Assembly: GCA_963817525.1 (NCBI GenBank)
Contig: CAWFOU010000001.1
Coordinates: 480,001-544,000, forward strand
Direction of reading: 5' to 3'
Source: an uncultured archaeon
GTDB lineage: Archaea; Thermoproteota; Nitrososphaeria; Nitrososphaerales; Gagatemarchaeaceae
Length of the DNA: 64,000 bases
Part shown: piece after piece, positions 1 through 64,000 of the stretch
How the letters are laid out: every line of letters begins with the position of its first letter
Position numbering within the stretch: position 1 is the first letter of the stretch
Position numbers and translations under genes: made by a program
The notes under the pieces: model-generated
The model's input: only the letters and a program-made list of their open reading frames with translations
The model's database searches: none
Told to the model about the DNA's origin: nothing

Positions 1-1
1 C

Positions 2-937
2 GAAGGGATTCTATTCCTCAACGCGGGCGGGACGATAACGGGCGATACTGTCCAAAATGTATACCTCCCTCCGTCGCTTGCGGGCTGCCAGCCCGGCCTT
101 GGCATCGAAGTCCAGACGGCATCACCATTTTCCTCTTCAGTCACGATATCGAACAACCAGGTGCTGAACTATAACAAGAACGGGATAACGTGCAACGACG
201 CGGGAACAACCTGTAACGTCAACCAGAACACTGTGACCTTCTATGTCGCCTCTGTGGCAGGGGCGCCAGCATCCTCTTACGCCCAGTACATCGCCCCCAA
301 CGGCATCCAGATAGCCTATAGTGCGGTGGGCACCGTGTCCGACAACACTGTGAGCGGCAACGAGTGCAACCTGGCCGCCCCGTCGTGCGGCCCGGACATA
401 GCGACCGAGTACCAGGGCGCTGGGATTCTCACTTACGAGTCTGGCGCCGGGACGGTCTTGAGAGGGAACACGGTCACTGGTAATGACGTGGGAATCCTGA
501 CAGCCGACGATGCGGCCGTATCCACAGCTAACCAGATCCAAGACAACAGGTACGAGGGCATACTGCTCAACGACGGAACTTATTCGCCGACCAACAACAA
601 CATCTCTTGCGATCACTTGGCAACATGCCAAGTCGCAATCGGGGTAGACTCGGACGGATATGCGGCAGCCCCGACCGTCGCGACGCTCGGCTACAGTAAC
701 AACTTCAACGGCAAATTCGCGACTGCCCTTGTCCAAGGTGTCGCCTACACCGGCGGCAACGAGGGCGGGACGAACTCGGAACCGGCAACGATGTCCATCA
801 ACGGCTTCTCGGAGACCGTGACTCCCAGCTCCTGCACTCCAACGGCTCCGGCGCCACCCTCGGTTGTGCCCTTGGCTCCAGGAACGACGTGCACAATTGC
901 GCCATCCTTTGCCAACATCACGAGCATCCCCGGCTAG
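2..937 (+). CDS. Secreted right-handed beta-helix (pectin-lyase-like/NosD-type repeat) protein, 5' truncated
   Basis: Frame is open from position 2; repeated GI-x(n)-I/V-x-x-N-x-V/I motifs (GIQIAYSAVGTVSDNTV, GILLNDGTYSPTNNNI); Ser/Thr/Asn/Cys rich. Confidence 0.7.
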   Translation, partial: EGILFLNAGGTITGDTVQNVYLPPSLAGCQPGLGIEVQTASPFSSSVTISNNQVLNYNKNGITCNDAGTTCNVNQNTVTFYVASVAGAPASSYAQYIAPNGIQIAYSAVGTVSDNTVSGNECNLAAPSCGPDIATEYQGAGILTYESGAGTVLRGNTVTGNDVGILTADDAAVSTANQIQDNRYEGILLNDGTYSPTNNNISCDHLATCQVAIGVDSDGYAAAPTVATLGYSNNFNGKFATALVQGVAYTGGNEGGTNSEPATMSINGFSETVTPSSCTPTAPAPPSVVPLAPGTTCTIAPSFANITSIPG

Positions 938-1027
938 GTCTTGCCGTAACCTACGCGAAACAGCAAGCCAAGCGTAGCCGGCTTCATGGGGTAGGCCCGC
1001 GGGCACCCCATTGTTTAGGGGGCATGA

Positions 1028-1053
1028 ATATCGACGTCGATATCGTGGTCGAT
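1028..1053. repeat. Intergenic palindrome ATATCGACGTCGATAT plus a degenerate second unit
   Basis: Perfect 16-bp palindrome at 1028-1043; related copies at 2678, 4556 and 6523. Confidence 0.8.
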
Positions 1054-1220
1054 ACGTCTCGCGACGTTCGTACGACTTCTTGTTGCGTGACCTTCACGAG
1101 GTCGTTCTAACCCTTGGCGAGCTGCCGGGCCTGCAAGAAAACCTCCCCTCAGGGCGTCTCTCCAGGATAGGCTGGAGGTTAAGCCGGTGTACCGTCTGTC
1201 TGTGCCCTTTTTCCCGGGCC

Positions 1221-1670
1221 CTAGACTGGTGCCGGTCCAGCCTCATCTATGGAGATCAGCTCATTCCACGCGTTGCAAATCTGCCATGCGTATTTGGCGA
1301 ACCCCGAAGTGTTCGCCCTTGCCGGGATGATCTGGATCTTCAGCTGGTACACCGGCTGAGTCCTCTTTAGCCTGTCGTTCCACGCGGGGACGTCCTTTTC
1401 TATGAAGCCGAGGACGAGGAGCTTTCGGAGGAGCTTGGTGTAGAAGTTGTGGTAAGAGTACTTTACGCCAAACTCGCCCGTCTGGAGCTGCTCAGCAAAC
1501 ACCCGGAGCTGCTTTCGGGTCATGGACAGTTTCGTATCCTGGTTCTCTTTCATCTTTCGGATCAGGAGGAGCGCGGCGTCGACCGTCTCCTTCCTCTGGC
1601 CAAAGATCAGAGACATTATGCTGCCCTTTGCGATCTCCCTCTCATCCCAGTACAGCTTCACAGACTTCAT
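1221..1670 (-). CDS. Hypothetical protein, possibly winged-helix DNA-binding
   Basis: ORF 1221..1772 with likely start MKSVKLYWDE (ATG at 1670); FYTKLLRKLLVLGFIEK followed by a beta hairpin resembles a wHTH. Confidence 0.6.
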   Translation of the reverse strand: MKSVKLYWDEREIAKGSIMSLIFGQRKETVDAALLLIRKMKENQDTKLSMTRKQLRVFAEQLQTGEFGVKYSYHNFYTKLLRKLLVLGFIEKDVPAWNDRLKRTQPVYQLKIQIIPARANTSGFAKYAWQICNAWNELISIDEAGPAPV

Positions 1671-1985
1671 GCGCCCACGTGCATACCATAGAACGCTAAA
1701 TAAGCGCAATGTCCCTTTTGCGTCATTGGATTTTGAAAACGGCGAAAACGTTAGTGTACCCAAAAGGGACACAGACCCCCCCCAGGGAGCAAACCAGGGT
1801 GATGGCTGGGCAAGGTCATATCCAGGCGCAAGTTGTGACCCTGGGAGGGAACTGGGGACGCCACCGTCAGTCGACGCAAGAGCCGCCGCGGATCATTGGA
1901 CTGCCCGGACGGTCCACGCTCAAGCACTGGCCCACGGAGGACACTTCTAGACCGATTACCCCATGATGTCCGGCCTCTAGAAACC

Positions 1986-2399
1986 TCATTCGGAGACGCT
2001 TTGCTCGTCCTTTGGGTTGTCCTGGAAAAGCTTGAGACCGAATTCCTTCATCCTCTCAAAGTGCCTGACGTCGTGGGTGAGCAGTTCCGCCCTATGGTTG
2101 ATTGCAATCGCAGCGATCATGGTATCCATGCGTCTTATCATGGCTCCTTTCCTTTCTAGGCCGACTTCGATTCTGCTGGAAAGCCTGGCGTCTTCGGCGG
2201 TGAAGGCTATCGTGTCCAGGCTGGCGACGCCTTCTCCGGGTTTGGCGGTCTTCAAACAGCCATAAAGAATTTCGTGAAGGTTCAGGGAAGTCGTCCAGAC
2301 CTCGTCTTCCACTGCTTCGAGCTTGCTGACCGTCTCATCACCTCGCTCCGACTGCTTGTCGAAGATATCGATCAGTACGTCGGTATCAAGAATGATCAA
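1986..2399 (-). CDS. vapC: VapC PIN-domain toxin
   Basis: IILDTDVLID, E in NLHEILYG, DTMIAAIA and LLTHDVRHF PIN motifs. Confidence 0.92.
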   Translation of the reverse strand: MIILDTDVLIDIFDKQSERGDETVSKLEAVEDEVWTTSLNLHEILYGCLKTAKPGEGVASLDTIAFTAEDARLSSRIEVGLERKGAMIRRMDTMIAAIAINHRAELLTHDVRHFERMKEFGLKLFQDNPKDEQSVSE

Positions 2400-2617
2400 T
2401 ACCGTTTCTCATCTCTTTTAGCTGTCGACAAGCGGAGAAAGACCTCTCTCTCATCGGCATTCTTGAATTCGATTGAGCCGCGGAGCCGCTTGAGCGCTTC
2501 AAATGAGCCTCGCCTTCTTGAAAGCCGCTCAAAGAGCTCGCTGAAGCTCTCGTCTTCATTTTTTATGGCCACTAGCTTCTTGTAGACGTCATCCCTGATT
2601 GTGAGCGTCTTTACCAT
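2396..2617 (-). CDS. vapB: VapB antitoxin (DUF217-type)
   Basis: MVKTLTIRDDVYKKLVAIKNEDESFSELFERL; overlaps vapC by 4 bp. Confidence 0.88.
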   Translation of the reverse strand: MVKTLTIRDDVYKKLVAIKNEDESFSELFERLSRRRGSFEALKRLRGSIEFKNADEREVFLRLSTAKRDEKRY

Positions 2618-2713
2618 GCCGTTATCAATGACCACTTTCTATTTAAACATAAACGTAAACACACAGTATCCGCCTGGATGTCGGCGTCGACATGGCAATG
2701 CACATCGCACGAC

Positions 2714-2902
2714 TCAGCTTGGAACTGGACGGGTCCTCAGACCCATCCTGGTCGGGGACGCCTTCGATGGCTGGGTCCGGATTTCAGCCTTGGTCGGGTC
2801 AATCCCTTTTCCCCTGAGCTCTTTGGCGAGCGTTTTCAGGTCGAGGGCTTCTGCGACCCTCTTTCCATCCCAATATCCCACAAATGTTGTCTTCCTAGAC
2901 AC
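2714..2902 (-). CDS. Small hypothetical protein (DUF5678-like) coupled to the PIN gene
   Basis: GTG start overlaps the PIN stop (TAGTG); FVGYWDGKRVAEALDLKTLAKELRGKG pattern. Confidence 0.5.
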   Translation of the reverse strand: MSRKTTFVGYWDGKRVAEALDLKTLAKELRGKGIDPTKAEIRTQPSKASPTRMGLRTRPVPS

Positions 2903-3363
2903 TAAGGGCTTCCCTCACCGGATGACAAGAAAATCGGCGCAATCTCAAACGGTCGCTTCTTCGCTTCGCGAGTGAGTTCCGCCTCCTCCTTCGCGAAGAG
3001 GGGAGTCGCTCCAGTTACTTTCGCAACGGCGAAGGTAAAGCAATCGACAAAGGAAATCGCCCTCTCGCATTTAAGCTCGGAGGCGAGCTCATGGATTCGA
3101 AGATCTTCTTCAAGTCTTACGAAACCGGAGTCGAGCAAGTCGCGTACCGCAGCTTGGGCCCTATCGCGCCCGAGCCTTCTGCAAATCACGTAAGACGCTT
3201 CTGCCAGATTTACGCGGCTCGTATAGGCGATCACGTCTTCCTGCTGAAGAATGGAATACATGGACCTCCCCAGCCCTGAGTCACTGAAAATCTCGACCAG
3301 GACGCTGGAGTCGAGAGCGAGCTTACCCTTGACCGAGGAGATGACGCTCAAGAGCTTCCTCAT
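2902..3363 (-). CDS. vapC: PIN-domain (VapC-like) toxin
   Basis: LALDSSVLVE, NLAEASY and ISFVDCFTFAVA motifs. Confidence 0.88.
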   Translation of the reverse strand: MRKLLSVISSVKGKLALDSSVLVEIFSDSGLGRSMYSILQQEDVIAYTSRVNLAEASYVICRRLGRDRAQAAVRDLLDSGFVRLEEDLRIHELASELKCERAISFVDCFTFAVAKVTGATPLFAKEEAELTREAKKRPFEIAPIFLSSGEGSP

Positions 3364-3607
3364 GCCTCCTATCTTCTTCGCGACCCTCCCTTAGGATCTT
3401 TCTGAACTCTTCGGAGGGAACTCCAGAGCCTACCATGGCCCTTCGGAGGAATTCGGGATTCCTCTTGGACCTGAGGAGGAGCCATTCGATCGCATCCTCG
3501 TAGTCAACTTTTTCTCCTCGTTTGGATTGAAGTTCGGCGGCCACCTTCAGGAGCTCACCACGAGTCTTCTCCGAGATGGTGATTGTCGTCATCTTCATGG
3601 TTTCCAT
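3323..3607 (-). CDS. Antitoxin, RHH/VapB-like
   Basis: MTTITISEKTRGELLKVAAELQSKRGEKVDYEDAIEWLL; directly upstream of the PIN gene. Confidence 0.75.
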   Translation of the reverse strand: METMKMTTITISEKTRGELLKVAAELQSKRGEKVDYEDAIEWLLLRSKRNPEFLRRAMVGSGVPSEEFRKILREGREEDRRHEEALERHLLGQG

Positions 3608-3707
3608 TGTCACAATAGGTTCTATTGGTATTTAAACGCGTGTGGCACCAGCGACCGTGGCGAACGACGCCAATCTTAACTACCGACGGCGCAAGCTCAG
3701 CTGAAGA

Positions 3708-4553
3708 TTGCCCAAGAGCGAAGTCGCAAGGACCGCGCTCTTCGTCGCGGCCGTCAGAGCCAGAGAGAACCTACGCTCAAACCGCCTCTTCGAGGACGAC
3801 CTCTCCTCGTCACTGGCGGGGCCGGAAGGGCGCTCCTGGCTCGCTGCAAGCGAGAGGAACCCCGCGAGCAACTACCACCGCGACAGCTTCCCATACATTG
3901 AGGTCAGGACACGCTACTTCGACGACTGGGCCCAGAAGGCCGCAATGGGCGGCGGCGCGAGACAGTTCGTCGTCCTGGGAGCTGGAATGGACACGAGGGC
4001 GTTTCGTCTATCGTGGCCAGCGGGACTTCGCCTCTGGGAGGTCGACACTTCTGAGCTGTTTGCACTAAAAGAAGAGCGTTTGCATTCGGCTGGCGCAAAG
4101 GCGAAGTGCGAACGCTCCGTGGTGGAGGCAGACCTCGCCTCGCCCGACTGGCCTCGCGCGCTGATACACGAAGGGCTCAAACGGACGACCCCGACCACCT
4201 GGCTCGCGGAGGGCCTCTTCCAATACCTCCCGGCCAAGGACGTAGACCAAATCCTCGACGGAGCTGCCTCGCTATCGCCGCCGGGCAGTCGACTCGGGGC
4301 GGAGATCGCCTCTGCGGACTACTTGCGGCGCGAGTCCAACGCGGCGACCTTGAGGGCAAGAAAAGACCGCGGGACCCCCTGGGTATTCGGCACAAATGAT
4401 CCCGAGTCGCTCTTCGAAGCTAGCGGTTGGGCGGTCGATGGGAAGGTCTCCGCACTCGAGGAGGCAGTCACCCTCGGTAGATGGCCCGGCGAGGCTTATC
4501 GTTCCATATCCAGGCCGCCCGGCGCAACGTTCGTGACAACGACAAGGGAGTAG
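3708..4553 (+). CDS. SAM-dependent methyltransferase, leucine carboxyl methyltransferase (LCM) family
   Basis: TALFVAAVRARE, VRTRYFDD, QFVVLGAGMDTRAFRL and WLAEGLFQYL motifs. Confidence 0.92.
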   Translation: MPKSEVARTALFVAAVRARENLRSNRLFEDDLSSSLAGPEGRSWLAASERNPASNYHRDSFPYIEVRTRYFDDWAQKAAMGGGARQFVVLGAGMDTRAFRLSWPAGLRLWEVDTSELFALKEERLHSAGAKAKCERSVVEADLASPDWPRALIHEGLKRTTPTTWLAEGLFQYLPAKDVDQILDGAASLSPPGSRLGAEIASADYLRRESNAATLRARKDRGTPWVFGTNDPESLFEASGWAVDGKVSALEEAVTLGRWPGEAYRSISRPPGATFVTTTRE

Positions 4554-4555
4554 CC

Positions 4556-4579
4556 ATCGACGTCGATATCGACGTCGAT
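4556..4579. repeat. 24-bp perfect palindrome (ATCGACGTCGAT x2)
   Basis: Read directly; lies between convergent genes. Confidence 0.9.
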
Positions 4580-4630
4580 TATAGCTGGTGCCGCCCTAAA
4601 CGGGCAAATCCCAAACCCGTCGGCTCGAGC

Positions 4631-4840
4631 TCACTCTACGACGTAAGCGTCGGCCGGAGGCAACTGTCTGGGGCCCACCTTTGCGACCCTGCGGACGAAA
4701 CGCGTGATGGGCTTCCTCATCCACACGACGATGATCGCGTCGAAGATCGCGTACCCTAGCCCCAGAAAGATGTTGGCCTGCGTTATCCCTATCGTGTATG
4801 CGACCATCACGCTGGTCACGTCCACGACCGATGCGACCAA
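4631..4840 (-). CDS. Small membrane protein (2 TM)
   Basis: Hydrophobic segments followed by a basic tail; start uncertain. Confidence 0.5.
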   Translation of the reverse strand: MVASVVDVTSVMVAYTIGITQANIFLGLGYAIFDAIIVVWMRKPITRFVRRVAKVGPRQLPPADAYVVE

Positions 4841-5029
4841 GTTCTCAAAGACCTCGTGGTTGCTAATCGCGGTCGTCGTTTGTCAGGCACCAGAATCTCT
4901 TTGCCAGCTAATAACCTGTCAGAATCTCAAAATCTGATTCGTCTGCTCGCCGAAAAATCGTGAGAGGGCAAAGAAGCGCCCCCCGTGGGGCAAAGTGAAA
5001 AAAGGGAGAAAAGAAACCAGGCCGTCTGC

Positions 5030-6088
5030 CTAGTTTCTCGATTTGGATCCGATGCTGATCGGACCCATTTGGAAGCCTTGCTTCTGCTGAGAGAGGAACG
5101 TGCTCTCGACGCCAGTCAGGACAACCATGACCCTCGCGGATCCGCGCATGTTGGGTTCGACGCGTGCGCCCCAGACTATCCTCGTGCTCGGGGGTAGCGA
5201 TTTGGTCACGAGCTCTCCGGCCCGCGTTACCTCCTCGAGGCTGACGTCGTCTCCGCCTGACACGTGCACCAGGACGCCCTTCGACTTCGTGACGTCCTTG
5301 ATGTCCAGTAGTTGCCCGTCGATGGCCTGCCTTACTGCGATCTCGACCCTGTCCGCTCCGGTCGCTTGGCCCACGCCTATCGCGGCCAACCCTCTCCTCT
5401 CCATGATAGCCCTTAGGTCTGCGTAGTCGATGTTGATGAGACTGGCTGTGGTGATGGTCTCGGTGATGCCCTTGATGAACTGGCCTACCAGCTCATTGGC
5501 GACGCCAAGCGCCTGCTGAAGCGGGAGGTCTCCCGCAACTTTCGATAGCTTGGTGTTGTCGATGGCCACGACTGTGTCACAATACTCCCTCAACCTCGTG
5601 AGAGCCTTCTTCGCGTTCTCGTAGCGGTAGGACTCGATTGAAAATGGTAGCGTGACCACTCCGATCGTCAGGCCGCCGTTGCCCCTCAGCTCCCTCGCGA
5701 GAGCCTGGATGGCGCCGGTGCCCGTCCCTCCGCCGAGACCTGCGCATAGGAAGGTGATGTTCGACCCGTTTACCTCCTTCTTGAGCTCCGACATGCTCTC
5801 CATCGCGGCCCGCTCGCCGCGCTCCGGATAGCCGCCGCAGCCCGTTCCATGGGTGAGCTTCTCACCGATAAGGAGCCGTCTGTCTGCTTTTGTGATTCCG
5901 AGGTGTGCTGCGTCTGTGTTTGCTGCGATGAGCTTGCCTCCGGAAACGCCGCGCTGCTTGATCCAAGAGACGATGTTGCTTCCAGCGCCTCCCAGCCCGA
6001 CAACCGCGACGTTGGGGCGAGCCATACGCATTGCTTGTTCGATGCGTTCTGCTTCCAAGAAGTCCGTGCCTTCCGTAGACAGTTCCAT
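5030..6088 (-). CDS. ftsZ: Cell division GTPase FtsZ (FtsZ2-like)
   Basis: VVGLGGAGSN, AANTD, GLGGGTGTG signature, T7 loop SLINIDYAD, IVWGAR; start could be 6088 or 6097. Confidence 0.95.
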   Translation of the reverse strand: MELSTEGTDFLEAERIEQAMRMARPNVAVVGLGGAGSNIVSWIKQRGVSGGKLIAANTDAAHLGITKADRRLLIGEKLTHGTGCGGYPERGERAAMESMSELKKEVNGSNITFLCAGLGGGTGTGAIQALARELRGNGGLTIGVVTLPFSIESYRYENAKKALTRLREYCDTVVAIDNTKLSKVAGDLPLQQALGVANELVGQFIKGITETITTASLINIDYADLRAIMERRGLAAIGVGQATGADRVEIAVRQAIDGQLLDIKDVTKSKGVLVHVSGGDDVSLEEVTRAGELVTKSLPPSTRIVWGARVEPNMRGSARVMVVLTGVESTFLSQQKQGFQMGPISIGSKSRN

Positions 6089-6216
6089 GTTCCTCAAGCC
6101 CTGTCACAGAGGATAAAAGCCCCATGAATATGTAGCCTGAACGGGCGCTTCATCAGCCGTAAATAGATGACGAATCACGCACAAAACTGGAGTCGGAATA
6201 TACAAATCCGGACAAA

Positions 6217-6276
6217 CGCCTCAATTATGAGGCGATTATGAGGCGATTGCCCCCTTCCGCCAGCCCGGGTGAGGCG
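6217..6276. promoter_or_regulatory. Candidate operator: CGCCTCA-ATTA-TGAGGCG inverted repeat plus extra TGAGGCG copies
   Basis: TGAGGCG at 6228, 6239 and 6270, with its complement at 6217, in the divergent ftsZ/Zn-finger intergenic region. Confidence 0.5.
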
Positions 6277-6313
6277 CAAGGTTTTTCTATATACTCACTA
6301 TACAATACGTCGG

Positions 6314-6466
6314 ATGTCGCAACAGGGTAGAACCGAGCACGTTTGTGCTTTTTGCACGCTAGTGATACAAATCGGGTACGAAGAGCTCACCGACAACGAT
6401 GTCGCGAAGGTGGCGACCCACATGAGGATCGCCCACGGCTTGCAGCGATACGAGATCCAGGCCTGA
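6314..6466 (+). CDS. Small C2H2-like zinc-finger protein
   Basis: CAFC...HMRIAHGLQRYEIQA; TATA-like tract about 25 bp upstream; paralogs at 9375 and 22029. Confidence 0.7.
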   Translation: MSQQGRTEHVCAFCTLVIQIGYEELTDNDVAKVATHMRIAHGLQRYEIQA

Positions 6467-6616
6467 GAGCATCCCAAGACGCCGTCTGCTGCGCCAACAA
6501 ACAAGTCTTTACAGGCTGAAATAACGACGTCGATATCGATGTTGATGGATGTGGCCGGAGGCGTGGACCCGACCGATTCGTATTTCAACTAGCCAAGATA
6601 GCCCCGGGACACCAGG

Positions 6617-7371
6617 ATGTCAAAAGCCCCCAAGAGAGGAAAGCTCAGGAACCCCCCAAAGGGGCGCCGATACGCCTACATGGCGGTCGGGGCAATCCTG
6701 ATCGTGGCGATAGTTTCGGGGATCTACGTATACGGCGCGGGCCTCCAAGCAGCCAAGAGCAGCACCACTTCGGGAGGGTTCGCCAACCCGCCTTGCACGT
6801 CTTCTCTTCGACCAGTTCGACGAGCGGGGCCAACGGGACGTACGCCCTGATATGCACCAACCTGGGGTTGATCACAGTGCAGCTGTTCCCTGCCCAGGCT
6901 CCCAAGACGGTGGCTAACTTCGTCAGTCTGGCCAACTCGGGATTCTACGACGACCTCGTCTGGCACAGGATCGTCGCCGGCTTTGTGATACAGGTGGGCG
7001 ACCCCAACACAAAGAACGGAGGGGGCAACAGGACTACGTGGGGCCAGGGCACGTCGGGCACCAGCATCCCCTTCGAGAACAGCAGCCTCAGCAACACCAT
7101 CGGGACGATAGCTATGGCGAGCACCGGAGCAGGGTTGGGGGGAAGCTCGCAGTTCTATATCAACCTGGCCAACAACGCCGCCTCTCTCGACGGGAAGTAC
7201 GCCGTCTTTGGCCAAGTGGTGAGCGGGATGAGCGTGGTCGACGCCCTCGCGAAGGTCCCTCTCGTTGACACGACTTCGTGCGCTTCTGCCAGCCCTACCG
7301 CGACGGCCTGCGAGCCTGCAAGCGCTGCTTCAGCCTACATAGTCAGTGTCACGATCCAGAGCACCCCCTAA
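6617..7371 (+). CDS. Membrane-anchored cyclophilin-type peptidyl-prolyl isomerase (frameshift near 6805)
   Basis: N-terminal basic+TM segment in one frame; APKTVANF, WHRIVAGFVIQVGDP, SQFYIN and LDGKYAVFGQV in the next. Confidence 0.88.
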
Positions 7372-7406
7372 GCCGGTAAAGTGCTGTTCCGATAGAATCC
7401 TGTCGC

Positions 7407-8207
7407 TCAGACAACGAAGACGAGAACGCTGAGGAGCAGCGGCACGAAAGTGACCACCCAGAGCAACTTGCTCCAGCGGAACACCTTAGCCCCGTCAAGG
7501 GGCATGATCGGCACCATGTTGAACGTAGCAAGGAAGAGGTTTACGGGGAATCCAATGAGCCCGATGTCGTAAACAATCCCAGTTCCTACTGTTCTTACAA
7601 GTAAGAAGATAATCGCTATCACGACGTTCGTTGCGGGGCCCGCCAGCGAGATGATTCCGTACTGCCTGACGCTGACGTTGTTCCCCGAAATGTAGGTCGC
7701 CCCGGGAGCCGCAAAGATGAACCCGAGCGTGGAGGTGATGAGCGCCAGGACGATTCCCATCACCCAAATCCGGAACTCCGCCCAGTATCCATATCTCTCC
7801 GCCGTGAACTTGTGCATCAGCTCGTGGAGGACGAACCCGCTACCAACCGCAACGAACGAGACCACAAATAACAGCACAAGGCCGCCTGCCCCGAACACCG
7901 CGCCACCCAGTAGCCCGCCGCTATACGCGATCGTGAACGCAAGAGCGAGGGCTGCCCAAGCGACAAGGATGTCCCTGACTTCCTTTTGGGAGAAGAGGTA
8001 CGGGCTGCCAGGGGTGTGGCTCGAAGTGCCCGAGTAGATTGACCCGTCCCAAGACCGCGTAGTTGCTGGGTTCGCGACGATCCTCCTGGTCAGGTCCCCC
8101 CTGCACGCGTGCGCCTCGGGCAAGCGGTGCTCCGCGCAGAAGGTCCCCCCGCAGTAGTTGCAGGTGAAGGGAAGGTCTTCCTCCTTTCCGCAAAAGTCGC
8201 ACTTCAA
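7407..8207 (-). CDS. AN1-type zinc finger fused to M50 (site-2) membrane metalloprotease
   Basis: CDFC-CNYC-CAEHRLPEAHAC; HELMH; AGPATN; FNMVPIMPLDG. Confidence 0.9.
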   Translation of the reverse strand: MKCDFCGKEEDLPFTCNYCGGTFCAEHRLPEAHACRGDLTRRIVANPATTRSWDGSIYSGTSSHTPGSPYLFSQKEVRDILVAWAALALAFTIAYSGGLLGGAVFGAGGLVLLFVVSFVAVGSGFVLHELMHKFTAERYGYWAEFRIWVMGIVLALITSTLGFIFAAPGATYISGNNVSVRQYGIISLAGPATNVVIAIIFLLVRTVGTGIVYDIGLIGFPVNLFLATFNMVPIMPLDGAKVFRWSKLLWVVTFVPLLLSVLVFVV

Positions 8208-8257
8208 TTAGTTAGCTGACGGGGCTTGCGGCATTATTTAATGATGATTCACTGCAT

Positions 8258-8470
8258 TCAGCGGATGCGCCTATAAGCGAGGACGCAGACCGCGATCACA
8301 GGGATGTACACCAATATCGCGTACGTGACGCTTAGTGGGTCGGAACCGAAGTCCGCTATTGGCGCGCCCGCGATCAATATCAGCACGAAGAGGAGGAGGA
8401 CTAACATAACGACAAGGATGGCCACTTTCACACCCTTCTTCTGCCCTGCAGTCAGTTCCTCGTTGCTCAA
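8258..8470 (-). CDS. Small 2-TM membrane protein
   Basis: Two hydrophobic helices; abuts the upstream gene. Confidence 0.65.
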   Translation of the reverse strand: MSNEELTAGQKKGVKVAILVVMLVLLLFVLILIAGAPIADFGSDPLSVTYAILVYIPVIAVCVLAYRRIR

Positions 8471-9220
8471 CTAAGTAACACCTCCTGCGTTAGCCACCGC
8501 GATCATCACGTCCGCTATTATGGTCAGGAGCACCGCGACGAGCAAGATGGTCACAATTAGTCTGAAGGCGAACCTTGCCGACTTGGCGCCAGTGTTGTAA
8601 CTGTCCTTGAGGAATAGCCCCTCAATCCTACCGAGTATGGTCACAGGTCTCTTTTGAAGAATTGTGAAGTTGAAAAGCAAGTCATAGAAAAAGATGAGGC
8701 AGAACCATCCTACGAAGTTGTAGATTGGCACCCCGAGGATGTAAACGGACGGGTTGATCCACTGCCACAAGGTATTCGAGATGGCCACCGGGTCGATAAG
8801 GAGGTCTATGTTGACTGCCAAGAGCCCCGCGCAAGCTGCCTGCAAGAACGGGCTCCTACCGGGAAGGAGAACCTCGTGGAAGATCACGAAGAGAGAAAGT
8901 GCGACAATCACCCACCCGAGTTCGACCCAGAGAGGAACGCGTCCCACCCAGAAGATATAGCCAGGGTAATGCGGCCCGAACAGTCCGGCATAGGTGTAGT
9001 ATGTGTATGACCCTGCTATCACGCCCAGGTTCTCGATTATGGATGTCCAAAGGATGGAGCCTGCAAGGAAGTACGCGGCCTTCTCGTTGCCGTAGACCTT
9101 AGCGCCCGCGAACGCGACGATGCAGGCTATGACTATCGTCCCAAGCTCCGCCGTGACCGGAACATACCAGGGCAGCACAGCTAGGCGCATCCTCCTAGGC
9201 CAGATGACGCCACCTCCCAA
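8471..9220 (-). CDS. Carotenoid biosynthesis (CruF/DUF422-like) membrane protein
   Basis: ENLGV..G.Y.Y, VPLWVELGW, DLLIDPVA and GVPIYNFVGWF motifs. Confidence 0.72.
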   Translation of the reverse strand: MGGGVIWPRRMRLAVLPWYVPVTAELGTIVIACIVAFAGAKVYGNEKAAYFLAGSILWTSIIENLGVIAGSYTYYTYAGLFGPHYPGYIFWVGRVPLWVELGWVIVALSLFVIFHEVLLPGRSPFLQAACAGLLAVNIDLLIDPVAISNTLWQWINPSVYILGVPIYNFVGWFCLIFFYDLLFNFTILQKRPVTILGRIEGLFLKDSYNTGAKSARFAFRLIVTILLVAVLLTIIADVMIAVANAGGVT

Positions 9221-9374
9221 CGCACAAGAGTCATGGCCGGATTGACGTTTTTCGCTCTCGCTGACAACATTTTATGCCTTTCTTCGTGATTTTGCTAAGA
9301 TTCCTTGAAATTAGCATATAAAGTGAATGGAGCAGAAATCTATCCGTCGATTTCGGACTGGCACGGAGTCCATG

Positions 9375-9617
9375 TCACGCCTGGATCTCGTCCTTCAGTC
9401 CGTGGATCTTCTCCAGGTGCACTTTGAAAGTCGAGGTGTCCCTCTCCGTCATCCCCGCGAGGGTGGGGTAGAGGCCCAGCACGAACCAGCAGAAAGAGCA
9501 GCTCGTGCTCGACTGCGCCTTGGCGTGGACGTTCACCGAGTACGCCTTCCTTCCGCCCACGGATGCGTCTGTTGCGATTCTGTCGTTGTTCATGTCGCTT
9601 GCATCATCAATGAGCAT
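9375..9617 (-). CDS. Small C2H2-like zinc-finger protein
   Basis: CSFCWFVL...HLEKIHGLKDEIQA; close paralog of 22029..22262. Confidence 0.75.
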   Translation of the reverse strand: MLIDDASDMNNDRIATDASVGGRKAYSVNVHAKAQSSTSCSFCWFVLGLYPTLAGMTERDTSTFKVHLEKIHGLKDEIQA

Positions 9618-9835
9618 TGGCGCGCTACTTCTGGATTCTAGCCGAAGACGGCATGAAGGTCGCCGGGATTTGTGGAATTCGCGAGGAGGTCAGGACTGGA
9701 TTTCGCTTCCATTGCGACCGGCAGCATACTCAAGGTTGGGCTTCTCGAACCAAATAATGGCGGGGCGCGGCGGCGTTCGAAGACGACGACAGTCTCGCGC
9801 TCTGGCGTATCCACAGCGGGAATCGTTGTAGGACG

Positions 9836-12800
9836 CTATGTGTGCTGGAACGTCATGAAGACGGCGTTCACATAGTCCGTGACCTCGATCGTATAGTAGC
9901 CCGCTGTGGCCGTCGGGACCGAGAAGGTGACGCCCGACGGGATATTGCCCGACGCGGTCGTAGTGAAGGTGGCCAGCGTCGTCATCTGTCCTTCCGAGTT
10001 TATCCAGCCTATTATCGCAGTGGAGCTGGCGTCGAAGTCGCACGGGGCCGTGCAGCTCACGGTGACCGTGGCTCCTGTCGAGCCCGCCGTCGGGGTCGTG
10101 TAGGCGTTTGACTCGGTGATTATACCATACGGGTAGGGGACCGTCTCTCCCATGAGGGTCCCGTCGCTGAATATGCCTGTGAGGGCGAAGTACGCCTCGA
10201 AGGGCGTCCCGTAGTTGTTGCCGAACGGCTGGGTCGTGGAGCCGAGGGCAGCCGTGGCGGCGAAGTAGATGGTCGTCGGGACGTCGTAAGCGAGCGTCAG
10301 GAACTGGCCCGTGATCGAAGTATACGCGTTCACGGTCGTCGAGCCGGGGTTCAGCCCGTCGATGATGTAGTAGTGGGCCTGAATGTAGCCTAGGTCGTAC
10401 GTGTTGCTCTCCTTGGAGCCTATGGCTATCTCGCTCTGCGGCCAGAGGGTGAGCGCGCGATGCTGCGAGTCCACGTTGGTGAAGGTCGCCTCCCAGACCA
10501 GCACCGCGCTCGCGGGCACCCCCATGGTGGGGTAGCCGCCCACCTGGATGCCGCTCTGTGGGTCGAAGGGCGTGCTGAACGACATCGAGGCCTCCACCCA
10601 GGGGGACGAGGTGCCAAGAGTTATCGGTATTGTGTTCGCCGAGCCTCCGTCAGTGTTCGACGAGTCGTACTCGCTGCACCCCTCCACCGAGGTGCACGTG
10701 CCGCCGAGCGTGAACCCGCTCCCGGCGGTGAAGGAGTTTGAACCGGCGATGCCCTCGGCGTTCCCGACGATGAACGAGTCGGTGGAGGGGGTGTAGGCGG
10801 TGACCGCGGCGCCCGTCGAACTCGTGGAGGAGCTTCCTGTCGACGACAGAAAGTTCGACGTTGTGTACCCGTTGATCTCGTAGATCGAGACGGAGCCGGC
10901 CACCGTAGAGCCGAACGCCGTCGTTATCGTGTCGGCGCCCGAGGTTGCGGCCGTGGCGTACCAGATGTACGAGTAGTAGTTGGTGACGATGGGGGAAAAG
11001 ACCACTGCCGCTTCGACCCAGGGTTCGGAGGGGCTGATGGACATCGGGACTGTGGTGGCCGTCCCCACGCCCGTCTGGTACTCCCCGCAACCGGTGACCG
11101 AGCTGCACGTCCCAGAGAGTGTGTAGCCGGTGCCCGCAGTGTAGACCGTGGAAGTAGTCTCCGCGTTACCGATCACCACGGAACCAGTGGTGGGGGTGAT
11201 CGACGTGACAGAAGCCGTCGACTGGCGCTCGTCGTGGAGCTCCCGGTGGAAGTGAGGAGGCCGGTCGGGGTCACCCCGCTTATCTCGTATATCGAAACAG
11301 CGCCTGCGACCGTAGAGCCGAACGAGGCCGTTATCGTATCGGCGCCAGAGCTTCCAGCGGTCGCGTAGTAGATGTACGAGTAGTACGTGTTGGTCGCGAG
11401 CGGCGTGAAGGACAGCGCGGCCTCCACCCACGGCTTCGACGCGCTCATCGTGAACGGGGTCGTGGTCGCCGAGCCCAGACCCAACTCGTACTCGCTGCAC
11501 CCCCCTGATGCGTCGCTTGCGTCGCAGCCCCCGCTCCCCGAGGCCACCGTGGTGTAGCCGCTGCCCACCGTGTACGTTGTCGTTGCAGCCCCCGTCTCCA
11601 CGTTGCCCACGACGAAGGAGTTCGAGTTAGGGGTGAACGAGCCCACGCTGGCCGCCGTCGAGCCGGCGGAGGAACTGCCCGTCGAGGAGAGAAGGCCAGA
11701 CGTCGAGTAGCCGGTGATCTCGTAAATGGATACTGAGCCTGACACTGCTCTGTTGAAGGTCGCCGTTATCGTGTTGGCGCCCGAGCTCGCCGCGGTGGCG
11801 TACCAGATGTAGGAATAGTAACGGGGGCCCGGACCCGAACGATATCGCCGATTCGACCCAGGACGGTGACGTCCCAAGGTTGGTCGAAACGGTCGTGGAG
11901 CCAGACGAGCCGGACTCGTACTCGCTGCACCCGTACACGTTGGTGCACGTCCCCACTAGGGTATAGCCCCCTCCGTTGCTGAAAGTCGTCGAGCCCGCAT
12001 CGGTCTCCGTGTTGCCGATGACCACGGAATTAGCGACTGGAGTGAAGGAGGTGACAGTCGCCGTGTTCGACCCGCCGCTCGAGCTGCCCGTGGAGGTTAG
12101 CAACCCAGCCGCGGTCGCCCCGCTGATCTCGTATATCGAGACCGAGCCGGTCACGGAGGAGCCGAAGGAGGCCGTGATCGTGTCCGAGCCAGAGCTAAGC
12201 GCGTTGGCGTACCAGACGTATGAGTAGTACGTGACCGAGGCGACCGTGACGGAGTTGGAGACCCCGAGGACGAAGGCGTCGCCGAGCGTGTCAGTGGGGG
12301 TCGACGGAGCAGCGACTCCATACCACCCTAGGCCGAAGACCAGCAAGTTCCCCTCGGTCACCGCGGAAGAGTAGCCCAAGCCGCACGAAGACGAGTTGCA
12401 GTTCGACGCGTATTTGTGCTGGACGACCGTGGGCGTGCCAGCGCTCCCAGAGACGGACTGCGATGCCCCAATGGAGTAGGCATCGCCGAGGGTGTCAGTC
12501 ACCGTGGGGACGCCGCTCCCAGAGGACGTGCTGCCCAGCGAGGTCGATGGCATCACGCCGCTTGGCGGGTAGGCCCACGCTCGCATGAAGTTGTAGTATA
12601 TCGTGACCGAGTAGCCGTTCGAGGTGTATGATATCTGTCCTAGGTACAGGTGCGTGGCGCTGCTCATCGGGTTGCTGGTGACAGTGCCCGAGTCTCCCCC
12701 GGTCGCCGAGTAGAGCTGTGGCGCTATGTACGCGCTCCACGATGACGCGCCGGAGCCCGTGTAGGTCAAGGTGGCGTACAGCCAGCTCGAAGTGGCCGTA

Positions 12801-14689
12801 CCAGCTGCATTGGTGTCTTCTGTCGCCGTGCCGCCGCTGATGTAGTCTTGGTCGAAGTAGGCTTCACCGTACCCGCAGTTTCCGCTGATCGCGTCGTTGA
12901 CGCTGGATGCCGCCACGTTGTTGGCCAGTCCGACCGCCCCGGTGTCCGTACCCGTGTACGGGGAGTTCTCCGTGCACCCAGGGGACGAGAAGCTCGTCTC
13001 GGCGACAAGGCCGGCGTTGCTCATCGCCGTAGCGAAGACGAACGCGGGATTCGCCCCGTTGTAGCCAGTCAGCTTCAGAGCGTTGATGGTGGTTCCTCCC
13101 GGCCCGCCCACGCCCGTAGACTGCGAGAGCGTGTACCCGCTGTAGATCGAGAAGCTCGAGGTCGCCGTGTTCCCGTCGAAGTACGCGGTGAAGACGTTGG
13201 CCCCGTTGTCGTACTGGGCGTAGGTGGCGCTGAGCTGCGGCGCCTCGCCCCAGTAGTTGCCGTCGAAGTTCCCTGAGGTCCCCTCGAAGACCATGTATAT
13301 CGTGAGCGTCCCTCCGCTCGCCCCGATCGACAAGGTCAGCTTGACCCACGCCGTGGCCGAGGTCGATGTGGACCCGGCCGAACTGCACGTGTTCGAACAG
13401 GACTCCAACCAAGAGTAGAGAGGCGTGACGCATTGGCTGTCGGCACAGAACCTGACGTTGCCCAGGTTGGTCGCCTCGTAAGAGGAGTAGGTGGCCGGGT
13501 CCCACGTCACCATCTGCTGGAAGGGGTTCGGGGTGGCGGACGACTGGCTGTTGGTTATCGTTATCGGCACGTAGCTGTACTGTTGACTGGACGGCCAGCC
13601 GAGGCCGAGGACCAGCGTGTTGCCGGCAGTGACCGACGACGAGTACGCCAGCGAGCACGTCGAGGAGCTGCAGTCGGAGAGATACCTGTGCTGGACCACG
13701 GAGGGTGTGTTAGGGGTTATTGTCAAGGACTGCGACGCACCGAGAGTGAAAGTGTCCCCGCGGGTGTCGGTCGGGGCGGAAGGGGGGCTCTGGTTGGCCC
13801 ACCCGACGGCATACACCAGCGTGTGTCCCGCTGCGACGTTCGACGAGAAGGCCAGCCCGCAAGACACTGCGTTGCAGTTCGAGGTATACTTGTCCTGTAC
13901 CAGGGCGGGGGTCGAAGCTTCCGCCACCGATGACGAAACGCCTAGCTTGAACACGTCGCCGCGGGTGTCGGTGGGCACTCCCGAGGGCGGCGCGTTGCTT
14001 CCCCAGCCCACCGCGTCGACCAATATGTTCCCTGCCGTCACCGAGGAGGAGTATGCGAGTGCGCAGTTAGCTGAGTTGCAGTTGGCGACGTAGTTCTTCT
14101 GCACTAGAGAGGAGGCCTCAGGGAGCAGCTGCACCCACTTTAGGTTGTCGAGGTTGACCGACACGGCCTGGGTAGACCCGGTGTCGGAGGCCGGCTCGGG
14201 GTAGGTCTGAGTATAGGTGTTCCCGCGCGCCGTGAGCACCTTCAGGGTGTCCGTCGTCCCAGGAGTGTAGACATATCCGGTGTCGATGGTGGAAGACCCC
14301 TTGCCGGCATCGATTGTCTCCCACAGGGTGGGAGTGGAGTTGGTGCACCCGGACCCCGCCGGGAACCCGACCCCGTCGCACTTTAGCAGGGCGCCCGTCG
14401 AGGAGAGGACGAGGACTGCGGTCATGTTTACAGTGATCGAAGAGGTATCGTTTGCGAAGAACCCGACGTCTCCGTCGACCTCGAGAAGGGTGGTGACGGT
14501 GAGGCTCTCGGTCTGCCTTCCCTGGATCTTGTTAGCCGCGGCGAGCAGGCTCGTGGAGTACGCCGCGTTCTGCGAGTTCACATAGATGTAGTATGACGTC
14601 CCGACCGAGAACATTATCGCGAATATGATGACGATGGCGACGATGCCCGCTATCCCTCGCCTGCCTTTCCCCCTGCGCCCCATCTTCAT
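9836..14689 (-). CDS. Giant pilin-headed adhesin 2 with DUF2341-like domain and nested repeats (frameshifts near 11830 and 11225)
   Basis: Class III-like signal peptide GKGRRG/IAGIVAIVIIF; three ORF pieces are collinear with the intact paralog 14720..20173 and end in the same VFMTFQHT. Confidence 0.85.
10863..11137. repeat. About 275-bp identical block shared with 15741..16015
   Basis: Direct comparison by eye found no mismatch. Confidence 0.85.
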
Positions 14690-14719
14690 CTTTGGTCACT
14701 CGTCCCCCTCGCAGGCCCG

Positions 14720-17700
14720 CTACGTGTGCTGGAACGTCATGAAGACCGAGTTGGTGTAGTCGGTCACCACGATAGTGTAGTAGCCCGCCGTGGCCGTGGG
14801 GACCGAGAAGGTGACGCCCGAGGGTATGTTGCCCGACGCGGTCATCGTAAAGGTGGTCAATGCCGTCATCTGCCCCGCAGAGTTTATCCACCCGACCTCC
14901 CCCTTCGCGTTGTCGGTGAAGTCGCACGGCGAAGTGCAGCTCACCGTGACCGTAGCGCTGGTGGAGCCCACCGTAGGGGTAGTGTATGCGTTCGCGTCGG
15001 TGATTATTCCGTAGGGATACGGGATGGTCTCCCCGAACAATGTCCCGTCGCTCATTATGCCGGAGAGGGCGAAGTACGCCTCGAAGGGCGTGAGGACGTT
15101 GGTCCCGAACGCCTGGGTCGTGGAGCCGAGCGCCGCAGTGGAGGCGAAGTAGAGGGTCGTCGGGACGTTGTAAGCTAGCGTGATGAAGGCGCTGGTCGAA
15201 TATGCGTTCACGGTCGTCGACCCCGAGTTCAGCCCGGAGATGAGGTAGTAGTGGGCCTGTGTGTAATCGATGTCGAACCCGTCGAACTCGGCAGAGCCGA
15301 TTGCCATCTCTGTCTGCGGCCAGATCGTGATGGCCCTGTGCAGCGGGTCGACGTTTGTGAACGTCACCTCCCATACGATGTCGGCGCCGCTCGGCACTCC
15401 CATGGTGGGGTAGCCGCCCACCTGGATGCCGCTCTGAGGGTTGAAGGGCGTGCTGAACGACATCGAGGCTTCCACCCAGGGGCTCGAGACGCTCAAGGTG
15501 ATCGGGACGGTGTTTGCCGCGCCGCCGTCGGTATTCGACGAGTCGTACTCGCTGCACCCCTCCACCGAGGTACAGGTGCCTGCGATCGTGAACCCGGTCG
15601 ACGCCGTGTAGTGCGTGGTCGCCGATACGGCCTCAGCGTTCCCGACGATGAAGGAGTCTGTGGCTGGCGTGTAGGAGGTTACCGCAGCGGTCGTTGAGCC
15701 CGTGGACGAGCTGCCCGTCGATGAGAGCGCCCCCGAGGTCGTGTACCCGTTGATCTCGTAGATCGAGACGGAGCCGGCCACCGTAGAGCCGAACGCCGTC
15801 GTTATCGTGTCGGCGCCCGAGGTTGCGGCCGTGGCGTACCAGATGTACGAGTAGTAGTTGGTGACGATGGGGGAAAAGACCACTGCCGCTTCGACCCAGG
15901 GTTCGGAGGGGCTGATGGACATCGGGACTGTGGTGGCCGTCCCCACGCCCGTCTGGTACTCCCCGCAACCGGTGACCGAGCTGCACGTCCCAGAGAGTGT
16001 GTAGCCGGTGCCCGCCGTGTAGGTGGTAGAGGGGGTCTCGGAATTCCCTATCACCACCGAGCCGGCCAGGTTCGGAGTCACAGACGAGACAGAGGTGCTC
16101 GCCTGGGCGGACGATGAGCCGCCGGTCGAGGTGAGAAGCCCCGTCGCGGTCACCCCGCTTATCTCGTATATCGAGACGGAGCCCGCGACAGTGCTGCCGA
16201 AGGATGCGGAGATCGTGTCTGCGCCCGAGCTCCCCGCGGTCGCGTAGTAGATGTAGGAGTAATACGTGCTAGCGGGCAGAGGAGAGAAGGACAAGGCGAC
16301 ATCCACCCAGGGAGTCGAGGCGCTGAGCGTGAAGGGCGTGGTGGTGGCCGAGCCGAGCCCTGCCTCGTACTCGCCGCAACCCTGCACTGAGCTGCAGGTA
16401 CCGGAGAGGGTGTAGCCGCTGCCGACGGTGAAGGTGGTGGTCGCCGAGCCGGCCTCGACGTTGCCAACCACAAAAGAGTTGGAATTGGGTGTGAATGAGC
16501 CCACGCTCGCGGACGTCGAACCCGCAGACGAGCTCCCGGTTGAGGAGAGCGTTGCCGAGGTAGTCGCCCCGTTGACCTCGTAGATCGATACTGTGCCCTG
16601 CACCGGGACCGAGTAGGCCGCGGTTATCGTGTCCGCGCCCGAGCTCCCCGCGGTCGCGTAGTAGATGTAGGAGTAGTATGTTGTAGTCGAAGGCTCGAAA
16701 GTCATCGCGCTCTCGACCCATGTGGCAGACGGGCTCATCGACATCGAGACCGTCGTTGCAGAGCCTACCCCCGTCTCGTATTCGCCGCATCCGTAGACCG
16801 AGCTACAGGTGCCGGCGAGCGTATACCCCGAACCCGCCGTGAACGTCGTCGAGGCCGTCTCGGTGTCGCCGATGACCACAGAGCTGGAGCTCGGGGTGAT
16901 GGAGGAGACTGATGAAGTCGCCCCAGCCGTGGACGAGCTTCCAAACGATGTGAGCGCGGGCGCAACGCCGCTGATCTCGTATATGGATACCGAGGCCGTA
17001 ACCGTGGAGCCAAAGCTGGCGGTTATCGTGTCCGCCCCTGAGCTGGCCGCGGCGGCGTACCAGATGTAAGAGTAGTACGTCGTGGCCGCCGTGACTGCGT
17101 CGGTCACCTCCGCCCCGTACGTATTGCTGCCGCCGCACGAGGTGGCCAGGTTCGACTGGGTGGAGGTCACAGTATTGTAGGCAACATACTCGTCGATCGT
17201 GTAGCCGCCGTTGGATTCCACCGACGTCCAGCCGTTGGGATTGCCCCCGGCATAGGCCGAGCAGGCGTAGATCAGTATGTCGTTCGCGTTCGAGGTGGAC
17301 ATCGTCGTGGAGGGGTTGCTGGTCGCCGCGTCGGTCGCGGGGACCGAGCCGTTCGGGTCGAACGGGCTGGCCGTGTTGGCCCCGCTTATCCCGAAGACCG
17401 TCATCCAGACCTCCTCGTTAGCCGTTCCGGAGAGCGTCGCGGTTATCGTGGCGGAGCTAAGGGTGGAAGACGCCACCGCGTACCACTCGTCCACGTTCTG
17501 GTAGTACTGGGCGCCCTCCTCGACGGCGCCGGTCTCCCTGCTGTGCCAGGTGAGCCCCCCTCCGGACATGCTAGAGACCGTCGGGGGACTGGTCGGCTCC
17601 TGAGTGACCGGGCTTATGTACGCGATTATGATGTCGTTCGCATGGCTCGTCGTGAGGGTCGTGGCTATGGAAGCGGCGCTCCCCGACTCTGCGGAGTTAG

Positions 17701-20173
17701 AGCCGTCTATGGCCAAGGTGCCCGTGCCCCCTATCTGGACGGAGTTGGACGCCCCAAGGGTGAAAGTGTCTCCTAGCGTGTCGGTGGGCGTGGAGGGCGC
17801 GGTCGCTCCAAACCATCCAAGTCCAAAGACGAGCATGTTCCCCGCCGTGACGGAGGAAGAGTATGCCAGCCCGCACGAGGCCGAGTTGCAGTTCGAGGCG
17901 TATCTGTGCTGGACCAGCGCGGGCGTGGAGGCGCCACCCGCGACTGACGACGAAGCTCCTAGATTGAAGGTGTCCCCGAGCGTGTCGCTGAGGGTAGGTG
18001 CGGCGTTGCCCGCGGGGCTGCCGAAGGCGACCGAAGGCATGACGTCGCTAGGAGGATAGTACCTCGCCCGCATGAAGTTGTACTCTATGTCGACGGCCGA
18101 GCTTCCGCCGATCGAGCCCATGTAGACGTTGGTCGCTCCGCTGATCGGATTTGTGAGGGTGTCAGTGCCTGAATACCCTGTCCCGGCGCTTTGACCCGGC
18201 GTCCCATAGAGCGTTGGAGTGATCTGCGCGTAGAACGAGGTCTCGCTTGAGCCCGTGTATGTCAGGCTGCCGTATAGCCAGGTCCCCGTGGCTGGCGATG
18301 CCCCGGCGCCGTTCGTGGGCTCGGTCATCGCACTGGACGTGTCACTGGCTTGGTAGAAGTAGTCGCTCCCGAACCCCTCACCGTAGGCGATTCCGTTGGT
18401 GATGCTGTTTGCAGATGCCGAGTTCACCAGCCCGCCGACGCCAGTGCCGTCGTTCGTGTCAGCGGCGAGGGCGTAGCTCGACTCCACTATCAGGCCCGTG
18501 TTGCTGAGGGCGGTATTGAACGAGAAGAAGGGGTCGTGAGCCGCTGGGTTGTTGGTTATCGCGATAACGTTGATCGTCCCGCCCGTGGGGCCTGTAACGC
18601 CTGTCACCTGTGCCAGTGTGAGGCCCGTATACAGAGTAAAGTCACCGGTCGCAGTGTCGCCGTTGAAGTAAGCGGCGAAGACGTTCGCCCCGTTGTCGTA
18701 TTGTGCATACGTAGAGGATAGCTGAGGCGCCTCGCCCCAGTAGTTGCCGTCGAACTGAGTGGACGTGGACTTGAAGACCATGTAAATCGTGAGCGTGCCT
18801 CCGTTTGCAGCTATCGCCGATGTGAGCTTGACCCATGCCGTGGCGGACGTCGACGCAGATCCGGCGGAGCTGCAGGTGCTAGAGCACGACTCGAGCCAAG
18901 CGTCCAACGGAGTGTTGCAGACTGTGTCCGCGCAGAAGCGGACGTTCCCGAGATTCGTCGCCTCATACGCAGAGTAGGTCGCGGGGTCCCACGTGACCAT
19001 CTGCTGGAAGGCGTTCGGGGTGGCGGACGCCTGGTTGTTCGTGATGGTGATGGGGATGTATTCGTAGAGCGTGCTCGAGTACCACCCGAGTCCGTCCACC
19101 AATGTGTTTGCCGCAGTGACAGACGAGGTGTATGCCAACGCGCACGTTGCCGAGTTGCAGTTTGAGAGGTACTTTTGCTGGACTATCGAGGGGTTTGCGG
19201 CACCCACCGTGACGGAATTTGAGGCGCCGAGCGTGAACGAGTCGCCGCGTGTGTCGGTGGGCGCCGAGGGCGCAGCCTGGTTAGCCCACCCCACCGCGTA
19301 GACGAGCTCGTGCCCCGCGGTTACAGACGAGGTGAAGGCCAGCCCGCATGTCGCCGCGTTGCAGTTAGAGGTGTACTTGTCCTGGACCAGTGCGGGCGAG
19401 GCGGAGATCGCCACGGAAGAGGAAGCGCCGAGGCTGAAGAGGTCGCCACGCGTGTCTGTCGGCACGCCCGCGGGCGGGGCGTTGTTGGCCCACCCTTCAG
19501 CATCGACCAGGATGTTCCCCGCCGTGACCGAGGAGGAGTATGCGAGGGCGCAGTTCGCAGAGTTGCAGTTGGCGACGTAGTTCTTCTGCACCAGGGAGGA
19601 TGCCTCGGGGACCAGCTGGATCCACCTCAGGTTGTCTAGGTTCACCGTCACCGACTGGCTGGACCCGGACTGGGACGCTGGCTCCGGGTAGCTCGCGGCA
19701 TAGTTGTTGCCGCGCGCCGTGAGCACCTTCACCGTGTCGGTCGTGCCCGCGACATAGACGTATCCGGTGTCGAAGGTGCCAGACCCGTCACCCGCGTTCA
19801 CTACCGCCCATAGCGAGGGCGTCGAGTTGCCGCAGCCCGCCCCGGCCGGGAAGCCGATCCCGTCGCACTTTAGCAGGGCGCCCGTCGATGAGATGACGAG
19901 GACCGCCGTCATGTTGACCGTCACCGAAGACGTGTTGTTGACGTAGAAGCCCACGTCCCCGTCCGATTCTAGGGTCGTGGTGACCGAGAGGCTCTCCTGG
20001 AGGGTACCCTGGACCTTGTTGGTCGCTTTGAGGAGGCTCGAGACGTAGCTCGCGTTCTCAGAGCCGATGAAGATGAAGTAGGAAGTCCCGACGGTGAAGA
20101 GGATGGCGAACATGATTACCGTGGCAACGATGCCTGCGATGGCCCTCCTGGAGGTGCGCCTCTCGAACTTCAA
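14720..20173 (-). CDS. Giant pilin-headed adhesin 1 (1817 aa) with DUF2341-like domain and nested repeats
   Basis: RRTSRRA/IAGIVATVIMF class III-like signal peptide; VKVLTARGN pilin-domain motif; YIPITITN..NVRF..WLES..AWVKL..TIYM (DUF2341-like); 4+4 half repeats. Confidence 0.88.
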   Translation of the reverse strand: MKFERRTSRRAIAGIVATVIMFAILFTVGTSYFIFIGSENASYVSSLLKATNKVQGTLQESLSVTTTLESDGDVGFYVNNTSSVTVNMTAVLVISSTGALLKCDGIGFPAGAGCGNSTPSLWAVVNAGDGSGTFDTGYVYVAGTTDTVKVLTARGNNYAASYPEPASQSGSSQSVTVNLDNLRWIQLVPEASSLVQKNYVANCNSANCALAYSSSVTAGNILVDAEGWANNAPPAGVPTDTRGDLFSLGASSSVAISASPALVQDKYTSNCNAATCGLAFTSSVTAGHELVYAVGWANQAAPSAPTDTRGDSFTLGASNSVTVGAANPSIVQQKYLSNCNSATCALAYTSSVTAANTLVDGLGWYSSTLYEYIPITITNNQASATPNAFQQMVTWDPATYSAYEATNLGNVRFCADTVCNTPLDAWLESCSSTCSSAGSASTSATAWVKLTSAIAANGGTLTIYMVFKSTSTQFDGNYWGEAPQLSSTYAQYDNGANVFAAYFNGDTATGDFTLYTGLTLAQVTGVTGPTGGTINVIAITNNPAAHDPFFSFNTALSNTGLIVESSYALAADTNDGTGVGGLVNSASANSITNGIAYGEGFGSDYFYQASDTSSAMTEPTNGAGASPATGTWLYGSLTYTGSSETSFYAQITPTLYGTPGQSAGTGYSGTDTLTNPISGATNVYMGSIGGSSAVDIEYNFMRARYYPPSDVMPSVAFGSPAGNAAPTLSDTLGDTFNLGASSSVAGGASTPALVQHRYASNCNSASCGLAYSSSVTAGNMLVFGLGWFGATAPSTPTDTLGDTFTLGASNSVQIGGTGTLAIDGSNSAESGSAASIATTLTTSHANDIIIAYISPVTQEPTSPPTVSSMSGGGLTWHSRETGAVEEGAQYYQNVDEWYAVASSTLSSATITATLSGTANEEVWMTVFGISGANTASPFDPNGSVPATDAATSNPSTTMSTSNANDILIYACSAYAGGNPNGWTSVESNGGYTIDEYVAYNTVTSTQSNLATSCGGSNTYGAEVTDAVTAATTYYSYIWYAAAASSGADTITASFGSTVTASVSIYEISGVAPALTSFGSSSTAGATSSVSSITPSSSSVVIGDTETASTTFTAGSGYTLAGTCSSVYGCGEYETGVGSATTVSMSMSPSATWVESAMTFEPSTTTYYSYIYYATAGSSGADTITAAYSVPVQGTVSIYEVNGATTSATLSSTGSSSAGSTSASVGSFTPNSNSFVVGNVEAGSATTTFTVGSGYTLSGTCSSVQGCGEYEAGLGSATTTPFTLSASTPWVDVALSFSPLPASTYYSYIYYATAGSSGADTISASFGSTVAGSVSIYEISGVTATGLLTSTGGSSSAQASTSVSSVTPNLAGSVVIGNSETPSTTYTAGTGYTLSGTCSSVTGCGEYQTGVGTATTVPMSISPSEPWVEAAVVFSPIVTNYYSYIWYATAATSGADTITTAFGSTVAGSVSIYEINGYTTSGALSSTGSSSTGSTTAAVTSYTPATDSFIVGNAEAVSATTHYTASTGFTIAGTCTSVEGCSEYDSSNTDGGAANTVPITLSVSSPWVEASMSFSTPFNPQSGIQVGGYPTMGVPSGADIVWEVTFTNVDPLHRAITIWPQTEMAIGSAEFDGFDIDYTQAHYYLISGLNSGSTTVNAYSTSAFITLAYNVPTTLYFASTAALGSTTQAFGTNVLTPFEAYFALSGIMSDGTLFGETIPYPYGIITDANAYTTPTVGSTSATVTVSCTSPCDFTDNAKGEVGWINSAGQMTALTTFTMTASGNIPSGVTFSVPTATAGYYTIVVTDYTNSVFMTFQHT

Positions 20174-20181
20174 GGCTCAGC

Positions 20182-20793
20182 TCACCTCTGCTGCGAGAAC
20201 GTCACGGTGTTGCTGTATAGGCCTGTCACCACGACCGTGTAGGTCGTGCCCGAGCCCGCGACCCCGAAAGTCTGCCCGTACGAGGGGCAGTTGCTGGTGG
20301 TCGGGGGGATTGTAAGCGTGTAGGACTGCTGGTTGGTCGTCTTGACGTTGGTCATCGTCACAGAAGGCGACTCGTATCCCGAAGCAGCGGTCTTGCACTG
20401 CGAGGTGAGCGTGCTCCTGAGGTCGTAGACGTAGTCCGCTTTGCTCGCGCCGGTCCCGCTAGAGGTGTAGAGCAGGTTGATGAGACCGAGCGAATCGTAG
20501 AGCCTGACTGAGTAGAGCTGCTCTGTGAGGCTGCCCGTGTTATAGATCCAGAAGGTGATGGAATTGGTCGAGGTGGTAGCCCCGAAGTACATGGTGGTGA
20601 CCGTGAAGTGCTCACTCAGCATGTCGTTGGTGGCCACCGCGTTGCTGTTCAGGGCGCCCTCGCTGGCTCCCGCCTGGCTCTGCACAAATCCCCAGGCGGC
20701 GGCGCCCGCGACCAGGGTCATCGCGATGGCCAGCATGGCGCCGACTACTTCCGACGCAGCAACGCGCCCGCTGCGGCCACGAGAAAACTTCAA
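20182..20793 (-). CDS. Archaeal type IV (minor) pilin
   Basis: RSGRVA/ASEVVGAMLAIAMTLVAGAAAWGF pilin N-terminus; IYNTGS motif. Confidence 0.85.
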   Translation of the reverse strand: MKFSRGRSGRVAASEVVGAMLAIAMTLVAGAAAWGFVQSQAGASEGALNSNAVATNDMLSEHFTVTTMYFGATTSTNSITFWIYNTGSLTEQLYSVRLYDSLGLINLLYTSSGTGASKADYVYDLRSTLTSQCKTAASGYESPSVTMTNVKTTNQQSYTLTIPPTTSNCPSYGQTFGVAGSGTTYTVVVTGLYSNTVTFSQQR

Positions 20794-21022
20794 AGTCTGA
20801 GCTTTTTTGCGCGCTCTAGCTATATTATCGGTTATGGACTTGCAATCTGTATCACCACTATTGGGCGATTTGGGCCGAAAAAAGCCTATTTCTTCTGGAG
20901 AAGCTCCAAAGAGGTTGTCCGGGGATTCAGCCGCGCCCTACTGCCAGGAGTTAGTCGTTGCACGAACAAATTCATAAACTATATATGGATACTCTAACAA
21001 TGTTCTGGCTACACGAACCAGA

Positions 21023-21361
21023 ATGACATACCTGCAAAAACCGGCGGGCATGGCAGACGCGGCACACACGTCGGCACGGAGAAGCGTGAGCAGGCGCTCA
21101 CAACTGGAGATCCGAATGGACATCCTGAGGGCGATAATGGAAGGCGCCGAAGGACCAACGCAGATTATGTACAAGGCGAATCTATCCTGGATCCTCCTAT
21201 GCGACCATCTTAGCGCCCTCGGCGAGCAAGGGTTCGTCGGCGAAAAGACCGTTGGCAACCGTAAGAAGTACTCCTTGACGGGCAAGGGCATCGAGATTGT
21301 CGGTTCCTATCTCAACCTCATCAGGGAAATCATCTTCGACACGGCAGTAGCCCCGATGTGA
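21023..21361 (+). CDS. Winged-helix transcriptional regulator (HTH_45-type)
   Basis: RRSQLEIRMDIL, PTQIMYKANLSW and YSLTGKG; divergent from the pilin operon. Confidence 0.88.
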   Translation: MTYLQKPAGMADAAHTSARRSVSRRSQLEIRMDILRAIMEGAEGPTQIMYKANLSWILLCDHLSALGEQGFVGEKTVGNRKKYSLTGKGIEIVGSYLNLIREIIFDTAVAPM

Positions 21362-21436
21362 CGTCCAAGAGCCTCCCTCCATAATTCTGTTATTAAACGA
21401 CCGGGTCTCGTGGTTGCTTAAAGTTTAATACGCCAA

Positions 21437-21703
21437 ATGAGGCATTCTACGCCCGGCTACGTCATGGACGATGACGAGAGAGTCAGCGGCTCCTACGTGA
21501 CTTGTAAGATTTGCCAGAAGGATTTCAGGGACCGCAGCGACCTCATCGAGCACCTTCGCACAGAGCACGAGCTGCTGGAGCTCGCCTCCTACACGGCCGC
21601 GACGATGGCAGCCGAAGAGGAACGAGACAGGATGGCCGGAGAGTTCAAGCGCAGGTTCGAGCTGTTGAGGCGCGAGCTGGCGGGGCACGAGGCCGAAAGA
21701 TGA
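21437..21703 (+). CDS. Small C2H2 zinc-finger protein
   Basis: CKICQKDFRDRSDLIEHLRTEH canonical C2H2 spacing followed by a charged helix. Confidence 0.8.
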   Translation: MRHSTPGYVMDDDERVSGSYVTCKICQKDFRDRSDLIEHLRTEHELLELASYTAATMAAEEERDRMAGEFKRRFELLRRELAGHEAER

Positions 21704-21765
21704 GCGGCGCGGGCTAGGATCGTCTACGACTTAATAAGGGCTGTAATCGCGAGGGCCCGTTCTCA

Positions 21766-21996
21766 ATGGCCGACGAGCCGATAATTGACATGACCAAAGT
21801 CTCGGACAAAGGTCAGGTGGTGATCCCCAAGGAAATCAGGGACAAGTTAAAGTTCAGCGAGGGGTCGAAGCTGCTGGTTATCGCGACGGAGGACGCAGTC
21901 ATCCTCCAGAGGATAGAAAGCGTCGCAGGGAAGATGCGCGTCAAGGACATTATGGAGAGGGTGCGCTCGATAGCTAGCAAGATCAGCCTGGGGTGA
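21766..21996 (+). CDS. AbrB/MazE/SpoVT family DNA-binding protein
   Basis: TKVSDKGQVVIPKEIRDKL motif. Confidence 0.9.
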   Translation: MADEPIIDMTKVSDKGQVVIPKEIRDKLKFSEGSKLLVIATEDAVILQRIESVAGKMRVKDIMERVRSIASKISLG

Positions 21997-22028
21997 ACAA
22001 GCCAGGCCGCATACGCGGGGAGGCCGCG

Positions 22029-22262
22029 CTACGGCGAAATGTCCTGCTTGAGGCCGTGGGCCGTCGTCAGGTGCCCCCGGAAAGTGTCAGTGTCCCTCGC
22101 GGTCATGCCCTTCAGGGCAGGGTACACGCTAAGCACAAACCAGCAGAACGAGCAGGTCGTGACCGAAGGCGCCTTGGGCTCGACCCTGGAGTAGGCCCTT
22201 CGTTCGCCCTTGTCCGCGGAGGCAGTGCTGTTCATTGGTGAGTTCTGAATCAGCTCATGCAT
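22029..22262 (-). CDS. Small C2H2-like zinc-finger protein
   Basis: CSFCWFVL...HLTTAHGLKQDISP. Confidence 0.75.
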   Translation of the reverse strand: MHELIQNSPMNSTASADKGERRAYSRVEPKAPSVTTCSFCWFVLSVYPALKGMTARDTDTFRGHLTTAHGLKQDISP

Positions 22263-22496
22263 ATTTCTGATTTCTAGCCGAAGGAGTCAGGGTGAGGTGT
22301 CCGCTTTCTGGATTCCGCGGGAAGCTGCTGAATTCATCCCTGCCCCTCGGGAGACCAAGTCGGTGTGGAGGCAAGGAGCGTTGGAGGGTGTGAAGCGAGG
22401 AGATAGGGCTCCGACCTACCCTCCGAGCGAGGTGAGATGAGGGGTCAACGATATGATCGCATTTCCTCATCAAAAGTGTCTGTGCACGCGAGACGC

Positions 22497-25130
22497 CTAC
22501 TCGAACGACGTGTCGAATTCCTGGTCGCCGTCGGCTTTGCCGCCTTTCCTCTTCTTGACCAGGAAGACTGCGGCCACGGCTCCACCGGCTCCTCCGACCG
22601 GGACGAGGAGGAGCGGGAACGTGGTCAGTTCTTGGGTTAGACCCTCGTTTGCCACCTTGTCCGCCTTGGCCGATGGCGGAGGGGCGCTTACCTGGACCGT
22701 GAAGTTAAGGGTCCGCGTGAGGAGCCCTCCAGGCGCGATCACCGCGGTGATCAGCACCGAACCAGCATGAGTCGGATGGAAGATCGCTACGGACGAGCCC
22801 TTCGCGTCGGTCGTGTCGTTGACTGCAGGCACCCCCGTCGGTTGGACGACTGTCGTCGACCTTGTGGACTTCACGCTCGTCGCAGACGCGGTGCTCGTCG
22901 TCGTCGTGGTTGATGAATTCGCGGGCTTCGGGGTGACTATTACAAGTCCGCCGCTGGAGGCTTTCCAATCGACCGCGGCCCCTGCCAGGGGCGACCCGTC
23001 GAGAGCGACGCTCACTGAAATGACCGACGTTTCGTTCGTGAGGATGCTCGCAGGACCTCCAGTCATTGTCTCCTCGCTGGGATAGGACAGGAAAGTGACC
23101 GCAAGCGAGGCCGTTGCAAGTCCTGGGGTGGAAAGCGTTAGAGTCGTCTCGCCCGGTACTTTGGGCTCGAGAGGTAAAGATGCATAGTCCTGCCCGACCC
23201 CTATGACTGCCGTGAGGACCTTCGAAATCACCGTGCTGTTGGACGAAGTAATCGTGATGTTCATCGGGGCTCTTGCTCGCGCTGGGCTGCCTGTTGCGTC
23301 CACAAGTTGGACTGCCATAAGAGGTAGTTGACGCGAAGTGCTCGGGCTAAACATGATCGTGTTGTCGTTCGGGGCGAATGCGGAAAGAGCGGACGGGGCA
23401 GGAATGACCGTGGAAAGATCCACAGAGGAGCTCGCGTATCCGCTGGTGAACGAGGAGACCAGCGCGGTCACATTCGCGGTTCCTTGCAAGATTCCGGCGG
23501 TCACGTTTACAACGGCAAACGTCTGACCCGCAGGGATTATGGCGTCGGAAACGCTAACAATTTGGTCTTGTGACGAAGAAAGACCTACAGGAATGTCGGA
23601 CGCGGCGACGGCGGGAGAGCCGGATGCATCCTCCAGCGAGAGTTCGAGGGCCGGATGCGTAGCTCCGTCTGCGGGCAGGGGGGTTGAGATAGCGCTGACA
23701 ATGACTTGCGAAGGCACGGCACCATAGGTTGCTAGAGAGGTCTCGGCCGGCAGGACGTTCTGCCCCGATGCGGTGAGAGTGGTCGTACCGACTTGGTAGG
23801 TCGACGTGAAGGTGACCGCCGCCCAGTTTTGGCCCATTGGAATTGCAAAATTGATGCTTGTGAAATTTCCAACGCCCGCCACCGAAGAAGTGAGAGTCAC
23901 CTCGGTCGGCCCGGTGGCGTTCACGGCGGGGGTACCCGCCGGATTCTCAAGTGAGACGACAACTGAGCTATAGGGACCGTGGTCAGCGAGGATAGGATTT
24001 GGTCCCGCGAAAATGTCAAGCTGGCACGTCGTCGCTCCCCCCGATGTGCACAAGGCAGGGCTCACAAAGGCAGGCGGGGAAATCGTGACGAGAGTCGAGC
24101 TTGATTGCAATCCAGGCGAACTTGCTGTGATGGTTGCACTTCCTGCCGCTGCCGATGTGACCGTGAAGGTGGCAAACGCCGAGATGCTACCTTCGGAGAT
24201 CGTGGCGGTCTCGTTTGCATCAACCACCGCTAAGTCGGAGCTTCTGATTTGGACCTGGATGTTGCGAGTCGCCAGGGTGGGGTTCCCGCCTGAGTCCGTC
24301 AGCGCCACGACCAGGCGACCTTCGCAGGAAGTGACTTCCGATGAGCAAGCTACCATGTCACCCGGTTGTGCCTCCAGCTTGAGTGCAAGGGAGGGAGACC
24401 CCAAGACCGAAATCGCCGCCGTTCCCGAAGCGAATCCGGGCGCGGAGGCGGTGATTAGTGCCGAGCCAGGGACAAAGCCACTCGTGTAGTTTATCTCTTC
24501 CAGATATTCCCCTTGTTTCATTGTAGTAGTTGCGGCGGTGACGTTAACGACGTTCGTGTTTGAGGAGTAAAGCGATATCGGGACGTCCGCAATAGCCTTC
24601 GCCGGTAGACCGACATCGTCTTCGAGCTGAAGAATCAGGTAGCCCGTGCTCGCTGCACTGGCTGGGACAGTGTCTGGTACCGCTTTTATCACCAGCTGCG
24701 TCGGATAGCCCACGGCAATCACGGTAGTCACGGAAGTGGAAGCAGTTATCAGACCCGTTGTCGTCGCGGTTACCGTCGTCACGCCAGCGGTGTGGGTCGT
24801 CGTGAAGTTGGCTATAGCGTACGCCTGGCCTGCCGGAATCTCGACATCTCCCGTGACAATTCCCACGTTCTCTTGCGACGAAGTAAGTGAAACATTGATG
24901 TCCGTGAGGGCGACGGTGGGTTCGCCGTTCGAACCTATCACTGACACAACGACCGCGGGGTAGGTGTTGTTATCCGCCGGAAGACTCGGCGGTATAGTTG
25001 ACATCGCGAGGGCGGCCGGCACCAGAGACTTCGAGGCCGCTGCGTGAGCGGCGTTCAATGGAAGCGCGCCGGCTATCGTAAGACCGAGGAGGAGGATGCC
25101 AATTCCAAGCGCACGAGTCTTGTCACGCAA
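22497..25130 (-). CDS. Cell-surface protein with tandem Ig-like (invasin/Big-1-like) repeats and C-terminal TM anchor
   Basis: Signal peptide; about 6 repeats of V.L.D..G.P..A..DI.V.L.SS....V..G...ITAS; Ser/Thr linker; TM followed by KKRK. Confidence 0.82.
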   Translation of the reverse strand: MRDKTRALGIGILLLGLTIAGALPLNAAHAAASKSLVPAALAMSTIPPSLPADNNTYPAVVVSVIGSNGEPTVALTDINVSLTSSQENVGIVTGDVEIPAGQAYAIANFTTTHTAGVTTVTATTTGLITASTSVTTVIAVGYPTQLVIKAVPDTVPASAASTGYLILQLEDDVGLPAKAIADVPISLYSSNTNVVNVTAATTTMKQGEYLEEINYTSGFVPGSALITASAPGFASGTAAISVLGSPSLALKLEAQPGDMVACSSEVTSCEGRLVVALTDSGGNPTLATRNIQVQIRSSDLAVVDANETATISEGSISAFATFTVTSAAAGSATITASSPGLQSSSTLVTISPPAFVSPALCTSGGATTCQLDIFAGPNPILADHGPYSSVVVSLENPAGTPAVNATGPTEVTLTSSVAGVGNFTSINFAIPMGQNWAAVTFTSTYQVGTTTLTASGQNVLPAETSLATYGAVPSQVIVSAISTPLPADGATHPALELSLEDASGSPAVAASDIPVGLSSSQDQIVSVSDAIIPAGQTFAVVNVTAGILQGTANVTALVSSFTSGYASSSVDLSTVIPAPSALSAFAPNDNTIMFSPSTSRQLPLMAVQLVDATGSPARARAPMNITITSSNSTVISKVLTAVIGVGQDYASLPLEPKVPGETTLTLSTPGLATASLAVTFLSYPSEETMTGGPASILTNETSVISVSVALDGSPLAGAAVDWKASSGGLVIVTPKPANSSTTTTTSTASATSVKSTRSTTVVQPTGVPAVNDTTDAKGSSVAIFHPTHAGSVLITAVIAPGGLLTRTLNFTVQVSAPPPSAKADKVANEGLTQELTTFPLLLVPVGGAGGAVAAVFLVKKRKGGKADGDQEFDTSFE

Positions 25131-25221
25131 CTATTTCTGAATTCAACCGCGTACGATGATATTTAGAGCTAATAGGCGTCGTAGTCCAGATTGAGAATCT
25201 ATTCAGGTCTAGGCCGACATG

Positions 25222-26952
25222 CTAAATGCCGTGACCCAATATCGGGCCGGACAAGGCGACCATCATTGCGCCAACAATGACCAGCGCGAGCGAATGTTTG
25301 AAGCCGTCCGCCACGGTCCCGCCGCCCATCTTCCCCGCGACGAACCCGATGACCCAACCGTCGAAGATTGAAGCCGTCAGGAGCGACTGGACTGTGGCTG
25401 GCGTGATCGTGATGAGATTGGAAGCGGTCGCTGCTGTCTCGCCGGCGAACTTTATAGGAGTGGAAAGGAAGTACACCATCATAAAGGTCGTCATAACCAA
25501 CAGTATCGCTGCCATGTAAACCACGAAGACATACGACCTCAGCGCAGCCTTCTTGTCGGCCTCGATTTCGTTAACCTTCCTGGTGAAGTCGGCCATTTGA
25601 GAGAAGCTGTTCACCGTGCCGCCCCCGACGTCGACGACCTCGACCATCAGCGTGCCAATTGCCATCGTTATCCAGCTGTCGACGGACTCTGCAAACGTCT
25701 TGATGACCTTCACGATGGGTAGACCCCAAGAGATCTGCGACCCCATTGTCCTGATTGACTTGGATAGGCGGCCGTAGTTCTTCGATCCGAGCTGCTCTAT
25801 GCTCCCCTCCGGCGATAGGCCTATCTTTCGTCCCTCTGCCACGTCCCTTATGAAGTCAGGCAGCGCCTTTTCCAGGCCCGATCGTTCACGGGACTGCCTG
25901 AACGCGACGACCGAGGGGACTATCACAATCGAGGCAAGCGCAACGGATACGTGAATGCTGAGCTGCAGGGGGAGCGGGATCACGAACAAAGCCAGGCCGA
26001 CGGGCATGCAGGCCAACAGCACGTAGTATGGGCGTTTGTTGAAGTAGGGCTGCTTGGGCTGGGTCCCGTCTATTATGAAGATGAACAGGCCAGACAGGGC
26101 AGGCACGACCAAGTAGGAAAAGATGAAGAGGGTCTGCAGTCCCGAATTGTTGTGGGCAATCACACCCTCCAGCTGGAAGAGGCTGAAGAGCGTAATCCCC
26201 ATCACCGCGGTCACGGTCAGGTATGCCTCAGCCAAGGTTCCCACGGAGTCCGTGATGCGCCTGACTTTTGACGTACCCTGGTCGAGCGTCTCTTTGAGCT
26301 TGTTGTTGGTATAGTTCTTGACGTCTCCCCCTACTTTCAGGACGGTCGTGTAGCCGTAGAGAAACTCGGCGAACGACTTGTTCGGCATGTACTTTGCGGC
26401 GGTCTCGAAGGCGGTGATGGGGTCGGTTCCGAAGACGTCTATGTCGACTAGGATCCTCTTAGCTTCCTTGGCTGAGGCTGGGAAGACCTTCCCCATGCCG
26501 GATATCCTCCTCAGCGTGGAGATCGGAGAGACTCCTCCGCCGGAGAGGACGCCCAAGAAGCCGATTAGCATGGGCAGTTCGTTTTCCAAGGCCTCCGAGC
26601 GGGACCCTTGAGAGATCTTCGCTGCGTTCCAAACTATGACGAACACTATGGGCGGCGCGACAACGACCATGAACAAGAATATGATGTGTAGCATCAGGCC
26701 CAGGACTACACAAATCGCCACAGGGATGATCGAGAGGATGGTCGTGAAGAGAGCCAGCGACACGAGCCCTTCCGGGGTGATTCGCAGGTTGGACTTCAAT
26801 ATCTCGTCCCTCATCTGCGGGGATGAGGCTGCGATTTTCTTCCCCTGCTTTCCGAACATCTTGTAGGCGGTCGACGCCATCTTGTCAAAGAAGGTGAGCT
26901 TCGAGCCCTCTTTGGAGGGACGCGCCGTCTGGATGGTGGCGACTTGGCTCAA
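25222..26952 (-). CDS. Type II secretion F-family pilus platform protein (TadC/ArlJ-like, two domains)
   Basis: ENELPMLIGFL..SGGGVSP and EKALPDFIRDVAE T2SSF domains with multiple TMs; coupled to the ATPase. Confidence 0.9.
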   Translation of the reverse strand: MSQVATIQTARPSKEGSKLTFFDKMASTAYKMFGKQGKKIAASSPQMRDEILKSNLRITPEGLVSLALFTTILSIIPVAICVVLGLMLHIIFLFMVVVAPPIVFVIVWNAAKISQGSRSEALENELPMLIGFLGVLSGGGVSPISTLRRISGMGKVFPASAKEAKRILVDIDVFGTDPITAFETAAKYMPNKSFAEFLYGYTTVLKVGGDVKNYTNNKLKETLDQGTSKVRRITDSVGTLAEAYLTVTAVMGITLFSLFQLEGVIAHNNSGLQTLFIFSYLVVPALSGLFIFIIDGTQPKQPYFNKRPYYVLLACMPVGLALFVIPLPLQLSIHVSVALASIVIVPSVVAFRQSRERSGLEKALPDFIRDVAEGRKIGLSPEGSIEQLGSKNYGRLSKSIRTMGSQISWGLPIVKVIKTFAESVDSWITMAIGTLMVEVVDVGGGTVNSFSQMADFTRKVNEIEADKKAALRSYVFVVYMAAILLVMTTFMMVYFLSTPIKFAGETAATASNLITITPATVQSLLTASIFDGWVIGFVAGKMGGGTVADGFKHSLALVIVGAMMVALSGPILGHGI

Positions 26953-28571
26953 GGGTTGAACCCTTCGCGCATCTCCGCCTGCATCACGAGTCCGGCCTTG
27001 CCAAGGTCCTCGCGAGCGCGCTCAAAGATCTCGTTCGAGTGGGCCCTGTACTCCTCGAAGATGAGCGAGAGCTCCCTGAAGTTGCGTATCTCCCTCTGCT
27101 GCGCCCACCTGAGGACGATGCTCCTCCTTTCAATCTCGGACATCAACTCCGGTATCGTGGTGCCGGTATCCCTCGCGAGCCTAGCCAGCTTCACGCTCGT
27201 CTTCATCGGCGAAGCCAACTGCTTGTCGCTCCCGGGGTCCCACTTGAACATGCGCACGTAGCTGCCCACGCTGACGACCTCGTCTACCGAGAGGACGCGC
27301 CTCATGGTCCTAAAGCCGCCGCCCGCAATGGGGATTGCTATCCTTCTCACTGTGAACACAAGGTCTAGGAACGGAATGAAAGACGGAGGAACGTCCATAG
27401 GCTTAGAGGTGAGGCGTTGGATGGCTGAGGTGACGTCGTCCGCGTGGAGCGTGCAGAGGCCTCCGTGACCAGTGCTAATCGCCTGGAAGAGGACGTAGGC
27501 TTCTTCGCCCCTGACCTCTCCCACCACCAGGATGTCTGGTCTCATTCTCATGGTTGCCTTCACCAGCTGGAAAAGGCCTACCTCTCCGCTGGTATCGTCC
27601 CCTGTGCCGTAGCTCTCGCGCGAGACGAGCGCCGACCAGTTCTGATGGGCGATGTTGATCTCCTGGACTTCCTCGATTGTGACGATCTTAGAATTCATCC
27701 TCGTGAGCGTCAAGAGGGCGTTCAGCAGTGTCGTCTTGCCAGAGCCCGTGGACCCACAGACGATAGCCGTCGCCCGGTTCTCCATCAGGAGCCAGACGTA
27801 GGCTGCGAGGTTGTGGTCTATGACGTTGAGATTCATCATGTCGATGATGGTCAAGGGGTCCTCACGGAACTTCCTGATTGTGAGCGTGCCCCCGTATGGC
27901 GAGATCTCCCTCCTGTAGGTGGCGGCCAGACGATGCCTTCCGGGAAGCGTGCCCTGGACTATCGGGAAGGCAGTCGAGACGTGCTTTCCGGCCATGTGCG
28001 CGAGTCTGGCGATGGTGTTGTCCAGCTCTTCATCGTGGAGGAAGTTCAGGTTTGTCTCGATGTTGTCGTATCTCCTATGGAAGATGAAGAGGGGTTTGCC
28101 GACACCGTCCACCGTTATGTCCTCGATCTGAGTGTCGCGCATGACTCCGTCGATGACGCCGAACCCGACAAGGTCCCTCTCCGCAAAATAGTTGATCTTC
28201 GGCCACGAAAGCTGAGATGCCTTGATCGAATATTTCGTGACTAGCCGCTTTGCCTGCTCTAGGAAGTAGGCGCGAGGATCAATCTCCGACCTCGGGACGG
28301 TAAGCTCGCTCTCCAACGTCTCTAGAAGGTAGGTGTAGATTGACGCTTCCCTCTGGGACAGGACGACCTCGTCTACAAAGTATTTCTTCGTCCCGTTGCC
28401 CGGATCCTCGGCGATTACGGCATAGGCGAAAGGGGCGTTGAGCGGATACTTGTCAATCACCTTCCACGATGGCGAGAGAGGGGCCCCGACGAACGGATAG
28501 CGTGTGACTGTCTTAACCTGCTTGGACCCAGGAGCGTTCGGGCCCTTCTTTCCGAACGGTAGGCTAACCAA
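26949..28571 (-). CDS. Type IV pilus/type II secretion assembly ATPase (ArlI/TadA-like)
   Basis: GSTGSGKTT, TIEEVQE, MRMRPDILVVGEVRGEEA and TGHGGLCTLHA. Confidence 0.95.
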   Translation of the reverse strand: MVSLPFGKKGPNAPGSKQVKTVTRYPFVGAPLSPSWKVIDKYPLNAPFAYAVIAEDPGNGTKKYFVDEVVLSQREASIYTYLLETLESELTVPRSEIDPRAYFLEQAKRLVTKYSIKASQLSWPKINYFAERDLVGFGVIDGVMRDTQIEDITVDGVGKPLFIFHRRYDNIETNLNFLHDEELDNTIARLAHMAGKHVSTAFPIVQGTLPGRHRLAATYRREISPYGGTLTIRKFREDPLTIIDMMNLNVIDHNLAAYVWLLMENRATAIVCGSTGSGKTTLLNALLTLTRMNSKIVTIEEVQEINIAHQNWSALVSRESYGTGDDTSGEVGLFQLVKATMRMRPDILVVGEVRGEEAYVLFQAISTGHGGLCTLHADDVTSAIQRLTSKPMDVPPSFIPFLDLVFTVRRIAIPIAGGGFRTMRRVLSVDEVVSVGSYVRMFKWDPGSDKQLASPMKTSVKLARLARDTGTTIPELMSEIERRSIVLRWAQQREIRNFRELSLIFEEYRAHSNEIFERAREDLGKAGLVMQAEMREGFNP

Positions 28572-28951
28572 GGAGCCGCACCCAAACGCGCACGTGTCCC
28601 AGGCAGCTCTCGTCGAAGGCTACAAGATTCGGCATAGTAATCGTCAATTCAGCCCTCAAACTTTTGTTTTGCGCCCTCTTAGTCATAAATATCTTATGCA
28701 CTAAGAATCCATTCTGCGAGTTTTCCAATAGACCCAACGAGCTGGACAATTGTCCGGGCGACAAGTCCTTGCCTCCCTCCCGCTTGCCAATCGAGGAGAA
28801 GTTCTTAGGGCGACCCAGTCAAAATCTGACGAAGATGCTATGCATATGCTATATAATCGATATATATCCCAGAATACAAGCGATATGTCGAAGAAATGCG
28901 GGTCCAGATAATGCCAGGTAGATTGAGCGCTGTTGCGGCGGATGGCAAAAT

Positions 28952-29269
28952 ATGAGAAGAGCACTGGTCACTCTCCCCAACGGAGTCTGGAAAGTAATTG
29001 ACAAGGAACTGAAGGGAAGCCTTGGCGACGGGGATTCCGAGGTCATCCGCAACCTGGTCATAGCACATCTAACTGAGAAGGGTTATCTTGTGCCATCGAA
29101 AGAGCAGTCCGATCAGGTCCTCCATATAGCGGACGAGTTCAAAATGCTCGATACGATGATTACGTCCCTTGTAGAGGTGATGGAGGAAAGAGGGCAAATC
29201 AAGTATTCAGACTGGGAAGCCAGGATGAAAAAGAAGATCCATGAAAGACCGAGTTTTGGTAACGAGTAA
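28952..29269 (+). CDS. Ribbon-helix-helix (CopG-like) regulator
   Basis: MRRALVTLPNGVWKVID...DSEVIRNLV RHH pattern; divergent from the ATPase. Confidence 0.75.
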   Translation: MRRALVTLPNGVWKVIDKELKGSLGDGDSEVIRNLVIAHLTEKGYLVPSKEQSDQVLHIADEFKMLDTMITSLVEVMEERGQIKYSDWEARMKKKIHERPSFGNE

Positions 29270-29413
29270 TTTTGGAGATTTCGATGACCGCACGCGCTGT
29301 TTTCCATTTACCATCTCGCCCCGGTACGACAATCGCCCGGCTCTTGATGCACCTTGTCACCTTCCTGCAATCGGGCAATACGCCGCGGAATCGACCCAGG
29401 ACTAGGTCCCCAA

Positions 29414-30691
29414 TCAGCTGGGATTCGGGCTAGGTTGTGGATACTCCGTCGAACCGCCAAGCTCTTGAACCGCTATTAGCAAAAACAAAAACGCGAGCGG
29501 CAGGATGAACTGAAACGGGCCCTCTGATATGGTAACGCTCAGCAATGCGACTGCAATCGCAAGAATCAAGTTGAGCTTTCTTGTGACGGACGCGAAGATT
29601 AACGCGTACACGGGGACAAAGTAATACCCAAGCGCGGGAGTCGCGAAGTCTGAGTAGAGTAATAGGCACACAAGCAAGGAGTAGATGCATAGAATCTGAA
29701 GGAAGTTTTGCGAACGTCTGCACACGTACAGGGCGGGCGCTAGGAGCAGCAGGAGGAGCGGCAAGAGAAAACTGGCAATTTGGTTCAGCCTTCCCGTGAC
29801 CAAGGAAGCCGCAAACTCCTTCAGGTTTACCACGCTACCACAGAGCGTGCCCGTGTACAGACCTGGAATCGTCTGAAGCCCGCACGTTCCAGCAGAGTTG
29901 AGCTGGTAACTTGGGGCGTTCGCTATGCTGGATGCAACCGGCTGGGCAGGTTCAAGGGGGCCCAGATTTACCTGAAAGTAGTTCAACGAACCGATGTAGT
30001 CCCTGGGCGCCAATATCAGGAATGGTAGCGAAACGACGACAACGATTGCGACGAAGAGTCCGATACCCCTTGGCAAGCTCGGCTTGTATTCTATGAGATA
30101 CAGCAAGAAGTACGCTGGCATGATGAACAAGGCTTCTTGTTTGAACATGACCGCCACGGCAAGGGCTGCAAACGAGGCGACGGGCCTGTTGTCCTCGAAG
30201 AGAAACACCGCAAGGAGCAGGAAAAAGGTCATCGGCTGACTGCTGAGCCACAGATAGCCTTCGTAGTACAGCACGAAAGGCGCGAAAGCGTAAACCATCC
30301 CTGCGCCAAGCGCAACCTTATTTCCGCCGCTTTTCTTGGCGACGACGTAGACCACCACTGACGTGGCGCTATCCGAGAGAATGATGGGAATGGAAGCCGC
30401 CTTGGCCCCGGCCGCGGCGAAGAAAGGATAGAGGGTGTAGAGGAAAAGCGGCGTGTACTTGTAGGTGTAGAAGTCGCGGTATGGCAGGAGCCCCTTCTGC
30501 ACGTAATCTAACCACTGCGCATAGATTACGTAGAAGTCGTCCCAGGTGCTCAGAGGAGAATCAGGAAAGCCCCGCACCCCGTATCGCAGCTGAAGAACGG
30601 AGAGAACGGCTCTGACGCCCAATGCTAAGCCGAATAATGCGATTGTCTCCTTCGTTATCCAACCGTGTCCAATCTCTCGCGCTCGGACCAT
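29414..30691 (-). CDS. GT-C superfamily membrane glycosyltransferase (GT87-like)
   Basis: WDDFYVIY...LPYRDFYTYKYTPLF, AVMFKQ, multiple TMs. Confidence 0.75.
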   Translation of the reverse strand: MVRAREIGHGWITKETIALFGLALGVRAVLSVLQLRYGVRGFPDSPLSTWDDFYVIYAQWLDYVQKGLLPYRDFYTYKYTPLFLYTLYPFFAAAGAKAASIPIILSDSATSVVVYVVAKKSGGNKVALGAGMVYAFAPFVLYYEGYLWLSSQPMTFFLLLAVFLFEDNRPVASFAALAVAVMFKQEALFIMPAYFLLYLIEYKPSLPRGIGLFVAIVVVVSLPFLILAPRDYIGSLNYFQVNLGPLEPAQPVASSIANAPSYQLNSAGTCGLQTIPGLYTGTLCGSVVNLKEFAASLVTGRLNQIASFLLPLLLLLLAPALYVCRRSQNFLQILCIYSLLVCLLLYSDFATPALGYYFVPVYALIFASVTRKLNLILAIAVALLSVTISEGPFQFILPLAFLFLLIAVQELGGSTEYPQPSPNPS

Positions 30692-30799
30692 CGTCAGCCA
30701 GACCTCGCTCGACGGTTAGGAGCTACCGGCGCCTGACCGCTATCGTCCATCGACCCTCCCCTCAACCATGACAATTGCGCTAAGGCCCCTCAGCTTTCT

Positions 30800-31663
30800 C
30801 TATCCCCACTCTCTCGGATACCTCCAGTCTGAGCCGTGGGAACGAGAGCTTAGCTTGAAGACAACTGGAGGATAGCGTTTGTGCTGGGTTCTCCGCACCT
30901 GATCGATGATGCGCTCGACGTTCGACATCGGAATTCCTAGCTCGGCGGCTATCGATTCGCCGTCCCAGCCCAGGTCGAATCGGCGAAAGAGAATCCTGTC
31001 GAGAGTAGGATAGTCGATACCCAACTCAGACTCCGCGGACTGCCCTTCCCATAGCGCCGGCGACGGCAACTTGAGGAATACCCTCTTCGGAATGCCCACC
31101 TCCGCAGCTATTTGTCTGACCTGAGACTTGTAAACGTCGCCGATCGGAAGGAGGTCAGCGCCTCCGTCTCCGAACTTGGTGAAATATCCGATTGTGATCT
31201 CCGACTTGTCCCCTGTTCCGATGACTAGGCCTGACAGGGCGCCGGCGAAGCCGTGAAGCAATATCATTCGCACTCTTGCCTTGATGTTGGCAATCGTTAG
31301 TCTATCTTGTCGTCGTCCGAGCGAGGAGGCAAGCTCCTCGACGTGCCTGTCGATTGATATCGTATGGCAGTTATCTTCGGGGATCCCGAGCACCTCGATG
31401 ATGCCGTTAGCATCCTCTATGTCTTCCTGCGGGGTCGATTCGCTGGGAAGCAGGTAAAGGTGGGTGTTCAGCCGTCCGATGGCCTTGGTGGACAGGTAGG
31501 CTACCAAAGCCGAATCGACGCCGCCGCTGAGCCCGATGATCGCCTGGCCCCTCCCCGAGTATTCGTTTATGTACAACGCGATGCGTCTTGCAAGGTAGTC
31601 CGTCACCCTGGCGGTGTTGACCTTTAGTTCGCGCGGCACGATTTCGTCGAGCCGAGGGGTCAT
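30800..31663 (-). CDS. nadE: NAD+ synthetase
   Basis: GLSGGVDS, NIKARVRM, GTGDKSE, YFTKFGDG and TQHKR. Confidence 0.93.
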   Translation of the reverse strand: MTPRLDEIVPRELKVNTARVTDYLARRIALYINEYSGRGQAIIGLSGGVDSALVAYLSTKAIGRLNTHLYLLPSESTPQEDIEDANGIIEVLGIPEDNCHTISIDRHVEELASSLGRRQDRLTIANIKARVRMILLHGFAGALSGLVIGTGDKSEITIGYFTKFGDGGADLLPIGDVYKSQVRQIAAEVGIPKRVFLKLPSPALWEGQSAESELGIDYPTLDRILFRRFDLGWDGESIAAELGIPMSNVERIIDQVRRTQHKRYPPVVFKLSSRSHGSDWRYPREWG

Positions 31664-32507
31664 AGGTCTCGGAGTACCTCGTGAAACCCTGCCCTATAGT
31701 CTCTGAATGAGGAATATCTCCTAGCCCTCTTCACCTCGTCCAAGTCGATGTCGGTTATGAGCAAATCGCTCACATCCTTCTTCGCTCTGACCACCACATC
31801 TCCCGTTGGAGACACCAGCGTCGACCCACCCCAGAAAAACTCCTCGTCTTCTGCCCCTACGCGGTTCACGAAGGCGACGAACACGTTGCTCATCAACGCG
31901 TGTGCCCTCAATAGCGACAGCCATTGGGATTCGATGGGTAGAACGCCGCTAGGCTCGCTCCTCCCTATCCCTCGTGCAGGAGACGAGGCAAGGCAGAATA
32001 CGACTTCAGCACCCAACCTCGCCAGCGCTTGTATTGGCTCAGGATGCCAAGCATCTTCGCAGATTATCACGCCGAAGTTGCACTTGGGACTTGGGAAGAC
32101 CTTCAAGTCAATCTTCGGATTGCCTGGCAGGAAGTATCGTAGCTCCTCAAAAAGTCCGTAGGTCGGCAGGAAGAACTTTGAGGTCGACCCCAGCACCTTT
32201 CCGTCTCCTATGATAGCGGCAGAGTTCTGGATAAGGCCGAGAGAGTCTTGTTTGACATAGCCACAAATCACGCGTTGCCCCGTCGCCGTACTCCGAGCAA
32301 GACCTGCTAACGCGACCTCGCAATCGCCCACCACCTCGTACGCCAAGTCCTTGAGCGAATAGCCCGAAAGGGACACTCCGGGAAGCAAGTCAAATGTACC
32401 CCTTCGTCCCACGCCTTCTTCATCGTCTTGGCGTGCTTCTTCGCGTTTTCCTTCACACCGCCTATTCTGGAGGGTAGCTGGGCGAGACCGATCCTTGCCC
32501 CTCTCAT
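31660..32507 (-). CDS. Nitrilase/carbon-nitrogen hydrolase, likely glutaminase partner of NadE (frameshift near 32370)
   Basis: RIGLAQL...CFPE in one frame; SLSGY, KFFLPTYGLFEE and ICEDAWH in another; overlaps the nadE start. Confidence 0.85.
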
Positions 32508-33838
32508 GGGTCAATGACCCTATTGGATACCATGTCCCGACCCAGAGCGATGTATTTGGAGGGTTCGCTCGGTCCGTTGCCGTCGAGCGTTCTCCAACAG
32601 TCCACGACCACTTTCTTCGACAACGTGGATCTATCGATTTTTGAAAAGGCCGCCCAGGGAGTCCCTATCACGCACAGGTCGCTTTTTGCTACACACTTCT
32701 CCGCCGTGGCCTCAAATTTCAGTTTCGAAGACCCTCGGAAGAGCCGCGGGTCAACTGCCGGGTCGTAGACGTGTACCTCGTAGCCCTCCTCAGCGAGGGC
32801 CTCTGCGAGCATGAGAGACTGCGAGGCTTCAGTGACGTTCGTGTTGGGCTTGTAGGTAACGCCGAGTATCCCAATTCTCCTTAGACCTGCGGGAATGTTT
32901 TGACCGACCAGCTTCTTGATCCGTTCAACCTGTCTTACGTTGACCTGGTCGGTCGCGCGAGCCAAGTCTGGTGCAACTCCCGCTCTCTTGGCGAATCTTA
33001 CGAAGGCGACGTTGTCTCTGGGGAAACATGGACCGCCGTATCCGATGGCTCCCTTCAGGTAGGCGGGGCCAATCCTCCTGTCCTTCCCTATGGCTTGGGT
33101 GATTGTGTCCACATCGCCGCCCGGAATTTTTTCGCATATCTCGGCCAAAGTGTTGGCAAAGCTCATTTTCATGGTTACGAAGGCGTTGACGGATATCTTC
33201 GCCACTTCGGCGTTCAAGAAAGACATCCGCTCCACCGGCGCGGAATTGCCGCACACCTGGCGATGAATGTCCGCCAAGACGTCTCCCGACCTCTTGTCAG
33301 ACTCCCCTACCAAGACGAGATCAGGATAGCGCAGGCCCTTGATTACATCCCCGAGGGCGATGAATTCGGGGTTGTAGCAAAGACCAAAATCCTTTCCGCA
33401 CTTCTTCCCCGACTCTTTCTCGAGTGTAGGAAGGACGTCTTTGTCCATCGACCCGGGCATGACGGTGCTGGTCAGGACGACTAGGTGGTATCCTGCCTTC
33501 TTTGAAATGGCCTTTCCCACGCGCCTCATCGCCCCTTTCACAAACTTCAGAGAGAATCCTCCCGACGCGTCGCTTGGGGTGGGCACGACCACGAAAGTCG
33601 CTTGAGTTTCGGCTATCGCCGCGTCGTAATTTGAGGTGGCCGCAAGCGAAGCGCGATTCAGAGCTATCATTTCGGCTAGACCTTTCTCGTATATTGGCGA
33701 CTCGGCCCTGTTGACAGCGGCGACCTTCGGTCCGTCCACATCCACACCGGTCACGTTGAAGCCTCGGTCAGCCAAGACGGCAGCCAAGCACAGTCCGAGC
33801 TTTCCCAAGCCTACTACCGAGATCCGTTTGACAATCAC
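32504..33838 (-). CDS. UDP-glucose/GDP-mannose dehydrogenase family protein
   Basis: VVGLGKLG, VPTP, STVMPG, YNPEFIALG, GYGGPCFPRD and GVTYKPNT. Confidence 0.93.
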   Translation of the reverse strand: MIVKRISVVGLGKLGLCLAAVLADRGFNVTGVDVDGPKVAAVNRAESPIYEKGLAEMIALNRASLAATSNYDAAIAETQATFVVVPTPSDASGGFSLKFVKGAMRRVGKAISKKAGYHLVVLTSTVMPGSMDKDVLPTLEKESGKKCGKDFGLCYNPEFIALGDVIKGLRYPDLVLVGESDKRSGDVLADIHRQVCGNSAPVERMSFLNAEVAKISVNAFVTMKMSFANTLAEICEKIPGGDVDTITQAIGKDRRIGPAYLKGAIGYGGPCFPRDNVAFVRFAKRAGVAPDLARATDQVNVRQVERIKKLVGQNIPAGLRRIGILGVTYKPNTNVTEASQSLMLAEALAEEGYEVHVYDPAVDPRLFRGSSKLKFEATAEKCVAKSDLCVIGTPWAAFSKIDRSTLSKKVVVDCWRTLDGNGPSEPSKYIALGRDMVSNRVIDP

Positions 33839-33889
33839 CGTATCTGCTCACCCTCAAGGATGTCGCATCGGCGCAGATTCGCCACGACC

Positions 33890-34979
33890 TCACGCCCGTT
33901 CGACGCGAAGCAATGTGGGGCTCTTGCTTTCCGCCGGGTAGGGTTGGGCGATCGTCTGCGCCTTCGGCCCTCTGCGTTGTTCGCTGTGCCATTCAATCGT
34001 CCGTCGAAGACCTTCCTCGATGTCGATTTGCGGTTCCCATCCAAGATTCCTGGCCAGTGTTATGTCAAGAGCCCGACTGAATGGCCCCTCTGGCTTGCTC
34101 CTATCGTACCGAACCCGTTTTGGGCTGTGACCCGAAATCTGGAGTATTAGGTTGGCTACGTCCTTAATCCTGTATCTCTTGTCCCATCCAAGGTTCACGG
34201 GCGATGCGTCGTTGATCTTTTCGGCAGCCAATATGGAGCCATTGACGATATCGTCGACGTAGGTGAACCCCCTCTCCTGGTTCCCCGAACCCCATACCTC
34301 ATAGGGATCCATCCTATTCAGTGCCTTCTCTACGAGGCCGGCGATTGCGTGACTGGCGTCCAGCCCCAAGGCCCATAACTGTTAGGTACCGATTCACAGA
34401 TGACTTGAAACCGTGTTCGGTGTGGAACGCCGAAAGCTGCATCTCCCCCATTAGTTTCGCGAATCCGTACAAATTGTCGCTGCTCCGCCATCCTTCACCT
34501 CTGCTCAGAATGTCATCCTCGCTCAACAAATGCTCTGGATTGTTTAGAGAAGGCGGATACACGCAAGCGCTGGACGCGTAGTGGAGGTGCTCGATGCCTG
34601 CTTCGCATGACGCGCTAATCGCGTTATCGTCGATTGCGAGCATCCTCGAGCACTCGGACTGGTGCACATCAACAAACTCCCTTCCTCCGAACACTGCGGC
34701 AAGGTGAAACACGACATCATGGGCCTCCGCCAGCAACTGGAATCGGTCGCGCTCAGTCGAGAGATCAATGCATTTCAGCTGCGCCGTCTCAATTCCATGC
34801 CTCGAGTATATTTCGCTGAGTCGAGCTAGCTTTGCCTGCCAAATCCATGACTTTTCCATCGAGACCAGCTTGTCCACGACGGTGACCGATGCCCCCAACG
34901 CCAAGAGTCGGTCGACCAGCGAGCTTCCGATGAACCCGGCTCCGCCGGTCACGATCACACGGCGTTTTGACCAGTTCAA
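33890..34979 (-). CDS. NAD-dependent nucleotide-sugar epimerase/dehydratase (frameshift near 34365)
   Basis: VTGGAGFIGS, SSACVYP and YGFAK, then WGSGNQERGFTYVDD in another frame; 3' end uncertain. Confidence 0.85.
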
Positions 34980-35103
34980 CCTTGCGATACAGCCCTCGGA
35001 AAAAGTCGAGGAAGTTGGCTTATAACTAGGGTAGGCGCCGAAATCCAGATTTCTAATCCGTAAGGAATAACTTTGCAAGTCCTTTGAAAGCGTCGAGGAC
35101 TCG

Positions 35104-36138
35104 ATGGTTTTTGCCGAAAGCAGGGTAAGCGACCTAGCGAGCGTCAGCGTCGTGGTCTCATTCCTCAATTCGGCCAGGACTGTAAGGGAATGCTTGATGA
35201 AGGTTCTTCGCCAAGATTATCCTGCTGACCTCTTTGAAGTAGTGGTCGTCGACGGTGGCTCCACCGACGGCTCTCTTGAAATCTGCAAGCAGTTGGAAAA
35301 GGAGTTCGACAATTTCAGGCTCATCGTGAGTCATGGCTGCAGCGAATCTGAAGGCCAGATGATTGGTACAGGAAGCTCTAACTCTGACGTAATCATGTTC
35401 ACGAATTCGGACATCTACGTGCCTGGTTCCTGGATCAAGAAACACGTGGATTGGTTGAAAGGCGGCTATGATTTGGTCGGAGGCAAAGTATTCTGGGGCG
35501 GGGATAAGTTCGCCTTCACCTGGAATATGCCCAAGCCTGATGCGCCGAGATTTGTACAGGAGCAGGGGCTTGGTTTGGGGTTCTCGAATTGCTCCATCAC
35601 AAGAGCGATGTTCAATCGGGTGGGCGGACTGAGCGACATGAAATCACAGCATGACACCGAGTTCGCTTTTCGAGTTGTGAGGTCTGGAGGAAAGATGGTG
35701 CTAGACCCAGATATTGAAGTGTATCATGATCACCCGTTCAAGTCATTTAAGGGGTCGTTCACTCGCTCATTCGGATATGCTGTCAATCATCTACTCGTAA
35801 TGCGAGTCGTTTACGGCAGGATAGTAACGGGCTCTGGGTCACCCACAATGCTGCCTATCGGCTCTCTGCTCAGAGAATGGACTTGTCTCGCTGGGATTCG
35901 GGCGTACAGAGAAAACAGGTCGAGAGCTCTTCAGGTCGGGATTAGTGTGGGTCTGCCCGAGTTCCTATTCATTAGGCTTTTCTCGACCAAGCTCGGGCAA
36001 ATGACGGGAGTGTTCGCAGGCGCAGTGAAGAGGAAGGGAAGCAAGTCGATAAGGGATCTCCACAGTCGGGCCGAGAAGCCGATTGCAGGGTTGGAAACGG
36101 GGCATCGAGAGATTGGGGAAATGCAGGTGACCGCATGA
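35104..36138 (+). CDS. Glycosyltransferase family 2
   Basis: VSVVV..LNSARTV, EVVVVDGGSTDGS; NSD in place of DxD. Confidence 0.88.
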   Translation: MVFAESRVSDLASVSVVVSFLNSARTVRECLMKVLRQDYPADLFEVVVVDGGSTDGSLEICKQLEKEFDNFRLIVSHGCSESEGQMIGTGSSNSDVIMFTNSDIYVPGSWIKKHVDWLKGGYDLVGGKVFWGGDKFAFTWNMPKPDAPRFVQEQGLGLGFSNCSITRAMFNRVGGLSDMKSQHDTEFAFRVVRSGGKMVLDPDIEVYHDHPFKSFKGSFTRSFGYAVNHLLVMRVVYGRIVTGSGSPTMLPIGSLLREWTCLAGIRAYRENRSRALQVGISVGLPEFLFIRLFSTKLGQMTGVFAGAVKRKGSKSIRDLHSRAEKPIAGLETGHREIGEMQVTA

Positions 36139-36220
36139 GGCAGGAAGAGCGTGCAAACTCGCTCAGGTGGCCCAGGACGCTTACTTCTCTTGAAAAGCGT
36201 TCGAGCCAGGCTGGATCTTC

Positions 36221-37330
36221 GTGAAGATCTTGAAAGCCGAGCTGAGTCAGCAAGAAGGCTCCAGCCCCCAGCAAGAAATTAAGCAAGTTCGTTCGGACGC
36301 TATTCTGAAGGAAGAGAGGGGGATTACTGGAGCAAGAGGATTGGCCGCGCTCTATGTCTTCTTAGGGCACTTTGTATTCTATTCAGGTTTTACCCCGAAC
36401 CTAGTGACCAACGTTATTGTGTCCGGCGCTAGTGGGGTCGATTTCTTTTTCGTGCTCAGCGCGTATCTGCTGACGAAGAAGATGATGAGGGGCGATTACA
36501 AGAATAAGATGGTCTACTATGCAAGGCGAATCTTCCGTATCTGGCCCACTTACTTCGTCGCTGTGACCGCCTTTGCCGTCCTCGGATTGATGCCGTTCAA
36601 CGTCCTGACATACTTCTTCCTCGTGAACTATCTTCCGTCCACTTTCCTGGCATATCCAACCTGGACGCTCCTCATCGAGGAGCTGTTCTACCTAATCCTC
36701 CCATTGTGGCTCCTCGGTTTCGTGAAGGGAAGATGGAAGGTAGCTGTGCCGGTAATCCTCGCGTTTGAGATGGTCTTTCGAATCTGGGCGCAGCCGTTCT
36801 CAAATGTGACGAGCTACTACAATTGGAGCTTCGAGTCCCGGGTCTTCGACTACGCTCTTGGCACCGCTCTAGGATTGGGAGTTTCGGTTCAAAAGCTGAA
36901 ACAGCTTTCCTCTGGAAGGAGAACCCAACTCCTCAAGTTCGGGGTGGTTCTCGCATTTCTGGCCGCGGGAGAGGCCAGAGGCTGGAGCGATGGTTGGTAC
37001 ACTCCTATCTTGTATTCAGCGATATATTATTGTGCGATTTCCTTCTTCGCCAACTCTTCCTTCTTCACGAACCAGGTCACCCACTTCCTTGGTAGAATCA
37101 GCTATTCATGGTATCTCTATGGGTGGGGGATTACTTACTGGCTCTACTTGCACTCATTATTGACTTCCCAGATTGACTACGCGCTTGGAATCGGAGTCTG
37201 CGTTTTTGGAGCTTCTGTCGCGCTAGCATATGCCTCTTACAGGTTCTTGGAGAGGCCCCTAATCCACTATGGCAAGACACTTTTCGAACCGAAGAGTAAG
37301 CCCACCTTGCCCAATCCGGGAAAGGTTTAG
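36221..37330 (+). CDS. Acyltransferase family 3 (OafA-like O-acetyltransferase)
   Basis: GARGLAAL..GH, GVDFFFVLSAYL, RRIFRIWP, WTLLIEELFY and LGRISYSWYL. Confidence 0.92.
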   Translation: MKILKAELSQQEGSSPQQEIKQVRSDAILKEERGITGARGLAALYVFLGHFVFYSGFTPNLVTNVIVSGASGVDFFFVLSAYLLTKKMMRGDYKNKMVYYARRIFRIWPTYFVAVTAFAVLGLMPFNVLTYFFLVNYLPSTFLAYPTWTLLIEELFYLILPLWLLGFVKGRWKVAVPVILAFEMVFRIWAQPFSNVTSYYNWSFESRVFDYALGTALGLGVSVQKLKQLSSGRRTQLLKFGVVLAFLAAGEARGWSDGWYTPILYSAIYYCAISFFANSSFFTNQVTHFLGRISYSWYLYGWGITYWLYLHSLLTSQIDYALGIGVCVFGASVALAYASYRFLERPLIHYGKTLFEPKSKPTLPNPGKV

Positions 37331-37382
37331 TCATCGAGCGGCGCTAATCTCGAATCTCAAAATGGCCGCGCAAAAGCACTTG

Positions 37383-38156
37383 CTAGGCGGTCACCGACTT
37401 CCTCCCCCTCACAATCAAGTGCCAGCCCAGCTCGTACTCGTCTGCAATGCCGACTTTCACCTTCCTTTGCTTCAACGTGTCGATGACGTCGTACCGGATC
37501 TGCATCGATATCTGTCGGAAGTGACCATCCAGCAATTCGCGAACATCATTCTTCGTATATGCTTTGGTGTAGGGGCACCCTTCCACCCTCTCAGAGTATC
37601 TCGAGACCAGCTCCTCCTCGCTGCGACCCGAGGTCCTATGCAGGGACAAGATTGAGTAGGCATAGAGCAGGCTGTCCTTGTTGTACAACATGCAGATCAA
37701 CTCGCCTCGTTTGGCCAGCTTCTTGGATATTTCCTTGATTACTGGTCCGGCCTCGCGGATGTGATGCAGGACCCCGAACGAATACACGCAATCAAAAACA
37801 CCATCTCTGAAAGGCAGGTTTTGCGCTGCGGCCCGTATCACGTTGAAGGATTTGACTTTGGCCTCGGCGAGGGTGTTTAGCGTGGCTTTCGTTCCCGTTT
37901 CAGTGAAGTCGAGGCATACAATATCCGCTCCATATTTGCCGAATTCGGCGGAATCTATCCCCGAGCCACTCCCAATCTCTAAGACTCGTTTTCCAGCAAA
38001 TTCGGTGAATGGGATGGCTCCGAGCATGTAATCCTGAAGCTCGTATCGCAGGCGTCTTCGCTCTTGGTAGGTGAGGTTCTCCTTATTGAACGTCCATGGC
38101 ACGGTCTTCTCCCAGTAGTCGACGAAAGCGACACCGTCCTTCGGGTTATCCTTCAT
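37383..38156 (-). CDS. Class I SAM-dependent methyltransferase
   Basis: VLEIGSGSG, LPFRDGVFDCVYSFGVLHH. Confidence 0.88.
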   Translation of the reverse strand: MKDNPKDGVAFVDYWEKTVPWTFNKENLTYQERRRLRYELQDYMLGAIPFTEFAGKRVLEIGSGSGIDSAEFGKYGADIVCLDFTETGTKATLNTLAEAKVKSFNVIRAAAQNLPFRDGVFDCVYSFGVLHHIREAGPVIKEISKKLAKRGELICMLYNKDSLLYAYSILSLHRTSGRSEEELVSRYSERVEGCPYTKAYTKNDVRELLDGHFRQISMQIRYDVIDTLKQRKVKVGIADEYELGWHLIVRGRKSVTA

Positions 38157-38250
38157 GTCTCATCCTAGATCACTTGGATGCAAGTGCGCCTGATGATGGG
38201 CGAAGACTGCGCCTAAAAGGCTAATGAATAATTTCGTCTGACCTTCGCTG

Positions 38251-38290
38251 AAAAGAAGGAGATTGAGGCCCTGCTCTGGCAGGATGCCTC
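38251..38290 (-). terminator. Hairpin plus pyrimidine tract downstream of pilin 1
   Basis: GAGGC-CCTGC/GCAGG-ATGCCTC imperfect stem followed on the minus strand by TCCTTCTTTT. Confidence 0.5.
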
Positions 38291-38312
38291 CCGTTTTCTC
38301 GGTGCGTCTCGT

Positions 38313-38804
38313 CTAGATGAAGGTGCCTGCGAAGATGAGGATGGCGCCGTTGCTCATGGTCACGGTGCCTGTGTAGGACGCGCCTGAGGTTGCGCCCGCG
38401 ACAGCGCCGTCAGTGAGCGTGACGACCATCGGGTTGCCCGTTGCCAGACCTGCCGCGGTCACGACACACGCCGCCGCGAAGGACCAGGTGTACACTGATC
38501 CGCCGTAGGTGATTGACACCGAGGTGGCTGAGGCGGCCGCGGTACCTGTGTTCGTCAAGACGATGTCGTTCGCTGAGGTGGCGGTGGCGCATGCTGCTGT
38601 GCCGGCGCCGGCCGTGCCCACGCCGGTGGCGGTGAGGGCGATTCCCGTGACTTGAATCTCACCGGAGTTGGACGAGGAGCCGAAGATGCCGAACACGAAG
38701 CCACCGATTGCTACTGCTGCAATCAGGGTGACCGCGATGATGAGCACCGTGGCTATGATTGGCGAGATGGCTTTCCTGTTTGAGAACCGTTGCGTGCTGA
38801 ACAT
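38313..38804 (-). CDS. Archaeal major type IV pilin
   Basis: NRKA/ISPIIATVLIIAVTLIAAVAIGGFVFGIF class III signal peptide; Cys pair. Confidence 0.92.
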   Translation of the reverse strand: MFSTQRFSNRKAISPIIATVLIIAVTLIAAVAIGGFVFGIFGSSSNSGEIQVTGIALTATGVGTAGAGTAACATATSANDIVLTNTGTAAASATSVSITYGGSVYTWSFAAACVVTAAGLATGNPMVVTLTDGAVAGATSGASYTGTVTMSNGAILIFAGTFI

Positions 38805-39040
38805 ATCTTCAGTCGCGCATAACAATTGTTGTCCCATATTTACTGCTTGTGAAAATCTAATCTAGAGCATTAACATACGCTATCAACTTTATGGAAATCG
38901 GTTAGCACTAGACCGCGGGCTGGCAAAATCCTTGCCAGTCTGGCTTAGGCCCCCTGGGTCCTTGTCCCGTAAGGCTTGAGACCTCGATTAAGCGGACGCC
39001 CGGACCTGCAACCTGAAAACATAGCTCACGCTGAGGCTAT

Positions 39041-39087
39041 TAAAATAAAAAAGGAGGAGGCTGGAATCCTGTTTTACCAGGATTCCA
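39041..39087 (-). terminator. Hairpin plus T-tract downstream of pilin 2
   Basis: TGGAATCCTG/CAGGATTCCA 10-bp inverted repeat followed on the minus strand by TTTTTTATTTT. Confidence 0.65.
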
Positions 39088-39109
39088 TCTGTACTTTAGT
39101 CCGTCTCGT

Positions 39110-39617
39110 CTAGATGAAGGTGCCTGTGAAGATGAGGATGGCGCCGTTGCTCATGGTCACGGTGCCGGTGTAGGACGCGCCTGTCATTGCGCCACGCGAT
39201 AGCGGCCGTCAGAGAGCGTGACGATCATCGGGTTGCCCGATAGCCTTCGCCTGCCTGCCGGTGCGACGACACACGCCGGCGCGAGAGGACCAGCGTGTAC
39301 ACTGATCCGCCGTACGTGATTGTCACCGACGGTGACTGACGGCGGCCGCGGTACCTGTGTTCGTCAAGACCGATGCTCGTTCGCTGAGCGTGCCGGTGGC
39401 GCATGCTGCTGTGCCGGTGCCGGCCGTGAGAGGTGCCGCGGTGAGGGCGATGTCCTGTGACTTGGACTTGGGCTGAGTTGGACGAGGAGCCGAAGATGCC
39501 GAACACGAAGCCACCGATTGCTACTGCTGCAATCAGGGTGACCGCGATGATGAGCACCGTGGCTATGATTGGCGAGATGGCTTTCCTTTGTGCGTACTTT
39601 CCGTTCCGTATTTTCAT
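39110..39617 (-). pseudogene. Second major pilin copy with many indels in the variable region (pseudogene or assembly artefact)
   Basis: 5' region (KA/ISPII...SSSNS) and 3' end nearly identical to pilin 1; centre frameshifted repeatedly. Confidence 0.75.
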
Positions 39618-39726
39618 TGGTGAGCTGTCTGAGCCCAGTTTGGTATATGAAGCGTGGGAATTACTAGTATGGTTTTCAGGTTCATAGGCCATTATATATG
39701 TCGCAAGCGGCGTTACGGCTCATCTC

Positions 39727-40161
39727 ATGAGTCGCCTCACCGACAGCATCCGAAAGGCGAACGAGAGAGACAGGGAGTTCATCATGAGCCTGAACCTGAA
39801 CTTCCTCGACAAAGTCCTACCGCCCCTATACGCGGCGTTCCTGTGCCTCGACTTCCTCGACGTCTACTCGACCCTCCTCGCGATGAAGAGCAGCTTCGAG
39901 TTCCACGAGCTGAACCCCATAGCGTCAGCCCTCTTCTCGATGAAGTTCGACGGGTTCCTCATTGCGATAGCGTTCAAGTACCTGCCCGCCATCCCGCTCT
40001 TCTACCTGGTCTACGTGAGAGACTCTTCCGGGGCGCACTCCTTCCAGATCCGGCTCGTCAGGTTCGTCGGCCTCGTCTCCCTGATAGCGGCAGACGGCCT
40101 CCTAGGCTACATAGTCGCTTGGAACAACATACCCATTCTCCTCGCGCAGTTCGGGCACTAA
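39727..40161 (+). CDS. DUF5658-like membrane protein
   Basis: FLDVYSTL...ELNPI..AFK pattern with 3 TMs. Confidence 0.7.
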   Translation: MSRLTDSIRKANERDREFIMSLNLNFLDKVLPPLYAAFLCLDFLDVYSTLLAMKSSFEFHELNPIASALFSMKFDGFLIAIAFKYLPAIPLFYLVYVRDSSGAHSFQIRLVRFVGLVSLIAADGLLGYIVAWNNIPILLAQFGH

Positions 40162-40343
40162 CAAGCATATCTCCCGCCGCAAGCGCAGATGAAGTAGCCC
40201 GTCTGCAGATGCAGGAGGAGATGCCGGCGCTCTCTTGGACCCGAGCACGCCGGGCGCCGGGCCTATCTGGCCTTCGTGACTGTTCGTCGGCAGCGCACTC
40301 GTCCGTGCTCCTTTAATATCAGCGTGGAAGTAATCACGTAACC

Positions 40344-40685
40344 ATGGCGGAAAAGGCAATCAGCAGCTCACTTGGCACTCTGAAGAGGGCGGTCCAGCTG
40401 GCGCTGGGGCCCGACCTCGACGCCATCAGGAGGGACCTTGCTGACCTCAAGGGCGAGGTCAAGGTGATTGGAGTGAAGCAGGACGAGATGGACAAGAGGC
40501 TCAATGGCAAGATGGAGGAGATGGACAAGAGGCTCAATGGCAAGATGGAGGAGATGGACAAGAGGAACACTGTCCAGTTTGAATCGATACGAAGCGAACT
40601 AAGAGGGCTCTCCGAGAAAGTGGATTGGGCCAAAGACATAGAGAAGCTCAAGGTCGAAGTCGCCGAGCTGAAGAGGCGGCGGTAG
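40344..40685 (+). CDS. Coiled-coil protein with 11-aa tandem repeat
   Basis: EMDKRLNGKME repeated about 2.5 times. Confidence 0.75.
   Translation: MAEKAISSSLGTLKRAVQLALGPDLDAIRRDLADLKGEVKVIGVKQDEMDKRLNGKMEEMDKRLNGKMEEMDKRNTVQFESIRSELRGLSEKVDWAKDIEKLKVEVAELKRRR
40485..40565 (+). repeat. 33-bp perfect tandem repeat, about 2.5 copies, in frame
   Basis: GAGATGGACAAGAGGCTCAATGGCAAGATGGAG. Confidence 0.9.
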
Positions 40686-40946
40686 CCACGTGCCGATTGC
40701 GCTGAAGAGCTAGCCCAGGCCCGCCCGTCCCCATCACACAAACGACCAGCTTCTGCTAGCCATAGGGAGCGTCCGAATGCCGCGCGTGGTGAGGAGAGGC
40801 TCTCCCTCTGCAGCCGAAGGGGCACCGGAGCGGGATCGAGCGCCTGTTGATGCTTTGTGCCTCGCCAAGCGCCCGCCGGGGTGAGAATAGACATGAATTC
40901 CTGATACACAAACCTATTAATCGGCGGGAGGACTCGCGTTCTGGTC

Positions 40947-41480
40947 TTGAAGGACAGGGATTCCCTGGCGGACGAGTTCGCCGACTCTTCGGGCAGCATA
41001 GTCAACGACCTGAACTCCCTCCAGAGCGAGTTCGCACAGCTCTCGGAGCTCGACGAGATGGAGCGCAACTACACGCGGAAGCTCATAGAGTCCCTCAAGA
41101 TGCTCCAGTCCGAGGTCGACGCGGCGATGCCGCTGAAGAAGGAGAGCCTCGGTCCGGCGTATTCGAACGCCAAGGAGGCATACCTGGCCTCCGATTGTGT
41201 CGTGGTCATAATGGGCATGGACGACAGCAAGACGTCCATCCCACTAGCAAAGTTCGAGCCGAAGTACGTGCTTTCGATCGTGAAGGAGGCGACGCCCGCA
41301 CTGGCGGCCATAATCTCGGAGCGCAGGAAGGACGTCGGGTCCAGGGTCGACCTGCTCGAGAGGATCCTGAAGGAGGTCAAGAAGGCGGGCAACATGGCCA
41401 AGCAGACAGAGAGGGTCGAGCGGGGCGCGCCCCAGGCGCCTGTGGAAGACCTAGTCCAAAACTCAATAACGAGCGAGTAA
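40947..41480 (+). CDS. Hypothetical coiled-coil protein (helix-beta-helix)
   Basis: Typical codon usage; heptads at both ends around a central beta segment. Confidence 0.75.
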   Translation: MKDRDSLADEFADSSGSIVNDLNSLQSEFAQLSELDEMERNYTRKLIESLKMLQSEVDAAMPLKKESLGPAYSNAKEAYLASDCVVVIMGMDDSKTSIPLAKFEPKYVLSIVKEATPALAAIISERRKDVGSRVDLLERILKEVKKAGNMAKQTERVERGAPQAPVEDLVQNSITSE

Positions 41481-41498
41481 GCAGGCGGGGACGCGCAA

Positions 41499-42008
41499 TT
41501 GTCCCAGCGACGACCAGACCTCTCCACGGGCTTGATGAAGTTCTACACGCAGGCCGAGATCATCAAGTACATGAAGGAGGTGGCCGAATACTACCAAAAA
41601 GAGGCGGAGAAGTACGGGGACAAGCTCGGCGGCATGCTAAGGACGGGACCCGGCGAGGCCGCAAAGGAGGAGAAGAAGCAGGACAAGGGGGATAAGAAGA
41701 ACGACCAGAAGGGCAAGCCCAGCGGTGGAGGCGGATGGGTGAAGATGGGAACCCTCATGTTGAACACGGCCAACACCGGACCTGCCTCGACCGAGGTGAT
41801 GTACCAGATCCACGAGGACCTCAAGCTGAAGCTGGCGAGGACTAACGAGGCGCTAAAGTCGTTCGAGATGAACGCCAGCACCCTGATACCCCAGAACGCG
41901 GTCTTCCAGCTCTACGTGCGCAACGGGGTGCCAGAGCGCATAATCGTCGAGGCGGAGGAGGCAAAGAAGGCCGCCTTCAACTTCGACGGCAAGTTCAGGG
42001 TCGTCTAG
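41499..42008 (+). CDS. Hypothetical coiled-coil protein
   Basis: Operonic with the previous gene; typical codon usage. Confidence 0.75.
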   Translation: MSQRRPDLSTGLMKFYTQAEIIKYMKEVAEYYQKEAEKYGDKLGGMLRTGPGEAAKEEKKQDKGDKKNDQKGKPSGGGGWVKMGTLMLNTANTGPASTEVMYQIHEDLKLKLARTNEALKSFEMNASTLIPQNAVFQLYVRNGVPERIIVEAEEAKKAAFNFDGKFRVV

Positions 42009-42199
42009 GGGCCTTTTCGCCTTTGGACCCCTATAACCCTCCCAGGCCAGAAATCGGACCAAAGGCCCGCGCGTCTCCTAGAATCCGACATCATCGCAAC
42101 TTGCTCGTCCGGAGGGAGACCCTCGAGGATCCCCACGGACAAGAGATTGCCCGCTGAAACCTTATATCCGATTGGTTCCTGCTATCGGAATGACACATC

Positions 42200-42442
42200 A
42201 TGTCGGAAGAAGTTCTTCATGTCGGAAAGAAGGGAGAGATATACACCGACGAAAGGCTGCGCAAAGCTGCCGGGATAATCAAAGGCGGTCGCGTCAGAGC
42301 GACCGCGACCAAAGGACGGCTGGTCATAGAGCCGCTCCCGTCGTTGGAGGACCTCCTCAAGGGGCTCATGGTTACGGTCAGCCCTGAGGAGGCAGAACGA
42401 CTCAGCGAGGACGCCCAAAAGGAGGAGGGGCTCTTTGGTTGA
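42200..42442 (+). CDS. AbrB/MazE-type antitoxin
   Basis: VGKKGEIYTDERLRKAAGI...GRLVIEPL; overlaps the PIN gene. Confidence 0.82.
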   Translation: MSEEVLHVGKKGEIYTDERLRKAAGIIKGGRVRATATKGRLVIEPLPSLEDLLKGLMVTVSPEEAERLSEDAQKEEGLFG

Positions 42443-42899
42443 TATGCTGCTCGACACGACGTACCTGCTTCCCGCTTTCGGGGTCGCGGTGCGGCTGAAG
42501 GGATTCGAGGAGCGATTCCCGAAGCTACTGGAGAGATACTCGGTCAGCTACAACCCCATAAGCATAGTGGAGGTGAAGTGGATAGTCCTCAGACTCGCCC
42601 GTGAACGGGCGGCGGATCGGGACAGCCTTCTAGAGAGGTACAGGCTGGGGTTGAGGGTCATCCTCGAGGACGAAAGGCTGGCGCAGTCGAGCTTGACTAG
42701 CGAAGCAGTCGAGCGCATAGCGGACGGGCTCCTGGTCGAAAGCGGCGCCAAGGACTACTTCGACAGGACGATCTACGCCACGGCGTGCGCGAGCGACAGC
42801 GTTCTGCTCACGGAGGACGAGGAGCTGCGGGCGCTCAAGGCTAAGGAAGCAGCCCCTAGACCTAGCGACATCCTCGCCTGGAAGGACCTTGAACACTAG
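42435..42899 (+). CDS. vapC: PIN-domain toxin
   Basis: LLDTTYLLP, SIVE, DYFDRTIYATA and LLTED. Confidence 0.87.
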   Translation: MVDMLLDTTYLLPAFGVAVRLKGFEERFPKLLERYSVSYNPISIVEVKWIVLRLARERAADRDSLLERYRLGLRVILEDERLAQSSLTSEAVERIADGLLVESGAKDYFDRTIYATACASDSVLLTEDEELRALKAKEAAPRPSDILAWKDLEH

Positions 42900-43017
42900 A
42901 AGCTGTAGGAGAGCTCGAGGTGCGACTTTGCGAACGTCTTCATCATCTCGTAGGGCATGCTGAGGACGCAGTTCAAGGGGAAGAATATGCTTTGTTGCGA
43001 CGCTGTCCACGCTCACC
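42896..43017 (-). repeat. Degenerate duplicate of the 3' end of the VWA gene (43931..44051)
   Basis: First about 80 bp differ at only about 3 positions, then the match decays. Confidence 0.9.
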
Positions 43018-43095
43018 GGGTAAGTGTCGACTTTTACCCTTCATGATGTCATCTAGAGCTTTTCCGACCCGCGGCCTTTGGGCGGCCGCAATCCT

Positions 43096-43572
43096 TCATG
43101 GCACGGGGGTCCTGGTTGTCCGGCTTTCCGTGGCGAAGGGGTTCACGACCTTCACCCAGGGGATCTTCCTAAAGTCCTTCTCATTTTCAGTGTAGAGCGT
43201 GCCGACCCCGGCTTCCTTCATCGTCTCGGCTATCATGATGTCCCAGAACGACGTGTTTATCGTTCGCAGGTCTTCCAGGGCGTGTTTTACTGTGAGATGG
43301 CTGTAGTTCAGCTTTCCCCACTTTGGAGAGTCCACGAAGGCGTCCACTATCAGGCTTGCTTCCTCCTTCGGCAAGGGCTTGGCGACGTTTCTTGTCAAGA
43401 CCACGTAGAGCTCGCCAAGAACCTGGCTGGAGACGCAGTAGGGCGACTCCCCCTCAAAACCAGACCTCACGAGTCTCTCGCAGATCTTCCTTCGCTTCGG
43501 GTCGCTCTTGTCGTAGGCGTATGCAAGGATGTTGGTGTCGAGGACTGCGCGTTTGTCTCCTTCATCGCTCAT
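43096..43572 (-). CDS. vapC: PIN-domain toxin
   Basis: VLDTNILAYA, SSQVLGE, SFWDIMI and LYTEN. Confidence 0.9.
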   Translation of the reverse strand: MSDEGDKRAVLDTNILAYAYDKSDPKRRKICERLVRSGFEGESPYCVSSQVLGELYVVLTRNVAKPLPKEEASLIVDAFVDSPKWGKLNYSHLTVKHALEDLRTINTSFWDIMIAETMKEAGVGTLYTENEKDFRKIPWVKVVNPFATESRTTRTPVP

Positions 43573-43807
43573 GAAGCTCGTCTCGATGCCCGTACTTTAT
43601 CCCGCCCATGTCAACTCCACGTTCCAGGAGCGCCATGGCCGCGGCGACCGTGTCCGCCCCTTCCATCTCTTTCGTCCACTTCTCCATGGCGTCCGTCAGC
43701 GCCCTGCCAAGGTATCCCTTCTTGCTGCCCTGCGCAAGTCTCGCCACCTTCCTGAACCTTCTCTCGACCTCGGCGTTGACGCTGAAGGTGAGGGTCTTCG
43801 TTGCCAT
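43562..43807 (-). CDS. Antitoxin (RHH-like)
   Basis: KTLTFSVNAEVERRFRK...RDELHER; upstream of and overlapping the PIN gene. Confidence 0.8.
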   Translation of the reverse strand: MATKTLTFSVNAEVERRFRKVARLAQGSKKGYLGRALTDAMEKWTKEMEGADTVAAAMALLERGVDMGGIKYGHRDELHER

Positions 43808-43930
43808 GCAATGTATTTAGAACTTATATTATTTAAATCTTATAAGATGTAAGTAGAACCCTTATGCAAGCCTCCGCGCCTCTCGACCGCAGGGCGCGAG
43901 GATTGGAAGGCCGCGACGATGGGTCTCGCT

Positions 43931-45640
43931 CTAGAAGCTGTAGGACAGCTCGAGGTACGACTTTGCGAACGTCTTCATCATCTCGTAGGGCGTGCTGAGG
44001 ACGCAGTTCACCGGGAAGAACTGCTTTATCGCGCCGCTGTCCACGCCCACCCCCATGAGGTAGATGTCCGACTTGCCGAAGGTCTTGATCACGGATATCA
44101 GCTTCTTGTCGATGTCGTTGTATCCCGACGGGTACCCGTCGGAGACCACCACGAGGATGCGCACGCCGGCCTCCCTCGTGCTCAGGGCCTTGTGCGCGAC
44201 CTGGAGGGCGTCGGGAAGGAGGGTCGTGCTCCTCTGGGTGAGACCCCCGATCCTGCCCTTCGTGGTCATGTCGTAGTTCTCGCTAAAGTCCTTTATCACC
44301 TGGATCGAGTTGTTGAACGACAGCATCGCCCACTGGGTCCGCTGCCTCATCAGCTTCGTCGCGACCTCCGCGAGGCAGGTCGCTATCCCCCTGGTCTCCT
44401 GGGCGAAGGACGAGATGCTCTTGCTCGCGTCGATGAGTATCACCCACGCCTCGTCCTTGTACATGGGCTGGAGCTGCTCGAAGACGTCGGTCCTCGGGGA
44501 CTCCGTCGCCATCACCTGCATGACCGCCTGGGTGTCGAGCTGCGCGCCCGCGTCGTGTCCCGAGACGTCGTCCAGGACGTTCTTCACCATCATGAGCTGG
44601 TCCCTCACGTTCTTGATCGGCCCGGCCAGCTCGCTCCTCACCCGCTGGAAGGTGGCGAAGTCGCCCGGCGGGAACTCGATCCCGTCGAGCCTGGTGGGCG
44701 CTATCAGTCCCTCGTAGTAGGCCCTGATCTTGTCCGTCCTGGCGAGCGCGGCCTCTTCACTGGTCAGGACCTCTCGGGCTTCGGACAGGAATATCGAGTC
44801 GTTCGCCGTCGTGTCCTCGCTAAGACCCACCCTCGCGAGGGCGGACCTGAGCAACGAGTCGCTGACGCTCTGGTCGCGCTCTAGCAGCTTACCGTCGAAC
44901 AGGTCGCAGGGCCCGTGCGCCTCGGTGAAGGGGAAGTAGGGGATCTCGGAGAGCTGACCGCGGGAGCTGACCGCGGAGTAGACCTCCTGGGCGGCCTTCG
45001 CGAGGAGCTGCTTCTTCTCCGGCGCCCTGTCCTTCGCGTACTCCTCCACGTCGATCCTCACGCACTCGTCCACTCCGGCCACTTCCGTGTCCTCTTCCCG
45101 GGCCAGCCTGTCCCCGCTGGACTTGAAAACCCCTGCCGAGCTCAGGAGGAGCTTGGTCGCGACGCGGAGGGCGGAGTTGTCGATGCCCTCGGGGTCTGCC
45201 AGGCGCAGCGCGGAGATGTGGCTCGCGTAGGCCAGGTCGGCGAGGACTCCGCCCCACTTTAGCTTCGCCTCTGTGACGATGTGGACGTCCTCGACCAAGG
45301 ATACGGCGAAGGTCGCCGCGCCCACGTCCTTGCCCTTCGCCCAGGCCGCGTACCCCCTAAAGTCCGAGAAGGCGGCGTGGAGGGAAAGGTGGAAGACCGA
45401 CGCCCGAAAGTTGCGCCAGGTCGACTCCCAGCCTTTGGAGTCCTGGTCGGCGTAGAGGCCCTGGACCTGGTAGAACTTCTCTTCGACGATCCTGGGCGGC
45501 GGGAGCTTGACCACCAGGCCCCTGTTGTCGGCGGAGAGGACCGGGAACTTCAGGCCCTCATCGAGGATGAGCCTGAAGGTGTCGTAGTCGCGCTGCGCTA
45601 TGCTGGTCGCAGTGTTCCAAGCGTAGTCAAGGGTGTTCAG
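43931..45640 (-). CDS. VWA-domain protein (NorD/CbbO-like partner of the AAA+ ATPase)
   Basis: ILIDASKS MIDAS, TLLPDAL and VVSDGYP; frame is open 42 codons upstream of GTG 45514 to a CTG at 45640. Confidence 0.87.
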   Translation of the reverse strand: MNTLDYAWNTATSIAQRDYDTFRLILDEGLKFPVLSADNRGLVVKLPPPRIVEEKFYQVQGLYADQDSKGWESTWRNFRASVFHLSLHAAFSDFRGYAAWAKGKDVGAATFAVSLVEDVHIVTEAKLKWGGVLADLAYASHISALRLADPEGIDNSALRVATKLLLSSAGVFKSSGDRLAREEDTEVAGVDECVRIDVEEYAKDRAPEKKQLLAKAAQEVYSAVSSRGQLSEIPYFPFTEAHGPCDLFDGKLLERDQSVSDSLLRSALARVGLSEDTTANDSIFLSEAREVLTSEEAALARTDKIRAYYEGLIAPTRLDGIEFPPGDFATFQRVRSELAGPIKNVRDQLMMVKNVLDDVSGHDAGAQLDTQAVMQVMATESPRTDVFEQLQPMYKDEAWVILIDASKSISSFAQETRGIATCLAEVATKLMRQRTQWAMLSFNNSIQVIKDFSENYDMTTKGRIGGLTQRSTTLLPDALQVAHKALSTREAGVRILVVVSDGYPSGYNDIDKKLISVIKTFGKSDIYLMGVGVDSGAIKQFFPVNCVLSTPYEMMKTFAKSYLELSYSF

Positions 45641-48062
45641 TCTTCTCTACCGGCTTCTTGCTCTCTCCGCCGCCGAACACCAGCGAGCATATCCTCCTCA
45701 CGATCTGCTGTATCTCGGCGTCGTCGGAGGTAAGCGCGACGAGGGTCTCGTCTGCGGCCGCCTTGGGGTCGAGGCCGTCGGCGATGAGGGTCGACCAGTT
45801 TAGAAGGTCTCCGACGGACGGGCCGTACGGGAGGTCGCCGCTCTTGTACCTCTTCCTGCACTCCGCCCCGACCCGGATCACCTTCTCCGCGATGTCCAGA
45901 GGTATCTTCGCCCGCTCCGCGAGCATCTTGACTTCCCTTGCAGATATCCTCGTCCCCACGCTCAGGTAGTCGAAGTCAATCCAGACGCTCATGCGGCGCC
46001 TGAAGGCCGCGTTGAGGGGCTTGGTGCCCGAGAACTCCGAGGAGAAGGGGTTCATGCTGATGACCACGTAGCCGAACGGGTGCCTCGGGATGACCTCGTT
46101 GTCCTTCTCGTTGAGGACCATGTGCCCTCTCGTGTCGAGGACGGGGTTGAGCCTGGTCGCGATGTCCTGCTTCATCATGTTCGCCTCGTCCAGGTAGAGT
46201 ATCCCGCCGTATCTCATCCATGAGACTATCGTCCCGTCGATCCAGTTGTCCTTGCCGAGGCCAACGAACCTCCCGAACATGTCGTAGACGGAGGTCTGGA
46301 GGCCGCAGTTGATCTCCCAGAGGGGGAGGCCCGCGATCTGGGCGACCAGGTAGACGATGTGGGTGTTGTGGGTAAGGACCCCGCCGAATCCCGCGGCAAA
46401 CGTCTCCGTCCCCGGAACCTGGAAGTCGTAGACCCAGCCGTCGTACGGGGTCTGCTCGACCCGCTTGACCGTGTCCCAGAGGACGTTCGACTCGGCCGTG
46501 CTGGCTAGCTCAGGGGACCTCAGGTCGCTTGCGATCCTTGCGAGGGTCCGGAGCCCAATCATTCCGGTTCTAGGATAGAGGGTCGATACCGTCCTCTTGT
46601 AATAGGCCTTGTTCTTGAATTCGCTGGGAAGTTTCCCGTATGCCCTCTTGGCGATTGAGAGCATCTCAGGGGTCACCTTGACCTTCTCAACGTGTCCTCT
46701 ATTGTCCGTCGCGCTAGTGAGCCCCGTGATTTTCACGCCGAGCTTCGCGGCCCCGTCCCTCGCCATCACGATAGAGTATGCGGTGGCGCCCTTGGTCTTT
46801 CTCACCCTGACCGTCGGGAAGATGTCGAGCTGCTCGCACAGCACCAAGAGCCCGTTTGCGAGCTCCCTGCTCGAGGTGCCAAGCAGTACCTCCGACCCCT
46901 CTTCTTCCCAACCGTCACCCTCCAGGAAGCCTCTGAGGAACGCAATCTTCGAGGCGTCGGACATGGCGAAGACAAAGCCGGGGACCTTCTTGTATCTGGC
47001 TTGCGACCCCTTCCCGGTGCCGACGCGCATGCTGACGGTAGCCAGGGAAAGCATCGAAACGAACGCCTTGCTGAACACCCGAAGCTCTGTCTGCCCCCTT
47101 TGCACTCTGGTCGAAGTCCGCAGACCCATCGAGCTGAGCAGCTTCGAGCACCTTTCGACCACCGAAGCCTCCTTCTGGTAGATTGACGCGAAGCCCTTGC
47201 CGTTGTAGCCCTCCGCGACGAAGAACCCCAAGAACCAGGAGAACTCTTCGGTGAGCGCGATTATTGGCGGCGCGGGAACTTGCAGGTCTTCCCTCGCTCC
47301 CACGACCACCCCCCCTTCCGTCAGCTTGGCACCGGGAACCAAGTCGGCCACTGCGATTTCCTCGAGCGGCGCGACTTCGATCTTGGGTATCCGGCGCATG
47401 ACCGGGATCATTGTTCCCGGCCTTACACGTCCGGCCTTCACTTCTTCCCCATCGGTGATGAAGGAATGCTCGGGGGTAGCCCTTATCGTCCGGTTCCTGG
47501 AAGTCGTGACCTCGACGACCGCCCCCTTGTAAGTCGAGCGCGCCAGCGCGTGGGCCCTCTTCCAGCAGGCACCGCCCGTAAGCCTGTCAATCGAGAGAAC
47601 CTTGAGGTCCACACCTGCGAGCACGATGGTCTCCCAGCCGTCCTCATGGAGCCCCACGGGGAGTCTTTGCCCGAGCTCCGCGAAAAGCGAATCGACCGTC
47701 GTAAGCCTGGGCTTGCCCTCCAAGAGCACAAAGACGGGTTCGCCCTGGCATACGCTCTTGCCCGTCCCCGATGGCCCGATCAGCGCGGTCTGCCTGAAGT
47801 AGTAGAGAGCGCGCATTATCCTTCCTACATAGCCCTCGCCTTCGTCCACATAGTCGGGGACGTTGCTGGGAATCATGCTCTTGAGCGCCTCCGGCACTGG
47901 ATACCCGACCCCCAAGTCGTACTTCGACACGGAGTACCTGTCCTTGAGAGACTGCTGACCGGTCCGGGGGGTGACGGAGAGCTTCACCGACAGGCGGGCC
48001 CCTTGCCCTTCGGAAGACGTGGTAATCGTCGTCTTGGAGATTTTATCGCTAGAATGACTCAA
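45627..48062 (-). CDS. MoxR/CbbQ/NorQ-family AAA+ ATPase containing an intein
   Basis: GPSGTGK|T Walker A split by the intein; ILYLDEANM, VISMNP and LNAAFRRR. Confidence 0.92.
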   Translation of the reverse strand: MSHSSDKISKTTITTSSEGQGARLSVKLSVTPRTGQQSLKDRYSVSKYDLGVGYPVPEALKSMIPSNVPDYVDEGEGYVGRIMRALYYFRQTALIGPSGTGKSVCQGEPVFVLLEGKPRLTTVDSLFAELGQRLPVGLHEDGWETIVLAGVDLKVLSIDRLTGGACWKRAHALARSTYKGAVVEVTTSRNRTIRATPEHSFITDGEEVKAGRVRPGTMIPVMRRIPKIEVAPLEEIAVADLVPGAKLTEGGVVVGAREDLQVPAPPIIALTEEFSWFLGFFVAEGYNGKGFASIYQKEASVVERCSKLLSSMGLRTSTRVQRGQTELRVFSKAFVSMLSLATVSMRVGTGKGSQARYKKVPGFVFAMSDASKIAFLRGFLEGDGWEEEGSEVLLGTSSRELANGLLVLCEQLDIFPTVRVRKTKGATAYSIVMARDGAAKLGVKITGLTSATDNRGHVEKVKVTPEMLSIAKRAYGKLPSEFKNKAYYKRTVSTLYPRTGMIGLRTLARIASDLRSPELASTAESNVLWDTVKRVEQTPYDGWVYDFQVPGTETFAAGFGGVLTHNTHIVYLVAQIAGLPLWEINCGLQTSVYDMFGRFVGLGKDNWIDGTIVSWMRYGGILYLDEANMMKQDIATRLNPVLDTRGHMVLNEKDNEVIPRHPFGYVVISMNPFSSEFSGTKPLNAAFRRRMSVWIDFDYLSVGTRISAREVKMLAERAKIPLDIAEKVIRVGAECRKRYKSGDLPYGPSVGDLLNWSTLIADGLDPKAAADETLVALTSDDAEIQQIVRRICSLVFGGGESKKPVEKTEHP
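46365..47756 (-). mobile_element. Intein (464 aa) with LAGLIDADG homing endonuclease
   Basis: Begins SVCQGEPV; block B IRATPEHSF; LGFFVAEG and FLRGFLEGDG; ends VYDFQVPGTETFAAGFGGVLTHN with +1 Thr. Confidence 0.95.
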
Positions 48063-48190
48063 TGAGGATGAAAAAACGTGCAGAAGTTCTAATTAAATGG
48101 TTATGAATTCACAGTTCATAATCGTGGTTCGTATATCCTTAAATTGACTCAGCTCTCGTTCCTCCAACGGACGCGTAGGTCATATTTTCA

Positions 48191-48625
48191 ATGGTAGAAG
48201 TCGAAGTTCTCGTCAAGAATGTAGAGGCGAACCGGCTCAGCGACGAGGCCAAAGACGACACCAGCGTGACCTTCGACGTCGCCGCTTCTCTGACGGAGGT
48301 CGACCATCAGGCGGGTCAGTTCACCCTAAAGTACAGCATAGCGATAACTTCCCAGCCTCCCGTCGCAAGGATGGACGTCTCGGGGACCGCCAGGATAACG
48401 GGAGAGGAACCAGACATCCAGGAGCTCTTGAAGGCCGCCGAGGGAAACAACCCGCCTCCTGTGTTCATGAGCATCTACCAGAAGGTGTATGCGATACTCT
48501 ACCTCTTGTCGGGGTCGCTTAAGATCCCCTACCCCTCGCCCGGACTGATGAAGGTCGTCAAGATGGCCTCCCCCGGAGAGGTGGGCTCCGTCAAAGAAGA
48601 GAAGCCGCCCGCGATATCGGCCTAG
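48191..48625 (+). CDS. Hypothetical protein, possible SecB-like fold
   Basis: Four beta strands followed by a helix and PYPSP; paralog of 48707..49210. Confidence 0.7.
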   Translation: MVEVEVLVKNVEANRLSDEAKDDTSVTFDVAASLTEVDHQAGQFTLKYSIAITSQPPVARMDVSGTARITGEEPDIQELLKAAEGNNPPPVFMSIYQKVYAILYLLSGSLKIPYPSPGLMKVVKMASPGEVGSVKEEKPPAISA

Positions 48626-48706
48626 AGCCCTGGCGCGGAACCAGCGGCTGTTAGCATTCTGTAGGTCAGCTTAGACTGGAAGCGGCTGAGAATATCTAGA
48701 GCCCGG

Positions 48707-49210
48707 CTAGTGCGCTACCGGGGCGACTGTCTCGACCCGCGGTTCAACTTGCTGGGCGGCCCCAGCGGACTCCGCGACCTCGCCTGCGACCATGTGGACG
48801 TCCCGAATCAGGAGGGGGGAAGGAGCTATGAGGTCTGCGGTCTGGAAGGTAAGGTAGAGAGTCTCGTAGTTCTTGGCGTATATCTGCATCGCGATCTCGG
48901 AGATCTTGCCCTCGCCGAGCGCCTGCAGGTCGGTCACCGCGCTTATCGCCGGGCTCGTTATCGTGACCTCTCCCGAGAGCTCTGCCCGCTCCACGGCGGG
49001 GTTCGCGTCGAGGTAGAGGGTGTACTTCAACCGGAGCCTTCCCTTCACCGTCTCGATCTCCTTGATCTCCGCGCCCAAGTCGAAAGTGACCTTGGGCATC
49101 GCCGCCGTGTGTCCCAGAATCAGCTTGGCCACCTTCACCTTGGTCAGGGTGCAATGCAAGTCGCTCAGGTCGAGTTGGAAGGGCGCATCCCTGTTGCTGT
49201 GCATCATCAC
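48707..49210 (-). CDS. Hypothetical protein, possible SecB-like fold
   Basis: VTFDL..LKY..P.V.R.ELSG...IY.KNY..LYL...PSP shared with the convergent neighbour. Confidence 0.7.
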   Translation of the reverse strand: MMMHSNRDAPFQLDLSDLHCTLTKVKVAKLILGHTAAMPKVTFDLGAEIKEIETVKGRLRLKYTLYLDANPAVERAELSGEVTITSPAISAVTDLQALGEGKISEIAMQIYAKNYETLYLTFQTADLIAPSPLLIRDVHMVAGEVAESAGAAQQVEPRVETVAPVAH

Positions 49211-49462
49211 TGTATGAAGGGCGAAAACAGTTAAGCGATTTCGGGTTTAATCAGGATCTGGCCACCCCGCCTTCTGGAAGACGGCAACCTGATCTGGGCC
49301 GCAGGACGCCCAGACGCCTGGGCCGGCAGTCGCCATCGAACGCGTCAGCGTGCAAGTTCAAGCCGTCTTTTGTGGTTAGAAAAATTGGAAGGGAGGAGTC
49401 TTCCTCCTCCCCCTTCTTGCCTATGCTTCGTTTCAGCTACTGATGCAATCTGTCTGCTGAAG

Positions 49463-50434
49463 TCAGTTGTGGCCGTCGTTGCCGCTTTGAGCGACTGTGG
49501 CTGTGATCGATGTGCTGAAGGATACCGCGGGTGTGCCCCATGTGGTCGTGTAGCTGCCAGATATCGAGCCGGCCGTGAAGGTCCCGGTCGATTGGAAGCC
49601 CGTTAAGGTGCACGTCCCCTCGACACCCGTCGTGTATGAGGAGCAGTCCGAGGTTGGAAGGCGCTGGTGCCGGGATGGTTGACTGGCCTGTGTAGTTCCC
49701 GTTCGCGTTCAGAGACGAAGGCGTCATGCCTGTGAAGGACATGCTGCCCGAGTCCCGAGCCGTGCCTGCGACTAGGTTCTCCAGCTCGGCCCCGTTGAGG
49801 GTCATGGTGCCGGAAACTGCCTTGCCGCTTAGGGTGCCGACGAGCGGCCCCGGTCACCTGCGAGCCTAACCAGAGGATTGTCCCCTGATTGTAGGTCGCC
49901 ACGATGCCGATGTAGCCGTCATTGGACCCAATGACTATGGGGGCTCCGAACGGATTGAAGTATGGGTTCTCGATGTTGATTGACTCTGGGATGGTTTGTG
50001 TCTGGCGCCCGATCGTCACCTGGACGTTCGAGGTGTCCGTCACGAAGTAGAACGGGACTTCGCTGTTCCCGATTACTGCTCCGGGGACGCTGCCGACGAT
50101 GTTGAAGTTGCCCCTCATGGTGATGGGCACTCCTCCCATGGTCGTCCCGCTCAGGGTGAGGCTCGCGTAGCCTCTGGTCGTGAGCCCGGTCTGCGTCGCT
50201 ATCAGGTTGTACTGAAGCGTCGCTCCCGGATTAAACGATCTGCCCGAGGACTTCGGCGTAGCCGACGACCCCGCCGCTGACGTTGTAGATTTGGGTGCCA
50301 AGGTTGGTTACTCCCCCGGCTGGGATTGTCATGTTGAGGGTGCGTGGCGAGCTCGCGAAGGCCGCGGATGTCCCGCCGAGTAGGAATAGGATGGCGATGG
50401 ATGTCAGTGCTGTTCTGCGTACGTATGTCTTCAT
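49463..50434 (-). CDS. Secreted beta-rich protein (frameshifts near 50235, 49820 and 49650)
   Basis: Signal peptide MKTYVRRTALTSIAILFLLGGTSAAFA; Thr/Gly/Ser-rich pieces continue across frames. Confidence 0.65.
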
Positions 50435-50544
50435 TACTGGGCTGTGCGCTCCCGTCGAGGTATATCGATTCTTGGCGAAATCCAGAAGAAATCGGGGCGC
50501 CCCCAGCTTGACGCCTAGACGGCAGCCTTGTCGGCAGAACAGCG

Positions 50545-50925
50545 CTACTTTAGCTCTTCCAGCGGATTGGGGATGGCACCAGTCCTCGTCTCCATTTGCT
50601 TCTTCAATTTGACTCCTTTGACGTAGCCGCCCCATATCTCGGCAAACCTGGCAGTCCCGATGGCGAAGATGGACACGGATGCGAAGAGGGTGGCATCCCT
50701 GATCCCGCTCGTCTGTATCGAGACATCGCCCATGTAGTCGAAATAGGCGCCCTCGACCACCCACATCGCGAAGAAGAAACCCGCCATGCAGATCGGGATC
50801 CATTCGTACCTTAGCATGCTGAGCTCTTCGATGTTGTAGATCTGGTGGAGAGTCCTGACGAGATAGTAGCCGGGAGCGAGACAGGTTCCCGCGAGCAAAA
50901 CGTCAAAAAACGCGTTAAGATTCAA
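50545..50925 (-). CDS. Small multi-TM membrane protein
   Basis: About 3 hydrophobic helices; downstream of a KaiC-like gene. Confidence 0.7.
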   Translation of the reverse strand: MNLNAFFDVLLAGTCLAPGYYLVRTLHQIYNIEELSMLRYEWIPICMAGFFFAMWVVEGAYFDYMGDVSIQTSGIRDATLFASVSIFAIGTARFAEIWGGYVKGVKLKKQMETRTGAIPNPLEELK

Positions 50926-51035
50926 CGACTCGATAACCCCTCCAGATTATTAAAAGCGTTCTGAACTCTACGTCCATTCTCTGCGGATTTGCGCGCGAAC
51001 TTATCCAGGATCGCGCAGGTCAGGTCTCAGTCAGG

Positions 51036-51752
51036 CTAGGGTGAAAACGGAAGGATCTCCACGCCGTGCGGAGTGAAGAGGACGCTGTGGAACTTCCTGC
51101 TGTGCTCTGTCCCGCGGAGCTTTCTGATGAGGAACTGTGTCTTTATCTCGACGTCCCTCGAGATGTAGTTCCTCAGCTCGAAGATGCCGTCCGCGACGAA
51201 CTCCTCGACCCCAGTCTCGGGGGCTAGGGCGGTGCCCTGCGGCCTGCTTACGGTCATCAGCGTCGTCACGCCCTCCCGCTTTAGGGTCTTGTAGACCAAG
51301 TGCATTAGGAAGCTATAGTCGAACTTCTCCTGCGTCCCGCTCATGAACGCGGTCAGGGAGTCGACGACGAGCCTTCGGGCCCCGATGTCGTCAAGAGCCT
51401 TTAGCAGGGCCTCTATGTTCGACCCCATGCCCCTGCCTTCGAGCGCCTCGAGGTCGAGGACCTTGATCTTCCCCTCCTTCTCCAGGGCGTCAAAGTCCAT
51501 CCCGAAGCGGAGGAGGTTCCTCTTCAGGCTCTTGGTGTCCTCCTCGAATGTGGCGAACACGGCCTTCTCGTTGAAGAGCTTGGCGGAGTTGTACACGAAC
51601 TGCGAGGAGAATATCGTCTTTCCGGTCCCGAGGTCGCCGAGCAGGAGGATGAAGTCCCCCTTTTGCAGCCCTCCCCCTATCAGCGGGTCTAACCCGGGGA
51701 TGCCCGTCTTGAGCCTGACTTCGGCCGAAACAGTCGCCAAGATGGCGAGCAC
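51036..51752 (-). CDS. KaiC-like/RAD55 ATPase
   Basis: TGIPGLD, GDLGTGKT, TFEE, RLVVDS and RKLRGT. Confidence 0.92.
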   Translation of the reverse strand: MLAILATVSAEVRLKTGIPGLDPLIGGGLQKGDFILLLGDLGTGKTIFSSQFVYNSAKLFNEKAVFATFEEDTKSLKRNLLRFGMDFDALEKEGKIKVLDLEALEGRGMGSNIEALLKALDDIGARRLVVDSLTAFMSGTQEKFDYSFLMHLVYKTLKREGVTTLMTVSRPQGTALAPETGVEEFVADGIFELRNYISRDVEIKTQFLIRKLRGTEHSRKFHSVLFTPHGVEILPFSP

Positions 51753-51909
51753 AGGAATCCCCTCCTAAAATACGTTAGCGAGCCGGGCTCCAAAAATCGT
51801 GAGACTGGAATACATTCTATGCGTAAAATGGCCAGAATCTCCTGAATTCTTTCACTTTTCTCGAACATAGAGGAGAAATTCACATTGTTTTATTAGCCGA
51901 AAAGGCAAG

Positions 51910-53064
51910 TTGGACGGTTGCGCGATGATGGAGTTTGAGCGGCTCAAGCGCCGCAACCAGGACTATCTCCTCATCGAGACCATCAAGCGCGTCGGGCCGT
52001 CGAACTACTCTCTGCTCGCAAGGCTGACTGGCCTCAACCCGGAGACGGTCAGGTACAAGATAAGCAAGCAACTCCCAAAGTACGGCCTCGGCCTGACGGT
52101 AAACATCAACTACGGCGAGCTCGGATTTGCGATGGGGCTCCTGAAGGTCAGGGCGAACTCCTCCTCGGGCAAGTCTTGGTTCGACCACACGCACTACCTC
52201 ATGTTGCTCTCCAAGGTGGTGGGGACCGACACCTACCTCTGCATCTACGGGATCCCGTTCAGGTTCAAGAAGAAGTACGCGGAGAGCCTCGAGGAGCTGA
52301 AGAAGAAGAAGCTCATAGACGACTACGAGATGACCGAGCTCTACTGGATGAGGTACCCCCCGTTCAGGTCGGAGCTCTACAACTTCGAGACAAAGTGCTG
52401 GACTGTCGACTGGAAGCGGATAGAGTCAACCACGCAGGAGGCCGGCGTCACTTCGTTCTCCGTCAACCACGCGCCCAAGGTCGACGACGTAGACATCAAG
52501 ATACTAAAGTACCTCAAGGAGGACCCGACGTACGGCCTCGCGAAGCTAGGCAAGGAGATCGGGGTCAACCCAAGGACGGTGAGGTACCACCACACCGAGC
52601 ACGTCGTGAAGGGCAACCTGATAATCGGGAACAACGTCCGGTGGACCTGGCCGCTCCAGCAGGGCAAGAGCTCAGAGATAATGCAGGTGATGGCCGGCTT
52701 CAAGGGCCTCGAGCAGGACGAGGTCGCCTCCGTGAGGAAGATGTTCAACAAGCTCCCATTCACTTGGGTCGAGGCCGGCACGGAGGGCAAGGACTACTTC
52801 GCGTTCATGGACGTCCCCATCCTGAGCTTCCACGACTGCGTGAGGTTCATCGAGACCAGCCTGGGTTCCTTGAGGAGCAAGCTCGAGATGTCCATCCTCG
52901 ACTCGGCGAAGACCCAGTACATGAGCGTCCCCGACGAGATGTTCGACAAGAGGCTTGGCTGGAGGCTGTTCGGGGTCGAGGACGGCCCTCATAACGGCGC
53001 CGCGACGGGCGAGCCCAGGGAGTCGCGCCACATCGGAGAGAGCGAGGCCGGGGCGGTCGAATGA
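51910..53064 (+). CDS. Large Lrp/AsnC-like regulator with two HTH modules
   Basis: SLLARLTGLNPETVRYK and DDVDIKILKYL..LAKLGKEIGVNPRTVRYH. Confidence 0.8.
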   Translation: MDGCAMMEFERLKRRNQDYLLIETIKRVGPSNYSLLARLTGLNPETVRYKISKQLPKYGLGLTVNINYGELGFAMGLLKVRANSSSGKSWFDHTHYLMLLSKVVGTDTYLCIYGIPFRFKKKYAESLEELKKKKLIDDYEMTELYWMRYPPFRSELYNFETKCWTVDWKRIESTTQEAGVTSFSVNHAPKVDDVDIKILKYLKEDPTYGLAKLGKEIGVNPRTVRYHHTEHVVKGNLIIGNNVRWTWPLQQGKSSEIMQVMAGFKGLEQDEVASVRKMFNKLPFTWVEAGTEGKDYFAFMDVPILSFHDCVRFIETSLGSLRSKLEMSILDSAKTQYMSVPDEMFDKRLGWRLFGVEDGPHNGAATGEPRESRHIGESEAGAVE

Positions 53065-53927
53065 AGCCGCTCAGCGTCGCCTACAGGGAGCTGGTCCTCG
53101 GCGGGCACCTGCTTGCGCTCGGGACGGCCAGCATGGCCGGTGCCGCCGCGTACCTCTTCGGCAGGAGCCCGACCATAGTCCTGCTGGTCATGGCGTACCT
53201 CTTCTCGTTCGGCGCCTACATGATGAACCGGAGCGCCGAGATGGACCAGGACCTAGTATCCCACCCCGAGCGGACGAGCTACCTGGCGAGGCGACGGAAG
53301 GTCTTGCCCGCCGTGGTCGCCGCCTCGTTCCTGATAGGGTACGCGCTGGCGGCGACGGTGAGCCTGATATTCTTCGTGGCTCTGCTCGTCCCGCTCGCAC
53401 TGAGCCTGCTCTACAGCGTGGGGTCGAAGCAGCTGGTGAGGGTCATCGGGACGAGCAAGCTGAAGCAGAGGCTCCTCCTCAAGAACGTGTCAATCGCCTT
53501 CGGGTGGTCGCTCATACCCATCCTCGTCGGGCTATACTTCGGGGGCTTCGACGCGCCTCTTCTTCTCCTGGCGCCGTTCATCTTCCTGAGGCTCATGACG
53601 AACACGATCATCTTCGACATCAGGGACACGGAGGGGGACCGCGAGAACGCGGTGAGGACGCTCCCGACCGAGCTTGGCGTGTCCAAGTCGTTCAGCGTCG
53701 TCGGGTGGATCGACGCCCTCTCGGCGGTCTACCTCGTCGCGCTCCTGGCGATAGGCGCAGTGCCCCAGTTCGCGCTGACCCTGATGGCCCTCCCGATCTA
53801 TTCCACGATATACCGCGGGTTCGCGATGCAGAGCAACGCGAACCTTGGCTTCATCTGCGACGTCATCGCTGACGCCGAGTACATACTCTGGGGACCTTTG
53901 ATCTACATTGGCAAGATTCTCATCTAG
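53061..53927 (+). CDS. UbiA-family prenyltransferase
   Basis: YMMNRSAEMDQD..HPER, LKN and FDIRDTEGD...RTLPT; many TMs. Confidence 0.87.
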   Translation: MKPLSVAYRELVLGGHLLALGTASMAGAAAYLFGRSPTIVLLVMAYLFSFGAYMMNRSAEMDQDLVSHPERTSYLARRRKVLPAVVAASFLIGYALAATVSLIFFVALLVPLALSLLYSVGSKQLVRVIGTSKLKQRLLLKNVSIAFGWSLIPILVGLYFGGFDAPLLLLAPFIFLRLMTNTIIFDIRDTEGDRENAVRTLPTELGVSKSFSVVGWIDALSAVYLVALLAIGAVPQFALTLMALPIYSTIYRGFAMQSNANLGFICDVIADAEYILWGPLIYIGKILI

Positions 53928-54010
53928 CAGCGACGAGGCGGAGGGGAGGAAAGTACTGCAAGAGTCGCACCACAACCCCCAACCCGCTCCTCGCAAGGTA
54001 CAGGCAGGAG

Positions 54011-54958
54011 GTGGAGAAGCGGCTCTCGGAGATCTACAGCTCGGACGGATGGATATCCGCCGCGGCCAACGAGGCGATACGCGCGGGCGGCAAGAGGCTG
54101 AGGCCAATACTTGCGATCCTCACGTGCGAGGCGATATGCGGCAACCCGGAGCCCGCGTTCCCGGTCGCGATGGCCTACGAGCTCGCCCACTCCGCCTCCC
54201 TCATCCAGGACGACATAATCGACGAGTCGCCAGTCCGCCACGCGAGTCCCACGGCGTACAAGAGGTACGGGCTAGCCCGCGCGATAATGCTCTCCGACAG
54301 CATGATCTTCGAGATATTCACACTGATGGCCAGGTACAAGGACACAGACCTTCCCAAGGAGGGGCTGGTCAGGCTCCTCGAGTTCCTCGGGCGGGCCGCG
54401 AGCCTGGCGGCGGAGGGGGAGATGTCGGAGGTCGCACTCTCCAAGAGGGGCGACATCAAGACGGAGGAGTACACGAAGGTGATAGGGCAGAAGACGGGCG
54501 CACTCTTCGCCGCCAGCGCCGCCTCCGGCGCGGTAGTGGCCAGGGCAGACAGGGGCACCATAGACAAGATGTACGACTTTGGGCTCGCCCTCGGAGTCGC
54601 CTTCCAGATAGGCGACGACATCCTGGACATGACGGGGAACACGGAGAACACAGGGAAGCCGGTGTTCAAGGACATCGAGAACAACGCTGGGAACGTGGTC
54701 CTCCTTCACGCGCTATCCAACGCCAACATCGTCCAGAAGAACATGATCAACTCTCTGCTCTTCAAAAAGTGGTTCACCTCGATCGAGGCAGAGCGGCTCC
54801 TGGCCCTCCTGAACGAGCTGGGCTCCTTCAAGTACGCCTGGTCCCTGCTCAACTCGCAGACCTCCTACTGCAGGAACCTGCTCCAGTCCCTCCCCCCCTC
54901 CCACGCGAGGAACGCCCTAGAGGAGCTGACGCGGTCGATAGAGGCCAGAAAGGAGTAG
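54011..54958 (+). CDS. Polyprenyl diphosphate synthase
   Basis: GGKRLRP, FARM DDIID, KTGALF, SARM FQIGDDILD and GKPVFKD; true start may lie upstream. Confidence 0.93.
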   Translation: MEKRLSEIYSSDGWISAAANEAIRAGGKRLRPILAILTCEAICGNPEPAFPVAMAYELAHSASLIQDDIIDESPVRHASPTAYKRYGLARAIMLSDSMIFEIFTLMARYKDTDLPKEGLVRLLEFLGRAASLAAEGEMSEVALSKRGDIKTEEYTKVIGQKTGALFAASAASGAVVARADRGTIDKMYDFGLALGVAFQIGDDILDMTGNTENTGKPVFKDIENNAGNVVLLHALSNANIVQKNMINSLLFKKWFTSIEAERLLALLNELGSFKYAWSLLNSQTSYCRNLLQSLPPSHARNALEELTRSIEARKE

Positions 54959-54959
54959 A

Positions 54960-55688
54960 GTGATAGTGGCCGAGCATCAAGCTGAAATAGTCTCGCCGGG
55001 AACGGGAGCGAACGCCATGAGCAGCGCCGGAAGGATACCCACTGGGATCGAGGGGCTCGATTCCCTGATAGAGGGGGGCCTCATCCGGGGCGATATGCAC
55101 CTCGTCGCCGGCGCGCCCGGCACGGGGAAGACGATCCTCGCCTCCACTTTCGCCTACAACGCGGTCACTACGCAGAAGGAGAAGGTCGTCTATGCCAGCT
55201 TCGAAGAGTCCACGGAGTACTTCGAGAGGAACATGAAGAAGCTAGGGATCGACCTGGCAGCGGCGGAGAAGACGGGCAACCTCACAGTTGTCGACCTGGA
55301 TGCGCTGAAGGGGAAGGAGCTGGAGAGCAACATCCAGTTGCTCATATCCGCCGTCAAGGAGACGAAGAGCACGATACTGGTGATCGACTCGCTCACCGCC
55401 CTCCTCCTCGCAACAGAGTCCAAGTTCGAGCTAAGGGCGTTCATGAAGAGCGTCTACAAGACCCTCAAGAACCAAGGCATCACCACGGTAATGACCATCA
55501 GCCAGACCCCAGGAATGGGGTTCGGGATCGAGGGGTTCGTCGCTGACTCGGTGATGCTCCTCGAGAACGTGGTCGAAAAGGACCAGTTCAAGACGCGCCT
55601 GATAATCCTGAAGATGAGGGGTACGGAGCACAGCAAGCGATACCACACGGTCGCGTTCGCGCCGAAGATGTCCGTTTCCAAGTACTAG
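54960..55688 (+). CDS. KaiC-like/RAD55 ATPase
   Basis: TGIEGLD, GAPGTGKT, SFEE, LVIDS and KMRGT. Confidence 0.92.
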   Translation: MIVAEHQAEIVSPGTGANAMSSAGRIPTGIEGLDSLIEGGLIRGDMHLVAGAPGTGKTILASTFAYNAVTTQKEKVVYASFEESTEYFERNMKKLGIDLAAAEKTGNLTVVDLDALKGKELESNIQLLISAVKETKSTILVIDSLTALLLATESKFELRAFMKSVYKTLKNQGITTVMTISQTPGMGFGIEGFVADSVMLLENVVEKDQFKTRLIILKMRGTEHSKRYHTVAFAPKMSVSKY

Positions 55689-55909
55689 GCGCCTCCTCCC
55701 CTTGTCTGCAATCGCAGTCGAGGACGCGTCCTACGGTGTCATCGACTAGATTTCTGCTCCACTCGCCTTATAGCGCGAAGTTTAAGAAACTTGTAAGTTT
55801 CACGGGAAAAGGGCGAAAACATTGGCTCAATACGCCTCCGCGACGCATCCTTCGAGGACTTACCTCGACTCGTCTAGCGTAGCGGTCGAGCCGCGGAGGT
55901 AGGAAAGCG

Positions 55910-57311
55910 GTGGACTTGCTGGCTACGGTCGCCGCGACCCCGGACATCTTCCCCTACCTCCTATATCCGCTCGTCCACATCTTCACGCTCGAGATCACAG
56001 GCCTCTCGGCGTATTACATCTACAGGCAGAAGATAACGGCATACCAGTACACGAAGGGGCTCCTGCTCGCGGTCCACATACTATTCATGGGAGTAGTAGT
56101 CTTCGAGTTCCTCCGGACAGCCCTCCTCTCCCTCGACTTCATCACCGCATACACGATAGGCGGGACCACGCTGGTCCTCGCCGACGTTGTGCTGCTAACC
56201 CTCCTGGCGGTCACGGTATACCTCGTCCCTTCGGGGATTGGGAACAAGAGCATCGCCAAGCTGCTCTGGGAGAACAAGCCGCAGGTGGTCCTCTTCGCGG
56301 CCTACACCGCGTTCATCGTGTACGCCGCCGCCTACCTCAGCCTAGAGGAGCCGTTCACCAGCAGCTTTGCGTCCAGCGTGAGCGGAGCGCTGGTCCCCAT
56401 CACCGTCTTCAACTCCTACTATCTCGTCGCGCTCCTCATCGTCCTCGCCGTCTTCATCCTATATCCGTCCGCGCTACTGCTCCTTGCCTCGAGGAAGGTC
56501 AAGGACCCCTCGGTCGGGCAGGGTCCTGAGGGTCCTGCCGGTCATCTGGAGCGGCATCGGCGTCGACCTCCTGTTCTTCAACGGGTACCTGCTCTCGAGG
56601 AACTACGACGCGACGCCCTTCGGCTACCTCATCGCCTCGGTGGCGTTCGGGATAAGCGCGCTGGTGTTCAGGAGGGCGTCCCTCCTCACGGCGTTCTTCG
56701 AGCCGGTCAGGCCCACGGGGAAGACGGCCGCCGAGTTCCCGTTCACCGAGCGCCTCGGCGTCCCGTCCGACTTCCTGTCCGGGAGGAGCCTCCTGCTCGA
56801 GACCGACCCGTCCATGCCCTACGAGCAGATCGTCACGGACTTCGCGCGGCAGTCCATCTCGAACACTAGCACGGTCTATGTGTTCACCGCAAAGGGGAGC
56901 CCGATATTCAACGCCCTGAGCAAGACCGCCGGGGTGAGGTTCTACATTCTCTCGGCCAAGGTGTCGTACCCCAAGCCCGAGGAGAACGAGCCTTCCCAGA
57001 TACTCATCCCGAGCAACGACCAAGCTGTCATGCTCGACCTCATCGACAAGACCGTCTCTGCAGCGACCGCGCCTGCCCAAGTCGCCATCGTCTTCGACAG
57101 CATCTCCGACATGGTACTGTCGGCGGGGTTCGAGGCCACCTACAAGTTCGTCAAGCAGGTGAACGAGACCACCGGGAACGGCAGGACGTCCGCCCTGTTC
57201 CTGATGACCCTCGGGGCGCACGACGAGAAGGTCGTCAGCTTTGTGAGGAGCCTCTTCCCGACCCAGCTAGTGGACGACGCCAGCGGCCTCAAGATGACGC
57301 GCTCCCAGTAG
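55910..57311 (+). CDS. Multi-TM sensor fused to a degenerate KaiC/DUF835-like domain (frameshift near 56520)
   Basis: About 7 TMs, then GRSLLLETDP (no Walker A Lys), IVFDSISD and MTLGAHDEK. Confidence 0.78.
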
Positions 57312-57375
57312 AAGCCCGGCCGACGGACGATCACTCCAAAGCACATATATCTCGGGTCGGCGACTCCGACAGCCG

Positions 57376-57684
57376 ATGGCGACCATTGCGGTCCCTGACC
57401 TGTCCACTGCATTTCTCGTGGCCGCGATAGTTCCCCTCATCCTGGGGTTCCTCGTGGGGACCGTGATAAAACAGACCCTCAAGGTAGGGGCGGTGATAGC
57501 GATAATCATCCTCGTGCTCATCTTCATCGGGGCCCTCACGCCCTCGCAGGTCATCGACCCGATCCTGAGCGCCTTCAAAGGCTCGGGCCCCCAGGTGCTG
57601 ACACAGGCGAAGCGGCTTTCGAGCTATCTGCCCTACTCCTCTATCACCTTCCTGATAGGGCTGGCCGTCGGCTTTTACAAGTAG
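57376..57684 (+). CDS. Small membrane protein (FUN14-like)
   Basis: LILGFLVGTVIKQTLK...FLIGLAVGF pattern. Confidence 0.6.
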   Translation: MATIAVPDLSTAFLVAAIVPLILGFLVGTVIKQTLKVGAVIAIIILVLIFIGALTPSQVIDPILSAFKGSGPQVLTQAKRLSSYLPYSSITFLIGLAVGFYK

Positions 57685-57687
57685 GCC

Positions 57688-57951
57688 CTAGAGCAGCCAT
57701 TCTTTCGGCGGGCCTTGGACACCGGCGCAGTGGACCTCGCCGGTCACCCTGCGTATGAAGGACGGGCACAGGAAGCACACCAAGAACCCCACCTCTCCGT
57801 TCACCACGGGGCAGTCGACGCTCTCTTTCTTCATCCTCGCAATGGCCTTGGCCCCGGCCACCCCCTTGAGCTGGGCGGAGACCTCCTTGGGTATCCTCTT
57901 GGGCTTGGCCGCCTCCCTGACCTTCACGACGAACTTGTAGTCGACAGACAA
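57688..57951 (-). CDS. Small Cys4 metal-binding protein
   Basis: VDCP...CFLCPSF...VHC; probable TTG start at 57951. Confidence 0.7.
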   Translation of the reverse strand: MSVDYKFVVKVREAAKPKRIPKEVSAQLKGVAGAKAIARMKKESVDCPVVNGEVGFLVCFLCPSFIRRVTGEVHCAGVQGPPKEWLL

Positions 57952-58001
57952 ACGCGTCTGGTATCGCCGATAGTCGGATAAAAGTTTGAGGAATCTGTCG
58001 T

Positions 58002-58670
58002 CTATCCGCCTATCGTGAACGGGATCCACTTCGGCGACAGGGGGGTCGCAGAGAGCCTGCTGACCATCATGAAACGGCCCTGCTCCGAGAACTTCATCCT
58101 GACCGTCCCGTCGGTCGCGTATTCGACGGACTTTACGGTCTTCTCGTCGTGGACCCCCTCCTCCAGGAGCACGAGCCCCGTCACCCCGCGCGTCTGGAGC
58201 TTCGTGTGGACGGTGTCGAGGAGCCTGAGCGCCCTCTCGGCGCCCCCGTAGTTGATCACGTCGGTGAACGAGTCTATCACCATCCTCGAGTCGTCCTCAG
58301 GCAGGACCCCGGCGTCGTCTATTATCGAGGTTATCCCGACGGAGACGTCGGTGAGGGACGCGAGGCTCGCCGAGTGCTTTGACTTACTCTTGCCCGACTT
58401 CCACGAGTAGCAGTCGAGGAAGTGCATGTGCTTCTCCAAGCCCTTGTTCCACTTGAAGGTCTCCATGGTCTCAAGCGCCCTGTCCTCCCCCTCGCTCGTG
58501 GCGACCAGGAACGAATCCTTCTTCGCCTCGATCCCGGTGTAGAGGAAGCGCTTGCTCAGGATGCTCTTCCCCGCGCCCGGGGGTCCCAGGACCAAGCAGA
58601 GAGAGCCCACGGGAATCCCCCCGAGCATCATCTGGTCCATGTCAGGGACCCCTATCGGTAGGCGCTTCAT
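58002..58670 (-). CDS. KaiC-like/RAD55 ATPase (divergent)
   Basis: GPPGAGKS, FLDCYS, MVIDS and GVHDEK; lacks the KMRG motif. Confidence 0.88.
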   Translation of the reverse strand: MKRLPIGVPDMDQMMLGGIPVGSLCLVLGPPGAGKSILSKRFLYTGIEAKKDSFLVATSEGEDRALETMETFKWNKGLEKHMHFLDCYSWKSGKSKSKHSASLASLTDVSVGITSIIDDAGVLPEDDSRMVIDSFTDVINYGGAERALRLLDTVHTKLQTRGVTGLVLLEEGVHDEKTVKSVEYATDGTVRMKFSEQGRFMMVSRLSATPLSPKWIPFTIGG

Positions 58671-58708
58671 CTAGTCCACAGGTGGATGTCCGGTCGTTAT
58701 TAAGAACC

Positions 58709-59443
58709 CTAGAAAATCTGTTCGGTCGGGAAGACCTCTATCCCCTGCTCGGTGATGCGATAGGGGTGGGGCTGGGTGTCGTGGGCGACCCCGCGCATCT
58801 TCTCGATACTGAACACCCGCGTGAAGGTCGACCCCGCCAGTATCTTCGACATCACGATGACCCCCTGGGTGAGGAACTCTTCGAAGACGTGGGGGCGCTG
58901 GAGCTGGGCGTCGTTGAGCTCGTCGACGAAGATGGTCGTGCACTTTGTCTTGTTGGCCGCGGCGATGAGGTCGAGGAATGCGATCCGCCTGGTGTACTCG
59001 TCGCTAAAGTGCACTATGAGGGTGGAGATCGGGTCGATCACGAGGCGGGTGGCCCCCACCTTCTTCACGGCGTCCGCCAGCGACGATATCATCGTTGAGA
59101 GCGCGAACTCATGGCCCCCCACCTCCGCCCCGCCAAGTTTGATCTTCGCCGGGAGGAGCCTTATCGGGGACGCGTCCACGATGGCTATCTTGCCCTCCTT
59201 GACCGGTTTCGCCAGGTCGACCCCCATTTGCTTTGCGTTTGCAAGCAGCCTTTCGGGGTCTTCGTCCATGGAGAGATATACGCCGTTCTCGCCCGAGGAG
59301 ACCCCGGATTGCAAGAATTGCAGGCTGAAGATGGTCTTCCCGCTCCCGGGGGCGCCTAGCAGGAGCACGGACGAGCCCGTGGGCACGCCCTTGCCGTCAA
59401 GAAGGGAATCGACTCCCTTGATCCCCATCGGCGCGTAGGACAA
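58709..59443 (-). CDS. KaiC-like/RAD55 ATPase
   Basis: GAPGSGKT, SMDE, RLVIDP, EKMRG and PYRITEQGIEV. Confidence 0.92.
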   Translation of the reverse strand: MSYAPMGIKGVDSLLDGKGVPTGSSVLLLGAPGSGKTIFSLQFLQSGVSSGENGVYLSMDEDPERLLANAKQMGVDLAKPVKEGKIAIVDASPIRLLPAKIKLGGAEVGGHEFALSTMISSLADAVKKVGATRLVIDPISTLIVHFSDEYTRRIAFLDLIAAANKTKCTTIFVDELNDAQLQRPHVFEEFLTQGVIVMSKILAGSTFTRVFSIEKMRGVAHDTQPHPYRITEQGIEVFPTEQIF

Positions 59444-59446
59444 GGT

Positions 59447-59848
59447 CTAGCTCGGGCTCTTCGGGAGGTGGCCCTTGAGCGTCTGCTCCCACGCCCTCGG
59501 ATTCTGGACCTCGAAGCGGGCTATCTCCACCCCTCCCTCGGTCTCGGTCTCGATCGTCAGCATGAGCGTGGAGTAGGTCTCGGACTCGTCGAGGAGGCCG
59601 GGATGGGAGTTGATTGGGCGCTCCCCTGAGCACTTCTTCTCATAGTCGTCCTTGTTCTTCCAGTTGGGGCGGCTCCTCCTGGACCGAGTGCCCGACTCGA
59701 CCGAGACGTCGATGACCGTGTCGATGGCGATGGACATTACCCTCCCCGTCGAGCTCAACCTTCCCGTCTGAAGGACCCCGGAATACCGGGGCTCGTAGGC
59801 GTGGAAGATGAGGTATCTCGGGTTTAGCATGAGCTTTCCGACCATCAC
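59447..59848 (-). CDS. Hypothetical protein, possibly PH-like fold
   Basis: GKLMLNPRYLIF...beta-rich...NPRAWEQTL terminal helix; operonic with the KaiC pair. Confidence 0.6.
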   Translation of the reverse strand: MMVGKLMLNPRYLIFHAYEPRYSGVLQTGRLSSTGRVMSIAIDTVIDVSVESGTRSRRSRPNWKNKDDYEKKCSGERPINSHPGLLDESETYSTLMLTIETETEGGVEIARFEVQNPRAWEQTLKGHLPKSPS

Positions 59849-59933
59849 CTGGGGATAGGAGGCAAGGTGGCCCTCATAATAGACGAAGGTGCCCGGGGCG
59901 AGGTTCGAGGTCTCGAGGGTCTTCTGGCTCGTC

Positions 59934-60401
59934 TCACTCGCCCCCGGCCTGCTGCTCGATTGTGAGCTCCCTTCTCTTCTTCGCGGCGAAGGGCTCGAAG
60001 GCGGATATCGACTCGACGTCGTGGATGCCCCTCGCGGCGACCAGGCAGCCCCCTAGCGTAAGGACCGCGCACGCCCCCGCAAGGGGGACCGGGAACAGGA
60101 GGCCGACTAACCCCGTCTCGGCGGCCAGGGTCCCCGACGCCCCGAGGAGAAGGGTCACCTGGCTAAGGAAGGAGCGGCTCCTATGCGCCGAGAAGATAAG
60201 CAAAACTGCGCTCAGCGAGAGGCCCGAGACGGCCAAGTAGAGCCACTGGGCGGAGAGGACGACGGTCGCGACGGTCGTGACCATGAAGATGAAGCTGCCG
60301 GCGAGAGAAAGGGCGAAGCCCCTGAGCTTCCTGTTCCTGCCTTCCATCTCCGGGTATAGCTCCGGGTACATTGGCCTTCGGTAGCGCACCCGAAACTTCA
60401 C
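59934..60401 (-). CDS. Membrane protein (about 4 TM)
   Basis: Hydrophobic helices; start uncertain. Confidence 0.6.
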   Translation of the reverse strand: MKFRVRYRRPMYPELYPEMEGRNRKLRGFALSLAGSFIFMVTTVATVVLSAQWLYLAVSGLSLSAVLLIFSAHRSRSFLSQVTLLLGASGTLAAETGLVGLLFPVPLAGACAVLTLGGCLVAARGIHDVESISAFEPFAAKKRRELTIEQQAGGE

Positions 60402-60539
60402 CGCGAGTGTTTAGAAGTTTAGACTTCTAGGTAAGAAACTGGCTCACTTTGCGAGCATCAGCCAGAAACGAGCCCGGGCTGCCCTCCTTTCGGGGAATCT
60501 ACAGTCGCCAGTGATTGGAGATTAGGACTAATTTCCGTG

Positions 60540-61220
60540 CTACGATATGGAGTGCTGGTGGAGCTTGAAGTTTGCGAGCCTTGCTGCAAGAAAAGCGCCG
60601 GTGGCCGCAGCGGAAATAATCAGCAAGTCTTGGTTGGAGAACCATCCCAGCCCGAGTTCATATTGGAAATTTGTGACGTGCATGCCAAGGAATCCGGGGC
60701 TCACAAGGGTGAGGCCGACCTCGAAAACGAGCATGATTGAAGACCCCGCTGTTGCAAGTCGCTTCAAGACCTGTAGGCGACCCTTTTTTCGCCAGATAAC
60801 TGTGAGACTCACCATCAATAGGACGAAGTAGATCAGGGCAAATGCGTCGAGGAAGGGTATTACGAGGAAAAGACCCATGGGGAAGAAGGGTCTGAACAAT
60901 GCCCAGTGGATGTTCCAGACCGTTTGGAGCAAGTTATTGAGCGCAGTCGCCCCTTGAAGGTTGTACCAGGGATTTCCTCCTGCCTCGCTGACCAGGTAAT
61001 CGTCTCCTATGGTTGCGAGCAATCCAAACACGGATATTCCGAGAACCGCGAAGGCTAGAGCATCTGGGATGGCTGCGCGCAAAACAACCCTTGCCTCTTT
61101 GTCCATTTTTTCGCTCTCCCATCCAATCGCTCGATTCGTCTTTCCAAAACTTAGATTTGGGTAGATTAGGGTTGTGAACCAGGAAACCATCGGGATTTCG
61201 ATCATTTTGAGGCAGACCAC
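60540..61220 (-). CDS. Membrane protein (about 4 TM)
   Basis: Hydrophobic helices; likely real start is MDKEARV. Confidence 0.6.
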   Translation of the reverse strand: MVCLKMIEIPMVSWFTTLIYPNLSFGKTNRAIGWESEKMDKEARVVLRAAIPDALAFAVLGISVFGLLATIGDDYLVSEAGGNPWYNLQGATALNNLLQTVWNIHWALFRPFFPMGLFLVIPFLDAFALIYFVLLMVSLTVIWRKKGRLQVLKRLATAGSSIMLVFEVGLTLVSPGFLGMHVTNFQYELGLGWFSNQDLLIISAAATGAFLAARLANFKLHQHSIS

Positions 61221-61373
61221 CCACTCGGGGTCTAGCCAACAATCAGAAGTTTAGACTGTTGAGTCGATTCGGAGGCGCAATTAACCCTAATGCACGGCAA
61301 CCCACGCTTCCCTCGGCGCTTCGAGGTTTGTTCCATCGGGTTCAATAGCCACCGACCTCATCATCAATCTTGA

Positions 61374-63080
61374 GTGACGATGAAGAGAAGCTCAATCGTC
61401 GCCCTTGCCGTGGCATTGGCAGCGGTTGTTGCGGTCGTTGCAATCACCGCGATGCCTCCGAGCTCTAGCTCAAGTACGGCTTCGTCTGTTTCGTCCAGCC
61501 AGTCTGGTACTGCCACCCCAATCACAGGCCAGCTAGGCTCCTGGAACCGCACGAACAGCTATCCGCTTCCCGTTGTCGCCATGGGGTGCGTGACTTCAGA
61601 GGGATTCGCCTACTGCGTAGGAGGGGGCGACGAGGCCGCGCCAAGGGGTTCTGGCGGCTTGAACAACACCTACTACGCCTCCCTATCGGCTTCAGGCCTT
61701 GGTCCATGGATCAGAACCGCTGACTATCCGTCGTCGATACTGAATCCTAGCTGCACCGCAACCTCCGGGTACATTTACTGCGTGAGCGGCACTGCCGGCC
61801 AGACGAGCAGCACCAGTCTCAATCTCACCGGCGATGTCTTTTACGCTCCTCTGTCGCCGACAGGCATCGGCCGGTGGGCAAAGACAACTCCATTCCCAAA
61901 CCCGATAAGCCCGCCTCGTTGTGTCGTAGACTCGGGCTTCATCTACTGCGTCACCCAGAATTCGACCGGTCCCTCCTTGCCCGCGGGCAACACCTACTTC
62001 GCGCGCCTATCATCTGCAGGGGTCGGCAAGTGGACGGAATCCACGCAGATCCCGAGTAACCCTCTGGGCTGCGTCGCAAGCGGGGGGTACGCCTACTGTT
62101 TCGGCGGAGCCTGTCCTCCCTTTCCGACCCAGTGCACGACTCCTTCGTATTACGCCCCGCTGTCTTCTCAGGGAATAGGCCGCTGGACTCAAACCTCTAG
62201 TTTACCGACGGCGGCGCAGGACATCTACGCGGCTGGCGATTCCTACCTTTACTTCTTCGCCACCCCGAACCCTCTCGTGGCCCATCTTTCGTCGAGCGGG
62301 ATTGGGTCGTGGAACGCCACGACACCATATCCTGAAGAAAGCCCGGCAGGTTGCGTTACGAGCGGCGAATACATGTACTGTATAGGCAGTGACAGAATCG
62401 ATTTCACGCCATCACAAAACGTCTATTTCACGAGGATGGGCTTCGTTGGTGCGCCGAATAGCGGGGCGAGCGGAGTCGGTGCCTCAACGGTCGCGTCCGA
62501 CGGACTCAAGTTATCGACCTCGATAAACGCGACCGAGCTTAACGTAGGACAGAGGCTGGGTGTCTCGATTTCGTTGTACAATACACTTGCCGGAGTCAAT
62601 ACAGTCAATACATCAGCGAACTGGCCATTCAATGGAGTTGCCCTGCAACTGTGGCCGTATTGCTATGGCGTCCCTGCGCGGATAGCCATCCTCGAAGGCA
62701 ATTACAGCATGCAGGAACTTCTGGCGGTTACGAACGTCACCTTCCAATTCATGTGCTCGGGAGGTCCAGCGTACATCGATTCCGCCGTCTTTCAGCCGAT
62801 GAGCGATCAGGTCAACCTCACAGGGACCTATTGTGCGCCGCCCGGCCCGCCTGCCGGCTGCGCGAACGGGACCGACGGCCCGTATTTTCTATCTCTCAAT
62901 TTCACGACTAGCGGCTACTACGACCTTGGAAACCTCTCCCAACAGGCCTTCGAGCCGGTCATTAGTCAACCAAGCGGGCCACCTGTCCCTACCATCTCCT
63001 TCACTCCAGGAATCTACACAGTCGCGGTGGCGGACGAGTGGGGGCAGGCTGTCGTGCTTCACTTCACCGTGACCAGCTGA
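61374..63080 (+). CDS. Anchored/secreted Kelch-like beta-propeller protein with C-terminal beta domain
   Basis: N-terminal TM; about 6 repeats of C..S.GYIYC.GG...YYA.LS..G.G.W..T..YP. Confidence 0.8.
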   Translation: MTMKRSSIVALAVALAAVVAVVAITAMPPSSSSSTASSVSSSQSGTATPITGQLGSWNRTNSYPLPVVAMGCVTSEGFAYCVGGGDEAAPRGSGGLNNTYYASLSASGLGPWIRTADYPSSILNPSCTATSGYIYCVSGTAGQTSSTSLNLTGDVFYAPLSPTGIGRWAKTTPFPNPISPPRCVVDSGFIYCVTQNSTGPSLPAGNTYFARLSSAGVGKWTESTQIPSNPLGCVASGGYAYCFGGACPPFPTQCTTPSYYAPLSSQGIGRWTQTSSLPTAAQDIYAAGDSYLYFFATPNPLVAHLSSSGIGSWNATTPYPEESPAGCVTSGEYMYCIGSDRIDFTPSQNVYFTRMGFVGAPNSGASGVGASTVASDGLKLSTSINATELNVGQRLGVSISLYNTLAGVNTVNTSANWPFNGVALQLWPYCYGVPARIAILEGNYSMQELLAVTNVTFQFMCSGGPAYIDSAVFQPMSDQVNLTGTYCAPPGPPAGCANGTDGPYFLSLNFTTSGYYDLGNLSQQAFEPVISQPSGPPVPTISFTPGIYTVAVADEWGQAVVLHFTVTS

Positions 63081-63157
63081 TCAAATCCCCCGGCGGAGGC
63101 GCATTGAACCCCTATGCATGGCGGCTTTGCACACCACTAGTGAACCCGTGCAGCTCT

Positions 63158-64000
63158 CTACCCTGCCACAACGGTGGTAGAGACGGTAGTCTCGCCCAGG
63201 GATCCCCATGCGGCCGCCACGAACGTCAGGACGTAGGCATCGCCTCTCACCACCGAGAGCCTCCCCGGCCCGTCAATCGCCAACTCATAGGAGACGCTGA
63301 ACCGGTCTGGCGCGCCGGGAGAGAGCGTGTCGTGTCCGACTCCCGCTGTCCCGATATATGTCCCGTTGACCAAAAAGTCGACCTCCTCGATTTGGCTGGT
63401 CGAGTTGAACGACAATGCCGCGGACAGCGTTGGTACGCTCCCGGACAGCAGCGAGGCGCCTCGTAGCGACACTATGGGGGCGGGGGCTGTCGCCGTAGTG
63501 GTGAACCCTCCTCCTTGAGGCTCGCGCAAGGACGTGGTCGAGCCGTCAGCAGCTATGACCGTGCACGTCAGGCCGCCCTGGGGCATGTAGTACACGCCGG
63601 AGCCCCCAGTGAAGATGGCTGTGGTGTTGGCCTCCTGCCCCGGTTGTACCGGGTTACTCGGCGATACGTCCAGCTGAATCGTCGTCGCGCTCGCATCCGT
63701 GATGAGGCCCTCGTCGGTGGCGTTGGCGGCGACGAAGCCGACCGCCTCGACGCAGACGGCGGCAATCTGCACCGGGGAGCCGCCGGTGTTGTTCCAGCCC
63801 ACGCTCAGCACCGAGGGGCCTGTGCCCACCGCACCCGTCCCCACCAGGCTGGCGGCCGCATCGCCGGTGAGCGGGATGGCCGAGGAGTTGGAGCAGAAGC
63901 GCGAGACGAACGTGCCGTTCACGGCGTACGCCACGGGCACAGATTGGACTGCGCTGGTCACGCTCTGGCCAGCGGTACTGGACGATTCCACGCTGGCGCT
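63158..64000 (-). CDS. Secreted Ser/Thr-rich beta-sandwich protein, 5' truncated
   Basis: Open frame to the window end; WNNTGGSPVQI resembles pilin/Ig-like strands. Confidence 0.55.
   Translation of the reverse strand, partial: SASVESSSTAGQSVTSAVQSVPVAYAVNGTFVSRFCSNSSAIPLTGDAAASLVGTGAVGTGPSVLSVGWNNTGGSPVQIAAVCVEAVGFVAANATDEGLITDASATTIQLDVSPSNPVQPGQEANTTAIFTGGSGVYYMPQGGLTCTVIAADGSTTSLREPQGGGFTTTATAPAPIVSLRGASLLSGSVPTLSAALSFNSTSQIEEVDFLVNGTYIGTAGVGHDTLSPGAPDRFSVSYELAIDGPGRLSVVRGDAYVLTFVAAAWGSLGETTVSTTVVAG

Follow-up and report, generated by a model that had tools for sequence, protein, structure and literature searches.

P0001, encoded by a 1817-aa open frame at 14720-20173 (-) of the window (the whole 64,000-nucleotide stretch of archaeal DNA that was analysed), is probably a giant, pilin-like protein of the cell surface that belongs to an archaeal type IV pilus locus, with a two-pass stalk made of five copies of one domain nested within each other. 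The order would be H-N1[N2[N3[N4[T]Ca]Cb]Cc]Cd-E, where H is the pilin-like head, N and C are the halves of the split copies, T is the tip and E is the C-terminal domain. Every copy would enter one shared beta-hairpin of the copy outside it. Predicted structure and homologue comparison support the nested self-insertion, and a stalk-like shape, assembly into a pilus and a role in adhesion are presumed for P0001.

Results

Repeat organization of P0001

The P0001 gene has a TTG start, and its product follows the plan H, N1 N2 N3a[D]N3b N4, T, Ca Cb Cc Cd, E. The motif scan placed the N-half starts at aa 194, 262, 330, and 753 (nt 19594, 19390, 19186, and 17917) and the C-halves (YYSYI[WY]YA) at aa 1033, 1166, 1304, and 1440 (nt 17077, 16678, 16264, and 15856). 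HMMs derived from the repeats also found these units, so the four N-halves and four C-halves described in the initial annotation were recovered at their positions. Pairwise identity was 62-71% among the N units and 58-72% among the C units, far above chance. We ruled out that P0001 was a pseudogene or an artefact: the frame is open, and P0005, obtained from a different source, shares 92% identity with it and has equal length and plan.

The head H (19604..20173 (-), aa 1-190), located by sequence and by the H model, is followed by N1, the outermost N-half (19406..19594 (-), aa 194-256), and by N2 (19205..19390 (-), aa 262-323), both located by motif and HMM. The third N-half is split: N3a (19079..19186 (-), aa 330-365) covered HMM positions 1-38 and N3b (17936..18010 (-), aa 722-746) positions 37-61. 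The 356-aa insert between them, D (18011..19078 (-), aa 366-721), lies in the GW...PTDT loop of N3, which is uninterrupted in the paralog P0004. The HMM scan confirmed the side branch that had been proposed inside N3. The match of D to Pfam DUF2341 (PF10102) was weak (E 0.11, 13.4 bits vs. a gathering cut-off of 23.4), and a precomputed PF10102 match covered the homologous insert in 11 of 49 listed proteins. The weak DUF2341 match was the single Pfam match of P0001 at E<=1, with none in NCBIfam; P0001, P0002, and P0003 presented no significant match to either database.

N4, the innermost split N-half (17732..17917 (-), aa 753-814), leads into the tip T (17078..17731 (-), aa 815-1032). When T was compared with the contiguous-domain profile, hhalign gave a probability of 94.3% (E 1e-7, 153 columns), which points to a diverged, uninterrupted copy of the domain. 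The four-level nest of the initial annotation is right in its four split copies, but the nest is really five copies deep because T is a diverged whole copy. Behind the tip lie Ca, the first C-half (16694..17077 (-), aa 1033-1160; motif and HMM), Cb (16283..16678 (-), aa 1166-1297), Cc (15872..16264 (-), aa 1304-1434), and Cd, the last one (15452..15856 (-), aa 1440-1574). The C-terminal domain E (14723..15448 (-), aa 1576-1817) closes the protein and stands directly after the head in the short relatives P0211, P0212, and P0214.

The neighboring paralog

The next gene of the window (9836..14689 (-)) has the plan of P0001 without the tip, N4 running straight into Ca. It spans three frame segments, which implies two frame changes, and at both of them soil contigs differ by 2-base indels. 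In the segment 11627-14689 (-), the fourth N-half continues directly into a C-half at nt 12229, as the initial annotation had read there. The intact counterpart of this paralog is P0007 (1617 aa), where N4 is contiguous with the C-half too. Among the sequencing runs, small shares (0.09-0.17) of the paralog stretch occurred in just three runs of soil DNA, all belonging to a single study, and no RNA sequencing run containing it was listed. Besides the two 4/4 genes (N-halves/C-halves) of the window, the host genome contains one 4/4 and one 3/3 paralog on contig C4, where apparent frame changes occur in a paralog as well.

N-half and C-half as one domain

AlphaFold2 predicted a single confident fold for the contiguous N4-C unit (pLDDT 96.2, pTM 0.92). 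The unit would be an all-beta, two-lobed domain of about 200 aa, with five copies between H and E. In this model, the first beta-sandwich lobe is predicted to take strands from both halves: the N-half would give three of them, and the C-half would give the remaining ones and the entire second lobe. With the boundary between halves at 66/67, 38 of the 50 matches from a structural search (VIA) ran from residues 1-7 to 99-112, thus covering the N-half together with about 36 residues at the start of the C-half; the best Z was only 7.0, so these matches indicate a lobe boundary rather than homology.

The contiguous unit is widespread outside this family. Using phmmer, it matched 183 representative proteins at E<=1e-3, and 88 unbroken stretches in unrelated proteins matched the ~190-aa unit from query residue 25 or earlier to residue 185 or later. 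The structural search against BFVD gave 50 predicted phage proteins at E<=1e-3, with TM values reaching 0.83 across the full unit; 7 of these proteins are named minor tail protein. In ESM Atlas, the nearest clusters scored 0.95-0.96 and were mostly viral. The confident joint fold and the spread of the contiguous unit in unrelated proteins argue that the halves are not independent domains, in agreement with what had been proposed. None of 10 distant single-domain relatives had a significant Pfam match, so the domain lacks a Pfam family there. Against the PDB, Foldseek gave nothing at E<=1e-3 for the model of the contiguous unit (TM <=0.31), and the best hit of the profile search of PDB sequences, an antibody light chain at E 0.12, was noise.

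Pairing order of the halves

Complex prediction was performed for residues 190-327 (N1N2) with residues 1300-1577 (CcCd) of P0001, in repeated runs and with three controls. The ipSAE values were 0.76, 0.77, and 0.78 (median 0.77), vs. 0.00 for the best of the controls. Of 80 solved complexes, 58 attain this ipSAE mark, as do 2 of 110 mismatched pairs; these counts are only approximate because our own alignment served as input. The runs agreed in at least 98% of contacts, with a partner pLDDT of at least 88 and 702-716 contacts. Among the 25 contacts of lowest error, 19 joined N2 to Cc, 6 joined N1 to Cd, and none was crosswise, which excludes parallel pairing for the outer levels of the model and favors the antiparallel nesting that had been proposed. 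Since the PDB profile and Foldseek searches were empty, the complex model had no solved relative to remember. The prediction thus supports that the outer halves of P0001 pair in nested order, N1 with Cd and N2 with Cc. The pairing of N4 with Ca is supported by the window paralog, where they are contiguous and would form one fold, and N3 was assigned to Cb by elimination, as its presumed partner.

For the paralog P0004, the nest was modelled from residue 185 to residue 1240 (1056 residues), with a mean pLDDT of 85.0 and a pTM of only 0.55. By block, the N-halves reached pLDDT 85-96, and the tip was poorer (57-87). One weak VIA match of this model, 7pln_B (Z 4.8 over 136 aligned residues), bridged T and took in both N4 and Ca. 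The other matches covered the contiguous tip lobe (about 281-393) or second lobes of C-halves, and no VIA alignment range covered the outer levels. Taken together, the complex prediction, the fold of the unit, and the balanced homologues support the overall architecture N1[N2[N3[N4[tip]C4]C3]C2]C1 that the initial annotation had put forward.

Homologues and nesting depth

All 31 complete homologues running from H to E presented equal counts of N- and C-halves (2/2, 3/3, 4/4, or 5/5) in bracket-like order. P0035 (N N C C N N C C) and P0047 (3/3), two further full proteins with different ends, were also balanced. Homologues with unequal counts, which had been named as evidence against nesting, were thus found in none of the 31 complete and neither of the two further proteins, and C never exceeded N in any of the 10 N-terminal fragments. 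An automatic bracket rule scored 27 of the 31 as balanced, and P0008, P0013, P0017, and P0031 were settled by a sensitive scan or by reading the sequence. The first scan had missed the tip of P0008, and the rule had overlooked N3b in P0017, scored a whole copy within D as C in P0013, and taken N3b for a new N in P0031. The sampled homologues are related to each other, so the 31 of 31 amount to far fewer independent observations; about 11 distinct architectures occur among them. The names of the homologues point to Nitrososphaerales.

The relatives form a depth series: 0 in P0211, P0212, and P0214 (H-E, 410-425 aa), 1 in P0208 (H-T-E), 2 in P0048, 3 in P0045, and also 4 and 5, with fragments elsewhere that hold at least 6-7 consecutive N-halves. 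Because depth goes stepwise from 0 to at least 5 in close relatives, the evolutionary steps are readable. The suggestion that the whole stack interrupts a basal domain stands in part, as P0211, P0212, and P0214 have the head joined straight to E. In most 3/3 proteins, the first C groups with the second C of the 4/4 proteins, in the alignment and in a quick, poorly resolved tree of 100 C units. The extra unit of the 4/4 proteins, compared to the 3/3 ones, is on this sequence evidence probably the innermost pair. Exceptions in the tree were the first C of P0023, which groups with Ca, and the Ca of P0001 and P0012, which fall among Cc units.

With the contiguous unit as query at E<=1e-10, no match was found in 150 other genomes of the host order. 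Of 400 further genomes from the class, only G224 gave a match, to one contiguous copy. In the genomes searched, the family is thus a narrow lineage feature.

Pilin-like head and pilus locus

H starts with a basic stretch followed by a hydrophobic helix (RRAIAGIVATVIMFAILF), which by eye resembles an archaeal class III signal peptide. Also judged by eye, the class III pattern (...RRTSRRAIAGIVATVIMFAILFTVGTSYFIF) consists of the basic stretch, then a small residue where cleavage would occur, then a hydrophobic helix of ~20 residues. This class III-like N-terminal pattern is conserved in the homologue consensus, and two homologues carry the source name 'flagellin-like protein'. The head of P0001 matched none of the curated pilin models of Pfam and NCBIfam.

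Upstream of the P0001 gene, and on the same strand, lie a small pilin-like gene and two type IV pilus genes, one for the platform protein (T2SSF, 25222..26952 (-), Pfam E 1e-19) and one for the assembly ATPase (T2SSE, 26949..28571 (-), Pfam E 5.5e-38). The small pilin-like gene (20182..20793 (-), 203 aa), just upstream of P0001, was recognized from its sequence, had no Pfam match, and is a candidate major pilin. Elsewhere in the genome there is a Peptidase_A24 homologue, taken as the prepilin peptidase (C1:864188-864481; 27.5 bits vs. a cut-off of 26.5). The size of P0001, its context, and its likeness to predicted phage tail proteins suggest a minor-pilin role and adhesion.

Discussion

Given that N- and C-halves would share strands, the chain is expected to run out through the four N-halves, form the tip, and return through the four C-halves. 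H and E would remain adjacent, as in the relatives that have no stack, and the DUF2341-like module would be a side branch off the N3 loop. Such a rigid two-pass stalk on a minor or tip pilin may keep binding modules far from the pilus; T, D, and perhaps the units too are candidates for these modules. Nest depth would then be a length setting that varies among paralogs and species. We propose only tentatively, at somewhat less than even odds, that recursive self-insertion is a length-setting device: each level would add one unit to the stalk and keep the chain ends together at the pilin base, paralogs of one cell, 3, 4, and 5 copies deep here, would present different binding modules at different distances, and folding would go inside out. 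Since an N-half is incomplete until its C-half is made, the stack would close from the inside like a zipper.

The same repeats could be read as two independent types, N and C being separate small tandem domains whose equal numbers come from shared ancestry of the genes. The kinship of the homologues does make equal counts non-independent and neither part has a Pfam model, but N+C occurs contiguously as a single module in many proteins, both halves build the first lobe of the model, and their predicted interface is intimate. Counts are also equal over about 11 architectures, P0031 and the N N C C N N C C order among them, and we consider this explanation highly improbable. Another alternative is an inter-molecular swap, where N-halves would be completed by the C-halves of a neighbor molecule as a polymerization or dimerization device, like donor-strand or 3D domain swapping. 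The halves are indeed predicted to assemble in trans over a very large interface (702-716 contacts, score 0.77 vs. 0.00 in the controls), and reciprocal exchange also demands balanced counts. We nevertheless consider such a swap improbable: short linkers and the contiguous innermost unit favor closure within one chain, the P0004 monomer model is confident for every N-half, and relatives with 0 or 1 copies have H beside E, an adjacency that an intramolecular nest keeps.

With the nest within one chain as the preferred reading, it may still be asked if P0001 is a pilus subunit. The protein could be membrane-anchored or S-layer-associated and use its pilin-like signal peptide for export only. Archaeal class III signal peptides are known on surface proteins that do not form filaments too, no pilin family model matches the head, and a subunit of 1817 aa cannot be the major pilin. 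On the other side, the gene is directly downstream of the small pilin-like, T2SSE, and T2SSF genes on a shared strand, and the H-E relatives (410-425 aa) have the size of ordinary pilins; we judge a role outside the pilus to be unlikely, with a modest chance of being right.

If the nest is confirmed, it would be a natural test case for the post-export folding of deeply interleaved chains. In an exported pilus protein, the length of a stalk and its resistance to pulling plausibly matter, and protein designers could take the family as a natural model for two-pass stalks whose length can be adjusted. For annotation pipelines, it would clearly illustrate how linear models break up a single domain into two false "repeat types". 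The nested unit is an unannotated domain that also occurs in phage tail proteins.

Comparison with known systems

The phage 'minor tail proteins' and the small bacterial secreted proteins have a homologous domain of ~200 aa with the same predicted fold. Unlike in P0001, this uncharacterised domain is uninterrupted there and mostly single or in plain tandem. P0001 resembles archaeal type IV pilins in its class III-like N-terminus and in a locus that also encodes an ATPase and a platform protein. Many archaeal type IV filament loci are reported to include large adhesin-like proteins (PMC13705601); they differ from P0001 in presenting serial Ig-like folds or being PilY-like, and the passages on them mention no nesting.

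The initial annotation knew of no pilin or adhesin built by nesting, but a precedent exists. In RrgA, the pneumococcal pilus tip adhesin, D3 is described as inserted in D2, and D2/D3 in D1, and the two parts of the split D2 re-associate in trans (PMC5333627). As far as that account goes, RrgA resembles P0001 in stalk domains made of N- and C-terminal segments, a chain that goes out and back, and a binding domain at the far end. It differs in its two levels, its isopeptide-bonded stalk, and its sortase-linked Gram-positive pilus without a type IV pilin head. RrgA serves here only as an analogue: we found no relation to it in sequence or in fold, and the Pfam scan of P0001 detected no sorting motif and no vWA domain.

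Domain insertion is common, but it is described as mostly limited to one level (PMC13114784). For cyanobacterial RNA polymerase, HABAS domains recursively inserted into one another have been described (PMC11515920, PMC13114784), and a six-level nest was reported for the Si3 insertion of the beta' subunit (PMC13114784). By these descriptions, Si3 (HABAS, or sandwich-barrel hybrid motif) is like P0001 in nesting one domain family in its own copies over several levels, whereas it has another fold and belongs to a cytoplasmic enzyme, where its role at the trigger loop is fixed. The P0001 family, in contrast, would be an exported pilin-like protein with a 200-aa two-lobed sandwich and a constant insertion hairpin, and its nests range between depth 0 and depth 5 or more across close relatives and paralogs of the same genome. 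The literature search on nested or recursive insertion in a pilin, adhesin, or pilus gave no such description, supplements aside, and deep nests of the same domain were found for cyanobacterial RNA polymerase alone. The P0001 family would therefore be a second, independent deep self-nest beside that enzyme: the principle of nesting has precedents, and what is unusual in this family is how deep the nest goes, how much that depth varies, and where it occurs.

Results

P0001 is a 1817-aa protein encoded by a single open frame with a TTG start (14720-20173, (-) strand). Between a pilin-like head (H) and a C-terminal domain (E), four N-half repeats (N1-N4) start at aa 194, 262, 330, and 753, and, past a tip (T), four C-half repeats (Ca-Cd, in chain order) start at aa 1033, 1166, 1304, and 1440. 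Our motif scan placed these starts where the initial annotation had read them. Identities are 62-71% among the N units and 58-72% among the C units. The architecture proposed was a domain recursively inserted into copies of itself, H-N1(N2(N3(N4(T)Ca)Cb)Cc)Cd-E.

A 356-aa insert (D) divides N3 into two pieces (HMM positions 1-38 at aa 330-365 and 37-61 at aa 722-746). The annotated insertion of a DUF2341-like domain within N3 was thus recovered, with a weak DUF2341 likeness in P0001 (E 0.11); a precomputed PF10102 match falls on the homologous insert in 11 of 49 proteins retrieved with the paralog P0004. The tip, 218 aa between N4 and Ca, aligned to the repeated domain (hhalign probability 94.3%, E 1e-7, 153 columns) and is a diverged uninterrupted copy of it. 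With the tip, the stack thus comprises five copies rather than the four initially described.

At its N-terminus, P0001 has a basic stretch and then a hydrophobic helix (RRAIAGIVATVIMFAILF), resembling an archaeal class III (prepilin) signal; curated pilin models gave no match to this protein. Upstream on the same strand lie a pilin-like gene (203 aa, 20182-20793 (-)) and the (-)-strand genes for a T2SSF platform protein (E 1e-19) and a T2SSE ATPase (E 5.5e-38). A Big_1-like surface protein of 877 aa (22497-25130 (-)), encoded between the platform and pilin genes, carries a signal peptide, Big_1-like segments in repeat (E 2.7e-4, below cut-off), and a membrane anchor at its C-terminus. A Peptidase_A24 homologue is found elsewhere in the genome. 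The source-given names of the homologues point to Nitrososphaerales/Thaumarchaeota. Elsewhere in the window are genes for an FtsZ homologue (5030-6097 (-); Tubulin E 7e-38, FtsZ_C E 8e-26) and for a protein in which an AN1 zinc finger and an M50 peptidase domain are combined (7407-8207 (-)).

The genome holds four paralogs of the nested family. P0001 has four N-halves, a tip, four C-halves, and D in N3; its neighbor (9836-14689 (-)) is 4/4 with D and without a tip, and P0004, on another contig, is 4/4 with a tip and without D. The fourth, on the same contig as P0004 (6953-12510 (-)), is 3/3 with two tip-like copies in D. These copies are whole and D itself lies within N3, an insertion in an insertion in the nest; this gene has one frame change near 10000-10087. 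The neighbor of P0001 reads in three frame segments, the frame shifting near nt 11822 and again near 11225. At low depth (2.5-3.4), near-identical contigs from soil runs have two extra bases behind 11822 and lack two at 11225, and by frame arithmetic both indels combined give one continuous frame, like that of the intact counterpart P0007. Thus, the frame changes in the window may be assembly errors or strain variants.

An N-half and a C-half together make up one unit. In the neighboring paralog, the fourth N-half passes directly into a C-half, as the initial annotation stated. Using its 201-aa contiguous unit (11825-12427 (-)) as query, we matched 183 representative proteins at E ≤ 1e-3, and 88 matched stretches ran unbroken from query residue ≤ 25 to ≥ 185, many in small proteins of 200-350 aa. 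None of ten distant proteins tested with this unit had a Pfam family. AlphaFold2 (alignment of 43 such sequences) predicted an all-beta fold (pLDDT 96.2, pTM 0.92), where the N/C boundary (residues 66/67) sits in the hairpin joining strands 53-62 and 65-75.

Against 48,161 PDB representatives, the model gave no clear solved relative (best Z 7.0). The matches covered residues 1-7 to 99-112 in 38 of 50 structural rows, the C-terminal part in six, and a longer span in another six; the modelled unit therefore has two sandwich lobes. The N-half and the first ~36 residues of the C-half together build the first lobe in the model, so that an N-half by itself would be an incomplete sandwich. In BFVD, 50 predicted phage proteins matched the whole two-lobed unit (E ≤ 1e-3, TM up to 0.83), seven of them named "minor tail protein", and the nearest ESM Atlas clusters were mostly viral. 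The unit, unannotated and covered by no Pfam family, is a domain that predicted tailed-phage proteins commonly contain and that occurs also in small secreted bacterial proteins.

The P0004 search returned 49 proteins, and the 51 that made up the final set (P0001-P0051) were scanned with HMMs for H, N, C, T, D, and E. N and C counts were equal in all 31 complete proteins (H at the start, E at the end), a figure that overstates independence because the proteins are mutually related and represent ~11 distinct architectures, all balanced. They were 2/2 (n = 1), 3/3 (n = 17), 4/4 (n = 12), and 5/5 (n = 1, P0031). An automatic rule found 27 of the 31 balanced; a more sensitive scan and the reading of P0031 (N1 N2 N3a (N C) N3b (N C) C C C) settled the other four. 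Balance was likewise seen in two full proteins with other ends, P0035 (N N C C N N C C, followed by a whole copy) and P0047 (3/3). Unequal half counts were thus found in none of these proteins.

Three of the 51 proteins contain whole copies exclusively, and 15 are fragments. In all ten N-terminal fragments, C never exceeds N in any prefix. Two fragments presented longer runs: six consecutive N-halves, the tip, and two C-halves before breaking off (P0018), and seven consecutive N-halves followed by C C N C (P0015). Nests deeper than five levels probably exist. At the other extreme, short relatives of the head (P0211, P0212, and P0214; 410-425 aa) have E directly after H, and P0208 (643 aa) has H, a single whole copy, and E, which indicates that the stack is an insertion at the H/E junction. 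Depths 0, 1, 2, 3, 4, and 5 are all present among relatives.

For the innermost level, N4 and Ca are contiguous in the neighboring paralog and P0007 and form one folded unit in the AlphaFold2 model. For the outer levels, we predicted a complex of N1N2 (aa 190-327) as partner with CcCd (aa 1300-1577) as the other chain, each with its alignment. The ipSAE values were 0.76, 0.77, and 0.78 (best of three controls, 0.00); 58 of 80 solved complexes reach the ipSAE mark, as do 2 of 110 mismatched pairs, counts that are rough here since our own alignment was used. Runs agreed in at least 98% of contacts, with partner pLDDT of at least 88. Among the 25 lowest-error contacts, 19 joined Cc (1304-1311, 1334-1337) to N2 (290-296, 313-315), six joined Cd (1445-1447, 1473) to N1 (220-224), and none was crosswise. 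The predicted contacts correspond to nested rather than parallel pairing (N1 with the first C-half), and N3 would pair with Cb by elimination. PDB structure and sequence-profile searches found no solved relative that the complex model might have remembered.

An AlphaFold2 model of P0004 residues 185-1240 (four N, tip, four C; 41-row alignment) had mean pLDDT 85.0 and pTM 0.55, with 85-96 for the N-halves and 57-87 for the tip. A single structural row (7pln_B, Z 4.8, 136 residues aligned) reaches from N4 over the tip to Ca.

A quick tree grouped C units according to how far they lie from the C-terminus (15 label changes vs. a shuffled mean of 52.8), and for most 3/3 proteins it placed the first C with the second C of the 4/4 proteins. 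It is the innermost pair that 4/4 proteins have beyond the units of 3/3 proteins. The tree is weak and has exceptions: in P0023, the first C joins Ca, and in P0001 and P0012, Ca lies within the Cc clade. Within P0001, N4 is nearest to N3 (71%) but Ca is nearest to Cc (72%, vs. 59% to Cb). Given this and the exceptions, the innermost unit does not have the history of a simple whole-unit copy, and there are hints that halves were exchanged between units or paralogs.

Discussion

In the build that we propose, the chain would exit the pilin head, supply three strands to each of four shells, and form the tip; the returning chain would then close the shells from inside to outside and finish in E next to H, as in the stackless relatives. 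This would give a two-pass stalk whose far end carries the tip copy and whose third shell bears the DUF2341-like module as a side branch. The size of P0001, the adjoining small pilin gene, and the resemblance between the unit and predicted phage tail proteins suggest a putative minor or tip pilin binding a surface ligand.

The nested family is narrow in distribution. With the contiguous-unit query, we found it in 1 of 400 genomes of the class and in none of 150 other genomes of the order, including two of the same genus (88% and 95% complete), vs. four paralogs in the genome studied here.

The initial annotation knew of no pilin or adhesin built this way. In the literature that we searched for pilins, adhesins, or pili built by nested or recursive insertion (supplements not covered), this family was not described, but nested insertion in itself is already known. 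In a survey, domain insertions are mostly single-level and a six-level nest is described in cyanobacterial RNA polymerase (PMC13114784). In the pneumococcal pilus adhesin RrgA, D3 lies within D2 and D2/D3 within D1, and the split D2 re-associates in trans (PMC5333627). The excerpted text of a census of archaeal type IV filament loci describes large adhesin-like proteins of serial Ig folds and mentions no nesting (PMC13705601). The novelty here lies in the unit, in a single hairpin being used regularly, in a depth that varies stepwise, and in the pilin setting.
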